DNA of 63,072 bases, counting the filler, from Kipferlia bialata (Eukaryota): the NCBI GenBank assembly GCA_003568945.1. It is 6 parts of 6 records of this genome, joined end to end, with 100 filler letters (N's around TTAATTAATTAA, not from the genome) between each part and the next. Parts side by side here need not be neighbours in the genome. Positions count along the whole stretch, not along the records: positions 45,486 to 56,743 come from BDIP01001263.1; 5 more parts are not named here. One strand, 5' to 3'. Position 1 is the first letter of the stretch. Every line of letters begins with the position of its first letter. The translations under genes were made by a program, and so were the position numbers. The notes beneath the pieces are model-generated. The model was not told the DNA's origin, did no database searches, and worked only from the letters and a program-made list of their open reading frames with translations. Positions 1-63,072 of the stretch are shown here, in pieces.

Positions 1-63
1 TTTTTTTTCGTTTTTTTTTTTTTCTTCTCCCCCCCCCCCCCCCCCCCCCCTTCTACCCCTCAG

Positions 64-1219
64 GTGTCCCTCCTAGACCTGTCTGAGGTGACTGAGGAGG
101 GCGTGTCCTTCATCAGCCCAGTCACGGGCAAGAGAGAGCTACTCACACCTGAGGAGTCCATCCGTATCCAGCAGAGTATAGGCAGCGATATCATGATGTG
201 TCTGGACGATGTGATATCAGCCACCCTGCAGGACAGACCCAGGATCGAGGAGGCGTCACTACGCACCACTAGGTGGGTGGGCAGAGTCATGATATATAGG
301 GATATACTTGTATGATAGATACTGATACTGATACTGGTACTGATACTGGTCCTGATTCTAGGTGGCTGGACAGGTGCATCAGCGCACACACCAACCCCCA
401 GCAGTGCCTGTTTGGCATCATCCAGGGTATGTGTGTACATCTATTCTATATGTGTTGCGTGTGTCTAACTCCCGTCTGACCCCCCAGGCCACATGGACAT
501 ATCGGAGGGAGGTCTCAGGGAGCAGTGTGTCAGAGACATCGTGGACAGAAGGGATAGCCTAGGTATGGTAGAGAATGACGATACTACAGCTGTCAGCAAT
601 ATGATTGTATCAACCCACCCAGTATATCCACCCCCCCCCCCCATCTCCTCACCCCTTAGGCGGTGTAGCCATTGGGGGTCTCAGTGGAGGTGAGGCCAAG
701 GATGACTTCTGGCGTGTGGTGGCCAGGTGCTGCGAGCTCCTACCCCCCGACCTACCCAGATACTGCATGGGCGTGGGTGTGCCCCTGGACCTGGTGGTAT
801 GTGCCTGTCTGGGAGTGGATATGTTCGACTGTGTCTATGCCACACGCACTGGTCGTTTTGGGACTGCCCTGGTTCCATCTGGTACTCTCAACCTGCGGCA
901 CACCGCCTTCATCGGGGACCAGCGGCCCCTGGAGGTGGGCTGCCCGTGCCCCTGCTGCAAGGGGGGCCTGAGCAGGGCGTACCTGCGCAGTGTGCTCTAT
1001 GCCAAGAGCACGGTGGCCGGGCAGCTGGTGAGCCAGCACAACATCTCCTACCTGCTGCGTCTGATGGGCCGTATCAGGAGCAGCATCGTGGACGAGACCC
1101 TCGACGCCGAGGTCAGGTCATTCCTGGTGGCCATGTACCCCAGGGGGTATGACACAGTGGACCAGTGGGCCAGGGACGCCCTCGAGTACGCAGGACTCGA
1201 CCTGTCACCAACGTGGTAG
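64..1219 (+). CDS. QTRT1: Queuine tRNA-ribosyltransferase catalytic subunit (TGT), 5'-truncated; exons 64-272, 362-426, 488-562, 660-1219
   Basis: Splicing at GT-AG sites gives the TGT motifs [68 protein letters not shown], and the Zn site CPCPCC...HN. Confidence 0.95.
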
Positions 1220-1366
1220 AGATATTGAATAGAGTTATGACGGTGACAAGTTGAGTTGAGATAAACCCTCATGTACTGTATGACAAAAACGTCAAGAGAG
1301 ACACTTGAGGCTCGTGTCCTACCCTCTATAGTTCAGGGGTAATACCCTCTGCGACCACCTTATTAC

Positions 1367-4300
1367 ATGTCGCATCCCCCCATCATTTCGGAGGAATGTG
1401 TGCGCATTGCGTACAATGGGGAGGAGAGGCTGGTGGATGAGTTCAGACGGTATCTGGACAGACACTGGGAGGCAGACAAGTTCCCCTATGCTGCCTCGTT
1501 TGAGAGGGCCACTGCAGCCCAGCCATCTGCGTCTGACTCGACCACCCTGTGCATGCACCGGCAGAGCCTGGCCCAGATATGCCTTGTGGGTGCCAAGCCG
1601 GGGTGTCAGGTGGAGGCCATGCGGTCTCTGATCACAACCCTTAGGAGGCAGACAACCACAGTGTTCACATCCCTGCTGGTGGTGTTTGTGCCTGTGGACT
1701 CCGACCAGATGCCCTGTGCCTCATTCGACAGGAGTGCCAGAAGGACCATTGAGAAGCTGGAGAAGCTGCTGTGCACAGGGTCCCAGGGACACACACCCTC
1801 TGGGGCCTCGAGGGAGGACGGGTCCACCCACCTCCGGCGCCACTCTCACCAGGAGTACATCACCACCACCCGGCTGACCCTGCAGGACTGGGGGTCCGAG
1901 GCAACAGCTGAGGCATGGCTACGGTTCAGTGGGCAGGTGTCTGAGCACGTGTCTAGGTCGATGGAGTTCATCCTGCTGCAGTTCCAGTCGATGCTGAAGC
2001 CATTGGAGAGTAGGCTAGGGGGTCTGGACACGATGGGCGTGGACTCTGGTATGTCCATGTCCAACATGGACATGGACTCGGACCTGGACTCCCCCCTGCC
2101 CCAGTACTTCCTGCTGTCCCTGGCAGAGGCCTCTCTCTATGCCGCAAAGAGAGACACCAAGGCAGAGCTGGCTGTGTACCGGTCTGTGATGGCCCGACTC
2201 ATAGTGGGCACCACCGAGGACCTCTTTCTGCTGTGGCCTGCCTTTGCCACGCTGCCCGTGGGTGCTAAGGCAGTGCGGTCACTGTGCCCAGAGCCTGGGT
2301 TTGGGGGTAGGGATGTGGGTCTGGAGGACGGCCTGGCCCACTCCCATGTGGAGCAGATACCCATGCTCAAGGTGCTGTGCAGCAGGAGCGTGGCGGCATA
2401 CGCACACTGTGACAGACCCGACAACGCAGCCACACAGGTACATGTATAGACTAATTGATGACTAACCCCCCCCCCCCCCCTTCTTGACTCCCTCCCCCTC
2501 CCTAACCCCCCAGGTGCTGAACACTGCCAGGGTGGTTGGCCAGGTGCTGGATATGGCACATGCTGCCGGTGATGCATTCCCCCACTCCAAGGACGTGTGG
2601 GTGGTGAGTGTGGCCCTGACGTACGGGGACACCTTACTAGAGTATCTGGCGTCCTATGAGAGGCGCACCCAGGAACACGACCCAGGTAGGGTGGGAGTGT
2701 AGATGTACTTACATTGACTTGTCACACCCCTCACTTCTAGGTCTGCGCAGCACCGATGCGCGTCGTGTGAGGGTGGGGTGGGGCATGCTGGGGTGCCTCT
2801 ACCTCGATGCCTCCCAGGCACTCGAGAGGCTGAGGGCAGATGTTGAGGACAGGGTGGGTCTACATGTCTATAGTCATTTGTTGGTATCGTGTATATTCCA
2901 TGGAATGATATATACCATGTTTTTTATATACATTTGAGTATGTATCAGAGTACCCCCCACCCCAGTCGGATGTCACCAGAGCCCTCAAGGCCCTGACCCA
3001 GACCCTGACCTCTGGGGTGGGCCTGGACGTGGCCTCTCTGCTGGGGGCTGCCATGCGTACAAGCAGGGTGGGGGACGGGATAGGAGAGTTCAGCCACGTA
3101 TTTGCTATACTGGCGAGCACCCGGATACGCGATGCCTTCCTCAACGCTAGTGACATGTACCTACTCAGAGAGGACCTCCTCTCCCACACGGCTGACTGCT
3201 TCTCGAGGGCACAGCGCAGCAGACAGGCCCTGTATGTACAGCTGCCCCTCCTTAGACATCGTGTGGCCCAGACCCCCAGGATAGTGGGCAGGGCCCTGGC
3301 CGCCCTCGAGTCTGAGACCGAGGGGTGGACGGGTGTGTCGAGGGAGGCGCTCTCCCTCAGACTGGATGCCACACAATCCACCCTGGGCGAGAGGGCATCT
3401 GTCTCTCTCTCCGTGCTGGCCGAGGCCTGTACAGAGCTTGACCAGGCCCTCAGCCTGCGTAGGGTGTCTGCCTCCCTTGGCTCATCCATAGTGCAGGGAG
3501 TGCACAGGGCGGCATGTGCCAAGGTGGAGGTGTGCAAGGCAGAGGTCCAGAGGGTGTGCCGCGTGATATCCTCTCTGGTGGAGGGCACCGACTGCCGCCG
3601 CCTCTCCCCCATCCCCCTGTCTCCCTCCCTCATCCAGTCTGTCTCGGCCTCTGTCCCCAGTGGGTGTGTCACCCCCTGGGTCAGACCCAGCCTATCTGTG
3701 GGTCTCCTCCCTGTCAGAGTGGGGTCTCCATCCAATGTCACCATCAGAGTTGTGATGCGGCACCCTGTGTCACTCCCCTTCTCCGGCATCAGCGCCGTCT
3801 TTGCGCCCGAGCATACCGCTGCCAGACTCAGGGTATCAGCTGTGCCCCTGTCCCAGTTTGACCCCTCAGAGGTAGTGGTAGTGACTCAAGGGAAGGACGC
3901 AGTGCGGGTGTTCACAGAGGAAGGTACCGAGGGGGAGGGGGAGGGGGAGGGGGAGGGTGTGTGTGTTGTCCAGGCCTCTGTCTCCACCGCCACCCTCAAG
4001 GCCGTGGGTGTGTACACCCTAGTAGGCCTCACCCTCCACCTAGGCCCCTGGCTCTCCATGACACTCAGACTCCCAGACGCCCCGGAGCAGGTGCTGGTGG
4101 ATGCCAGGAAGCAAGGGGAGTCACCAGAGGCCGAGGAGCATGAGGAAGAGGGGTCTGGTGACTCCACCCCCACCTCCCTGGACCTGCTTTGTGCATCGTG
4201 CCTGCTAGTGAGGGTGGCAAGGGATAGGGCCGGGGTGGGACTGGCCCTCATCGGAGGGGTGCTCCCCTGCAACGCCCCCACCCACCTGGCCGTGTCTCTG

Positions 4301-5980
4301 TGGTCTGATGATGCATTGCAGGAGATGTGTGTCGGGGTATCCAGCGAGGAGGTGTTCGCACCACAGGTCAGTGTATATGTTCACCAGGAAGCGTTACTCT
4401 CTTTTGTATGTGTATCTGACCACAGGACTCCCAAGACCCCTCAGCTGCCAAGCCCTATGTGTTAGTGAGCAACTACGCATCAGGTGAGTGGGTTACCTAT
4501 ATATACAATGTGATACCTGTCTTTGATCCCCCCCCCCCCTCTTCTCACCCCAGACGAGTGGACCCAGATGCCTGCCACCCTGCATACTCAGGGCATGCAC
4601 TCGATGTCCCTATCTATGGGGGCACTGCCCCCAGATTCCCTGGTCAGGGTCTTCTTCCCATGCTCTGTGTGTCTGGCACCCACTAGAGATGAGGCCTCAG
4701 TCCCCTTTGATGTCACAGCAGATTATGTCAAGACATCAGGCGACAGCTTCTCAGCCCACCACCGCAACAGCGTCACGTTCCGCACCCCCCTGGTCCTGTC
4801 AGGCCGTATGGTGACTGGGGGTGCAGGGAGGGTGGACCTGTCAGTCACGAACAGACTGGCAGGACCAGTGGCAGTGACGGGTCTGGTGTTGGAACCCCAT
4901 GCAGCCCCTACACCTGAGTCAGGTAGCCATAGTGACTATATACCAGGGGGCAAGAGATCTATCCTATACAGACATGGGGATTCTCGTCACACTGCCTCTC
5001 CGTCCCATTCTGCCTCTGCAGAGGGATCCACCTGTCACGTGCATGCGGGACAGGCCCTGTCCGTGTCGTTCCTCTCCCCCTCCATCCCTGCCTCTGCCCT
5101 TGATACACCCGTGGCCAGTGAGACATATGGGGAGGAGTCTCCGTTGCCAGGCCTCCCGCTCTTCTCACCCGACGTCCTCTCCGCCATCCCGACCTTTGCA
5201 GACCAGACCGAGTTCCCAGACATACCTGAGACACCGGCAGACATCAATGCACTGGCAGTCACAGGCCAGCTATGCATAGGACCTGGGGCCACCGCACTAG
5301 TCCCTCTAGACTTCCACTGTGTGTGGTCATCAGCACCAGAGCAGGCAGAGACACTTCCATACGTCAGGGTGCCAGTGCTGGCCAAGCTCAACCTCACCTA
5401 TGGGGTGCTGCCTCCTATAGCAGAGCCATCCGACCCCCTCCCCCCAGTTGTGTTTGGACTGCCCCCTCCCCCCCCTGCCTCTCTTGTGACCCCCATGAGT
5501 GCTGACTTCACACCTCCCTTGTACAATGTATCCCTGGCCCTGTCCGACGATGTCGAGGAGGTGGTGGTGGGGCAGCTCGTGGCAGCCACTCTGACAGTGT
5601 CTGTCATAGATAGAGAGGGCATCCCAAGGGGCCATACTGACACCGGCATTGAGTTGCTACCCAGTCCCGACTGGCTGATATCTGGCATGGTGCGGTTTGC
5701 AGTGCCCTCTAAGGGGTCTGTGTCCCACCCGATCGGTCTGCTCCCCTTGCATGCCGGGTCGTGCCCCTTCCCGACTGTGAGACTGGTCGACATGGCCGGT
5801 CACAGACACAGAGACACGTACCGAGAGGGCGAGGGGTCTGTGGGTGTGAGGGGCAGGGCTGGACAGTGTCTGAACATCAGCCTGGCAGGTGTGGATGGTG
5901 GGACAGAGGGTATCAACCTGGTCACAGGCCCTGTGCCTACTGCCATATCATCTGCATTCTGGTACACGGCATTCAGCTAG
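1367..5980 (+). CDS. TRAPPC10: TRAPP II subunit TRAPPC10/Trs130-like protein; exons 1367-2437, 2514-2685, 2741-2853, 2966-4366, 4426-4483, 4554-5980
   Basis: Phase-consistent GT-AG introns join the long ORFs into one protein of about 1400 aa. The C-terminus VVGQLVAATLTV...DWLISGMVRF...LLPLHAGSCPFPTV resembles the TRAPPC10 C-terminal Ig-like signature (recognised by eye). Confidence 0.65.
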
Positions 5981-6151
5981 TCATGTCTCATTCCTTCGTC
6001 ACACTACTAAACAGAAGCAGTTGCTGATTAATTAACAACGAGTCTATTCACATCATCACAGAAACACACCAAAACAACAACAACACAAGCTTCATCACAT
6101 AACATCACACTGACTATGACACTACCCCTATATGTCCCCCATGTATATGTA

Positions 6152-9100
6152 TCACATGGGGCGGGTGTCCTGGGCAGGGGGTCCAAACACAGACCGCAGG
6201 CTGGCGTCGTCGGATGTGACAAAGGCTGCCTTGATCGCAGTGTATATGGGGCGCAGAGAGCCATCCAGCCTGGTGTTAAGGGTTGATAGGACGCTATAAG
6301 AATACTAGAGACAATGATGATATATACCAACCTGTCTCTGTCCTTCTCAGCTGCAAATGCCACAAACTGAAGGGCCACCTCCAGGGCTCCAACTGTCCTG
6401 GTAGCGCTTCCCCCTGCGACGCTGTTTGTGTCGTATGCCTTGACCCCCCTGTTCCAGAGGAATGCCAGGAACCACCTGGCCTCGAGGGCTAGGCCGGCCA
6501 TGTCCATGCCCTGGTCCACCCCGTACTGGAACACCCCCAGCACACCACTCGCCATGTCGGTCAGGTCATCGCACACGGGGGAGTGGTCGACGCTCAGACG
6601 GCACGCCCTGATAACACAGGGGAGGGTCGAGGCCAGCTCCTCGACCCCTGCCTGCTTGGCCCTCTCAAACACCCTCAGCACCACCTTGCCCAGCTTGTAG
6701 CACGAGGTGGGTCGGGACCTAAAGGCTGCGGTGCCTGGGAGGGCGGCACAGAGGTTCATAAGCATGGAGGAAGGCGGAGAGGCGGCGAGGAGGGGGAGGA
6801 CGCCAGAGCTCAGGGGGAGAGAGTCGGTGTCGGAGGCCAGGATTGGCTTGTCAGACATGATGGCCAGCTCACACAGACCCAGGAGACACACACTCAGCAC
6901 CGACAGCAGCTTGGTGCATGTCACCTCCTCATTGACGGACTCGAAGGGGTCTGAGGGGTCACGCACATCGGGGAAGACAGGCCTGACCAGCACAAGGCCA
7001 GGGAAGGTCTGGTTCCCACCCAGAGGCACCAGCAGACTCCTGACCACCACAATGGCCCTACAGAGCAGAGCCGCGGCCCCCTCCACACCCTCTGTGTCTC
7101 TGGCGGCACTGCACTCCCGGCCCACCTCAGTGATGGCAGTGGCACACCCCACCACGGCAGAGGGGAGTCGGACAGTTGGCAGGGCGTCCTGCTCCTCTGT
7201 GGAGCTGCCCTCCTCGTCCTCATCATCCTCTGCCTCCTGGCTGTACACCAGCACCATGCAACGCACAGCCTCAATCTCTGCGCTAATCAGCAGCAGCTCC
7301 CCGCCCTGCCTCTTGTGGTCGGCTGTGTAGCAGAGGCCAGAGTTGTAGGCAGAGGCAGCAAAGAAGGCAAGGAGGTCGGGGCGCAGCAGGGTGAGCACGG
7401 AGGATGGCGTGATGTCGCTCTCGGACCCCGTCTCCTCCTCTCTGGCCCTCAGGGCATCGCATGCCTTGACAACGATGTTCCTGGCACGCTGGAAGTACAC
7501 AAGCATCACGTCGACATCTGGCGGTTAGAAATAGAAGCAGTATCCAGTAGTGGTAGCATCAGTATCAGTCTGTACCTGGTGTCTGTGGCGCCTTGTTCAG
7601 CACCACCAGCATGGCCCTCAGCAGGGACAGGCTCTCGGACCCAGCTGCAATGTCCTCGTATGTCCAGTCTGCCCCGTCTGCCGGGTCCTCGTCCTCCCCC
7701 ATCGGATCAGCCCCGTGGGCCCTGGCCAGCTGCTCGAGGGCATAGGTGGTGAGCTGGTGGGAGCCGTTGCTGAACGCAGTCTGGGAGGCCACGGCCAGGA
7801 AGGTGGGCTCGAACCCCACAGAGTGCATCAGAGCGTCGAGGGCCTCCTTGCCCTTGGCCACGTCGTTGAGGAGGGAGTGTAGCTCGAAGGCGGCAAAGTG
7901 GGACGTGGCCGGCACGGGGTCGATCTGCATGAGGTCCTCGGCGTAGTCTGTGCCGCCTGACCCGGTGTCCAGCATGAGAGTGTCAGACATGGTGTCGGCA
8001 GAGGTCCCATGGCCAGAGGCAGAGGCGTTGCTCTCCCCTGCTGACTGCTTGCGAAGCAGGGCGACGTATCTGTCCCTTGCGTCCACACTCTCCTTCTTGG
8101 CGGCCTCGACTGCACTCAGAGCCGAGAGCAGGGCGTTGGAGTCGGAGGCAGACCCTGCGAGGAGGGCGTTGCTCTTGAGCCTGAGGGCCTGTGCCGCAGG
8201 GGTGTCGAAGGGGACGGGGAGGGCAATGGCGTGGAGCGGCAGGGGCATGGGGAACATGGTGAGGTTGTAGGGGGCCTTCATGACGTAGGCGCCCTCCTTG
8301 GCGGGGGGGCAGTCGGGGCTGGGTCAGTGGATACGCATGGTAGTGATATATAAGTATATAAGTACAGTCGCATCATGTGTATCAGATGCACATACCGAGA
8401 GAAGTATGTCCCCCAGGCCACTGCACACTCCACCCAATCCACAGCTGCTGCCGCCTCCTTCTGGAGCAGACGCCTCCTGGCCTCACTGTAGCACAGAGTG
8501 AACAGGGGGGGCACAGACTCGATGGGGATGGAAGCACGGCCCTGGCAGTACCTGTGGTGAGGCATGGAGATCATAAGCAAGACAGTACCTAACTGAAGAT
8601 CGCCACATGTTGCTGTCAGACTCCTACCTCTGAGCCAGACGCATCATGAGCCTCAGTCCATCGGGGCAGTTGAGGGCAATGGCCACGGTGATGAGCCTGG
8701 GCAGCAGTCTGAAGGGCACGTCACACAGCGGGTGGGACGTCTCGAGGGCCTCATATGCAGCCACACACAGGGGGAACACGCTGCCCCCCTTAGTGGGCCC
8801 GGCCTCCTCCAGCCCAGCCAGCACAACGTCTATGGCACGGGAGGCATGGGAGGCGTCGGTCTCAGGGGCAGCAGCCAGAGCATGGGCCCTCTCTGCTGCA
8901 TCCTTGAGCCTGTCGACACCGACCAGGGCCTGCACCACACGGATACTGGCCCTGAGGGAGGGGTCCTTGCCAGCGCCAAACTCAGCACACTGGGGGTAAG
9001 GGGAAGAGGAAACCGAACAATTACTCTGCATGGTTACTTGTCACAGAGCATTACATACTACATGAGTACATTACACACCTGTAATGCCTTCTCACTCTCT

Positions 9101-10338
9101 CCCACGAGGGCATACGCATCGGACAGACACAGGTAGGCAGCGGCCAGGGAGGGGGGCTCGAGCGAGTCCTCCTTCCGGAGGGCAAGGGAGACACACTTGA
9201 CGGCAAAGTCGGCGGGGGTCACGTGGGGGCGGGACAGCTCTGCGCCTGTGTCCAGCACGTCCCTGCCACCACAGCCCCTCTTGGCGGCGTCCACCCCGAG
9301 CTGGGCCAGCCTCACGAGCACGGTGCACATGTACTCAGTCTCGTCAGGCAGGGTGGAGAGGAGCTTCATGGCGGCCTTGAGGGAGTCGAGGCAGGGGCCG
9401 AGGAGGGAGGTCGGGTCCTCGTCCCTGCCGGCCACGGTCCCCTTCCAGAGGGCACTCTGTAGGCGCCATGTGGCCTCGGCTGACCATATGTGGCGGGTCA
9501 GACAGAGGCGCTGTATGTCGATGGACCTGTCCGCAGCAGGCACCTTGTGCAGGAGGCCTCCCGCTGCGTTGAGGAGGTCCAGTGCCAGACGGTATGTGCC
9601 CACAGTCAGGAGGTAGTGGGCAGTGCGGGACATGAAGCGCACGAGCAGAACCACGTCGGCCGGGGCTGATGGCAGTTGGAGCGGGGCCGACCTGTTGAGC
9701 AGGGGGGACAGGGCCAGACCGGCCTCCTCGTGGTGGGCAAGGGGAATGCCACCGGTGTTGTTGTGGGATATGTCCATCGTGGAGACAGCAAAGAGCTCAA
9801 CGCAGAAGAAGCGAAGACGACCCTCAGCCAGAACTGGAGCGGTATTGTTTCCATTGGCTACCAGGATGTTCCAGAGGCTGAAGGACACCTGGTGTGAGGC
9901 ATAGCCAGTGAGAGCTGCGGCTGTGGCGAGTGAGGGAAGAAATAGAGGACAAAGTGTGTGGGTATCACCAGCCGAGTTGGATTGGATTGGTAACAGAGCA
10001 ACTCTGTATGTGGTGTAGGAGGACAGGGCGGTACACGGGCATCTAATCCCCAGGTATAACAACACAGATATACATAATATGTGCCATATGCTAATATACC
10101 GATGGGTACACCCACCTTTCTGAGCATGTCCCGATCCAACTGTGGCCATGGTGTATTCAGAAGTGCATGGCGGGTCTCAGCCACATATTGTTCTCCAGGT
10201 CTACTATTCGCTTTGATGTTCTCCACAAGCTGCAACAGCAAGCCTAAGGTCAGACAAAAGCAGGTGAAAGGGAACACAATTCTTGCCACACTACACACTG
10301 CCATATACACAGCCAAGAAGCACCAAACTCTGTGCCAT
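6152..10338 (-). CDS. ZIP4: ZIP4/SPO22/TEX11-like meiotic TPR protein; exons approx. 10338-10329, 10243-10116, 9888-9079, 8989-8628, 8551-8396, 8318-7576, 7517-6332, 6269-6152
   Basis: Phase-consistent splicing gives an all-helical protein. It has N-terminal SLWN...RLRFFCVELF and RFMSRTAHYLL...ALDLLNAA, central LFTLCYSEARRRLLQKEAAAAVDWVECA, and C-terminal EARWFLAFLWNRG, matching the TEX11/ZIP4 pattern. The first micro-exon is uncertain. Confidence 0.65.
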
Positions 10339-10605
10339 ATACTCCAGTGACTATGAAATAGCGTCAGGTGGTACGTACTATTGATATCCTTCATGATGCT
10401 GCGCCTAGAAAGTTCATTCAGTCTTGAAGTCAGAGGAGAACCAAGTGGCTGTTACCCGGCTTACCTGTCTGGGATAGACCCCTATTCTAGAAACACACTG
10501 AACCCTTTGTATATTCCGGAATCAAAAAGAGAGCCATGCTGTTACCTCGGCTTGTTCACTGGGTGAGTTCACGTTGCTGGTCACGGGGAGGAGCCCCCGC
10601 ATCCA

Positions 10606-11185
10606 ATGTCAGATGCTGAGACTATAGAGAAGCTCCGGCAGGCATTAAAAACAAGTGAGTTTATGTGTTCAGCAGAAGCCATATTTCAGAGAGAGTGTAG
10701 ACAGTCACTTACTCGAATGCATCTAACCCAGGGAACGACCAGCTCCAACAATACAGTGCTGCATATGAGAAAGCAAAGGGAAACGCACAGGTGTTCAGAG
10801 AGCGGCTTCTACAGGTGAAGGGGGGCTATGAACAGGCCCAGAAGGCAGCTCAGGAGGCAGAGGCTGCTAGGTTGAGTGCGGTTGCTGAGAGAGACACCGC
10901 TGTCAAGGAGGCGGATGAGTATCGCACACGTAACACTGAACTGACTGAGCGGTGTGACGGCCTGTTGGACGCCGAGACTGAGCTTGATCAGCTAGCTGGC
11001 GAGTTGTTGGACATGCGGGAGAGACTGGACACTGTCACTGGGGAGCTGACACGCAGCAGGAAGGACGGGTTGGCGGTGAGGGCAGAGGTGCAGGCACTGC
11101 AGCAGGGGATCAGGGAGACCAGGGACAGGGGGGCCAAGGCTGAAGCCCAGCTGGCCATGTCCAAGCAGAGGGAGACAGAGGCAAG
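10606..11185 (+). CDS. Coiled-coil hypothetical protein, 3'-truncated at scaffold end
   Basis: MSDAETIEKLRQALK followed by an intron (gtgagt...ctaacccag), then a heptad-rich ORF (10791-11195) ending at a GT donor before the poly-C break. Confidence 0.6.
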
Positions 11186-11228
11186 GTGGGAGTAGTAGAA
11201 GAGACTGTTTTGTATCAGGTGTTTATCC

Positions 11229-11267
<39 letters not shown>

Positions 11268-11285
11268 ACCCCCCCCCCCCCCCCC

Positions 11286-11385
11286 NNNNNNNNNNNNNNN
11301 NNNNNNNNNNNNNNNNNNNNNNNNNNNNNTTAATTAATTAANNNNNNNNNNNNNNNNNNNNNNNNNNNNNNNNNNNNNNNNNNNN
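11286..11385. other. Artificial scaffold spacer (44N-TTAATTAATTAA-44N)
   Basis: Identical 100-nt linker with stops in all six frames, recurring at 22665, 34027, 45386 and 56744. Confidence 0.99.
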
Positions 11386-11414
11386 GGGGGGGGGGGGGGG
11401 GGGGGGGGGGGGAG

Positions 11415-11454
<40 letters not shown>

Positions 11455-12322
11455 AGAGAAAGTCCTTCTCAAGGGGATTGGGGGTAAATGAGGGGCAATG
11501 AGCGGTAAACAGAGGAAAACAAGGAGCAAAGACACGGTGAAATAGATATGCACACAACAACGTACTTAGGCTTAGGTATTGACTGAGGGTATTTACTGGG
11601 ACGTAGGGTCGAAGATATAGACACCTCTCGGGAATTCATGACTAGTAGATGGGCAGATAAAGAGAGGGAAAAGGAGGAATAGACGCCACACATTCAGGGC
11701 CACAATACATTGCACACTACGAACCCTGCGAGTCCACTGCCATGAGCAATTCAATAAACATATCCATCGGGTTTCGTAGTGTCTTGCCAAATTGGTTGTC
11801 CATGGCCCACTATAGCGACCCGGCAGCTGGACTCGGTGGCCCTCTATACAAGGACTTGTAGGAACAAGGCTCGACATTGTCTCACCGCCAATACATCTGC
11901 AACAACAATGTTGTCACATAATAGTCTCCCTGTTATCCTTGATGAAGTTTACGAAAGAGAGGTAATACTGTCGCACAGCTGATGATGATGAACCCTTATT
12001 GTCGAGTTTTTGTGGACACAAGTGGATGCAGGCTCAAAAACATTGTTTTCGCACCCAGAAGCAGAAACCCTCAGCTACACGATTCACGATCCTCTGGACA
12101 CTAGATATGAACTTAGTGTCCAGGTGTTCCACTCCAAGGTGCGGCACCAGGACGGTTGTATATATAGATCAACATCATACACTACAGGACCCACATATAC
12201 TCCATGTCTGCTCCATTCTGTACTCTCTAGTGCAGCACCCCCTGCAGCTGAGGTAATGTCACAGATCTATTGGAACTACAATATACACACATGCCCAGTA
12301 CACTACTAGTTCATGATTACAA

Positions 12323-12985
12323 CTACTCCATGGTGCAGTGCAGCACCACCACCCCCTCCAGCTGGGGGGTCCTGCCCCCACCCTGCATCAACAGGGGGTT
12401 GGACAGGACAGGGCTAGTAGCTAGTGTCAGAGGGTACTATACTATGTATGTATATATATATGTATATACACCCTGCATCAACAGGGGGTTGGACAGGACA
12501 GGACTAGTAGCTGGGTGTTAGAGTGCGATCTCTGGCAGCTGTATTGAATATAGTATATTCCAGAGTTATCTTCATACCAGACCCCCTCCCTGACATGCAC
12601 TCCCTCAGCCTGTCTACACCATATATATACATACATTTAACATATATACCTGCCCCTATTCTGCCTGCCCCCCAGATGTACAGTATTGGTATGTATATGT
12701 ACAATATACACACATATATAGCATTTCATCACGTATGCACTATACATACCTGCCCTCATTCTGTCTGTCCCCTCTCTGATACGGGTGGTACGAGTGACCA
12801 GGGTGCGCTGGGACCTGGGGCATCAGGACAATAGAATACTATGTATAATTGATACTATTAATATATATGCATATATATGATTATATATACATATGTATGT
12901 ATATATATGAATAGGGTGACCAGGGTGCGCTGGGACCTGAGGCATCAGAACAACATAATGGTATATATAGTTGATACTATTAATA

Positions 12986-13031
<46 letters not shown>

Positions 13032-16000
13032 TAGGGTGACCAGGGTGCGCTGGGACCTGAGGCATCAGGACAACAGTATTGTTATTGAATAGATGCAGAT
13101 ATCTGAAAAATGCAACACCACCTCCATCCGGTTGGGTGGTCAAACTCTAGAGATATGATATAGGGAATGTATATATGGATATAGTATACTATATACTCTA
13201 TACCTCCTCCACAGCGTGGGATATTCAAACTCTCTCTCTCTCTCTCTATACTCTTTAATATATGTGTATATTAATACACTATATACTCTATACCTCCTCC
13301 ACAGCGTGGGATGGTCGAACTCCGCACTGTTATTTGCATCATAGTGCTTGTTCAACAGACGCTGGGCCATGACCTGCACAGCAGACTGGGGTAAGAGTGT
13401 ATTACACAGTATATAGACACATATCTAGAGAGAGAGAGCGAGAGAGAAGAATTCAGCCGCTGGGCCATGACCTGCACGGCTGACTGGAGATTAATATAGA
13501 ATTCCATATAATGTATAATTATATATATATATTTATACACTAAGCTATATACAGCCGCTGGGCCATGACCTGCACGGCTGACTGGGCTTAGTGTACTATC
13601 CACTATATACACTGACAGTATATATACAAATGCATATAGCTAGAGAGAGCAAAAGAAGAATTCAGCCGCTGGGCCATGACCTGCACAGCGGACTGAACGT
13701 TAATATAGAATTCCATATAATAAATATATATATATATTTATACACTAAGCTATATAAACAGCCGCTGGGCCATGACCTGCACAGCGGACTGGGGGTTAGT
13801 ATAGCAAATAATGGCATAGTATATCGCATATACACACATATATATATATATCTAGTGGTTCAACCTGGCTGTCTATCCCATCCTCCTCCTCGGCAGGTGC
13901 TGTCCTGTCACCAAAGGTCACAAAGGACCTGGGGGTGAGGGAGTATATGTATCCTAATATATGCTAACTACTAGACAATTACAGTACATATATACTAACA
14001 CCAAAGGGCACAAAGGACCTGGGAATTGGGAGGATATCAATGTCAAAGTATACTATACTTGTGGTACACAAACTTGTAACCATGGGCGACAAAGGACCTC
14101 GGGTAAGGGATAGTACATGTTTCATGTGTTCTTGTAAACATAAATTTACTGACCTTGGTGTGAATGACAGCATTGTGTGCATTGCCCTGCACACTGATAT
14201 GCACCCATTGGGCGTGATGGGCTCAAGGTTCCTAGCCATGTAGGGGGCAAGGCCAAAGAGGTCATACGACACCCTACAGGTTAGTGGTTCGCGATGGTAT
14301 GCTATACCATCTATCGTGTAGTGTCTGATACCGTACCTTATTGTGCTGAGCACTGACCCAAAGGCAGGTGCCATGGCTGCAGCCACCCTCAGCTGCATGG
14401 GCTGGCGGAACGTGGCGGAGACCTGATATTAGATGCAGTATCTATTTGTATATATATAATATGGAATATACTCCCCCAGCTGCATGGGCTGGCGGAACGT
14501 GGCGGAGACCTGCTATTAGAGTGGAGTAGTACATATATATATATAGAATATGGAATATACTCTCCCAGCTACACAGCTGGCGGAAGGTGGAGAAGACCTG
14601 GAGGTTAGAGAGAAACACCAGTATCTTTACAATGCAGAGATACTCATTCACCTCTGCAATCACACGCTGCTGGGCGAACATGAACCTGACCACATTGACG
14701 GCACATGTGACAAGCTCCTAGTGTGAACAATCCAGACAATAGTACCATAAGAGAGAAGAGAGAGATAGTGTACCTGTGTGGTCATTCTCTGCAGTGCACT
14801 TCTGCTGAAGCCCATGAAAGTAGAGTATGCATCGCCCTCTGTCTTTAGCTTGCAGAGACCCGGGATGGCGGTGAGGGCATTGTCAAACCTGGGGTCACTG
14901 CAATATGGTGTATTGTGTAGAAATAGTATGAGAAGAACCCACCCGTCAAAGAGCCTGTCAATGATGGCCACCACCAGGTCAGAGTCAGCGTTGGAGCTGA
15001 ACTTGGTGAATGAGACAATGTCACAGTGGGTGCAGAAGCAGACTGGATAGAAGTCGAGTCCCGTCCCAGCTAGAGAGACCTCGGCCTGGGAGAGAAGTGA
15101 GGTGATGCTGCGCCTGGGGGGGTGGGAGGGGACAACTACTGCACCACTCTCACTGGACTCGGAGAGTGCACTGTCTCTCTCTCTCCTTCTAGACCCTCTT
15201 GTGGATGCAGCTGAGGGTGCCTTACCCTCTCTCTTCATGCTGCTGTTGACACTGGAGAGGGTCAGGCTGTTGCACTGCATGTCGAGACCGGGCTGCACCT
15301 TGTATAGGGCCTGGTATCAGAGTGGGAAATACAACATTGCGAAGATAAAGACGAGAAATTGTTGTTGGAAATAATGAAGTAATGGGATAGCGACTTGATC
15401 ATACATACCTCGTAGTGCCGGGACAGGGACATCACAGCCACACTGCCGGTGGTTCTGTTGCGTCTGGCCCGGTCTCTGGGAGGGTGAGAGGAGTACATAG
15501 AGGAAGAGAGTATAAACAATAGAATATACACCCATTATATAGTTAATCTATATAATGCCACTTACACTGCCGGCAGGGATGGTGACCCCGACACTGCCCA
15601 GTGGTACTACAGTAGACATTATATATATAGAGATAAGTAATATACCACGTACACAGCTGGTAGTGACGGTGACCCCGACACTGCCCTTGGTGACTGGACG
15701 GCACCCGACCTGGGTCTCTTCTTGACAACACAGTACCTGGGGGGTAAGGCTAGGACACAGTACTGTACACGTATAAGAAGAAAGCTGGTCAGGATAGTAG
15801 TGCTCAAGGTACAACGAGGTCGATAGAAGTGAGAAAGCATTCTATCCGAATGTACAGTATTGGGGATACCTGTACCACATGTGGAAGAGTCATGTGATCT
15901 GTGCCTCTAAGTCTGTTCTATATATATATATAGTATAGTCTATACTACAAATCAGTGTGTATACATATGTATATTATCAATACTGCTGTACCTGTACCAC

Positions 16001-16195
16001 ATGTGGAAGAGTGATGTGATCTGCGCCTCTAAGTCTGCACTGTCCACCAGACCATCACTAGGGAGAGGGGGCTCAGTGTCACTCTCACTGCCACTGTCCT
16101 CTCTGTCTATGCTTACACTGTCCAACACCATGTCGCTGATCAGGGGCTCAACGGACTGAACCGCTGGGGGTAAGTGCTAGTGTAGGGTGTGTCAC

Positions 16196-16232
<37 letters not shown>

Positions 16233-19200
16233 TGTCGCTGATCAGGGGCTCAACGGACTGGACGGCTGGGGAGTCAGCATATAGTGACAGGTAATGTATC
16301 ACATGGAGATGTACAGTGAGAATACATATTCTATACCTGGCAATTGGTCCATGCCGGGTATGGCCAGTGGCACAAGGCACTCATCAGAGAGAGAGAGACC
16401 TGCATCAATGCAGTCAGGGGTCACAGTGTATCTGGGTTAAGAGGCGAAAATGTGTTACTGTACTGTGAATAGCGCACTGTGTATATAGATACACAAGGGG
16501 TGCTCCACTGTGTATATGTATATATGTAGGTGTTGCATCACCCACCCTGAGTCTCCTCCTCTCTTTCTACAGCCTGTAATCAGGGCTAGTGCCTCCCCCC
16601 TCTCCCCTGCACCTAATATACATATATATATACACATAAATATATATATGTAATCTGTCACTCACCCTGTGCTCACGCCTCTCTGTTGCATAATGAGTGA
16701 CAGTGCCTCCCCCCTCTCCCCTGCAGCTGTCCCCTGCTGACAGGGTGCAAAGAGACTCTCAATGGAGTGCTCGTACACATGGCTCTCCACAACACGCCTG
16801 GGGTCAGGGGGAGTATGAGTATGAGGGGTGCAACTAATTGGTACAGGTCACATATATGCAGTATTATTATCTCTATATACCTGGTTAGGGTGTGGATGGA
16901 CGTGAGTGCACTCCTGATTAATGATGTGGATCTGAATGCCCCTAGTACCGATGTGCACAGTCTAGTACACATGGCACACAGACACACAGTGCATAGCACA
17001 GTGGAGCACACATACACGGGGGAGAGGTCATCGAAGGGGAGGAGGGAGAGCACGCTGGGCACCAGCAAGGGTACTAGCACAGGAGAGAGCACTGCTATGT
17101 ACAGACAGGGCATGGCGAGGATGGAGCATGCGACACAGGCACCGAGGAGCATAGCGGAGGAGAGGTAGAGGGAGGGAGAAGCCACACCCAGGTCTGTGGT
17201 GCCAAAGATTGATAGGCACACACACACTACACTCAGGGTGTGGAGGGCGGTGTCTATCCTGGACACTGTGGCGAATAGGCCTGAGGGTCCAGTAGAGAGG
17301 GAACCCGAACTGGAGAGATCTCCAAAGAGCTGGAGGTGAGAAAACATCGCGAAAAACATCTAACTCTACACGATTAGTACCTTGCGCGTGACAGTGGAGA
17401 GAGCCTCGCGGGAGAGATCTGTCCTTGCCTCTACAAGGAGGGAGAGAGACTTTGTGTACACACTCAGAGACCAGGAGAGTAGGAAGACTGCTGCACAGGC
17501 TGCCCCTGCACATCCATATCTGACAAGGGGTGACACAACACCGGACAAGAGAGCGCAGAAGAAGAGAAGCAAAGCACACACTGCACACACACCAGTGGCT
17601 ATGTATCTGGGGAGGGGGGAGACAGGGCCGGTGAGCAGTAGGTACGTGTACTGTGGTCAACGGAGTACACACAGTACACACACACACACATATATATATA
17701 TAGAGTATATATAGAGTACCTGTGACTGGTCTATAGCACCAGAAGGTGCCAGCCAGAGTAGGACCAGTTGGGCATAGGAGAGCATGGCATGCACTACATA
17801 GGCCCATCCCCTGCTCAGTCTGCTGCGGTCGGTGTCTGTGCACCTGGGGTCAGAGACAACCATCATGAAAACTCAAATTACAATTCATTTGAGTCTACAG
17901 ATACCCCTCTCAAAGCTATATATATGAACATCAAAAGAGAGAGTTAAGTGAGTCCCACCTCTTTGCCCAGCATGTCACGGCATGCTACTCAAAATGGTGT
18001 AGATAGTTATGAGAATGAGATATGTATGAGAGTATGACACCTCTTAGAGGTGTCACACTATAGAGGTGACACTCATCTATTATATTTATATATATATATA
18101 TATATACATAATCACAGGATGTCACCTCTTCGCCCAGCATGTCACGGCATCGAGTAGACGGGTGTGGATGTCGGTGTGCTCGGTGGTGCACCTGGGGTCG
18201 GATAGTAACATCTTTATCATAGACTAATTGTCGCACAGGCCTGGAGTGTTGCATGATACCTTGTGTGCCCCGTGATGTCCCCGCTCCACTCCCTCTTGAG
18301 ACCTGAGAGTTAGGGGTCTAGACTCAAGAGAGAGAAGTGGATTACAGTAGGAGATGAAAGAAGAGAGATACTAACCCATAGAAGTGGGCAGTGCCCTCTC
18401 CTCCTCCACATCGTATGTGACAAAAAGTATATTAAGGGTATAGGAAGAGAGAGAGAGAGAGAGACCGATGCATACCCATTGCTGTAGGGAGTGCCCTCTC
18501 CTCCTCCACGTCGTATGTGTCTGAGGGGGGCAGGGAGGGGAAGCCCCCATCACTCCACGACATGGTGCCCCTGGAGTGAGAAGGGACAGAGGATATACAA
18601 GTATGTGGATAGTAATTGTATAAAATACTTGTATACATATAAATATATAGTATGACACCCACCTGGGTGCACTAGCTGCCTGGGAGGGAGAGGGAGTAGT
18701 GTCCATCATCCACTCGGCCTGGGGTGAGACACATACTATCCATATATGTGCAAGTGTGAATACAATGTGATACATGGCATTCTGTATGTACCTGGTTTGG
18801 GTATGTGTCAGTCTCTGTGAGACTCCTGGTTGGATAGTCCCTACACGGTTGTGAGTTCTGCAGACTGCTGGCAGGTCTCGAGTCGGCATAGGGGTGGCCC
18901 TTCCTGAGGGTTAGTGTCAGTGAATATACAAAATGCGAGAATAGCAGAAGAGTCACTATTATATACAAATACTAACTATATATATTAGATGCTTCGCTAC
19001 CTCTTGTGGTAAAGAGTGCCCCTGGCCAGAGAGGGGTCATATATATATATATATATATCTGAGAATATACCTCTTGTGGTAGAGAGTGCCCCTAGCCAGG
19101 GAGGGGTCCTTCAGGAAACGGGACTGGAGGTGAGAGAGGAATGGTCAACCCTAGCACGGACCAAGGAGCATACTCATAAGTGAATAGAACACATATTCGT

Positions 19201-22200
19201 ATATACCTGGGAATGCACTATAGGCACTGGAGTGTCCTCCACACTCTTGATGGATATATATATATATACTTCTTATGTATAATCTAAAGCCATGTAGATA
19301 CAAAATACCATACCTGTGCGTGTACCAGTGGTACAGGTGCAGTGAGCCCCTCTGCCTCCACACTCTTGATGGGCGCTATCAGTCTCTGCACAGTGGCTAT
19401 GCTGGTCTGGTCCAGGGTGGCAACGGAGGTGCTAAGGAGCCTACTGAACCTGGTTATCAGCACTATCAGTCTACTCTAAACAGTATATATAGATTAAGGT
19501 TATAGTGTTGTCGGTTTGTCGTACTGAGGTTCAATAATTCAATATATATAGAGACAGATAGAGAAACACTGTATAGTGCTGGTACCTGTTTGTGGCATCG
19601 TACTGCTTGGACAGGCCCAGAAGCAGTAGATCAGATCCTGAGGATACAAGGAGAGAGGACATGTCACGGACAAAGTCCTTGATTGTTAGGGATATATCGA
19701 GTAAGGAATAACCCCAGTTGTCACTGCACCACTCCACAACCTTGTTTACAACGTGATAAACTCATAACCCCCCACCTTGACCCATCCTCCGAAGTCTATG
19801 TTGACACAGTCCACGTATCTGAGGGGGGAGAGACCCTTGCCCTTCAGATACACAACCTGGGGGTGAGGTATATATACACATCAAGTATATATATCCATGT
19901 CTATAAATATATATATAGATTGATACACAAGTGTCTCTGTACCTTTGGGGGTGAAATGACAAAGCACCGCCTTGGGGGCAGGACCAGTCTCTTCTTTTGC
20001 TGTCTGGCATGCACACCCCTGCCCAGGGACTGGCCTAATGGTCAGAAAAGTGATACAATTATATATACATATATGTATAGAGAGAGAGAGAGAATAGGAG
20101 AGTACATATGTATGACATAGACACCCCCCTGCCCAGGGACTGGCCTAATAGTTAACACTATGTACTTAAATATATATACATAGAGAGAGAGAGATAGAGA
20201 ATGAGAGAGTATATAGGTCGTGTACGGACACCGCAGCCTATAGACTGGCCTGGAGGTAAAAGTGTCACTCCCGCTCTCTCCTTGTACGTACTCAGTGTCA
20301 AGTACCCCTATCTGCCAGTGTCCTGGTGGCTTGTGCCATGACAGCCACACAATCTCTCTCTCACTCTCTCCAAATATACATTCCCCTCTATATATCTATC
20401 TATAATAGACTTACCTCTATCTGCTAATGTCCTACTGGCCTCTGCCATTGCGGCATCAGCAGCAGCCTGCTCAGCCGCAGGGAGCTCAGCATACAGGACC
20501 TAAGGGTAGTTAGAGTCAGAATACCATTGCATGGTTGTACAAGTATATTTGTATATATGATACGCTGTACCTGCACCACCGCCTCTGTCACCCCTATGCC
20601 CCACTTGGGTGTGGCATACAATACCCTACTGGCTGTGTTGACAGTGTCACTCCACACGTCATAGCGGAGCATCTGATGACCTGGGATTAGAGAGTGTCAT
20701 GTTAATAAACACACATATATATATAGAAATATACATATACATTTACATATATGTACCCACCTGTAAAACCAGCTTTGAGTGAACCTGCTGCTACCCCCAC
20801 CGACAACTGTCTATGCATACACCTATATATATATACAATTCTGTATCAACACACATGTATACATAGTACCTGTCACTCCAGCCGTCAAAGACCCAGCTGC
20901 TATCCCGACTGACACACTGTCTATGCATTCTCTCTTTCTCTCTCTCTGTCTCTCTCTCTCTCTCTCTATATATATACATACACATATATATATATATATG
21001 AATATGTCTATATACGTATTACCTGTAACTCCCGCAGTCAAAGACCCAGCTGCTATCCCTACTGACACACTGTCTATGCATGGGAAGGCAGAGGGGCAGG
21101 AGGCTAGTAGCTGTAGAGTGGCCTCTCTCAGCACAAGGGAGAACTGAACGGCCTAAGTAAGAGATATAGAGTGTGTATACATATATATATAGAGAGAGAG
21201 AGGGAGAGATAGCTGCAGGGTGGCCTCTCTCAGAACAAGGGAGAACTGGACGGCCTGCGTATTAGATGCATACATATGTATTGATATGTGTGTGTAACAC
21301 GTTCATACCCTTTTCACTGCCTCCTGTGTCACGTCGTGTAAGCTACATACACATTATATGTATATATGTATATATGTATATATGTACTCATACCCTTGTC
21401 ACTGCCTCCTGCTGTGTGACATCGTCTGTCTCCTCGACAGTGGCCAGGAAGCACTGCTCCGTGGCCTGGGGGTAAGTGCCAGTATATAAACGACAAATAC
21501 AAGAGGTATCTTTCTTTACAGGAGAGGTATGATTGTAAATGTAGTGACCAGGAAGCACTGCTCCGTGGCCTCGGTGGTTAGGTAAAGCATGGACATCTAG
21601 ACATATATCTAGACATTTCCAGTATTACTAGAATATGTATCCCACCTTGAGCTTCATGACGCCCTTGGCTGCTAGGGACACCTCATCCAACAGGGCAAAG
21701 ATGCCATTGATCTAGTATGAGTGCATGTATACAGAGAGAGGAAGAATATACATAGAGAGTCATCTAAAAGGGCAAGATGCCATTGATCTGAGGTTAGAGA
21801 GTAAAGAGCAGGGGGGGGGGGGGACGAGAGGATTCCTCAGAAAGAAGTGTAGTATATTTATATATATATATATATATATATGAACATGATGTGACTATGT
21901 ATACCATTACCATTACCTGTCTAATGTACTTGTCGATGGGCACCTCCACGTTGTCCTTCAGATTGACCTGAAAGGGTAAGAGGTGAGAAAGTGAATAGGA
22001 GAGAAGTAATATATATCAAAAATACATATATACTATATATGAATAGGGCACGGGCCCCGTGACGGGGTCAGAAGAAGGAAGGTATAGTGGAAGGGGGGGG
22101 GGGGAGGGAGTATTCCTTGACAAAGACTACAGCCCCGTATATCCTAGAGCTTAACCCGCTCTTCTACATACATACGTATATATATGTATATATATAAAAG

Positions 22201-22335
22201 GAGAATGCATACCTTCACGAATACTACTGCACCATAGATTCTTGAGCTGAACCCGCTCTTTGTGATGATGGCTGTGTATGCACGGGAGGGCAGGGCATTG
22301 AAGAAGAGGGAGAGGAACATGCGCCAAAGGGCATC
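12323..22335 (-). CDS. Membrane class III adenylyl cyclase, multi-exon, 5'-truncated: cyclase domain A (~22300-19800), linker, TM bundle (~17840-16880), cyclase domain B (~15050-14150)
   Basis: Spliced domain A: GAVVFVKV...MKLKATEQCF...VSVGIAAGSLTAGVTG...RYDVWSDTVNTASR...YLKGKG. Domain B: HCDIVSFT...KLKTEGDAY...LRVAAAMAPAFGSVL...SYDLFGLAPYMAR. Most exon phases were checked by hand down to the stop at 12323. Joining A to the rest needs a 35-nt intron at 19741-19775. Confidence 0.8.
13345..13800 (-). repeat. Four intronic copies of branch point + acceptor + exon start (SAVQVMAQRL) upstream of the true exon
   Basis: Acceptors at ~13790, 13693, 13582 and 13484; the true acceptor is at ~13386. 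Variants TCC GCT / TCA GCC / TCT GCT and CGG / CGT are all synonymous. Confidence 0.95.
20760..21081 (-). repeat. True exon end (CIDSVSVGIAAGSLTAGVT + donor) plus two intronic copies
   Basis: True end 21023-21081; copy 20870-20928 with 4 differences, all at third positions; more diverged copy 20761-20818. Confidence 0.95.
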
Positions 22336-22446
22336 GCCTGAGATATGAGAGGGGAGATAGAGAGGGAGATAGAGAGAGAGGGGGAGTTAAAGAAGAGGGA
22401 GATGAACATGCGCCATAGGGCATCGCCTGAGATATGAAAGAGTGGG

Positions 22447-22479
<33 letters not shown>

Positions 22480-22664
22480 AGTTGAAGAAGAGGGGAGGAA
22501 CATGCGCCGAAGAGCATCACCTGAGATATGATAGGGGGTGAGAGATGGGGGGGGTGGGCGTTGAAGAAGAGGGAGAGAGAATACACAGCGCAAGGGAGAG
22601 AACATGTCACAGTATGCAGAGGTTGGGGGGGGGGGGGGGGGTTGGGGGGGGGAAAAGGGGAACC

Positions 22665-22764
22665 NNNNNNNNNNNNNNNNNNNNNNNNNNNNNNNNNNNN
22701 NNNNNNNNTTAATTAATTAANNNNNNNNNNNNNNNNNNNNNNNNNNNNNNNNNNNNNNNNNNNN
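22665..22764. other. Artificial scaffold spacer
   Basis: 44N-TTAATTAATTAA-44N. Confidence 0.99.
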
Positions 22765-22811
<47 letters not shown>

Positions 22812-22885
22812 GTATATGATCCCCACCATTATCTCTCACTTCTATATACATACACACATATAAACCTGTATGCTTTAGCACATAC

Positions 22886-23648
22886 CGCTTGTCTCTCAAT
22901 GACAGAGGGTTGAGGCTCATCTGCTGGCTCTGCCTGTCTCTCTCTCTCTTCCTCAGTGTCTCTCCTTCCACCCCCTCTGTTGGACGTACCCAGACCTCCC
23001 GCTACCCCCATAGCCCTCATTCCACCCCTGCCTTCCATTCCACCCCTGCCTTCCATACCACCCCTCCCTTCCATTCCACCCCTGCCTCCTATGCCTCCCA
23101 TGGCTCTCATTCCACCCCTGCCTCCCATACCTCCCAGGCCGGGCCTCGGACCTGATATGAGAGTCTATGCCATCTAATGTCCGTCTATGGAACCCACATC
23201 GGCCCATACCAATGGTATGCCGTTACATATTGTGCGTACTATACATGTATATCTACCTGGGTATATATATACATGTATATCTACCTGGGTATATATATAT
23301 ATCTATATCTACCTGGGTATATATATATATCTATATCTACCTGGGTATATATCTATATCTATATCTACCTGGGTTTGCACCATATGGCAGAGGAGCCCCT
23401 AACGGAGGAGCCCCTAACGGAGGAGCCCCTATCGGAGGAACATACCCAAGTCTAGGTCCACTCGGACCGAGTCCAGCCGATTGCATGCCTGACGAGCGTT
23501 GTGAGGATGTACTGAGAATTGATTGTAGGAGAGTCTCTGTGACGAGGAGTTGAGTCACTTTCTCTACACCCTTTAGTGGACGGTCAAAAAGTGCAAATGA
23601 CGACAAGGTGCCTGTGAACCTGGGAATCATTCCCATTCTCTGGCTCAT
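22886..23648 (-). CDS. Hypothetical protein with Pro/Gly-rich and RGG-repeat low-complexity region, 3'-truncated
   Basis: ATG at 23648; GAPPL repeats; an intron starting gtagat; an exon encoding GGMGGRGGMEGRGG repeats; donor gtatgt at ~22885. Confidence 0.55.
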
Positions 23649-23663
23649 AGTCGACTACTGCTT

Positions 23664-26600
23664 ATGACTCAGTGCCAGTCGAACAGTCTCTCGAGTGTAG
23701 GTGAGTGTCAAGTCTATAGAAGCTCCTTTGTGGCTCCATCTGGCTTCTGGGAAACACGGAGGGATGTATTACTCTCTCTTCTCACATGTACTGACTCAGG
23801 CCTAGCATATGCACTGATCTATGGCCTCCTAGCTCTCCAGGTACCAACAGTTGGTTGATAGACCCGTAGACAAGACGGGTTAGAGTTTTGAGCATTTTGA
23901 GACGGTTCTCTACCGTTCTCTCAGTCAAAGACCCTGGGTGTTCTCCTATTCTTTACCTCTCACTCTAGGGCGCCAATTACAACCCATGCATGGCTCTCAT
24001 CGATGCCGCCTTCCCAGATACCCCAGCCTCTCTCATTAGCCTCTCTGCAACAGGTGTGGTCACTGTACACCTTTAATCACAGAAAGTATGATACTTGCCT
24101 CTACTACTCAATCGTCCCCACAACCATGCAATGAACACAGTAGGTCCACATATGTCTGTTATCAACACAGTGACACATACACTGGTTCTTGTGTATATAC
24201 ATGAGATTCTTGATGACTGTAGTATCACAGGACACCTCTCTGCGGTGGTACCCTCTCTCTCTCTCGATAATTAGTTCATATACTATGTGTACAACTGGAC
24301 TGTATGTCTCTCCACTGATGCATACACTATAATACCATCACTCACCCAGGGTGCAGTATAGCTGTGATAGCCACCGCCTTCATCGCTCCCTTCCTCCTTA
24401 GGTGCTCACCCATCTCCCACTCTCTTCTATACACACTGTGCGAGACACATCATCACCTTCAGTGTGTATATGCAGATTTGTACCTTTCTTCCTACTGTCA
24501 CCCCCCCCCCTCCCGCAATTCATTAGACTGCTCTATTCCTCTGACCCATACTCTACTAGGTCTAATGTGAGTACCCCCACTATGACTTCTCTTGACCTCA
24601 GACAGTGGGCTGGACAAGAGTCCAGAGTCCTGTATGGTACCCTGGCTCTCTTTGTGGTTGTTGCCACAGGGCCCTTCTTTGTCACAAGGTGCGTGTACCA
24701 GTATACATACCTATGTATATGCATGTATGTATACATGGATATATGCATGGTTACAGAGAACCCTCTCCCACCGCAGCTTCTATGCCCTGCTATCCCTGAG
24801 GGTAATGCTGGGACTACCCATAGGCATGCTCTTCAACGTGGTCACAGGTGCCTCTCTCTCCCTCTCACTGTCTCTCTCTCTCTCTCTCCCCCCTCTCTCT
24901 TACAATTGGGACTTGTTCATCACTGATATATAGTATGAAGTATATAAAGTATGTGATAAGATGTATTTGGGTGTGCAACAAGCTTCATCCTTATAGTATA
25001 TATCACATATGTATCATATATATACATCATATATATATCATAAGTATCATGTATGGATCATATATGTATATATCATATATATCATATACATATATATCAT
25101 ATACTCCACTAACCCCTAGGCATGATTGCGTCACAGTTCAGCCCCTCCCAGAGGACGAGGGTACTGGGCTGGAGCTCTCTCTCCCTCTCCACCCAGGTTG
25201 GTCTAGTCTCTAGACGGTCCAGAGCAGAGATTGCATACCCATAACACTGTAAATACACTGACAGCAGGCCAGTCACCTTCCATGTCAATCCATACTCTCT
25301 CTCACCCAGGCATTCACCTATACACTGACAAGTGGATACCTTGGACGCTTCTCCTATAGGTTTATCTTCCTCCTGCCCATGACAGCGGTACCCATTGGTG
25401 AGTGTCATATTGTGTTGACGTAGATCCCGCTTTTTTAGTATAGATATACACCTGTATGAGGTTATTGTGGCTGATACCAACCCCAGCTCTCTTCAGCTTG
25501 TACACCTTGTATCTAATAGTGTAGTATGGACACGGCTGCCTCACCCTAGAGAAGTAGAATGAACATAGTATCATTGTTGTTGACTGTATAGTGTGTACAC
25601 ACTAACCCCAGCTCTCTTCAGTTTGTACACCGGTCTCACTGTCTCTGTGGGGAGTGGCCATCCTGACCTAGAGGGGGGGGAGTACCTCTCTGCCAACACC
25701 AATCCCAACTCAGCAGTACAGTCTGAGGACGACGCCTCCTCCTCCTGTGCCTCTGTCGACATGGAGTGTGCAGGTCCGGTAGAGGGGGTGGAGGGGGTGG
25801 AGACTTCACACTCCCCATCTCCGGTATCCTCGGCCGATGTATGCCAGGACACCATGCCCTGTGAGGCCTCTTCTAGCGTGATAGACGTGGAGGTGGAGGC
25901 CTCGGAGTCTGACCAGGCCGAGATGCCTGAGATGCACTCTGTCGAGAGCATCGATAGCGTACCCGCCTTCCCGCTAGGCCGTGCTGTGATGCAGGCCGTG
26001 CTCTTCATGTTCTCCCAGGGCACCTGGTAAGTGGGCAATGTCTATGTCTGGCAACTAGGCCGTGTACTCTATCCCCTTACTGTGTATACATATGATCCAT
26101 ATGAACTCAGGTCATGTTCTCCCACGGCACATGGTAAGTGGGCAATGTGACATTAATCATTATAACTCTCATACACTTTGCTGCTCGCATGTCCCTGAGC
26201 CAACCCAGTACTTCTACCCATATCAGGTACATGTACATCGTTCTCATTGCCCTCCACCTCTCTGTGGACATGGGTATCCAGGACTCACTTATAGCCGGTA
26301 TGGTATATCGTGGACACTATACTTGTCACGCACTTTGCTGTATTCCTCTCTACCGATCATGTCACCTGTGTACCCTTGTCTTTGACCCCCAGTCCAGATC
26401 TCTCCCTCTCTCTCTCGCTACATATGCATAATGTATACCTTCTACTATATATACACTACAGGCACATACACGTACACATCATTCTACTGATATCTCATGT
26501 ATCAGGTGTGGCCCTTGCCTGTGACAGTCCGAGACTCTCTCTATATATAGTATATTAGTTATATTCAAAAGTTACATATTATGTGTAGTATGTATATAGG

Positions 26601-27522
26601 ATTCTATTGATATCTCAGGTGTGGCCCTTGCCTGTGACAGTCTCGGCCAGATGCTGGGGGCACTGTGCACATCCCGCATGCAGAGACTGTCCCCGTCCTA
26701 TGCAGGTCCCACACATACACATATATCTATACTTGTAGTCTGACGGACACGGGTAGAGTTCATGCACAGTTCTGATACATCAGGCCCTTTCCTCACAGCT
26801 ATCCAGTGTTGTGGTCTGTTCCTCAGCAGCAGAGGTCTTAGACAGTGCGTCTTCCTAGGTATCTGCACTGCTTTTCTCAGTTCTCCATATGGACGAAATT
26901 GCTGTTCAATTTAGTCGACAAGCATACCTAGCCTTGCATCTTATCATTGGTGGGGCCATTATAGGGATATATGACAACTGAACTTTATGCTCTAATGATA
27001 GGTGGAGTAATGATCGGGTTTGGTTGTGGTGGTACCCTACCTGTGCTACTAGGCAGGGCGTCAGTGTTCCACAAGAGGTGCGAGTATGCATACCTAACGC
27101 TAAACGAATAGTATATATATATATATCGTATGGTTCTATCAAACCATACGTATTTCTAACAATATTTTACACCAGCCACCGTGCTACTGTTGGCTCTCTC
27201 ATGGTAGCCCTTCAGAACATCGGCATGATGGGGCTGCCCCTGCTGGCTGGGCTGTTTAGTAGCAGCGCAAACACCCTCGTACTAGCAGGTAGCGCTGATA
27301 TATATAGCACCATATATATACATATATATAGATATTGTTCCTTCACTCTATTTCTATCTGACCCTAGGTGTGCTTGCTCTGGCCACTGCTGTCACGTGGT
27401 CTGTCCTTGAGTCAAGGGACAAGAGAAGTCACGCTCACGTCTCTCCTGAGCCGTCCCTCGTACACTCTGACAATGCCACATATGAAGACATACACGAGAG
27501 GGCTGTAGTCGTGGATTGCTAG
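23664..27522 (+). CDS. Major facilitator superfamily transporter, multi-exon
   Basis: Spliced hydrophobic segments FYALLSLRVMLGLPIGMLFNVVTGMIASQF..QRTRVLGW, GYLGRFSYRFIFLL, an acidic central loop (25593-26030), and HRATVGSLMVALQNIGMMGLPLLAGLF; stop TAG at 27520-27522. Confidence 0.8.
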
Positions 27523-28226
27523 AGCAGTGTATTACCCAGTGGGTAGTACGCGCCTTATCGTGTCAGTGTCCGTGTCACTATATCCTGTCCTATACAGTGT
27601 GTGATATATCCAGTCTTCATGACGCATCGTGTCAGTATCAAGCGTCATTGGTATTGACTCATGACCCAATTGTTTCTCAGATGTTTCCTAGTTCCTATGA
27701 GTGCTAGTTTGTGACAAAGTCCAACTGCTCTCAAGTATTTATGATGACGTGTATCCCATTACAACGACTAAGAGGGTTGTTAGTATTCATAAATATTGTG
27801 TGTGTGTATTCTCAATACTTCTGTGAGTCGTGTATGTGCCAAAATAGCTATCTACCCATAACGAGACAACACTAAAGCCTTTAGTCTAAAGCATAGTGCC
27901 AATGTCAGTAATAGTTCGTAATTGAGAGATGTACGCCTGGTCTATTCAATGTACGAGAAATGTAATACTTGAACGAAACGGTCTGCAGGTATTTGAAACC
28001 TTCATATATACATACGCTGTAAAATTGAGATGTCCTCAGAATGCTTGCTGTAGACTGACAGTTTCTCTCCCATCCACCACTGCATTGACGTCTTTCCTTC
28101 ATCCACGAAGACAGTGTGAGTCGTCGATACACTGTATCATACTGATATACACACAGAACAGAGCACCCACAGGAACTAAAGACTTCTAGAGTCTGAGACT
28201 GTAGACACCTAGCCTACTAGTGTGGC

Positions 28227-29200
28227 ATGGGAAAGAAGAGGAGGCCTAGGCACAGGGTGCTGAAGAGACCATATGCTCCAAAGCCACGGCCATCCGAGAC
28301 TCAGACAGGGTCAGCAACTGGGAATGCCACTCCAAGTCCGGAAATGACAGAGTCAGTTCCTGCCAGAGTCGCTCCAAGTCCTGCTTCTCCGGCAGAGGCA
28401 CCTGTATACCCAGAAGAGCCTACTGTAGACCCACAGGGGATTACTGGGTTATGTTCAGAGTCAGGGTCAGAGTTCGACCCGGATGGTTCTCACTCAGACT
28501 TTGGGCCTGAGGGTGGAGAGTCAGAAGGTAATCGTGGGAGCTATATATATATATATATCTATCTCATCTTAGTGAGAACTTCTCACTGAGAAGCTATAAC
28601 GAATAGTGTCGGTAAGTTACCGGGTAACGCAAGCGGCTATGTTGTAGAAACCTATGTCTCCTTTACGCCAGTGTCAGACACCGTATCCACTGTGTGTCCT
28701 AGTCACCAGACAACACTTGAGAACATACTATCTCACTCTGTCCACAATGAAGATGGAACGGTGACACTGACGAGAGAGCAGGCATGTAGACAAACATGAA
28801 TCGATACCAACTATACAGTGAAGATTAATCGGTGAAGAGCCTATCGTGTAAGATACATTGTATGACACCAGATCCAGGCCATCAGTAGCACAAAGCTATT
28901 CAAGGTAGGCACACTGTTATCCACCTGGGGACTCAGGCCACTTGAGACACTCTTGAGCCCACCTCAAACCAGTTCTTTCTCAGAACGAACCCTGTGAGAG
29001 TCCTGTCCTAACCCACAGGCTCACACTACGGCTGAAAGGGAGATAGGTTTCCTTGAAGTTGACTCACTTGGCGATATGCAGATGGCATGCGAGGAGCTTC
29101 AAATCATCAGAAATATGATGAAAGAACCGGCAAGACCCAAGCGAGAGCTAGACTCTCAGTTGTATCATCTAGGCCTCAAGCTGGGATCGGTGAGTGCATG
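28227..29200 (+). CDS. Hypothetical protein with basic N-terminus (possible NLS); 3' exons uncertain
   Basis: ORF MGKKRRPRHRVLKRPY... with a donor at ~28529 and further putative GT-AG introns. Confidence 0.4.
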
Positions 29201-29377
29201 CCTAAGGCTAAGTCTTGTGCAGCATTTAATGAACACCCATATACATCTCTTGTGACTCGGATCTGAGGATACAGAAAATGATAATTATTGTTAATAACAG
29301 TATTATTGTAATTGTTAATTGTTTATTGTTCATTGTTATTGTTATATTCCCATATATATAACTGATACTCCAGTGTC

Positions 29378-30441
29378 ATGGAAATTACCTTAAAGCGGAG
29401 AGACAGGAGCAAGCTGCCTCCCAAACTGGGCACACACCCTCGGTATTCGACTATGTGTGTCCTGATACACCAGAAGATGAAACAATGAGGTAACGGTCTT
29501 CTTATTTCATACTATCATGCTGACACATTGTTGTCAGCATGTATGTGTGCCATGTAACACCCAGATGTGACACACACCCAGTAGACACCAATGACAGTGC
29601 TGAGACCGGCCGACCAAGTGCGGATACACAATACCAGTGGCTAAGCGAGTTGGTAGAGAAGGGTGAGGCACTGCGTAGACAGGCTGTGGCGGCAGAGAGG
29701 CGCAGGAAGAGTGATAAGCGGGCAAGTCTCAGTCTTCTAGCCCAGAGAGTGAATGAGATTGCAGCACTTGAAGCTAGAGTTGCTGAGCTCCAAGAGAGTA
29801 ACATAGCCCTCACACAGAGCGTTTTAGAGGCACAACGGGAGACGGCCAACAGTCACGAGTACTACAAGTCTCAGCAGACTAAGGCTAAGGAGGAGTTTGC
29901 TACTCTGTTGGAGCTGCAGGGAGACCTGGAGAGTTCAAAGGCACAAAGAGCGAGTGAGAGAATGATCTCTGCCATTAAGGTGAGAGACTCCTGGAAGAGA
30001 GAGCTGAAGGAGGCTAGACGTGAGACTGAGCGACTGAGGGTTCAGGTACAGGACTATGAGGCCGACAATCACAAGGAGAGCGTTAACGTCTCCATCCAAC
30101 ACTCAGTGATGGGGCCGGAGAGGTCTCACTCAGAAGGGGCAGAGAGCTTAGACTCCGACGGGGAACAGAGCTCGGTAGCTGTGTCAGAGGAGAGTGATGC
30201 GTCAGGGGAGAGCGATGTGTCGGATGCTGTTCAAGGACCCTATCATACTCTACCGAGCTCCATGTTCTCTCTCCTTGGTGTGTCCCTGGATGACTCACTG
30301 CCACCCTACCCTGGTGCAGAGCCAGTACTGCCACACATGGCAAGCAGGATAGTGTTACTCGAGGAGGCAGTTGTGGCACTCAGGGAGGAGGTCTCCAACA
30401 TGAAGGAGAGGGAGAGGGAGAGAGACAGAGAGACTCGATGA
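29378..30441 (+). CDS. Coiled-coil hypothetical protein (2 exons)
   Basis: MEITLKAERQ... exon, an intron (gtaacg...taacacccag), then a heptad-rich ORF of about 290 codons to the stop at 30441. Confidence 0.6.
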
Positions 30442-30701
30442 GATCATCATGGGTCAACGATTTCACAATAGCTGTTTACAATGCTAGGACAACACTAGCT
30501 TGTTGTCTCACAACTTATAGTCTCTTTGGTATCTAGTATCTAAGCATGTTTGGTTACGACATCCATGGTAAACGCAAGAATTATAATAGAACCGTTTCAA
30601 TGGCCCTACGCTCAATATTACAACATTTATCTACTTATTGATTCTACGTACTTACGTCACACTATTTCCACAGCGAGGAGCGTCACTACACCGACACTTG
30701 C

Positions 30702-33700
30702 TCACACAGCGGCTATCATCTTACCCACCATATTCAGGGCAGAGTCCCTACACGAACTGATGAGCTTGGCGAATGGCACCTTCTCTGCCGACCTCACTGG
30801 TCCGTAGTACACCACCGGTGTGTCCTCTATCTGCTGGTAGGTGGCCTTTCCCTGGTACATGTTCCAGTATACATCGGCCAGGGACTGGGTGAGGTCCCTC
30901 CCCATGACCTTGGAGAGTGCCTCCAGCTTCGTCTTGTACACGACAATGACCTGCACAGCACTCATGGATACACCCTCTCCCACAGCGGCCTCTATGGCAG
31001 GGCCGCTCTCTCTCAAAGGGACCTCAATACTCCCAACAACCTGCTTCTTGAGAGACCCCTGGGAGCGGGTGATGACGGCGATGGGGCCGGCGTCACTCTC
31101 GCTACCGTGTAGAAGAGCATCCACAGCGTTGAGGTGGTGGTTGGACGAGAAGACGCCGTGGCTAACGATATAGGACTTGGGGAGTGGGGCCTCTTCGGGT
31201 GCAGCGATGGGAAGAGACTTAGGGAGCAGTTCTGTAGTGTTATTTGCGATGGCCTCTTCGATGACGTCCAGCTGCTCTAGCAGCTGAGTGCAGGTGGGAC
31301 GGAGAGCAGGGTCATACTGGTGTGAATGGAAATAGTTGGATACATCCACATATATCCTCATCTATGTATGGGTGTAATATGTATATTGAGATATATTCGT
31401 ATATATTCCTCCAGCATGCTGTTGACCAGTGCCGCATAGCCTGGGGTCACAGCCTCTTTGTCTGTAAGGCGTCTGGGGTGAGAGAGACGAAGTAGCACAT
31501 ATGTACATTAGAGAGTGGTTTGATGGCTATCATAGAGTGTTTTCTCTCAATATCTGACTGCTTATCACTCCTTGTATGCCTCAGAACAGTGGCACAATAT
31601 AGTACGCACTCAACCATATATGGGCAATACATATATATAATACATTGGAACACCCACCTGACTCTCTTCCCCCCCAGAGTGCTCTTCAACTCATCCAGAG
31701 TGGAGGGACTGTTGAGCACACAGGTGGGGGTCACAAGCTAGGGTGGGTACTGAGAGACATATATACTAATATACACATATACACAAGTGTATATGTGTAT
31801 ATACATATAGATATATACCAATGGAGGTCACTAGTTAGGGTGGGTACTAAGAGATAGATAGATACAGGAGTATATGGAGGAATACACACTCACTCCCAAA
31901 CAGGTATGCCCTACCTGAGTGAGGGTGATTCCCAGGGCCCACACATCTATCCCCGTGCTGTAGTGCTGACGCAGACCACTGAACTGCTACAGGGTGAGAG
32001 GAGGGAGTAGAGGGACGTATAGAGTATATTCATGTGGACGGGTTGAACTAAATACTATACAGGACAACACCCTGGAGAACACGATGTGTACATATACTCT
32101 TCATCAAAGGGTGGTTAGACTGTTACAATATTGGAGAACAGTGACACATGATACCAACCTCTGGTGCCCTGTATAGGGGTGTGCCGGTGTCCTCTGTCTT
32201 CTTCAGGTGCTGGGGGTTAGTAAAGGAATGCATACAGACATACACATATATATACATAAATATACTATACATACATATGCATATACACCATTGCAACTAG
32301 CTGGTAGTACAATCGACTTATCAGTATCAGATGCTTCTGGATACCAGTATCTGTATCTGTAGAGTGTAGAGTGTAAACGGTTCTTTCTCTGATAGACCAG
32401 TGAAGATTCACCCATTAAATATACAAATGCATATTGTGGGTATATAGTGTTCTTAGTGTGTAAAAGCACCACCCGGTCGTCCACCTTGCACATATACACA
32501 TAGAATATCCATGCATATGTCTATACATATATATATACGCACCACCCCCTCGTCCACTCTGCACAGACCCAGATCCACAACTGTACAGTGGAGCTTATAG
32601 CGTGATATATACATGATATAATATATCTACAAACATAGTATATATACTAGAGAGTATGTATACTAACGCACCACTCCCATATCTATCTATCTATGTGCCT
32701 ATCTGTATCTATATATATATATATATATAAGCACCACTCCCTCATCTACTCTGCACAGGCCCAGATCCACAACAGTACAGTGGTGCTTACAACAAGATAT
32801 ATACATGAATATGTATATATATATACAGAGTGTATATACTAACGTACCACCCCCTCGTCCACCCTGCATAGGCCCAGATCCACAACGGTACAGTGGCGGG
32901 TCTGCTTCTCATCCTCACCCCTGTGCATCATGATGTTCTCGGGCTGGGTTAGTAATAGTGAATACGTATATATGTATATATCCACACTGATCCCTGTGCA
33001 TCATGATGTTCTCATGCTGGGGTGAGAAGAGTACTCAAGAGATACATAATAGTATATCGATATCTACGAACGATACATGAAGCAATGAGAAACAGCAACA
33101 ACACTGTGCATCATGATGATCATAGATTGGGTGCGTCAGAGTAGGGTGCCTGTGTGTGTATCACTCAATGTAGAAGATATATACACCAATGTATATAATA
33201 CACACACATATATATATCTATATCTATCTATATATACATATCTAGAGTATGTACTCACCTTGAGGTCCCTGTGTATCACGTTCCTCTCATGCAGGAACTG
33301 GAGGCCTGTCAGGATCTGAGGGTCAAAACGGAGAACAATTATATAATTAGTGTCAACTAAACACAATAGAGACACAACCCAAATACAGAAAGAGAATGAA
33401 ATGGGGAGGGGGGGAGGGAGGGGGGGGGGGACTCGCTTGCCGTACATCACGTGTTATCTTGAGTAGACCATTGAGGACCACGTCATCCTGCAGATGGGGT
33501 AAATCACCCCCTGCCCTGGAGGTGTACTGAAGCAGGTTGTTGCCTAGGATAAGACTGTAATTGTAATAATTATTAGTATATACTGCTATTATTATTATAT
33601 ACTACCACTACTTGTGTACTGAAGCTGGTCTTTGCCTGGTATCAGTCAACAACAATTATAACAATACTATATATACATATATATATATGTTTATAATACT

Positions 33701-34020
33701 GGAACAGGTCGTTGCAGGTATTAGCGGTTAGAGGCTGATATGTGGAGTGGTTAGCAGAAAGAGACTGGCTCAACCCGAAGAACATGGGGGAAAGAGAGGA
33801 GACACAAATAGGGTTCAGAAAGTAGGGGGGGGGAGGGGGGGAGGGGGTATGTAGTGAATAGGGGAAGAGATGCCCATGGCACAGCTAGATGTGTAGTATG
33901 TATGTGTGTATCTGTGCACTTATGTATATATATATGTATATATCTCTACCTAAATCTAAATATATATAGACCATGTACCTTGGCACAGTTCCATGACAAT
34001 CACTGTGTATCTGTGCACTT
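30702..34020 (-). CDS. Ser/Thr protein kinase with C-terminal extension, multi-exon, 5'-truncated
   Basis: Spliced motifs IVMELC, ILTGLQFLHERNVIHRDLKPENIM, VVDLGLC (DFG position is DLG), TGTPLYRAPE and YSTGIDVWALG; terminal exon ORF 30702-31361. Confidence 0.88.
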
Positions 34021-34026
34021 ATGTAT

Positions 34027-34126
34027 NNNNNNNNNNNNNNNNNNNNNNNNNNNNNNNNNNNNNNNNNNNNTTAATTAATTAANNNNNNNNNNNNNNNNNN
34101 NNNNNNNNNNNNNNNNNNNNNNNNNN
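34027..34126. other. Artificial scaffold spacer
   Basis: 44N-TTAATTAATTAA-44N. Confidence 0.99.
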
Positions 34127-34160
<34 letters not shown>

Positions 34161-34356
34161 GGAGAGAGAGAGAGAGAGAGGGAGAGGGAGAGAAGGACAT
34201 GACGCCACCTTGCCTATTCACAAACATATGGTGTCAGTATATACACGTATAAGAATACAGTAATACCATGTAAGTAACAATCAACATACATACATATATA
34301 AGGGGAATGTGTGTGAGAGAAAGAGAGTGTGTGTGTGAAAGAGAGAGTCACTACGT

Positions 34357-34591
34357 ACTGTGATGGGACCAGTGCCATCTGGGGAGTGGGAGTCACGTAG
34401 CAGAGGGGGGCCTGAGAATAAGGGTGTAGAGGGGGGGGAGAGAGAGAGAGCAAATGGGTTCCTGGATATATAGGGGTCTAAAGAGAGAGATACGTACCGC
34501 AAAGGGGAACTGGGGCAGCAGGATGATTCTGACAGGGATCTGGAAGACGTTCTGGCCATAGCGGACAGGGAGAGTGCCTGGAATTGAGGGT

Positions 34592-34642
<51 letters not shown>

Positions 34643-34955
34643 CTCCGAGGCATGCACAGGGCATGGGCTGGCCACCCTGAGTATATATACATATATATCT
34701 ATATATATACATATCTATATATAATAATAATATACATATATATCCATACCTCCGAGGCATGCACAGGGCATGGGCTGGCCAATAGACATGTATCAATATA
34801 TCTACTAATCAATATAACCTGTCTATAGATATTATGTATAGATATATGCCATTATGTATATATAGTACCTCCGAGGCATGCACAGGGCATGGGCTGGCCA
34901 CCCTGAGTGGGGAGCTGCACAGCCTCAGGCCTAGGCATGAGAGAGACACACTAAC

Positions 34956-34989
<34 letters not shown>

Positions 34990-35977
34990 CTGGGTGGGGA
35001 GCTGCACTGCCTCAGGCCTAGGGGTGAGATAGTATATCTAAGAATAGTAGGGGCTCGAGAGAGAGAGAGAGAGAGATCTGACCAGTTTAGTACCTGAGTG
35101 ATGGGATGCGGCCCATGACAAACTATATATGAATAATAGTATGTATAGTATATGGTGTATAACACCCAGTACCTGAGTGATGGGATGCGGCCCATGACAG
35201 ACTGGAACACATGGCGTACATAATGCATATATATATACTAGTATATATATGAATAGTAGTATATATAGTATATGGTGTTTAATACCCAGTAGTACTAGGA
35301 GGAGTACCTGAGGGATGGGATGCGGCCCATGACAAACTATATATGAATAATAGTACACTAATAGTACAATCATTATCTGAGTGCTGGAGAGTCGAACGCA
35401 CAATATGTGTATGTATATGAGTGTCAACACAGTACCTCAGTGATGGGATGCGGCCCATGACAAACTGGAACACTGACACTGTGTGCTGGATGTTCTGAGG
35501 GTGAGATGTATATACATAGAGAGAGAGAGGGTAGATGTGGGTGACAGGTCACTGAAATGAAGGTAATCCCCTATCAAGAGAGAGTGGAGGAATAGTGCTG
35601 GGACCGAGTACTCAGTGTATATACTTTTCCACAACCAATAGGTACGTACACATAGCAGTAGTCTCTAATATAATACCTATACACCCTTCATTATCGATAT
35701 CTATACCGAGTACACGGAGTACAACTATATATATATACACACTGTTCTATATAGTGTATGAAAATACACCCACCTGGCACTTGTATGTGGTCAGCATCAC
35801 TAGATACCCAATATATATACCGAGTACACAGTGCAACTATGTATATATATATATACTCTGTTCTATGTAGTATAGTATATATAGTACATAGTACATAGTA
35901 TATAGTATATAGTATATGTATACACCCACCTGGTACTTGTATGTGGTCAGCATCTGCTGCAGTTGGGCAGAGTTCAT
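34357..35977 (-). CDS. TSG101: ESCRT-I subunit TSG101/Vps23, N-terminal UEV domain, 3'-truncated
   Basis: Spliced MNSAQLQQMLTTYKYQ...CLGGTLPVRYGQNVFQIPVRIILLPQFPF..APLCYVTPTPQM matches the UEV signature GTIPV.Y....YNIP..LW....YP..PP.CFV.PT..M. Confidence 0.85.
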
Positions 35978-36227
35978 GGCTGGGGCTGGGCGGTACGACA
36001 TTGGATACTAACACTGGGATTACAGTGACAGTATGGGTAGAGAATCCAAACTTGGCCAAGGTCTCTTCATCTACAAGAACCCTTATTTACTCACCTGTTT
36101 TTGGGTCTAGCATTAAATGCCATTTCTTCACTTATTTACCGGATATTGCGAGATAGAGTTCAGCGGTCGACGAATTGTTGCAATTGAATTGGCAATTTCC
36201 ATTGTTGTTGACGAGGGGTTGGAAGCA

Positions 36228-37932
36228 ATGAGTCTAGCGTCTCGCTCCCTCTCCGCCTCTTTCAGGATGCCCGACTTGGGCAGTGGGTCTCACCGTCCCT
36301 TGTCGGATGCGCTTACACCCGCAGAGGTAGATGCCATGGTCCGGCGGGACCAGCGTCTGATGCAGGAGCGGGAAAGAGAGAGAGAGAGAGAGAAGCGGCG
36401 CAGGGGGAGAGATGGAGAGGGCTCTGGGGCTAATGGGGGAGGGGAGGGAGACGGACCGCCCCCTCTGGCTGCCGGGGACCTCATTGAGGAGGAGCGCGTT
36501 GCCCTGATGTGTGCATTTGTAGGTATGCAGGGTGTCCTTATTCCTATTGTGTATGGACCACGAGTCTCGGCTTGGAACAATCCAGACACTTTTGACTATT
36601 CTGCTTTTTTGGGTGCTTGGCCCCAGTGTATATACCCTACTTAGTCTGTATAAGCCAGCGCCAGTGTTAAACAGCATATATATCATATGTCATGACTCTT
36701 TCACTCTCGTTGTTGACTTGACTTTCATCGACAATTGTCGACATTATCGTTTGCGGCTTTGTATTTATGCGCCTCTGGGGCCTAGTAGATAGCTCTGTGT
36801 GTTACAACCCATGCATATATAGCCTTATGCTGATCTGCCATGCGTCTTGCGTCATTTAGGAGTGGTTTAGATATGATGTCTGCGATCAATTTGGTCCTTG
36901 CTCTCATCAATATGTCTCCGTATTGACCGTATTGACCTTCCCTTATATCTTAGTCCGCAAACATACATTATGAGCTTCCAAGTACTCTCTCTCTACATAG
37001 ACTTCACACATATTTGGAGATCAATCCAATCTCATGGCTCTGAATCCCAGTCTCTCTCTATATCCAGTTCAATCTCTCTGTCGCTGACTAATCTCTCTCT
37101 CTCTCTCTCTCTGTCTCTCTGTGCGTACTGATTCAAGCCTACTCCACCATGAGCAGACACTCTGGCACTCTATCTCTCTCTCTCTCTCTCTCTCGCTCTC
37201 TATGTATATTTATATATGTATATTTATGTATATGTGTATGTGTGTGTATATGAACTCATAACAGCCTACTCCACTATGAGCAGGCACTCTGGCACACTGG
37301 CACTCATGAAGGCATCGGGGGTACAGAGGTATGTTTAGTAAGTATATTTACTATAGTATGTATATGTATACTATGTATGTAGTGTAATACTCTGACTCTC
37401 ATGAAGGCAGCAGGGGTGCAGAGGTACTATATATATACTAAATACACACATATATATGTATATAATGTAGTACTATACACTATGTATTATACTCTGGCAC
37501 ACTGGCACTCATGAAGGAGGTGTGTATATGAATATATACTACATATACTGGATATACTGGATATACTTTCTCTCTCTCTCCGTCTCTGTCTTTCTCCCTA
37601 ATTCCAGTGGCGTGGCATCCCGTGATGTCATGTACGATCTGCTCAATGCAGACAGGAAGAGGGGGGCTAGGTGAGTAATGTGTATGTATATATATGCATA
37701 TACATATGTATGTGTATGCTTATTTCCCATGCCCCTTCTCTCTCTCGGCCTCCTTCTCCCCCCTTTGTAGAGGCTCTCTCCCTCTCCCTCTCTCCCTCTC
37801 TCTCCCTCTCTCTCTCCACCTCTAACAATAGAGAGAGTTCCCGCACCCACCTGGGTGCCATTGTGGAGGCCCTGGTGGAGATTGGGGTGTTTGGACCTGA
37901 GGACGAAGACCTAGGTATTTATATATATGTAT

Positions 37933-37963
<31 letters not shown>

Positions 37964-38280
37964 AGTTTCAGAGGCCCTGGTGGAGATTGGGGTGTTTGGA
38001 CCAGAGGATGAGGATCTAGGTATTGGAGACTTTTGTATATGAGATACACCCACATACTTTCTCTCATAACTCTCTCCTATGTATATACTCTCTCACTTCC
38101 AGCCAAGCACTCCTTCCACCAGTGCATGACCACCATGACAGGGCTCAAGAGGGTATGCATTAGTATGTTTAGAGTGTATATACATATAGTATATACAGAT
38201 AGTGTATAATTTGTATACATGGAGCATTGACTACATTAGCATACATCAGTGCATGGACACAATGACAGGGCTTAAGAGGG

Positions 38281-38320
<40 letters not shown>

Positions 38321-38706
38321 TAGACCCTTATTCCAGGCCCAGAAGTCTGTCATTCTCTCTCTCTCCCTCTAGACCCTTATTCCAGGCCCAGAAGTCTGTC
38401 ATTCTGATGGTGGCCATGGGCAGGTTCCACGGATACCAGTCTATAGGTATGGTTGTCTATATATATTGATACATACATGTCTCTCTTTCCCTCCCCAAGT
38501 CGCACCTCTCTGTATATGTCTCTCTCTCTCTCTCTCCCCCCCCCTATATATATATATACCCTTACTCCCAGGCCACCTCTTTTCTCTGACCTGTCCCGCT
38601 CTCTCTCTCTCAATATATATATATATATGTATGTATATGTATGTATATATATATATATATACCCTTTTGACCCAGGCCACCTCTCCCTCACCTGTCTCTT
38701 TCTCTC

Positions 38707-38737
<31 letters not shown>

Positions 38738-39442
38738 ATAAGAATATGAGTATATACATACCCTTACTCCCAGGCCACCTCTTCTCTCTGACTAGACGCA
38801 CCTCTGAGTATCTGCCAGCCATACAGAGCAACAAGGTATTGTGCAATACTAGTATACATATTACTATATGTGGTAGTATTAGTATAATATTGTAATATAT
38901 AGTAAATACTGTATTGGTATAACTCTCAGTATCTGCCAGCCATACAGAGCAACAAGGTATGGTATAACGTATATAGTATTAATATGTATTTACTAGAATA
39001 CCCTTAACCCAGTCGAGTGCACTCTTCTTGGAGGCATTTAGTGAGGATGGCTATTCATATGTATATGTGTGTGTTTGTATATATATGTGTGTGTGTATAT
39101 ATATTTACTAACCCTAGTCCAGCGCCCTGTTCCTGGAGGCATCCAACGATGCAGTGTATATATGTATAGCATATAAAGTATATATATATATATATTAATA
39201 TCACCCTTACCCTAGTCCAGCGCCCTATTCCTGGAGGCCTCTAACGATGCAGAGGGGGAGGGAGAGGGTGAGACCAGACACACCTGGAATAGAGTGGTCA
39301 TTGCACTCAACAGTAACTCGCAAGGTACCCACTTTCTATGGATTCTTAAATGTATATAGGTAGATTGACTTGATATTGATATCGCTTCCTTGTAGGTAGA
39401 CGCGTAGCTAGATACCTCCGTGCCTTCCTGTCCATCAGTGAC

Positions 39443-39475
<33 letters not shown>

Positions 39476-39953
39476 ATACTTCCACATATTTCATCTAATC
39501 AATAGGAAGGAGAGTTGCCAGGTACCTCCGTGCCTTCCTGTCCATCAGTGACCAGATCGGGGTGCTGCTGCCACCACTGGAGCACAGAGTGCCAGGTGTG
39601 TGTTTATATATATTTGTCATATATATATATATAAATATCCGCAAATATTTCTATACCCCCCTGACCCCCCAGGCGCCAGACGCTGCCGTGCCCGATCCTT
39701 CAGAGTCACCCCAACTGCCACACACTCCATCCCACAGATAGCGTGCGTGTATATACATATATATAGTAATAAGTATACACTTAGGGTGATTAGGATGCAT
39801 TCAATAACCACGGCCACACACTCCATCCCACAGATAGCGTGCGTGTATACATATACATAGTAATAAGGATACACTTAGGGTGATAAGGATACATTAGTAT
39901 ATATATGACAATAGTTACCCACTGCCACACACTCCATCCCACAGATAGCGTAC

Positions 39954-40001
<48 letters not shown>

Positions 40002-40423
40002 TCTTACCCTAGTACTGAGGATTAGTATATATATGACAATAGTTACCCACGGCCACCCACTCCATCCCACAGATAGCGTGCGTGTTTCTATATATATAGT
40101 AATAAGTATACACTTAGGGTGATTAGGTTACATTGGTATATGTATGACAATAGTTACCCACGGCCACACACTCCATCCCACAGATAGCGTACGTATATAT
40201 ATGGTTATANNNNNNNNNNNNNNNNNNNNNNNNNNNNNNNNNNNNNNNNNNNNNNNNNNNNNNNNNNNNNNNNNNNNNNNNNNNNNGTGATTAGGATGCA
40301 TTCAATACCCACGGCCACACACTCCATCCCACAGATAGCGTGCGTTAGCTCTCTCTCGCATTCTACATGTACATGTATATCACTATATCTCCTTAACCCC
40401 GCACTGAGGTCACCATCATCAAC

Positions 40424-40470
<47 letters not shown>

Positions 40471-41777
40471 TCTCTCTCCCCCCCCCCTCTCTTTGGGTGC
40501 TTTTGAATTGCTATGCTACTATGTGTCCTTACTGTAGCACTGAGGTCATCACCCTCATCAACCTCTCTCTCTCTCTCTCTATACCCCCCCTCTCTCTCTT
40601 AACCCAGTACTGAGGTGACTACCCTCATCAACACCGAGACCAATTCTGTGCTGGTGCCACTCATGGATGACATACTAAGGTACAGAATATATTGTATTGG
40701 ATTATCTATATAGTATATTTAGTATATACTGGTACGATTGTAGTGAGTCTCTCTCCCTCCCTCTAAACCCCGTTTACCATTTAGGACACCTATGACGCTT
40801 CTAGGTGCCGCCTCTCTCCCTGCCCCCCCTCCTCTCTCTGCCTCTCTCTCTCTCTCGCGACCCACCTCGGGCGGGAAGCAGAGAGAGAGTTCCTATGGTT
40901 CCAATAGTGGCTACAGTGCCTATAGACAGCAACACAACCAGAGGGAGAGGGAGAGAGAGAGACAGAGTGCATATGCCCTGCCTCAGATGCCCAACACTGC
41001 ACCTACCCGGTACAAGAGACAGTCGGGGGCAGAGAGAGGGAGAGAGAGAGAAGGAGGGCCAGAGGGTACCAGAAGGGCCATCTCAGTGCATGCTCCTGCC
41101 CTGAGGACAGAGCCAGGGTGAGTGCCTATATATATAACCCATTACCCAAATAGTACGGTGTCCGTATAGTCCACATCGACATCCTCTCTCTCTCTCTCTC
41201 TCTCTCTAACATTAGGTCTTCAAGTGGCTTTGTCCCTGTACGCACTGCGACTATCAGACCCAGTGCCGGTGGTACTGGCTCCCACTCCATATACATGTCT
41301 AGCCTTCCCTCCACAGGGGGTGAGAGAGAGGGCAGGGAGAGGCAGAGACTGCCAACACAACATGCAGTGAGGTGGGTGATTGTCACTAACTACATTTGTG
41401 CTTTTGGCTTTTTATTAGCGCGTCTCATCATATACATGTGTTCTCTCTCTCCCTCTCTCTCTCTAACCCTAGGCGCAGGGCCACCTCCACCCCAAGTGAC
41501 TCAGTGGTACATGACTCTCTCTCTCTCTCTCTCTCTACACCCTTTATTCACTCTAGGCGCCGGGCCATTTCCACCCCCAGTGATTCAATGGTACATGACA
41601 CCATTATACAGGGAGAGACAGAGGGAGAGAGGGGCTCTAGCGGCATAGCCAAGGGCGTTGAAGTGATATCAGGTGTGTTAAATATATTTGTATATATATA
41701 TATATATGTTTAGTCTAGCGGCATAGCCAAGGGCGTTGACGTGATATCAGGCATGTATACAGATATATATGATATAA

Positions 41778-41811
<34 letters not shown>

Positions 41812-42579
41812 ATGTATTGCTGATGTCAGGCATCTTGGGTGTGGAGAGACAGAGATGTCAGGCATGTATAGATACATATTTAGTGGATTTATGTATATAC
41901 ATATACATATATATTCATGACATCAGGCATGGTGTATATATATACATGTATGTGATATATATATATATATATATAATGCTGACATCAGGCATCCTAGGTG
42001 TGGGTAGAGACAGAGATGTAAGGAGAGAGAGAGAGATCGGGAGAGAGGCACAGGGAGGCGGCTTCCCGCCCTCCCCACCACCCCCACCTGGGAGCAGAGG
42101 GGGAGAGAGAGAGAGAGCGACTAGTGGCAGCAGGGCATCTTCTAGGGAGAGGGAGAGAGAGAGGGAGAGAGAGACTGTGGTGACCAGGCCAGGCCTAGTC
42201 CTACCAACTGTCTCTGTCATATCGCTGTCATCCATACCCGCTGCTGGGAACACAGGGTATGGGGTACTATATATAGTAATTAGAGTATACAGTAATAGTA
42301 TATGGCATATTCTACAAATCTTGGTGCATTTCACATTGTATTTCGTTTGCTTCCTCTTCTTCCTTTTACTTCCTTTTACTTCTCTTCCTTTCACCCCTAG
42401 CTTTGTGGCCCCTGTCCGCAGAGCATCCTGTATATATATATATATATACATATATATAAATATTTATATGTATTATTCATATAGAGTACATAGTATATGC
42501 ATGATTCCTCTCACCCCTAGCTCTGTGGCCCCTGTCCGCAGAGCATCCCTTGTGGCCACTGGGTGAGTGTCTCTCTCTC

Positions 42580-42613
<34 letters not shown>

Positions 42614-43287
42614 CCTCTAGACCCTTATATCAGCTCCCAGTCCCACTCTGTGACTAGGGAGAGCAGTATGGACGGTGCATTCAATGTGCCATCCAAGTCA
42701 TACTCAGTGGACAGCCTCACAACTCAGCAGGTATGTATATGCCAATCTCTCTCGCTCCTATTGTTCTTCAATGCCACATATTCTTGGATCCAAAAGATGG
42801 TCGTATTCCCCAACGCGCTCTGTCTCTGTCTCTCCATATACTGTTACGTATTCTATTTGATGGTTTCTCACCCCCAGCAGCTCATTAGGGAGAGGGAGAG
42901 AGAGTGGGAGCTGGAGAAGCAGCGGGAGAGAGAGAGAGAGTGGGAGAGTGCCAAGGAAAGGGGCAAGAAGAGGGGTGTGAGGGGGTGGGTCGCCGTGGAC
43001 GCCAGTCCTAGTGGACCAGACACGGCACTCTCACCCGAGGTATCATATATATATATATAGTGTGTATATGTATAGTGTTTATGTATATTGTTGTGGGTCG
43101 CCGTGGACGCCAGTCCTAGTGGACCTGACAGCGCACTCTCACCCGAGGTAATCTCTCTCTGTCTCTCTCTCTTTACACCCTTATTCCTCCTCTCCTGAAT
43201 CTCTCTCTCTTACCCTCAGGCTGTGGCTGTCACACGTATCAGTGCACCTAGATACACCCATGCCGCATGTGCTCCACTGTACGTAGA

Positions 43288-43324
<37 letters not shown>

Positions 43325-43906
43325 GTATATATGTACTATACCAAGTATTATTAGTATATTAATGCATATATTGGTACTTATTCACCCATGCCGCATGTGC
43401 TCCACTGTACGTATGTATATATGTATATAGTATGCTACATACATGTGTACGTACACATTCTCTCTCTCGCTCTCTCGCTCTCAGTATTTATGAGTGGTTA
43501 TATATATGCTATTCCATATAGATACAGGTACTGATACAGGTACTGATACACCGACGCCGCATGTGTTCTTTCTCTTTCTCCCCTCACCCTAGTGCTGATC
43601 TTGCCTCTGTCGCCCGTACACTCCAGCAGGAGCAGATTGCCGAGACCGTACAGCAATCGGCAGCCGTTCAGCAAACGGGCTACTCCACTGATGTCCCTGA
43701 GAGGGAGAGAGGCATTGAGAGAGACGAGTACAAGAGATCAGCCTCTCTTATGGGGTCAGGTACTAATTGCCACTCATTACTCTGTATTATCTCTATCTCT
43801 GTACACCATTCATATATCACTAGTACTCACCCTAGTACCTAAGCCTCTGTGCGTACCCGAGGATGGAGAGAGAGAGGGAGAGGAAAGACCCAGCACTGCA
43901 GATTAA
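36228..43906 (+). CDS. Large multi-exon hypothetical protein with low-complexity C-terminal half (may be more than one gene)
   Basis: A first exon 36228-~36522, many short exons bounded by consensus splice sites, and a terminal exon ending ERPSTAD* at 43906. No family recognised. Confidence 0.45.
39708..40345 (+). repeat. Exon end + donor (CCACACACTCCATCCCACAGATAGC|GT) repeated six times, partly as a ~110-130-bp tandem array
   Basis: The true exon end is at ~39743; five downstream copies follow, three preceded by the same ATGACAATAGTTACCC flank. Confidence 0.9.
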
Positions 43907-44577
43907 GGGTGTAGCGAGAGAGAGAGCGTGAGCGAGTGTTAAAGTCTGCCGGAATTTTGGTAGTTTGACAGAGAGAGAGAGAGGATGTTTTTAGGCCCGA
44001 CGCCAGCTAGCGCCAGCCATTTGTTTGAGAGAGGGAGAGAGAGAGATGCTAATTGCACCAGTGTGGGTGTAAGTAGCTGGGGTCTCGACTCGATGTAGCA
44101 TTTAGAGAGAGAGAGAGAGAGAGAGTCTGTAGGATTTTTGCGTCAGGGTGTATACCCGCGCCACATACGGTCTATATAGGGTATCTAAGTATACCTTATA
44201 TATCTTGCGGTATCATCTCACTCGCCTATTCATTGATCTCTCTATGTAGAGAGAGAGAGAGAGAGAGAAGGATAGGGGGGAGATGGTACCGATATATCTA
44301 AACCGACCATTGAATGCCAATAGAGCACATATCTACTCTCGTGTACTTTGGTGGTGTCAACATTTAGACACATAGTCAGCGAGCTTTCAAGCCTACTACC
44401 CACAAGGAAAGAGAACTTCTTACATTTATATGGGAGTCTTCGATATCTAAGCAAGAGAGGAATTCTTCCCCTCATCCTTCCCTCTCTGTCTCCCTCTCTC
44501 TACGTCCCTTATTGAAAGACAATTTCTTACATTTATGAGACTCTGACCAAAGCAAACCCTCTCTCTCTCTGTCTCCC

Positions 44578-45228
44578 TTACTCCTCCAGTGCCCACACTA
44601 GGATGCTGCCGTCCTCAGACCCAGACACCACTCTGGGGTTATATGAGCTGTATATTACATACATAAGTATCAATACATATGTAGGAATTACCTGTCGCCA
44701 CTGACTGCCACACAGCTGATGCAGGCATACATATATGCATTATAATGATGGATGTATATATATTTATGATTAGTATATACCAGTCAGACACTGCATATAT
44801 GTATTGTATGTGTATAGTATACTACTATATATACTAATAAGAAACATATATACATATATGTACCTGTTTCCGCTGACTGCCACACAGCTGATGCAGGAGG
44901 CATGGCCCACATACTCACCTGGGGGTGAGTAGGTATAGAGTATATATACACACGCAAGCATATATATACATATATATACATATATACAGAGAGAGAGAGG
45001 GGGGGGGGGGAAGAGAGCGGTGTAAACGTACTCAGCGGCACTGGCCGCCCGAGTGCATATCAACAGCATATAGTATAATACAATATACAGCATATAGTAT
45101 AATACAATATATAGTATAATACAATATACAGCATATAGTATAATACAATATACAGTATAATGTATATATATATACACGTACCCAGCAGCACTGGCTGTCC
45201 GAGTGTCTCGCAGGACCACAGGGCAACC
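44578..45228 (-). CDS. WD40-repeat protein, 3' end only
   Basis: Spliced EYVGHASCISCVAVSG..VVSGSEDGSILVWALEE* is a canonical WD40 blade (GH...SGS.DG.I.VW). Confidence 0.8.
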
Positions 45229-45385
45229 TGGGGTTGGGGGTAGGATATGTATATACATATATACATATATATATATAGAGAGAGGGATCATCAATATATC
45301 ACAGGGCAACCTGGGGTTAGAATGGACATTAAGGGGGGGGGGGGCGTCAGTGACTGAACACACTATACACTCTACATACCTGCGT

Positions 45386-45485
45386 NNNNNNNNNNNNNNN
45401 NNNNNNNNNNNNNNNNNNNNNNNNNNNNNTTAATTAATTAANNNNNNNNNNNNNNNNNNNNNNNNNNNNNNNNNNNNNNNNNNNN
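45386..45485. other. Artificial scaffold spacer
   Basis: 44N-TTAATTAATTAA-44N. Confidence 0.99.
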
Positions 45486-45673
45486 GCGGGAGGGGCGGCG
45501 GGGAGGGGGGGGGGGGGGGGGGGGAGAGACAGAGAGTATATCTCGTAGCAGGTATGTATATATAGGCTATATAGTACTATAGTATCAATATGAATACCTG
45601 ATAGGGTGCGATGCTGTCCTCGGGGCATGTCTTGCACTCGGTATATATACTAATGGCTATATATATATTACAA

Positions 45674-45705
<32 letters not shown>

Positions 45706-45809
45706 CATCCATACTGTACCTGGTATGGAGCAATGCTGTCCTCGGGGCATGTCTTGCACTCATATGATATGCAATATAGTATATACCTAATTATCTATAT
45801 ATATACTAC

Positions 45810-47244
45810 CTGATAGGGTGCGATGCTGTCCTCGGGGCATGTCTTGCACTCGGTGTCCTCAGCAGCGGCATAGTAGCCTAGAGAGTTAGTACCCACATTG
45901 TACACACTGAATTCATATATATATATATATGTAGAGAGTATAATAGGCAAATGAGCTGGTAACTATCATAACATCATCAGAACATTTAGCTTCTATGTAT
46001 ATATATACCATTATCCATACCCTTGGGACAGGACTGGCAGGTGTGGGTGAGCTCAGAGGGGGCAGTGCCTGGGGTCAATTAGATAGCCATCAACGAATAA
46101 TCCATAGAACAATAATGTTTATAGATGTATTAATAATAGTATTCAACCAATAATCCATATAACAATAATACTAATAAATGTATTAATATAACATGTGAGA
46201 TTCTAAATATTTTTTTGGAAATGTGAGCTCAGAGGGGGTAGTGCCTGGGGTCATTTATAATAGTATTCAACTAATAATCCATGAAACAATAATACAAATA
46301 GATGTATTTATATAATATGTGAGATTCTAAATAGTGGGTGAGCTCAGAGGGGGCAGTGCCTGGGATCAATAGAGAATAGTGAGGTATGGTATAGTATAGT
46401 GTAAACTAGATCAATGTCCTATACCTGCTGAGTATGGGGCACACAAAAAACTAAAACTATTTTGACTAAATGTTTTCTACTATTCAAATACACTATATTG
46501 CATGACAGATGCATACCTGCTGGGCATGGGACACACTCCCCCGCTGTCCTCATTAGCATATTATATATACACACTATAGGTATCTAATATAATATATATT
46601 ACACTATATTACAGTTATACTAACCTGCTGGGCATGGGACACACTCCCCCGCTGTCCTCATACCATCTGGTGTGGTATATATACACTATATATATAATAC
46701 ACCATATATAATAAAACAGTATATTACGGTTATACTTACCAGCGGGACATGGGACACACTCCCCTGCTGTCCTCATGCCATCTGGTGTGGTATCAGTGCC
46801 AGAGTCCAGGATGCGCTCGGCGTTGTCTAGGACAATAGAGACAACTAGGTATTAGGGGTGTAGAGAGAGAGAGAGAGTCAAGATGACCTCGGCATTGTCT
46901 AGCAGACAATTATACTGGAGAGGACAGTTGTAGAGTTGTACACCACCTGATACTAGTGTATCGTCTGGGTTAGTGATGTCCCCCAGCATGATGACACCAA
47001 TATATATATATATAAATATATATATATAATATACATACCATCTCTCTCTCTCTCTCTCTATCTATATATATACTATACTACCTGATACTAATGTATCGTC
47101 TGGGTTGGTGATGTCCCCCAGCATGATGACACTATATATATTTTTATATACTCTCTCTCTCTATATATATACATCACAAATACTATCATACCGGATACCA
47201 AAGTGTCGTCTGGATTAGTGATGTCCCCCAGCATGATGACACCA

Positions 47245-47279
<35 letters not shown>

Positions 47280-47395
47280 ATATACATACTATCTCTCTCC
47301 CTCTCTCTCTCTCTATATATATATACATCACATATACTATCATACCTGACACTAAGGTGTCATCTGGGTTTGTGATGTCCCCCAGCATGATGACA

Positions 47396-47432
<37 letters not shown>

Positions 47433-48349
47433 TCTCTCTCTCTCTCTATCTATACATATATATCATACCTGATACCAGTGTATCATCAGGGTTAGTGATG
47501 TCTCCTAGCATGATGACACCAATCTCCAGAAGGTGGGCACCAGCGTCATAGACAGAGGTAGTCTATTTGTGAGTATTTACATGATAATACACATCTATAC
47601 ACATATATATGTGCAATAATTATATCTAGGAGGTGGGTACCGGCATCATAGACTGAGGCAGTCTGACGGTTAGACATTGATTACTAGAGATGTATATACA
47701 TATATACTTATATAGATATGTATCATATATCAAGGAGGTGGGTACCAGCGTCATAGACTGAGGCAGTCTGAGGGTAAGACATTGATTATTAGGGATGTAT
47801 ATACATATATACTAATATATATGTATCATATATATATATATCATGGAGGTACCCGCGTCATAGACAGAGGCAGTCTGGGGGTAAGCAAGAAGACTAGGAA
47901 TAGTAACGAGATATATACCTCTGTGACCTCTCCCATCTTGTTTGAGTGAGCTGTGGCGTGTAGCATCTGCACTCCATCCACATAGGCAAACACATTGAGA
48001 CCGGCAGTGGCTGAGGTTAAGTGTCAGTATGTAATATGTACACTGTTTGTATGGTATGATCTCTGTTACCACCAGTGAATGGACAGGGTAGGTGTGGTGC
48101 ACATGTATATTCACAAAAAGACTATACACACATCAATGTATATATATATCACACCTGGCATGTCTATGGACAGTGTGAACAGTAATGGTAATATAGTTAT
48201 ATATATTTATATATGAAGCGTAAGTACTACAGTGTAGTGTATACCACATGTATATACAGTATATACCTGGCATGTCTATGGACAGTGTGAGTGAGGCCAG
48301 TGACACACTGGTCGAGAGGGGCAGGGAGAACCAGTTGTAGAGGCCTAGA

Positions 48350-48380
<31 letters not shown>

Positions 48381-48449
48381 TACACTGGTCGAGAGGGGCA
48401 GGGAGAACCAGTTGTAGAGACCTAAGGATGAGACAAATACTAATATATT

Positions 48450-48497
<48 letters not shown>

Positions 48498-51400
48498 TAG
48501 ACACTGGTGGACAGGGGCAGGGAGAACCAGTTGTAGAGGCCAAGGGGTGAGGAAAGGACAAATATAGAGGGAGATGGAGAGGGAAAGAGAGAGAGAGTTG
48601 GAGTACCAGTTGTACAGGGACATTAGGAGCATGTACATATTGAGAGGGCGGGAGGGAGAGTAAGAGAGATGGAGAGACAGAGGGAGAGAGACAGAGTACA
48701 TCTACAGGCATATATACGTTAGTTTGCAGTGCAAACTTTGCACGTTCTGTTTCAAAAATCCATATTTACACACACCTGATGACTGCAGGTACCCACTCCT
48801 CAGGGTGTCATTCATATATATACATAGATCCCCCCCCCCCCTCTCTCTCTATGTATACAATTATATACATATATGTACACATATGTATACATACCCGATG
48901 ACTGCAGGTACCCACTCCTCAGGGTGCCATACATATATACAAAGATCTCTCTCTGTATATATATACACACATATGTATATATTCATATGTATACACACCT
49001 GATGACTGCAGGTACCCACTCCTCAGGGTGTCATCGCCAATGACCCACTCAGAGCCTGGGGGGTTAGTAGGAATGGAACATGTACAGTCCGTGGTATTAG
49101 TGCTTCCGCTGTCTAAGAATGCTGGGAATGATGTATATATCCACCCCCACCCCATCTCCCTTTACATATACGTATATGTATGCATATACTTACCGAGAGG
49201 ATCGGTTGTGTTTGCGCTGCCCCCCTTCTGGGAATGTTGGGAATGAAGTATCTGCCTCCCTATATATATATATAATGTATGTATATACTAATCCAATGGA
49301 TCGGTTGTGTCTGTGCTCTATATATATATATATATATCCACTCACCAAGTGGATCAGTAGTATTGGTGCTTATCCCCTCTGGGAATGTTGGGAATGATGT
49401 ATAATCCCCCCAATATATATAAATATATACATATACATAGTATACCTAAGGGATCTGTTGTGTTTGTGCTGCCCCCCTCTGGGAATGTTGGGAATGATGC
49501 ATCTCTCTCTCTCCCTCTCTCTCTCTCTCTATATATATATATACAACACTATACTTACCCAATGGATCTGTTGTGTTTGTGCTGCCCCCCTCTGGGAATG
49601 TTGGGAATGATGCAGCTGCCTCCCTATATATATATATATAATGTATATATCCACTCACCAAGTGGATCTGTTGTGTTTGTGCTCCCCCCCTCTGGGAATG
49701 TTGGGAATGATGTGTAGGACAGGGTGGTGGCTGGGACATAGCCAGGCTGACAAGGACTACATTCCACTGCAGTGAGTATGAGTGTATAGTATATATATAT
49801 ATACACTATATATATTAGTATGAGAGGGTGGTGGCTGGGACATAGCCAGGCTGACAAGGACTGCATGCGACTGCAGTGAGAGAGAGTATAGTATACTATA
49901 TAAAGGATATTATATATATATATATATATATTAGTGTGAGATGGTGGTGGCTGGGACATAGCCAGGCTGGCAGGGGCTGCAAGCAACTGGAGAGTGAGAG
50001 TGAGTGTATAGAATATATATTAGTATAATATATATATAGGGGCTGCACTCAACTGTTGTCAGGTATATATACTTGTATAAATATGGGTACATACATATAC
50101 TATATATATAAGTATGAGAGGGTGGTGGCTGGGACATAGCCGGGCTGGCAGGGGCTACACTCAACTGAAGTAAGTGCATATGTATACAACTACAGCGTTC
50201 TTGTATATAACAATGCACTATGCATATATATAAGAAGCATCGACTGAAGGCGACTGCAGTGAAAGTAAGTATAACACTATATTACGGCATGTATCTCTGA
50301 ATCTAGATACTTGTAGATATACAGAGAGAAACATCCCCGTTCCATCACTGATGAGCCCAGCTGCACATACTGTGCACACACACAGATACATACAAATATA
50401 CAAGACATAAATACATGAATACGGCACTGCATATATATATATACCTGTGCCATCGCTGATGAGTCCTGCTGCGCATGCTGTGCACACACCACCTCCCACG
50501 TGCTCAGACCCAGGCTCGCAGCCTAGGGGGTTAGATATACTAAATGTTGACGATATAGTCACACAAATCCATGTCCAAAATTACCTGTGCCTGGCATAAT
50601 GAATACATCAATATATATACCGAAACACGCATATACCTGTGCATGGCACTGTGTATGCCTCCCCAGGCACATAGGCACCGGGGAGGGTGGCAGAGCAGAT
50701 GACTGGGGGTTAGAATTAACATACTCTACAAGGAATATATATATAGAGATATCCGTTGAATAGCAGATGATATATATACTTGAAGACCGTGTTGACACTC
50801 CACATTGTACTACCACGAACCTGGCTCTCTGAGCACGTGTATCACTGGTCTCAGAAGAGTGGTCATGTCACACTCGCCATAGCTGATAATTAGATATATA
50901 TAGAGAGAGAGAGAGAGAGAAAGAAAGAGAGACATAGAGAGAGAGAGAGAGTAAGGTGCGGTGAGGGGGGGGGGGATAGAGAGAGAGAGAGAGAGATATA
51001 CAGGGAGAGAGAGAGAGGGTAAGATGGGTGGTCATGTCACACTTGCCATAGCTGGCAATGAGGGGGGGATAGAGAGAGAGAGAGAGAGAGACATCCGAGG
51101 GTCTTGAGGGAGAGTGAGAGAGAGAGACGCATCTGATTAGTCTCTACTGTAACTGAGTATGTAGTCTCCATCTGAATACTATATATATATATAGAGAGAG
51201 AGATAGAGATAGTAATCTTCATGTACCTGAGTGTGTAGTCCCCCTCCACACAGGCCTCCATGTCCTTGCAGTGCGAGGCACCTGGGGGTTAGTTATATAT
51301 ATAAACATGTATGTACACATGTATGAAGTATGATTCATGCTAGACATATATATATATTCTTATATACACTACAGGCCTCCATGTCCTTGCAGTGCGAGGC

Positions 51401-51581
51401 ACCTGAGGGTTAGATATGTATATATATATACATTACGTATACAATATGTGTATGCATGATTCATGCTAAATATTTATACACATATACATATACATATATA
51501 TATATATTCATTACAGGACTCCATGTCCCTGCAGTGGGAGGCACCTGAGGATGAGATATGTATATATAATAATATATATAC

Positions 51582-51612
<31 letters not shown>

Positions 51613-52404
51613 TTTATATATATGTATAAATGTGTGTCTTATACACACATATTCTTATAACACAGGCCTCCTTGCAGTGCGAGGCACCTGAGGGTGAGTG
51701 ACATACGATATACAATACAACCACCTCTGAAAATAGGAGTCCAAGCATTATCTTATGGTATCCATATATACCACTATACTATGTGTGCCTGTGCAGGAGT
51801 ACTTGTTCTGCCTATATATTTAGCTGAGTTATCATTGATCTACCTTTCACACTATATATATATATATATATATATATATGAATGTGTCTCTTAGACATAT
51901 ACAATATTCATTCATATAATACACAAAATATATACAAAAACACATGTATCCCTACCTGTGAGGGAGTACTCGTTCTCTCCACAGTCAGTGGGGGCAGCAG
52001 AGCCTGGGGTTAAGAGAGAGGACGAAATGAGGAGAGCATTGCAACACTCAGCATCTAATTGTATATAATAATGGCAAAGTAATATAAAAATACTGATACT
52101 GATCTATACACTCAAAATACCTGCAGTTGACCACGTGTTGTCTGGGTTGTTGATGCAGTGGGCACCGTCGGGTATATACATGTATATATATATTATACAC
52201 TAAGCACTATCTATCTATCTATATATACATACACATACCAGCGGTAGACCACGTGTTGTCTGTGTTGTTGATGCAGTGGGCACCACTAGTATATACACAC
52301 AGTATACCATGTACAGTATATAATGTATATATGTATACACACAAAGTATATACCAGCTGTTGACCAGGTGTTGTCTGGGTTGTTGATGCAGTGGGCACCG
52401 TCGG

Positions 52405-52437
<33 letters not shown>

Positions 52438-53531
52438 CTATATACTAAGTACTATCTATCTATCTATCTATCTATCTATATATACACACTAAGTATATAC
52501 CTGCCGTTGACCACGTGTTGTCTGGGTTGTTGATGCAGTGGGCACCGTCGGGGGTGTAGTGACCGGTGGGGCACTCTGAGGATGAGATAGAGAAAGGGGG
52601 GGCGGGGGGGAGAAAGAGAGATATTGGGAGAGAGAATGACAGGTGGACAATACCTGTGCACTTGAGGTCGAAGACACTGCTCCCACTCATCTCAATCAGT
52701 CTGATGGCCACAAACTCATCAGCGGTGGCAGCCTGATATTAGAAGATAGATACGTAGAAAGATAGGCATATAGAGACGTCCATACCTCAGTGTCCTTTGA
52801 GTAACCCCACTGGATATACATGCTATACTATCTGCACCTATTTAGAACCTAATACAATCATATACATATGTATGCATACCTCAGTGTCCTATGAGTACAC
52901 CCACTGAAGGAAATTACGTATATATACACTGCCATATATATGGAGTAGCATATATTAGTATATATATACAACATACCTCAGTGTCCTTTGAGTACACCCA
53001 CTGGATGCTGTGGAGACCAGGGTCCAGAGAGGCCTCGCCAAGTCTGACTTTAAGGGTGTAGAGAGAGAGAGAGAGAAGTTCAGGGTCAAGAGAGGCCTCG
53101 CCAAGTCTGACATTAAGGGTGTAGAGAGAGAGAGAGAGAGAGAAGTCCAGGGTCCAGAGAGGCCTCGCNNNNNNNNNNNAGAGAGAGAGAGAGAGAGAAG
53201 TCCAGGGTCCAGAGAGGCCTCGCCAAGTCTGACATTAAGGGTATAGAGAGAGAGAGAGAGAGAGAGGTGCAGGGTCCAGAGAGGCCTAGCCAAGTCTGAC
53301 ATTAAGGGTGTAGACAGAGAGAGAGAGAGAGAGAGAGAGTCTCCCCATATGTTCATATACTCATATACTCATACCTCCACCCATTGTATGAGCAAGTCTC
53401 CTCGTAGAGCACAGTCTCTAAACATACTGATTCATATATACATATATATATATATACAAATGTACCTCCACCCACTGTATGAGCATGTCTCCTCATAGAG
53501 CACAGACTCTAAACATACTCATATATACTAC

Positions 53532-53575
<44 letters not shown>

Positions 53576-53765
53576 CCTCCACCCACTGTATGAGCATGTC
53601 TCCTCATAGAGAACAGTCTCCCCATCAACAATGAGGGACAGGGAGTCAAAGAGAGGCTCACCCTTGGCAACAAACCTGAATATTAGGGGTGTAGAGAGAG
53701 AGAGAGAGAGAGACAGGGAGTCAAAGAGAGGCTCACCCTTGGCCACAAACCTGAATATTTGGGGT

Positions 53766-53809
<44 letters not shown>

Positions 53810-54139
53810 GGAGTCAATGAGGGGCTCACCCTTGGCCACAAACCTAGGGTGAATGAGGGTGTAGAGAGAGAGAGACGTACTCGAATGTGACGCTGAAGTC
53901 CTTCTCGAATATGAACAAACCAATGTGAATAAGGGTGCAGCGAGAGAGAGAGAGAGAGAACGTACTCGAATGTGACGCTGGAGTCCTTCTCAAATATGAA
54001 CACTTCTGTCTCGAGGGTGGATGTGGAACCAGCCCCGGCCTGGAGGTACCCGCCCATGGGGGTCCAGAGGGTGCAGCCCTGGAGTAAGTAATAGAATAGT
54101 GCTACAGCCCTGGTAAATTAGAGTATATATATACATAGT

Positions 54140-54170
<31 letters not shown>

Positions 54171-54645
54171 CTGGAGGTACCCGCCCATGGGGGTCCAGAG
54201 GGTGCAGCCCTGGAGGTGAGATAAGTATACATACTAACTAACTAACATACTAACAGTTCCCATGTAGGTCCAGAGGGTGCGGTGTTAGGGTGAGAGAGAA
54301 TAAGAGAGGTATACTTAGGGATACGTATGTGTAGGTCAAAAATAGCATATGTAACCACACCTCTCCCGTGCATGTGCAAGATACTACAACACAATCTCTC
54401 TATGTATATATTCAAACATAACTGTAAGCAGTCATACCTCTCCCGTGCATGTTGTTGTCATCTCGGCTGGCATGTCGTCAAAGGTGGTGTAGATGGCACC
54501 ACCGCCTGGCAATGAGGGGAATTATCTATTATATATATATCATATATATAAATATATATCTCTATCTATATGAATACATATATATATAGCTGGCATGTCG
54601 TCAAAGGTGGTGTAGATGGCACCACCTCCTGATGATAGGGGTATC

Positions 54646-54676
<31 letters not shown>

Positions 54677-56419
54677 GGTGGCATGTCGTCAAAGGTGGTG
54701 TAGATGGCACCACCGCCTGGCATTAGTAAAAATCAATGATGAGTTTGATGGAGGGAGGTAATGTATACTATAGTATATATAGTATTATACACATATATGC
54801 ATGTCGTCAAAGGTGGTGTAGATGGCACCGCCACCTGATGTAAATAGTTGATACATATGATAACACTTAAGGGTAGAACGAGGTGTATTAGTACAATTGT
54901 ATCACATTGTATTATTCTATGACACCCCCGCCTGATGCTAAGGGAGCAGAGGTATACATATGAAGAAAGAGAGTATATACTGTACTCAAGCTGGTATATA
55001 AATACTTGTAGAATGTAACATATACATGCCACTGACCCATGGCGAATGTGGCCTCCTCGCATGTCACGCACTCCTCAATGGACATATCTATAAATATATA
55101 TATAATCATATATATGGTACCCACTACGTATTATATGTNNNNNNNNNNNNNNNNNNNNNNNNNNNNNNNNNNNNNNNNNNNNNNNNNNNNTGTATGTCTA
55201 ACCTATGGCGAATGTGCCCTCCTCGCATGTGACGCACTCCTCAATATATATATATATACATTGTGCATATCCATTATTAATACAATATTTATCTAATAGA
55301 ACACCCTCCTAACCTATTGCGAATGTGCCCTCCTCGCATTTCACTCATACATATATATATCATTAGTATACAATATATATTAGTATACTTTACATAAGAG
55401 ACCAGTACCTATTGCGAATGTGCCCTCCTCGCATGTCACGCACTCCTCAGCAGTCAGGTCATACTTGGTACCGGCACCACACCTGGGGGTAAGGGATGAT
55501 ATACTATGAAATCAATATAGCATTGAGGTTGGAGAGAGAGAGAAAAGCACCTGTTACCAGCACCCCACCTGAGGGTAAGGTACCCCAGAACTAACAACAC
55601 ATAGAAGTAACAACACATAGAACCTACAACACATACATGAAATAGATCATTGAGGTAATAATAATACTTGGTACCACATGAGGGTAATTATGGGATAAAA
55701 TAGAAACAATGTCAGGACCAGACAAATGGAGAGAGAGATAACCTTGAACTGAAAAGATATACATAGATACAATATAAATATATAAATAGTGTATACATAC
55801 ATATACACACCTCAGGTCGCATGGCACCATGACTCGGTCTGGGATAGATTATATATATATATGCATGATATAGATATAAATATGTATATTAGAATCACTA
55901 TGTATATGTGTATATATACCTCAGGTCACATGGCACCATGACGGGGTCTGGGATGACAATCTCCTGGGGTGAGTAAATGATAGAGAGAGAGATAGCCTAC
56001 ATGAAGCCTCGGCGTTAATATCTGTATAAATAACGGAGTATGGTAACTCAGCGTTGGTGCAGTCAGTATCAGTATCTCTATAAATACAGGTACACTCTAA
56101 AGTATATAGATACAATATATGATATACAGTATATACAGTATATATATATACATGAGTATATCATACCCACCTCAGCGTTGGTGCAGTCTGGCTCCAGGAT
56201 GAAGTAGATCAGGCTGGGGTGAGGTACTATTGGATGAATCCAAATACACATATACATGTGAACTGTTAAGAAGGTACGGGTGTGTGATGGATCATCTGAC
56301 TCCTACCGCTACTCTATATCATACAATACTATATATAGTGTACGTACCGCTCATCGAACTCACAGAATGAGAACAGGGGCACAATGTCTGAGTCATCACA
56401 CTCTAAGGGTTAGGGGTGT

Positions 56420-56458
<39 letters not shown>

Positions 56459-56690
56459 AGGGGCACAATGTCAGAGTCATCACACTCTGGAGGTTAAGGG
56501 TGTAGGGAGAGAGAGAGAGAGAGAGAGAGAGAGTAAGAGGGTACCTCTATCCACAAAGACTGTGCACACAAGATAATACTGAGGTACACAATAGAGCGTC
56601 CACAACATATATACACATAGAATAAATATATATATAGTATACCTCTAGCATCCACACGGACTGTGCACACCAGGAGCACCAGTGCTCCAC
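45810..56690 (-). CDS. ELAPOR/KIAA1324 (EIG121)-like Cys-rich membrane or secreted protein, >30 small exons, truncated by scaffold ends
   Basis: Signal-like ALVLLVCTVR; CGAGTKYDLTAEECVTCEEGTFAIGGGAIYTTFDDMP; a beta-sandwich segment (VTFEY...LIVDG...GLHSIQWVYSKD...AIRLIEMSG); repeated C..C.PG.Y Cys-rich (GCC2/GCC3-type) units; CKDMEACVEGDY. Confidence 0.7.
46947..47523 (-). repeat. True exon end VIMLGDITNPDDTLVS + donor and four intronic copies, all encoding the identical peptide
   Basis: True end 47469-47523; copies 47346-47400, 47192-47246, 47082-47132 and 46947-47001, separated by (TA)n/(GA)n tracts. Confidence 0.97.
49085..50170 (-). repeat. Nested half-exon copies around the exon at ~49659-49766: three acceptor-side and five donor-side copies
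   Basis: Acceptor-side copies read CSPCQPGYVPATT(L/I)S; donor-side copies read SFPTFPEGGS(T)NT..P with GT, and the farthest is degenerate. Confidence 0.93.
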
Positions 56691-56743
56691 TGGGGGTGAG
56701 GGGGGGGGGGGTGAGTGTATAGAGGTAGTAGGTGAATGTCAAT

Positions 56744-56843
56744 NNNNNNNNNNNNNNNNNNNNNNNNNNNNNNNNNNNNNNNNNNNNTTAATTAATTAAN
56801 NNNNNNNNNNNNNNNNNNNNNNNNNNNNNNNNNNNNNNNNNNN
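56744..56843. other. Artificial scaffold spacer
   Basis: 44N-TTAATTAATTAA-44N. Confidence 0.99.
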
Positions 56844-57201
56844 CCCATCTCTGCACTGGGGTATAGGAGGTCAGGGTGGAGGGTGAGCACATCCATAGAC
56901 AGGTCAATGCGACGGTCGAGGTCGTCGGGGTCCATTCCCCATATCTCCTCCCATAGGTCAAAATTCCCTCTTGTCTCGGGATGGGTCACATAGTGACTCA
57001 GTATCATGTCAGAACCCACTGGGAGGCCTCAAAACCGTGATATCTGGGGTCATAGAGCAACTATAGGCTATTCTTTAAGGAAATATCTACTATGTGAATG
57101 AACGTAGAACTTATGTATGTGTGTAACTAAGTGCAGTTGTTTACAACCACCATATTGAAATGTGGTATAACGTGTACATGATGAGAGGAAGAGGATGGAG
57201 T

Positions 57202-58110
57202 CTATATATCACGTACTGTTGTGTATCCCTTTGCAACCTTGGTGTAGTCCCCGCTAATACAGTCGTAGATGTGTATTCCACTGTCACCGAAGAGGAGGAT
57301 GAGGCGGTCAAAGCTCTGGTAGTGAGAGGATGATGACAGGGCACTACGTCTCACAAGAGGCATCTTACAAATACGCATATATAGTTGTGCATAGAACCAC
57401 ATATGTACCTGAGCTTGCTGGATTCTGCCGATTGATGACGGAATCTTCTCCTCCTCTCTGCATCCCCTCCAAACGGTGTATGTTATGTGTCTTTCCCTGC
57501 CAAACACGTGTAGGACGTCGTTTTCGACTGTGTAGGCGGACTGTGACTCCAACAGGAGGAGGTCTCTGCTGTCATGTGTCCACTCCTTGGTATCAGGGTT
57601 GTACATTGTCATCGCTGGATCCTCCCCATATGGGTAGGTGAAGAGGACAAACATCCCGTCAAGGGCACAGCTCTCTGGTATATATATCTTTGGCCACTGT
57701 AGAGCAATGCGATCTGGTATCCTAACAACGGAGCCATTGTCATCTATGTACCCAGTGCAAAGAGACGAAGCACTATAGCAGTTGTCCGTGTCTGTCTCTA
57801 GCACTTTGACAATAGGCCTGGATGAGGACTCAGCTGCATCAGCCTCCAACAGCAGACCACCTATGTACTCCCGCAGTTTTCTCGTCGGATTCCAGATATT
57901 CTCTGGCACGTGCTGCCTAGATCCCTTCATGACACAGTCGATCACTACTCTCCTGTCCCTCTCTTCCCCTCCATCCTGTGCAAGGCCAGAGACATCCAGG
58001 TCTAGTGTCACAACGGTTTCGTCCTGACCCTCTGCAACATCTTTCTCCGCGGCCTGCGCCCTAACAGTATGCTCTCCTAGAGAAATCCACTCCAGCTGGG
58101 AGTTAGTCAT
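57202..58110 (-). CDS. Hypothetical protein with degenerate Kelch/beta-propeller-like segments; probable intron from ~57407
   Basis: 302-codon ORF with ALDGMFVLF..G.....MYNPDTKEWT, VENDVLHVFG and ILLFG..GIHIYD motifs. Confidence 0.5.
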   Translation of the reverse strand: MTNSQLEWISLGEHTVRAQAAEKDVAEGQDETVVTLDLDVSGLAQDGGEERDRRVVIDCVMKGSRQHVPENIWNPTRKLREYIGGLLLEADAAESSSRPIVKVLETDTDNCYSASSLCTGYIDDNGSVVRIPDRIALQWPKIYIPESCALDGMFVLFTYPYGEDPAMTMYNPDTKEWTHDSRDLLLLESQSAYTVENDVLHVFGRERHITYTVWRGCREEEKIPSSIGRIQQAQVHMWFYAQLYMRICKMPLVRRSALSSSSHYQSFDRLILLFGDSGIHIYDCISGDYTKVAKGYTTVRDI

Positions 58111-58899
58111 ACATACATTGTAATCTTTAGACTGTATTAATATGTCTACGAGTAGCTATTCTTGCATAATAGTGAATATTGATATAAGAGAATACATATC
58201 TCTTCTACCTTGAAATTTCCGCTAAGCAGAGCCATTGGCCAGTTCACAGTGCATGTCGATATGTCTACTGCACGGGCTTTGTCAGAGGGGAGCATTTTGA
58301 TACTCGATTCTCACCACTTCTGCCAGTGAGACAATATATATATTGATGATAGGATGGGACACCATAGATATATGGGAACATGTGGGAGATGAGGCTGGAT
58401 TGCAAACATGGGTGGGAGGTCAGGGGTTGGAAATCAACGAGGGTATATGTGTGTTAAGGGATAGACGAAGAGAGAGGGAGAGCATATATTGAGGCTTTAG
58501 AGTGAGTGAGTGAGTGCTAAGGGGCAGCCATAGCATATAGGGACAGTTCAAGTAACGTGAAAGGCAGACGCAGTAATGATATGTAGTTGGCAGATACCTG
58601 GTTGAGTCTTCAATAGTTGCTCAAGAAGTGAGGATACCTCCCTACTATAGGGATAGATTAGTGACTGGGGTCAGGAGGGAGGGGGGGGGGGAGGGGACCG
58701 GTGGAGAATAGGATAAGGTCATAACGAGTAAAAATAGTTGTCGTAGAGGGTGAAACTGGGGAACGGGAGAGCAGGGAGAGTAGCCACGATAGCGGTATTG
58801 AGAGATGGAGGGTGGGCGAAGGGGGGGGGGGGGGGGGGGGGGGGTAGGGAATTGGACAAGTGGACAATCAGTCAATGAGACTACATGGGGCATGGGCAC

Positions 58900-61118
58900 A
58901 GAGAGACTCACTCACTCCGAACCTGTACACACAGGTATATATGTATACACATACACATACACATACACATCACACCGTACCTGTGCAGACAGCTATGACC
59001 ACCGTGAATGAGATGAGGAAGACGACCACCAGCTGCATCACCTGGGTGTCAGTGTCAGTGTCAGTGTCAGTGTCAGTATCAGTATCAGTGCCAGTGTCAG
59101 TATCAGTATATCAGTATCAGTATCAGTGCCCTAGGTCACAATGCTTCACACATTGCAGGAACGGCAGGAGAAGGGTACATACACAGAATGATATCACCAC
59201 AAGTAACACTATATACCAGACTCTGGTAACCAGAGAGATACCTCTACGTATATGGGAGTGAATTGGGCCGGGATCGGGTTGTTTGGGTTGGGCACGGGAT
59301 ATGGCCACTGTGGGTGAGAGGGAGAGGGGATGAATACCAAGCCACAACACAATAGCTCTACAGTTGTCTCACCATCATGGGTCTCAAGGCATCTACATAC
59401 ATATCCACATCCACAGCCACATATATATCCACACATATATACACATATCCCTGCCGCACCATCTTGCTCTGCAGGGTGTCTCTCACTAGGCAGCTGAGGC
59501 TGATGCCCAGGGCAAAGCCCGTCTCCCTGGGGTATCAGTGTCAGCATATATATATATATATATATATATCAGTATCAGTATCAGTCGGAAGAGGCACCGC
59601 CCATCATCCCCTGGTGACATATCGAGACTTTACATATGTACTACATAGAGTATATCACATAATACACAAGTGCACTTGATTCACCGCACGTGTAGTACAC
59701 ACACCTGAATGTCTGTATGCACCCCCCCATGACGCCCTTGACGTCGATGGGGGCAGACGTCATCATGTGGGTGTTGTTGCCCCCTGGGGTCAGAAGGAAG
59801 GGCCCATACACAGGCCAGTTGACAGTGACAATTACCGTTACTGAATATACACTCGATCACCCACTTATCGTAATATATAGTAAACCACATCTTGAGCAGA
59901 CACATAACTCGAAGTACCCACCTATATCAATGCCGAAGTACCTACCCATCATACTATATCTGTATATCATATCCTACTGGTGCCCACCTATGAATGCCGT
60001 CATGGCCAGGCCCAGCAGCACATTGGCAACGACGCATATCCACACCCTGCTGGTAAGTGTCAGTGTACGACGGGAGGGTGATGAGCATATATAAATGGAG
60101 ACATCCCCCTCACCCTGCCGTGTCTGCTGCGTAGGGTATGGACCAGGCCAATAGAAGACAGGACAGCACGGTCAGCACAATCCCCACAACCCTGGGGGTC
60201 GGTATGATGCATCATGTGCGTGGTAACATGGATACTATATATATATATATATATATTGAATATACATATATTACATGTGGTACAGGGTGTATATCACTCT
60301 TCTAGACGACCAGTCGACGCCACACACCTTCGTAAGGTATGTGTTAGTATACGTACCGATCTACCAATGCATGTAGGTAGACTCTCTACCACTATTATGT
60401 ATACCCACACACACACCTGAGTGCCCATGTACACACCCTCTGGAGCAGGTACCCGTTGACATACGAGTAGCAGAACATGGCTGGGGGTGAGGGGGGACAT
60501 GCTATACAGGACATGTGGATACATCTAGATACATGAAGATGATAGTTCCATAATACTCGACTGCATTCACCATAATATATATAATATACATAGGAGTAGC
60601 AGAACATGGCTGGGGGTGAGCGGAGACCCACATAGAATGTAGAGATCTGTTTTGAGACATGTAGACAATAGTTCCATAATACTCTAGTGGGGTATCACTA
60701 CAATACATATATACAATGCATGGTAAGTGGCACCTTAACCCATTCTTGACAGTGGGTGTGAGAATATGTATATACACCTCCACATACCTATTGGCGGGAA
60801 AGCACTAAGGAACCCGACAAATGCTGTGGAGTATCCAAATGCATACTGGTAGATGTAGGGAATGAGGAATTGCACGGCGCTGTTGATGGCAAAGTTAAAG
60901 AGACCACCTGGGGGTGAGACAAGATAGGAAGAGGAGAGCAATATAAGGCGTATACATCAAGGTACATCAGTGAGGACATGGACACCAGAGCCCATACCCG
61001 TGTATACAGGTAGGTATCATGTACATAGGGTGAGTCACTACTCTACAGTATACACATGTGGAACTACACGGCAGTCATGCCTACTATCCACAAGTGTTAC
61101 CATTGTAGTGAACACCGA

Positions 61119-61151
<33 letters not shown>

Positions 61152-63012
61152 CATATAACCAGGCACTCCGCCCTGCCTCCATCCCCCCCTCCCTATGACT
61201 ATACCTATGACTATACCTATGACTATACCTATGACTATACCTATGAGTGCAGCCATGATGGACTTGTTGCCAAGCACCCTCCGCGGCAGGATGGCACACT
61301 CGGAGTGCCTGGGGGGGTCAGTACCGGTATATGGGGGTTGGCAGAGGTAATATATATACACACACACATATATATGGACGTCTGCGAGAGTGCCCCAACA
61401 CGTACAACATATATATATACACAAATACACATACATGCCCCGTACCACTCGTGCCACAGGGTGAGGCCCATGAAGGCACATGCCAGGAGGATGAGGACTA
61501 GGCCGAACTGCCACGAGACCTCGAGCTGCGTGATGCCGTAGACAAGGGACGTGATGGCAAGGGTGAGGCCTATGCCGCCTAGAAAGTCGAAGGAGGGCTC
61601 CTTGATGACAGGGACCTTGGGCAGATACACTGGGGTGGGGTATACACAGGCATGGATATACCCACAACCAACACTCACTAACTCCGCCTCTCTACCTCTA
61701 CGTATCTCCCCCATGTCTCCACCCCTATATATATACCCATGTACACACCCATCACATACCTAGGTTGATGGCCATTGCCACAGCGCCTATCCCGATGTTG
61801 ATGGTGAACACTGCCCTCCAGGAGAAGGCAGACACCAGGAACCCGCCTAGCACAGGCCCAAAGGACGTCCTGGGGTGGGGGGGGGGGTACTATATCAGGA
61901 TGCTATGGAAATACACTGCCTATTCACGCACCCGACACTCACAAACATGGACTGGTAGGATAGAATGACAGGGAGGTCCTGCTTGTCACACAGGATGGTG
62001 GACAGCGACATCGAGCTGGGGTGGGGGGGAGGGGGGGCGTCATACGACACTACGTATATAGTACATATCTAACAATGCATTATATGCGATACACTAAGTA
62101 CAGTGAATAGCAATGCCCGCACTCACTTGCTCATGAGGAATGCCCCTGCTATGCCCTGCAGCACCCTGGACACCACCAGCTGGTTGAGGGACACGGCCCT
62201 GGGGGTGGGGACTAGGACTAAGTATACAGTGTCCATGATCAGTATCAGTACCAGTATCACTACATTTCGAGAAATGAGACACGGCCCTGGGTGACAGAGA
62301 GATTAGGCAACAGTAGTCATCAAGACACAATACTGCGTGTACATACTAATGTGTGCATTGCTGTGTATCAGCATGACATATACATATATATATTTATATA
62401 TATATATATATATCCCACCTTGAGCACAGGAATGAGCAGAACACAAACCCGACCAGGCCCATCAGGAATACCCTGGACATGGAGAACCGGTCACCGATCT
62501 GAGGGGTGAGTGTATGGAAGAGAGTAGATGGGGCATATATGGGATGGGGGCATCTACCTACACCAGGGTGTGTGTACCTTGCCTGCCAGTATACTCATAC
62601 TGGCCAGGAATATGGAGTATGCATCCGACACCCACTGCACAGAGGCAAGAGGCTCATTGAACTCTGGGGTGGGGTCAGGTATATAGAACGCATACACTAA
62701 TGTATATTAACACACTCTTACACCCACTCTGTGACAGAGTGAAGTAAGGTATAAAAGAGAGTTGCAATATAGACATGAGCACTTCTTAAGGAACGAGTCT
62801 CACATGACTGGTAGTGTATTGGTGATCAAGAGACATGCCGTACCAGCCGATATGCTGTACAGACACAGATTGACCACACTCATGTCCAGGATGGCCATGA
62901 GGAGGGTCCACCCAGTCATCCTGGGGATGAGAATAGTGTATACAGTATATACATATATATATATGTGTGTGTGCCAGAGCATGAGTGTGAATCTGAGTCC
63001 ACTCAGTCACCC
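58900..63012 (-). CDS. MFS drug:H+ antiporter-2 (EmrB/QacA-like, 14-TMS) transporter, multi-exon; both ends approximate
   Basis: Spliced LMAILDMSVVNLCLYSI, LGPVLGGFLVSAFSWRAVFTINIGIG, FDFLGGIGL, WHEW..SECAILP..L, and FLIPYIYQYAFGYS are DHA2 family motifs. Confidence 0.85.
61193..61246 (-). repeat. 12-bp tandem repeat (ATAG|GTATAGTC)x4 that re-creates the donor site in frame
   Basis: Minus strand reads gcactc atag gtatagtc atag gtatagtc atag gtatagtc atag gtatagtc ataggg. Confidence 0.9.
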
Positions 63013-63072
63013 TAGGGGGTGGGGGGGGGGGTGTATGTAGAGGGGGGGGGGGGGGGGGGGACCGGACCATTG

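What the first reader, a model, noticed from the sequence alone, without database searches (positions are those of the whole stretch)
46947..47523. Introns archive earlier versions of their own exon ends: non-coding copies differ only at synonymous sites
Seen: on the minus strand the working exon ends GTC ATC ATG CTA GGA GAC ATC ACT AAC CCT GAT GAT ACA CTG GTA TCA G|GT. Four intronic copies follow, each with its own GT donor but no acceptor. All five encode VIMLGDITNPDDTLVS, yet pairs differ at 2-8 codons, always silently (Leu CTG/TTA/TTG/CTA, Thr ACT/ACA/ACC, Asp GAT/GAC, Asn AAC/AAT, Ser TCA/TCC). Established: a dead tandem duplicate mutates at all codon positions, so most differences should be non-synonymous. 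Inference: each copy was itself once the functional exon end and was pushed into the intron when a new version was installed. One route is one-sided strand invasion into a highly diverged allele or donor, copying into its intron and rejoining non-homologously. The copies look star-like around the farthest one rather than serial, which favours a pool of diverged alleles over stepwise error-prone resynthesis. The intron would then be an ordered record of allele replacement. I know of no description of this.
Basis: partly seen in the sequence, partly recalled or inferred. Interest (0 to 1): 0.95.

Follow-up and report, generated by a model that had tools for sequence, protein, structure and literature searches.

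The report
Introns keep other alleles' exon ends
In the free-living protist Kipferlia bialata, an intron holds four extra copies of the neighbouring exon's end that spell the same peptide with different silent letters while the assembled RNA carries only the exon's own version, and such copies, which flank most exons of the gene, are likely leftovers of other working alleles brought in by misaligned recombination, which would make one genome a record of very high hidden genetic diversity.

Summary
Five versions of VIMLGDITNPDDTLVS differ at 2-9 codons per pair (14 changes, all silent). The gene is Kipferlia bialata KIPB_005406. It has 59 such copies at 28 of 48 exon edges, with pS 0.24 and pN 0.027. 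Six other genes give 56 copies at pS 0.25 and pN 0.033. Duplicate-and-decay in one lineage is rejected. A spliced RNA contig carries the working exon's letters and skips the copies laid; DNA contigs tile the tested kilobase without differences. Copies keep good splice signals although 41% of those intron letters differ. Their rare amino-acid changes look like random decay. So the copies likely came from versions that were once working. Out-of-register exchange with diverged alleles fits better than one break per copy. No diverged allele was seen directly. The structure is known (lancelet 'mirages', avian exon stuttering); the silent bias is not discussed in the texts I searched. The scan noted this before on other pieces of this genome and in a comb jelly.

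The parts
45810..56689 (-). Host gene, 24 exons mapped: K. bialata KIPB_005406, a 574-aa partial cysteine-rich protein with an ELAPOR1-like TNFR domain; fills scaffold 45486-56743
47469..47562 (-). Working exon (94 nt, TTSVYDAGAHLLEIGVIMLGDITNPDDTLVS); its letters are the ones in the RNA contig
   Evidence: (5 differences from the farthest copy, a count only this version gives)
47346..47400 (-). Donor-side copy 1 (55 nt + GT); 9 silent differences from the exon, 0 amino-acid changes
47192..47246 (-). Donor-side copy 2 (55 nt + GT); 9 silent, 0 amino-acid changes
47082..47132 (-). Donor-side copy 3 (51 nt + GT); 7 silent, 0 amino-acid changes
46947..47001 (-). Donor-side copy 4, farthest (55 nt + GT); 5 silent, 0 amino-acid changes; followed by an intron stretch unrelated to the other spacers
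   Evidence: DNA contig with 0 differences over 46864-46999
47002..47468 (-). Four AT/AG-microsatellite spacers of 68, 99, 59 and 80 nt between the copies, alike to each other (1.5-11% substitutions, a lower bound in such simple sequence)
46870..46914 (-). Older, decayed acceptor-side copy of the next exon's start, with indels and its own acceptor (end approximate)
   Evidence: alignment by eye
46740..46844 (-). Next working exon; the RNA contig joins it directly to the exon end upstream and to exon 46068-46021 downstream
47622..47874 (-). Three acceptor-side copies of the same exon's start (at 47874, 47767, 47662), each with its own branch/AG signal; 9 silent and 5 amino-acid differences in sum
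46517..46678 (-). Two donor-side copies of exon 46844-46740 (5 and 4 silent differences, 0 amino-acid), skipped in the RNA contig and joined to the exon by overlapping DNA contigs

Best explanation
The intron holds a tandem array of units made of half an exon end, its splice donor and a short simple-sequence spacer, the assembled RNA carries the first (working) version, and the exon halves of the spare units were likely supplied by other working alleles through out-of-register homologous recombination. Shown: the array, the silent bias in this array, gene-wide and in six other genes, skipping in RNA where laid, shared truncation points, intact but different splice signals, and random-looking decay. 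Inferred: a rare founding duplication across the splice site (likely microhomology-mediated, at AT or CT runs) fixes the truncation point once. After that, the exon half is the best-conserved anchor between strongly diverged chromosomes. A homologue's working exon end would pair with a spare unit. A crossover would then move that working end plus its intron start into the intron; a conversion would overwrite only the exon half. Either way the spare unit would receive sequence already filtered by selection on the protein, and would then decay slowly. The spliceosome likely ignores spare donors and acceptors because they define no complete exon (or by first-come donor choice). This needs a pool of at least several working versions with silent divergence near 0.25, hence recombination in a very diverse population.
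For: Silent bias. 59 copies in the gene give pS 0.244 and pN 0.027; distinct codon variants are 86 silent to 32 changing, against 26% silent if neutral and 41.5% if only the working exon is protected (p 5e-12). 56 copies at 34 of 72 curated exons of six other genes give pS 0.251, pN 0.033, 83:35 (p 8e-10). Dead-dead pairs show it too: third positions 0.27/0.20, first and second 0.048/0.046. Splice signals. All 26 acceptor copies differ from the working acceptor (41% of positions -16..-3), yet score 4.3 bits against -3.8 for the same number of random changes (z 8.2) and keep a branch-like motif in 20 of 26 (5.2 expected). The 27 of 33 donor copies that differ score 0.68 against -1.53. Dead now. 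2 stops among 32 changing variants; BLOSUM -0.40 vs -0.59 random, p 0.27; GT lost in 5 of 33 and AG in 3 of 26. RNA contig spliced with the working letters. Shared truncation: 26 of 48 pairs. Mosaicism: four-gamete failures in 5 of 6 and 6 of 10 site pairs in two arrays. Precedent: crossovers concentrate in exons in hypervariable Schizophyllum (PMC4209137, abstract), with silent diversity 0.20 (PMC4576712, abstract). Metamonads lack Ku-dependent end joining and rely on homologous repair (PMC8516963, passages).
Against: No diverged working allele has been seen: the donors are inferred, not observed. The silent divergence needed (0.24 on average, about 0.35-0.6 in this array) equals or exceeds the highest within-species value I found (0.20). 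In this array the spacers differ by only 1.5-11% while the adjoining silent sites differ far more. That needs conversion limited to the exon half, an added assumption. In most other arrays the flanks are unrelated (49 of 57 donor pairs, 43 of 47 acceptor pairs), so one process must give both patterns. Amino-acid changes are not denser towards the truncated end (0.46 per 100 bp beyond 30 nt, 2.5 in the first 10 nt), which a pure crossover version predicts, though my alignment trimming biases that end. The RNA evidence is one assembled contig from one sample.
Confidence: 0.58

Rival explanations
1. One reading: every copy is this lineage's former exon end, pushed out by its own break, one-sided invasion of a diverged allele and non-homologous rejoining, so that order records age.
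For: Explains polarity, the silent bias, and intact but unrelated intron flanks. The farthest unit's intron flank is nearly always unrelated to the others (1 of 32 donor pairs homologous vs 7 of 25 other pairs). It may well be the founding event of an array.
Against: Independent breaks should give independent truncation points, but they are shared. The four spacers here are homologous. Order carries no signal, and pN barely rises with rank (0.021, 0.033, 0.032). Canonical end joining is reported absent in metamonads, leaving only alternative end joining.
Confidence: 0.13
2. The donors are not alleles of one population but diverged paralogues, homeologues of a past polyploid, or DNA from sister lineages taken up by hybridisation.
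For: Silent divergence of 0.25-0.6 with unalignable introns looks like between-species orthologues. Another RNA contig shares about 20 letters with one copy in a cysteine motif.
Against: The same ratio holds in a cyclase, a kinase, two transporters and a WD40 protein (names from motifs read by eye). Only the gene's own protein matches the exon (1 hit; 1 of 4 candidates; cluster of 1). Five versions at one site need many donors.
Confidence: 0.12
3. The copies are under selection now, because they are sometimes translated (rare or conditional splicing) or often swapped back into the working position.
For: Good splice signals; in-frame internal AG...GT mini-exons exist in several arrays, 18 nt in this one.
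Against: The one RNA contig laid has the working letters and skips all five units in the stretch laid. Silent bias extends upstream of the mini-exons. Stops and random-looking changes occur. By my own arithmetic, swap-back selection works only at a diversity so high that allele capture would already explain the data.
Confidence: 0.09
4. Error-prone resynthesis of the exon end within one lineage, with selection keeping only harmless outcomes, pushes older versions out in series.
For: Spacers are rich in slippage-type repeats. Silent differences are 1.9 times denser in the first 10 nt from the splice site (p 0.002).
Against: Needs a serial chain. Here the physical path costs 24 steps for 14 changes. 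At exon 45877-45810 the far copy equals the exon while the middle copy has 4 silent changes, which would need 4 exact reversions.
Confidence: 0.05
5. Mis-assembly: haplotypes or paralogues chained in tandem through microsatellites.
Against: Six DNA contigs of a second assembly tile 45960-46999 with 0 differences. One holds a whole exon, its spacer and part of the first copy; another holds the truncation junction of the second copy. Three versions of the finding's exon end lie on contigs of depth 359, 367 and 469, like the single contig of the next exon (403), not a fraction of it (depth is only a rough guide, and the run may be the window's own source). A microsatellite-to-mid-exon junction cannot come from chaining intact genes.
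Confidence: 0.03

Closest known systems
Lancelet 'mirages' (Adh3, globins BflGb6/BflGb9, troponin C, PGBD5); PMC3087553 (passages; supplement 4) and PMC3902484 (one passage)
   Same: Tandem copies of an exon-intron boundary, on either side; units of about 100-160 bp; cryptic splice signals that do not disturb splicing; unequal crossing-over proposed. By eye, three BflGb6 units differ from their own exon at 6 silent and 0 changing codons before the truncation, and 3 of those 6 letters equal the other haplotype's working exon (not computed).
   Different: Described for a few genes; here 28 of 48 exon edges of one gene. Lancelet units align along their intron part (81-100% identity), whereas most flanks here are unrelated yet keep splice signals. 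'Synonymous' and 'silent' occur 0 times in both main texts.
Avian 'exon stuttering' on dot chromosomes; PMC12954441 (passages)
   Same: Partial copies of the adjacent exon that start at its border (median 36 bp there, 38 here), in simple-repeat-rich introns; inaccurate meiotic strand invasion resolved as conversion is proposed as one mechanism.
   Different: 3.4% of dot-chromosome introns, GC-rich setting, up to 44 copies and kilobases long; here AT-rich spacers, 1-5 copies, most introns of affected genes. 'Synonymous' occurs 0 times in that main text. Supplements not read.
Human F7 intron 7 37-bp VNTR with 5' pseudo-sites; PMC1557585 (abstract)
   Same: First unit spans the exon-intron boundary; downstream donors are functional but stay silent because the first is chosen.
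   Different: The pseudo-sites are identical in sequence; one locus; no diverged silent variants.
Exon-focused crossing-over in hypervariable Schizophyllum commune; PMC4209137, PMC4576712 (abstracts)
   Same: Shows that in a very diverse species recombination anchors in exons, and that silent diversity of 0.20 exists.
   Different: The abstracts report no exon-end copies in introns; a population sample was in hand there and is missing here.

Membership tests
Mirage (lancelet exon-intron boundary minisatellite) | Tandem direct copies that span an exon-intron boundary | tested here: met
   4 donor-side and 3 acceptor-side copies at this exon; 59 in the gene
Mirage (lancelet exon-intron boundary minisatellite) | Minisatellite-sized units (10-160 bp reported) | tested here: met
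   periods 123, 154, 110, 135 here; 53-178 in the gene
Mirage (lancelet exon-intron boundary minisatellite) | Normal splicing is not disturbed | tested here: met
Mirage (lancelet exon-intron boundary minisatellite) | Units alike over their whole length, with concerted evolution (81-100% identity) | tested here: not met
   met for the four spacers of this array, but 49 of 57 donor-side and 43 of 47 acceptor-side flank pairs in the gene are no more alike than unrelated introns
Mirage (lancelet exon-intron boundary minisatellite) | Copy-number differences between haplotypes or cells | not testable with these tools
   only assembled contigs of one sample were available
Exon stuttering (avian) | Partial copies of the adjacent exon beginning at the exon border, in simple-repeat-rich introns | tested here: met
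   copies 15-58 nt, median 38, found by anchoring at the splice site; dinucleotide runs make up 14% of this scaffold
Exon stuttering (avian) | Strong intron length polymorphism among individuals | not testable with these tools
   no second isolate found
Exon stuttering (avian) | GC-rich chromosomal setting | tested here: not met
   scaffold GC 0.41; the GC-richest scaffold (0.59) has no such arrays
Tandem alternative (mutually exclusive) exons | Each copy is a whole exon with acceptor and donor and appears in mRNA | tested here: not met
   copies are half exons with one splice site; none seen in the RNA contig laid

The most novel reading that the evidence does not exclude
Kipferlia introns are a genome-wide fossil sample of the species' own alleles: recombination between individuals so diverged that only exons still pair keeps depositing working exon ends, with their splice signals, beside exons. 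One clonal genome then records silent diversity of 0.25 or more, at or above the eukaryotic record, and cryptic sex in a free-living relative of Giardia; the same unnoticed signal may lie in lancelet mirages.
Probability: 0.35. Interest if true: 0.88.

Novelty: new variant of a known kind. Interest (0 to 1): 0.68.

Why it matters
If the copies are other alleles, a single genome would give a direct, testable estimate of past diversity and recombination in a protist group where sex is argued mostly from gene inventories (recalled). It would also give a mechanism for mirages and exon stuttering, whose origin both source papers call unclear, and explain why some Kipferlia introns are long. Thousands of spare donors and acceptors that score as well as the real ones are a natural test set for how a reduced fornicate spliceosome picks sites. 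In practice these copies mislead gene finders: my own simple predictor called in-frame mini-exons inside them.

Tried and rejected
No whole genome is held, so no genome-wide count was possible. No RNA holder is listed as such; run X2 is only guessed to be RNA, but its contig is spliced at GT-AG and the joints are absent from X1. No second allele appeared in the kilobase laid: exon 46844-46740 is covered by one DNA and one RNA contig with no other letters. Contigs drop variants, so this shows neither homozygosity nor its opposite. Searches for other Kipferlia strains found none. With P0122 in metagenome contigs, 33 pattern hits and 0 confirmed. With the tRNA-guanine transglycosylase exon, 80 loci kept of 355 relatives, best 56% identity, none used. 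With the kinase's last exon, 0 of 217 candidates. Tested and not found: an age order along arrays, a rise of pN with rank, a correlation of pS with pN (rho 0.07), a clear GC direction (27 vs 37), and conservative amino-acid changes. Rejected: micro-exon use of the internal 18-nt AG...GT, since the RNA contig runs 53 letters into the exon end with the working pattern. Rejected: removal of exon end plus spacer as an intron between direct repeats, since no AG|GT register fits (by eye). Literature: 9 of 10 searches used; by listing and abstract starts none describes silent-biased exon-end copies or such copies in Kipferlia. Parts 1-3 of 6 of the genome paper do not mention them; parts 4-6 were not read. 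The library lacks most subscription papers, including the original Adh3 mirage papers as far as these searches showed. The lancelet alignment was read by eye only; no dN/dS was computed on it.

Full report
Setting. The window is a chain of size-sorted scaffolds joined by N-linkers (lengths 11285, 11279, 11262, 11259, 11258 and a cut one). A tRNA-guanine transglycosylase exon has its best named hits in Dysnectes, Giardia muris and Carpediemonas. An exon of the gene in question matches one protein, KIPB_005406 of Kipferlia bialata, whose contig has the length of scaffold 45486-56743. The protein (574 aa, partial) has an ELAPOR1-like TNFR domain above Pfam's cut-off and maps to 24 GT-AG exons. 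The genome paper describes a short-read assembly, diploid by k-mers, with 124,912 introns; parts 1-3 of 6, which I read, do not mention exon-end copies (PMC5874029).

The observation. Five versions of the last 49 nt of exon 47562-47469 lie in tandem, all encoding VIMLGDITNPDDTLVS and all followed by GT. Pairs differ at 2-9 codons, always silently. At least 14 changes are needed, 11 of them among the four intronic copies. Chance would make 28% of changes silent (p about 1e-6 for 11 of 11). A simulation in which only the working copy is protected kept the peptide in 0 of 90,615 runs with 10 or more changes.

It is not a single case. Anchoring gapless alignments at each splice site finds 59 copies at 28 of 48 exon edges, in 20 of 24 exons: 33 after donors and 26 before acceptors, 15-58 nt long, about half an exon. 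Copies with indels are missed by this method. With 4 nt trimmed from the free end, pS is 0.244 and pN 0.027. Distinct codon variants are 86 silent to 32 changing, against 26% expected if neutral and 41.5% under duplicate-and-decay (p 5e-12). For six other genes I curated 72 exons from a simple gene predictor trained partly on this gene, dropping predicted mini-exons that were themselves copies and exons I did not trust. 34 of the 72 have copies, 56 in all, with pS 0.251 and pN 0.033. Frames in the sixth gene are less sure; without it the result is 58:26, p 6e-7. The first scaffold, GC 0.59 with short introns, has no arrays.

Real DNA, not in the mRNA. I laid the contigs of two public runs on 45960-46999, which holds the farthest copy, two exons, two donor-side and two acceptor-side copies, and one decayed copy. 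Six DNA contigs tile it with 0 differences at depth 367-413. One holds exon 46844-46740 with its spacer and part of the first copy. Two more DNA contigs fit the farthest copy's place with 5 and 6 differences at depth 359 and 469. These counts match the working exon and copy 1 or 2. A 2,546-letter contig of the second run is spliced at both introns and differs from the farthest copy at 5 of 53 letters, a count that only the working exon gives (others 6, 6, 3, 0). No other contig of that run covers the copy's upstream part.

The copies look once-working and now dead. The intron letters -16..-3 before acceptor-side copies differ from the working acceptor at 41% of positions. Yet they score 4.3 bits on a matrix from the gene's other acceptors, against 2.7 for the working sites and -3.8 for random changes, and 20 of 26 keep a branch-like motif (5.2 expected). 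Donor letters +3..+6 behave the same way, more weakly. Beyond the signals, 49 of 57 and 43 of 47 flank pairs are no more alike than unrelated introns, though flanks of one array are on average somewhat more alike than chance. The amino-acid-changing differences are not conservative (p 0.27) and include 2 stops in 32; 8 of 59 copies have lost GT or AG. This is what coding sequence from another working version looks like after a short time without selection.

Truncation points are shared within arrays: 26 of 48 pairs lie within 4 nt, 10.9 expected when lengths are shuffled among arrays (p 2e-4; the null ignores exon length and microhomology hot spots). In this array three copies start at the same letter and the four spacers align with 1.5-11% substitutions, while the intron after the farthest copy is unrelated. 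Physical order is no shorter a path than random order (mean mid-rank 0.45, 14 arrays). At the last exon the far copy equals the exon while the middle one has four silent changes. Four-gamete failures show mosaics or repeat mutation. So arrays seem to be founded once and then expanded and overwritten, not built by one break per copy, and they are no ordered record.

Mechanism. I commit to out-of-register homologous exchange with diverged working alleles (0.58). Steps shown: geometry, bias, skipping, shared junction, signals, decay. Steps inferred: a founding duplication; pairing of a homologue's exon end with a spare unit; crossover (moves exon end plus intron start, giving unrelated flanks with good signals) or conversion (overwrites the exon half only, giving alike spacers as here). 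By inference, two long-lived haplotypes in an asexual cell cannot supply five mutually silent versions; a recombining population or several lineages are needed. Schizophyllum shows both exon-focused crossing-over and silent diversity of 0.20 (abstracts). Metamonads lack Ku70/80 and fornicates use Dmc1 in place of Rad51A (PMC8516963, passages). The weak point is plain: I saw no diverged allele and found no second strain.

Comparison with what is known. The architecture is that of lancelet mirages (PMC3087553, PMC3902484), avian exon stuttering (PMC12954441) and the human F7 VNTR (PMC1557585, abstract). I was led to these papers by earlier notes of the scan and checked them. It works like a mirage but fails one defining feature, likeness of whole units, so I file it as a variant. 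The three main texts searched for 'synonymous' have 0 occurrences. In the published BflGb6 alignment, read by eye, three units differ from their exon at 6 silent and 0 changing codons, and 3 of the 6 letters match the other haplotype's working exon; other units there carry amino-acid changes and indels. That hints that the bias is wider than Kipferlia and unremarked, but retained ancestral letters could also explain it. Nine searches found no description of the silent bias; the library is incomplete. The scan's earlier notes report the same pattern on other pieces of this genome and in a comb jelly; they are leads, not support.

Verdict. Real, far beyond chance, pervasive, and most likely an archive of other working versions of the exon. 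Structure known, evolutionary signature apparently undescribed, donor pool unproven. Interest 0.68.

Noticed in passing
window 47346-47363, 47192-47209, 47082-47099, 46947-46964 (minus): All four copies read CCA-GA at Pro-Asp and so hold an internal acceptor-like ..AAYCCAG (a perfect CTAACCCAG in the farthest) 18 nt before the donor. The working exon reads CCT and lacks it, and its true acceptor is one of the weakest in the gene (-5.6 bits). The silent change may remove a cryptic splice site.
   Followed up: partly
window 1-11285 against 11386-56743: Two kinds of scaffold: the first is GC 0.59 with short introns, 0.4% dinucleotide runs and no exon-end arrays; the others are GC 0.41-0.47 with 4-14% dinucleotide runs and many arrays. 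The genome seems to have compartments.
   Followed up: partly
window 45486-56743, all arrays: Silent differences are 1.9 times denser in the first 10 nt from the splice site than further in (50 in 590 bp vs 69 in 1456 bp), often as runs of 3-6 neighbouring codons.
   Followed up: partly
window 56549-56670 (minus): Copy of the first exon's end with an in-frame 3-nt deletion and one codon change; missed by the gapless search.
   Followed up: no
window 46520-46539: A different RNA contig shares about 20 letters with the copy's version of a cysteine motif and then runs on unlike: probably another cysteine-repeat gene.
   Followed up: no
window 46844-46880, 53043-53300, 53675-53800, 56402-56520 (minus): Many unrelated introns end in (CT)n-ACACCC-YTAA..AG, a recurring 3' motif longer than a branch point; the acceptor copy at 51051 shares 14 letters with the working acceptor at 54505.
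   Followed up: no
window 46129-46333: The two acceptor-side units upstream of exon 46068 share about 80 nt of purely intronic sequence with each other, while the working acceptor's flank differs.
   Followed up: no
window 39714-40357 (plus): Five donor-side copies of one exon end, four of which have lost the GT: an older or homogenised array.
   Followed up: partly
window 12327-22337 (minus) and 30700-33500 (minus): An adenylate/guanylate-cyclase-like gene (32 exons curated) and a protein kinase gene, named from motifs by eye; both carry silent-biased copies, e.g. 7 silent and 0 changing differences at 32731.
   Followed up: partly
window 23018-23439: Short tandem repeats of 18, 28 and 15 bp near a scaffold start, with no link to exons seen.
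   Followed up: no
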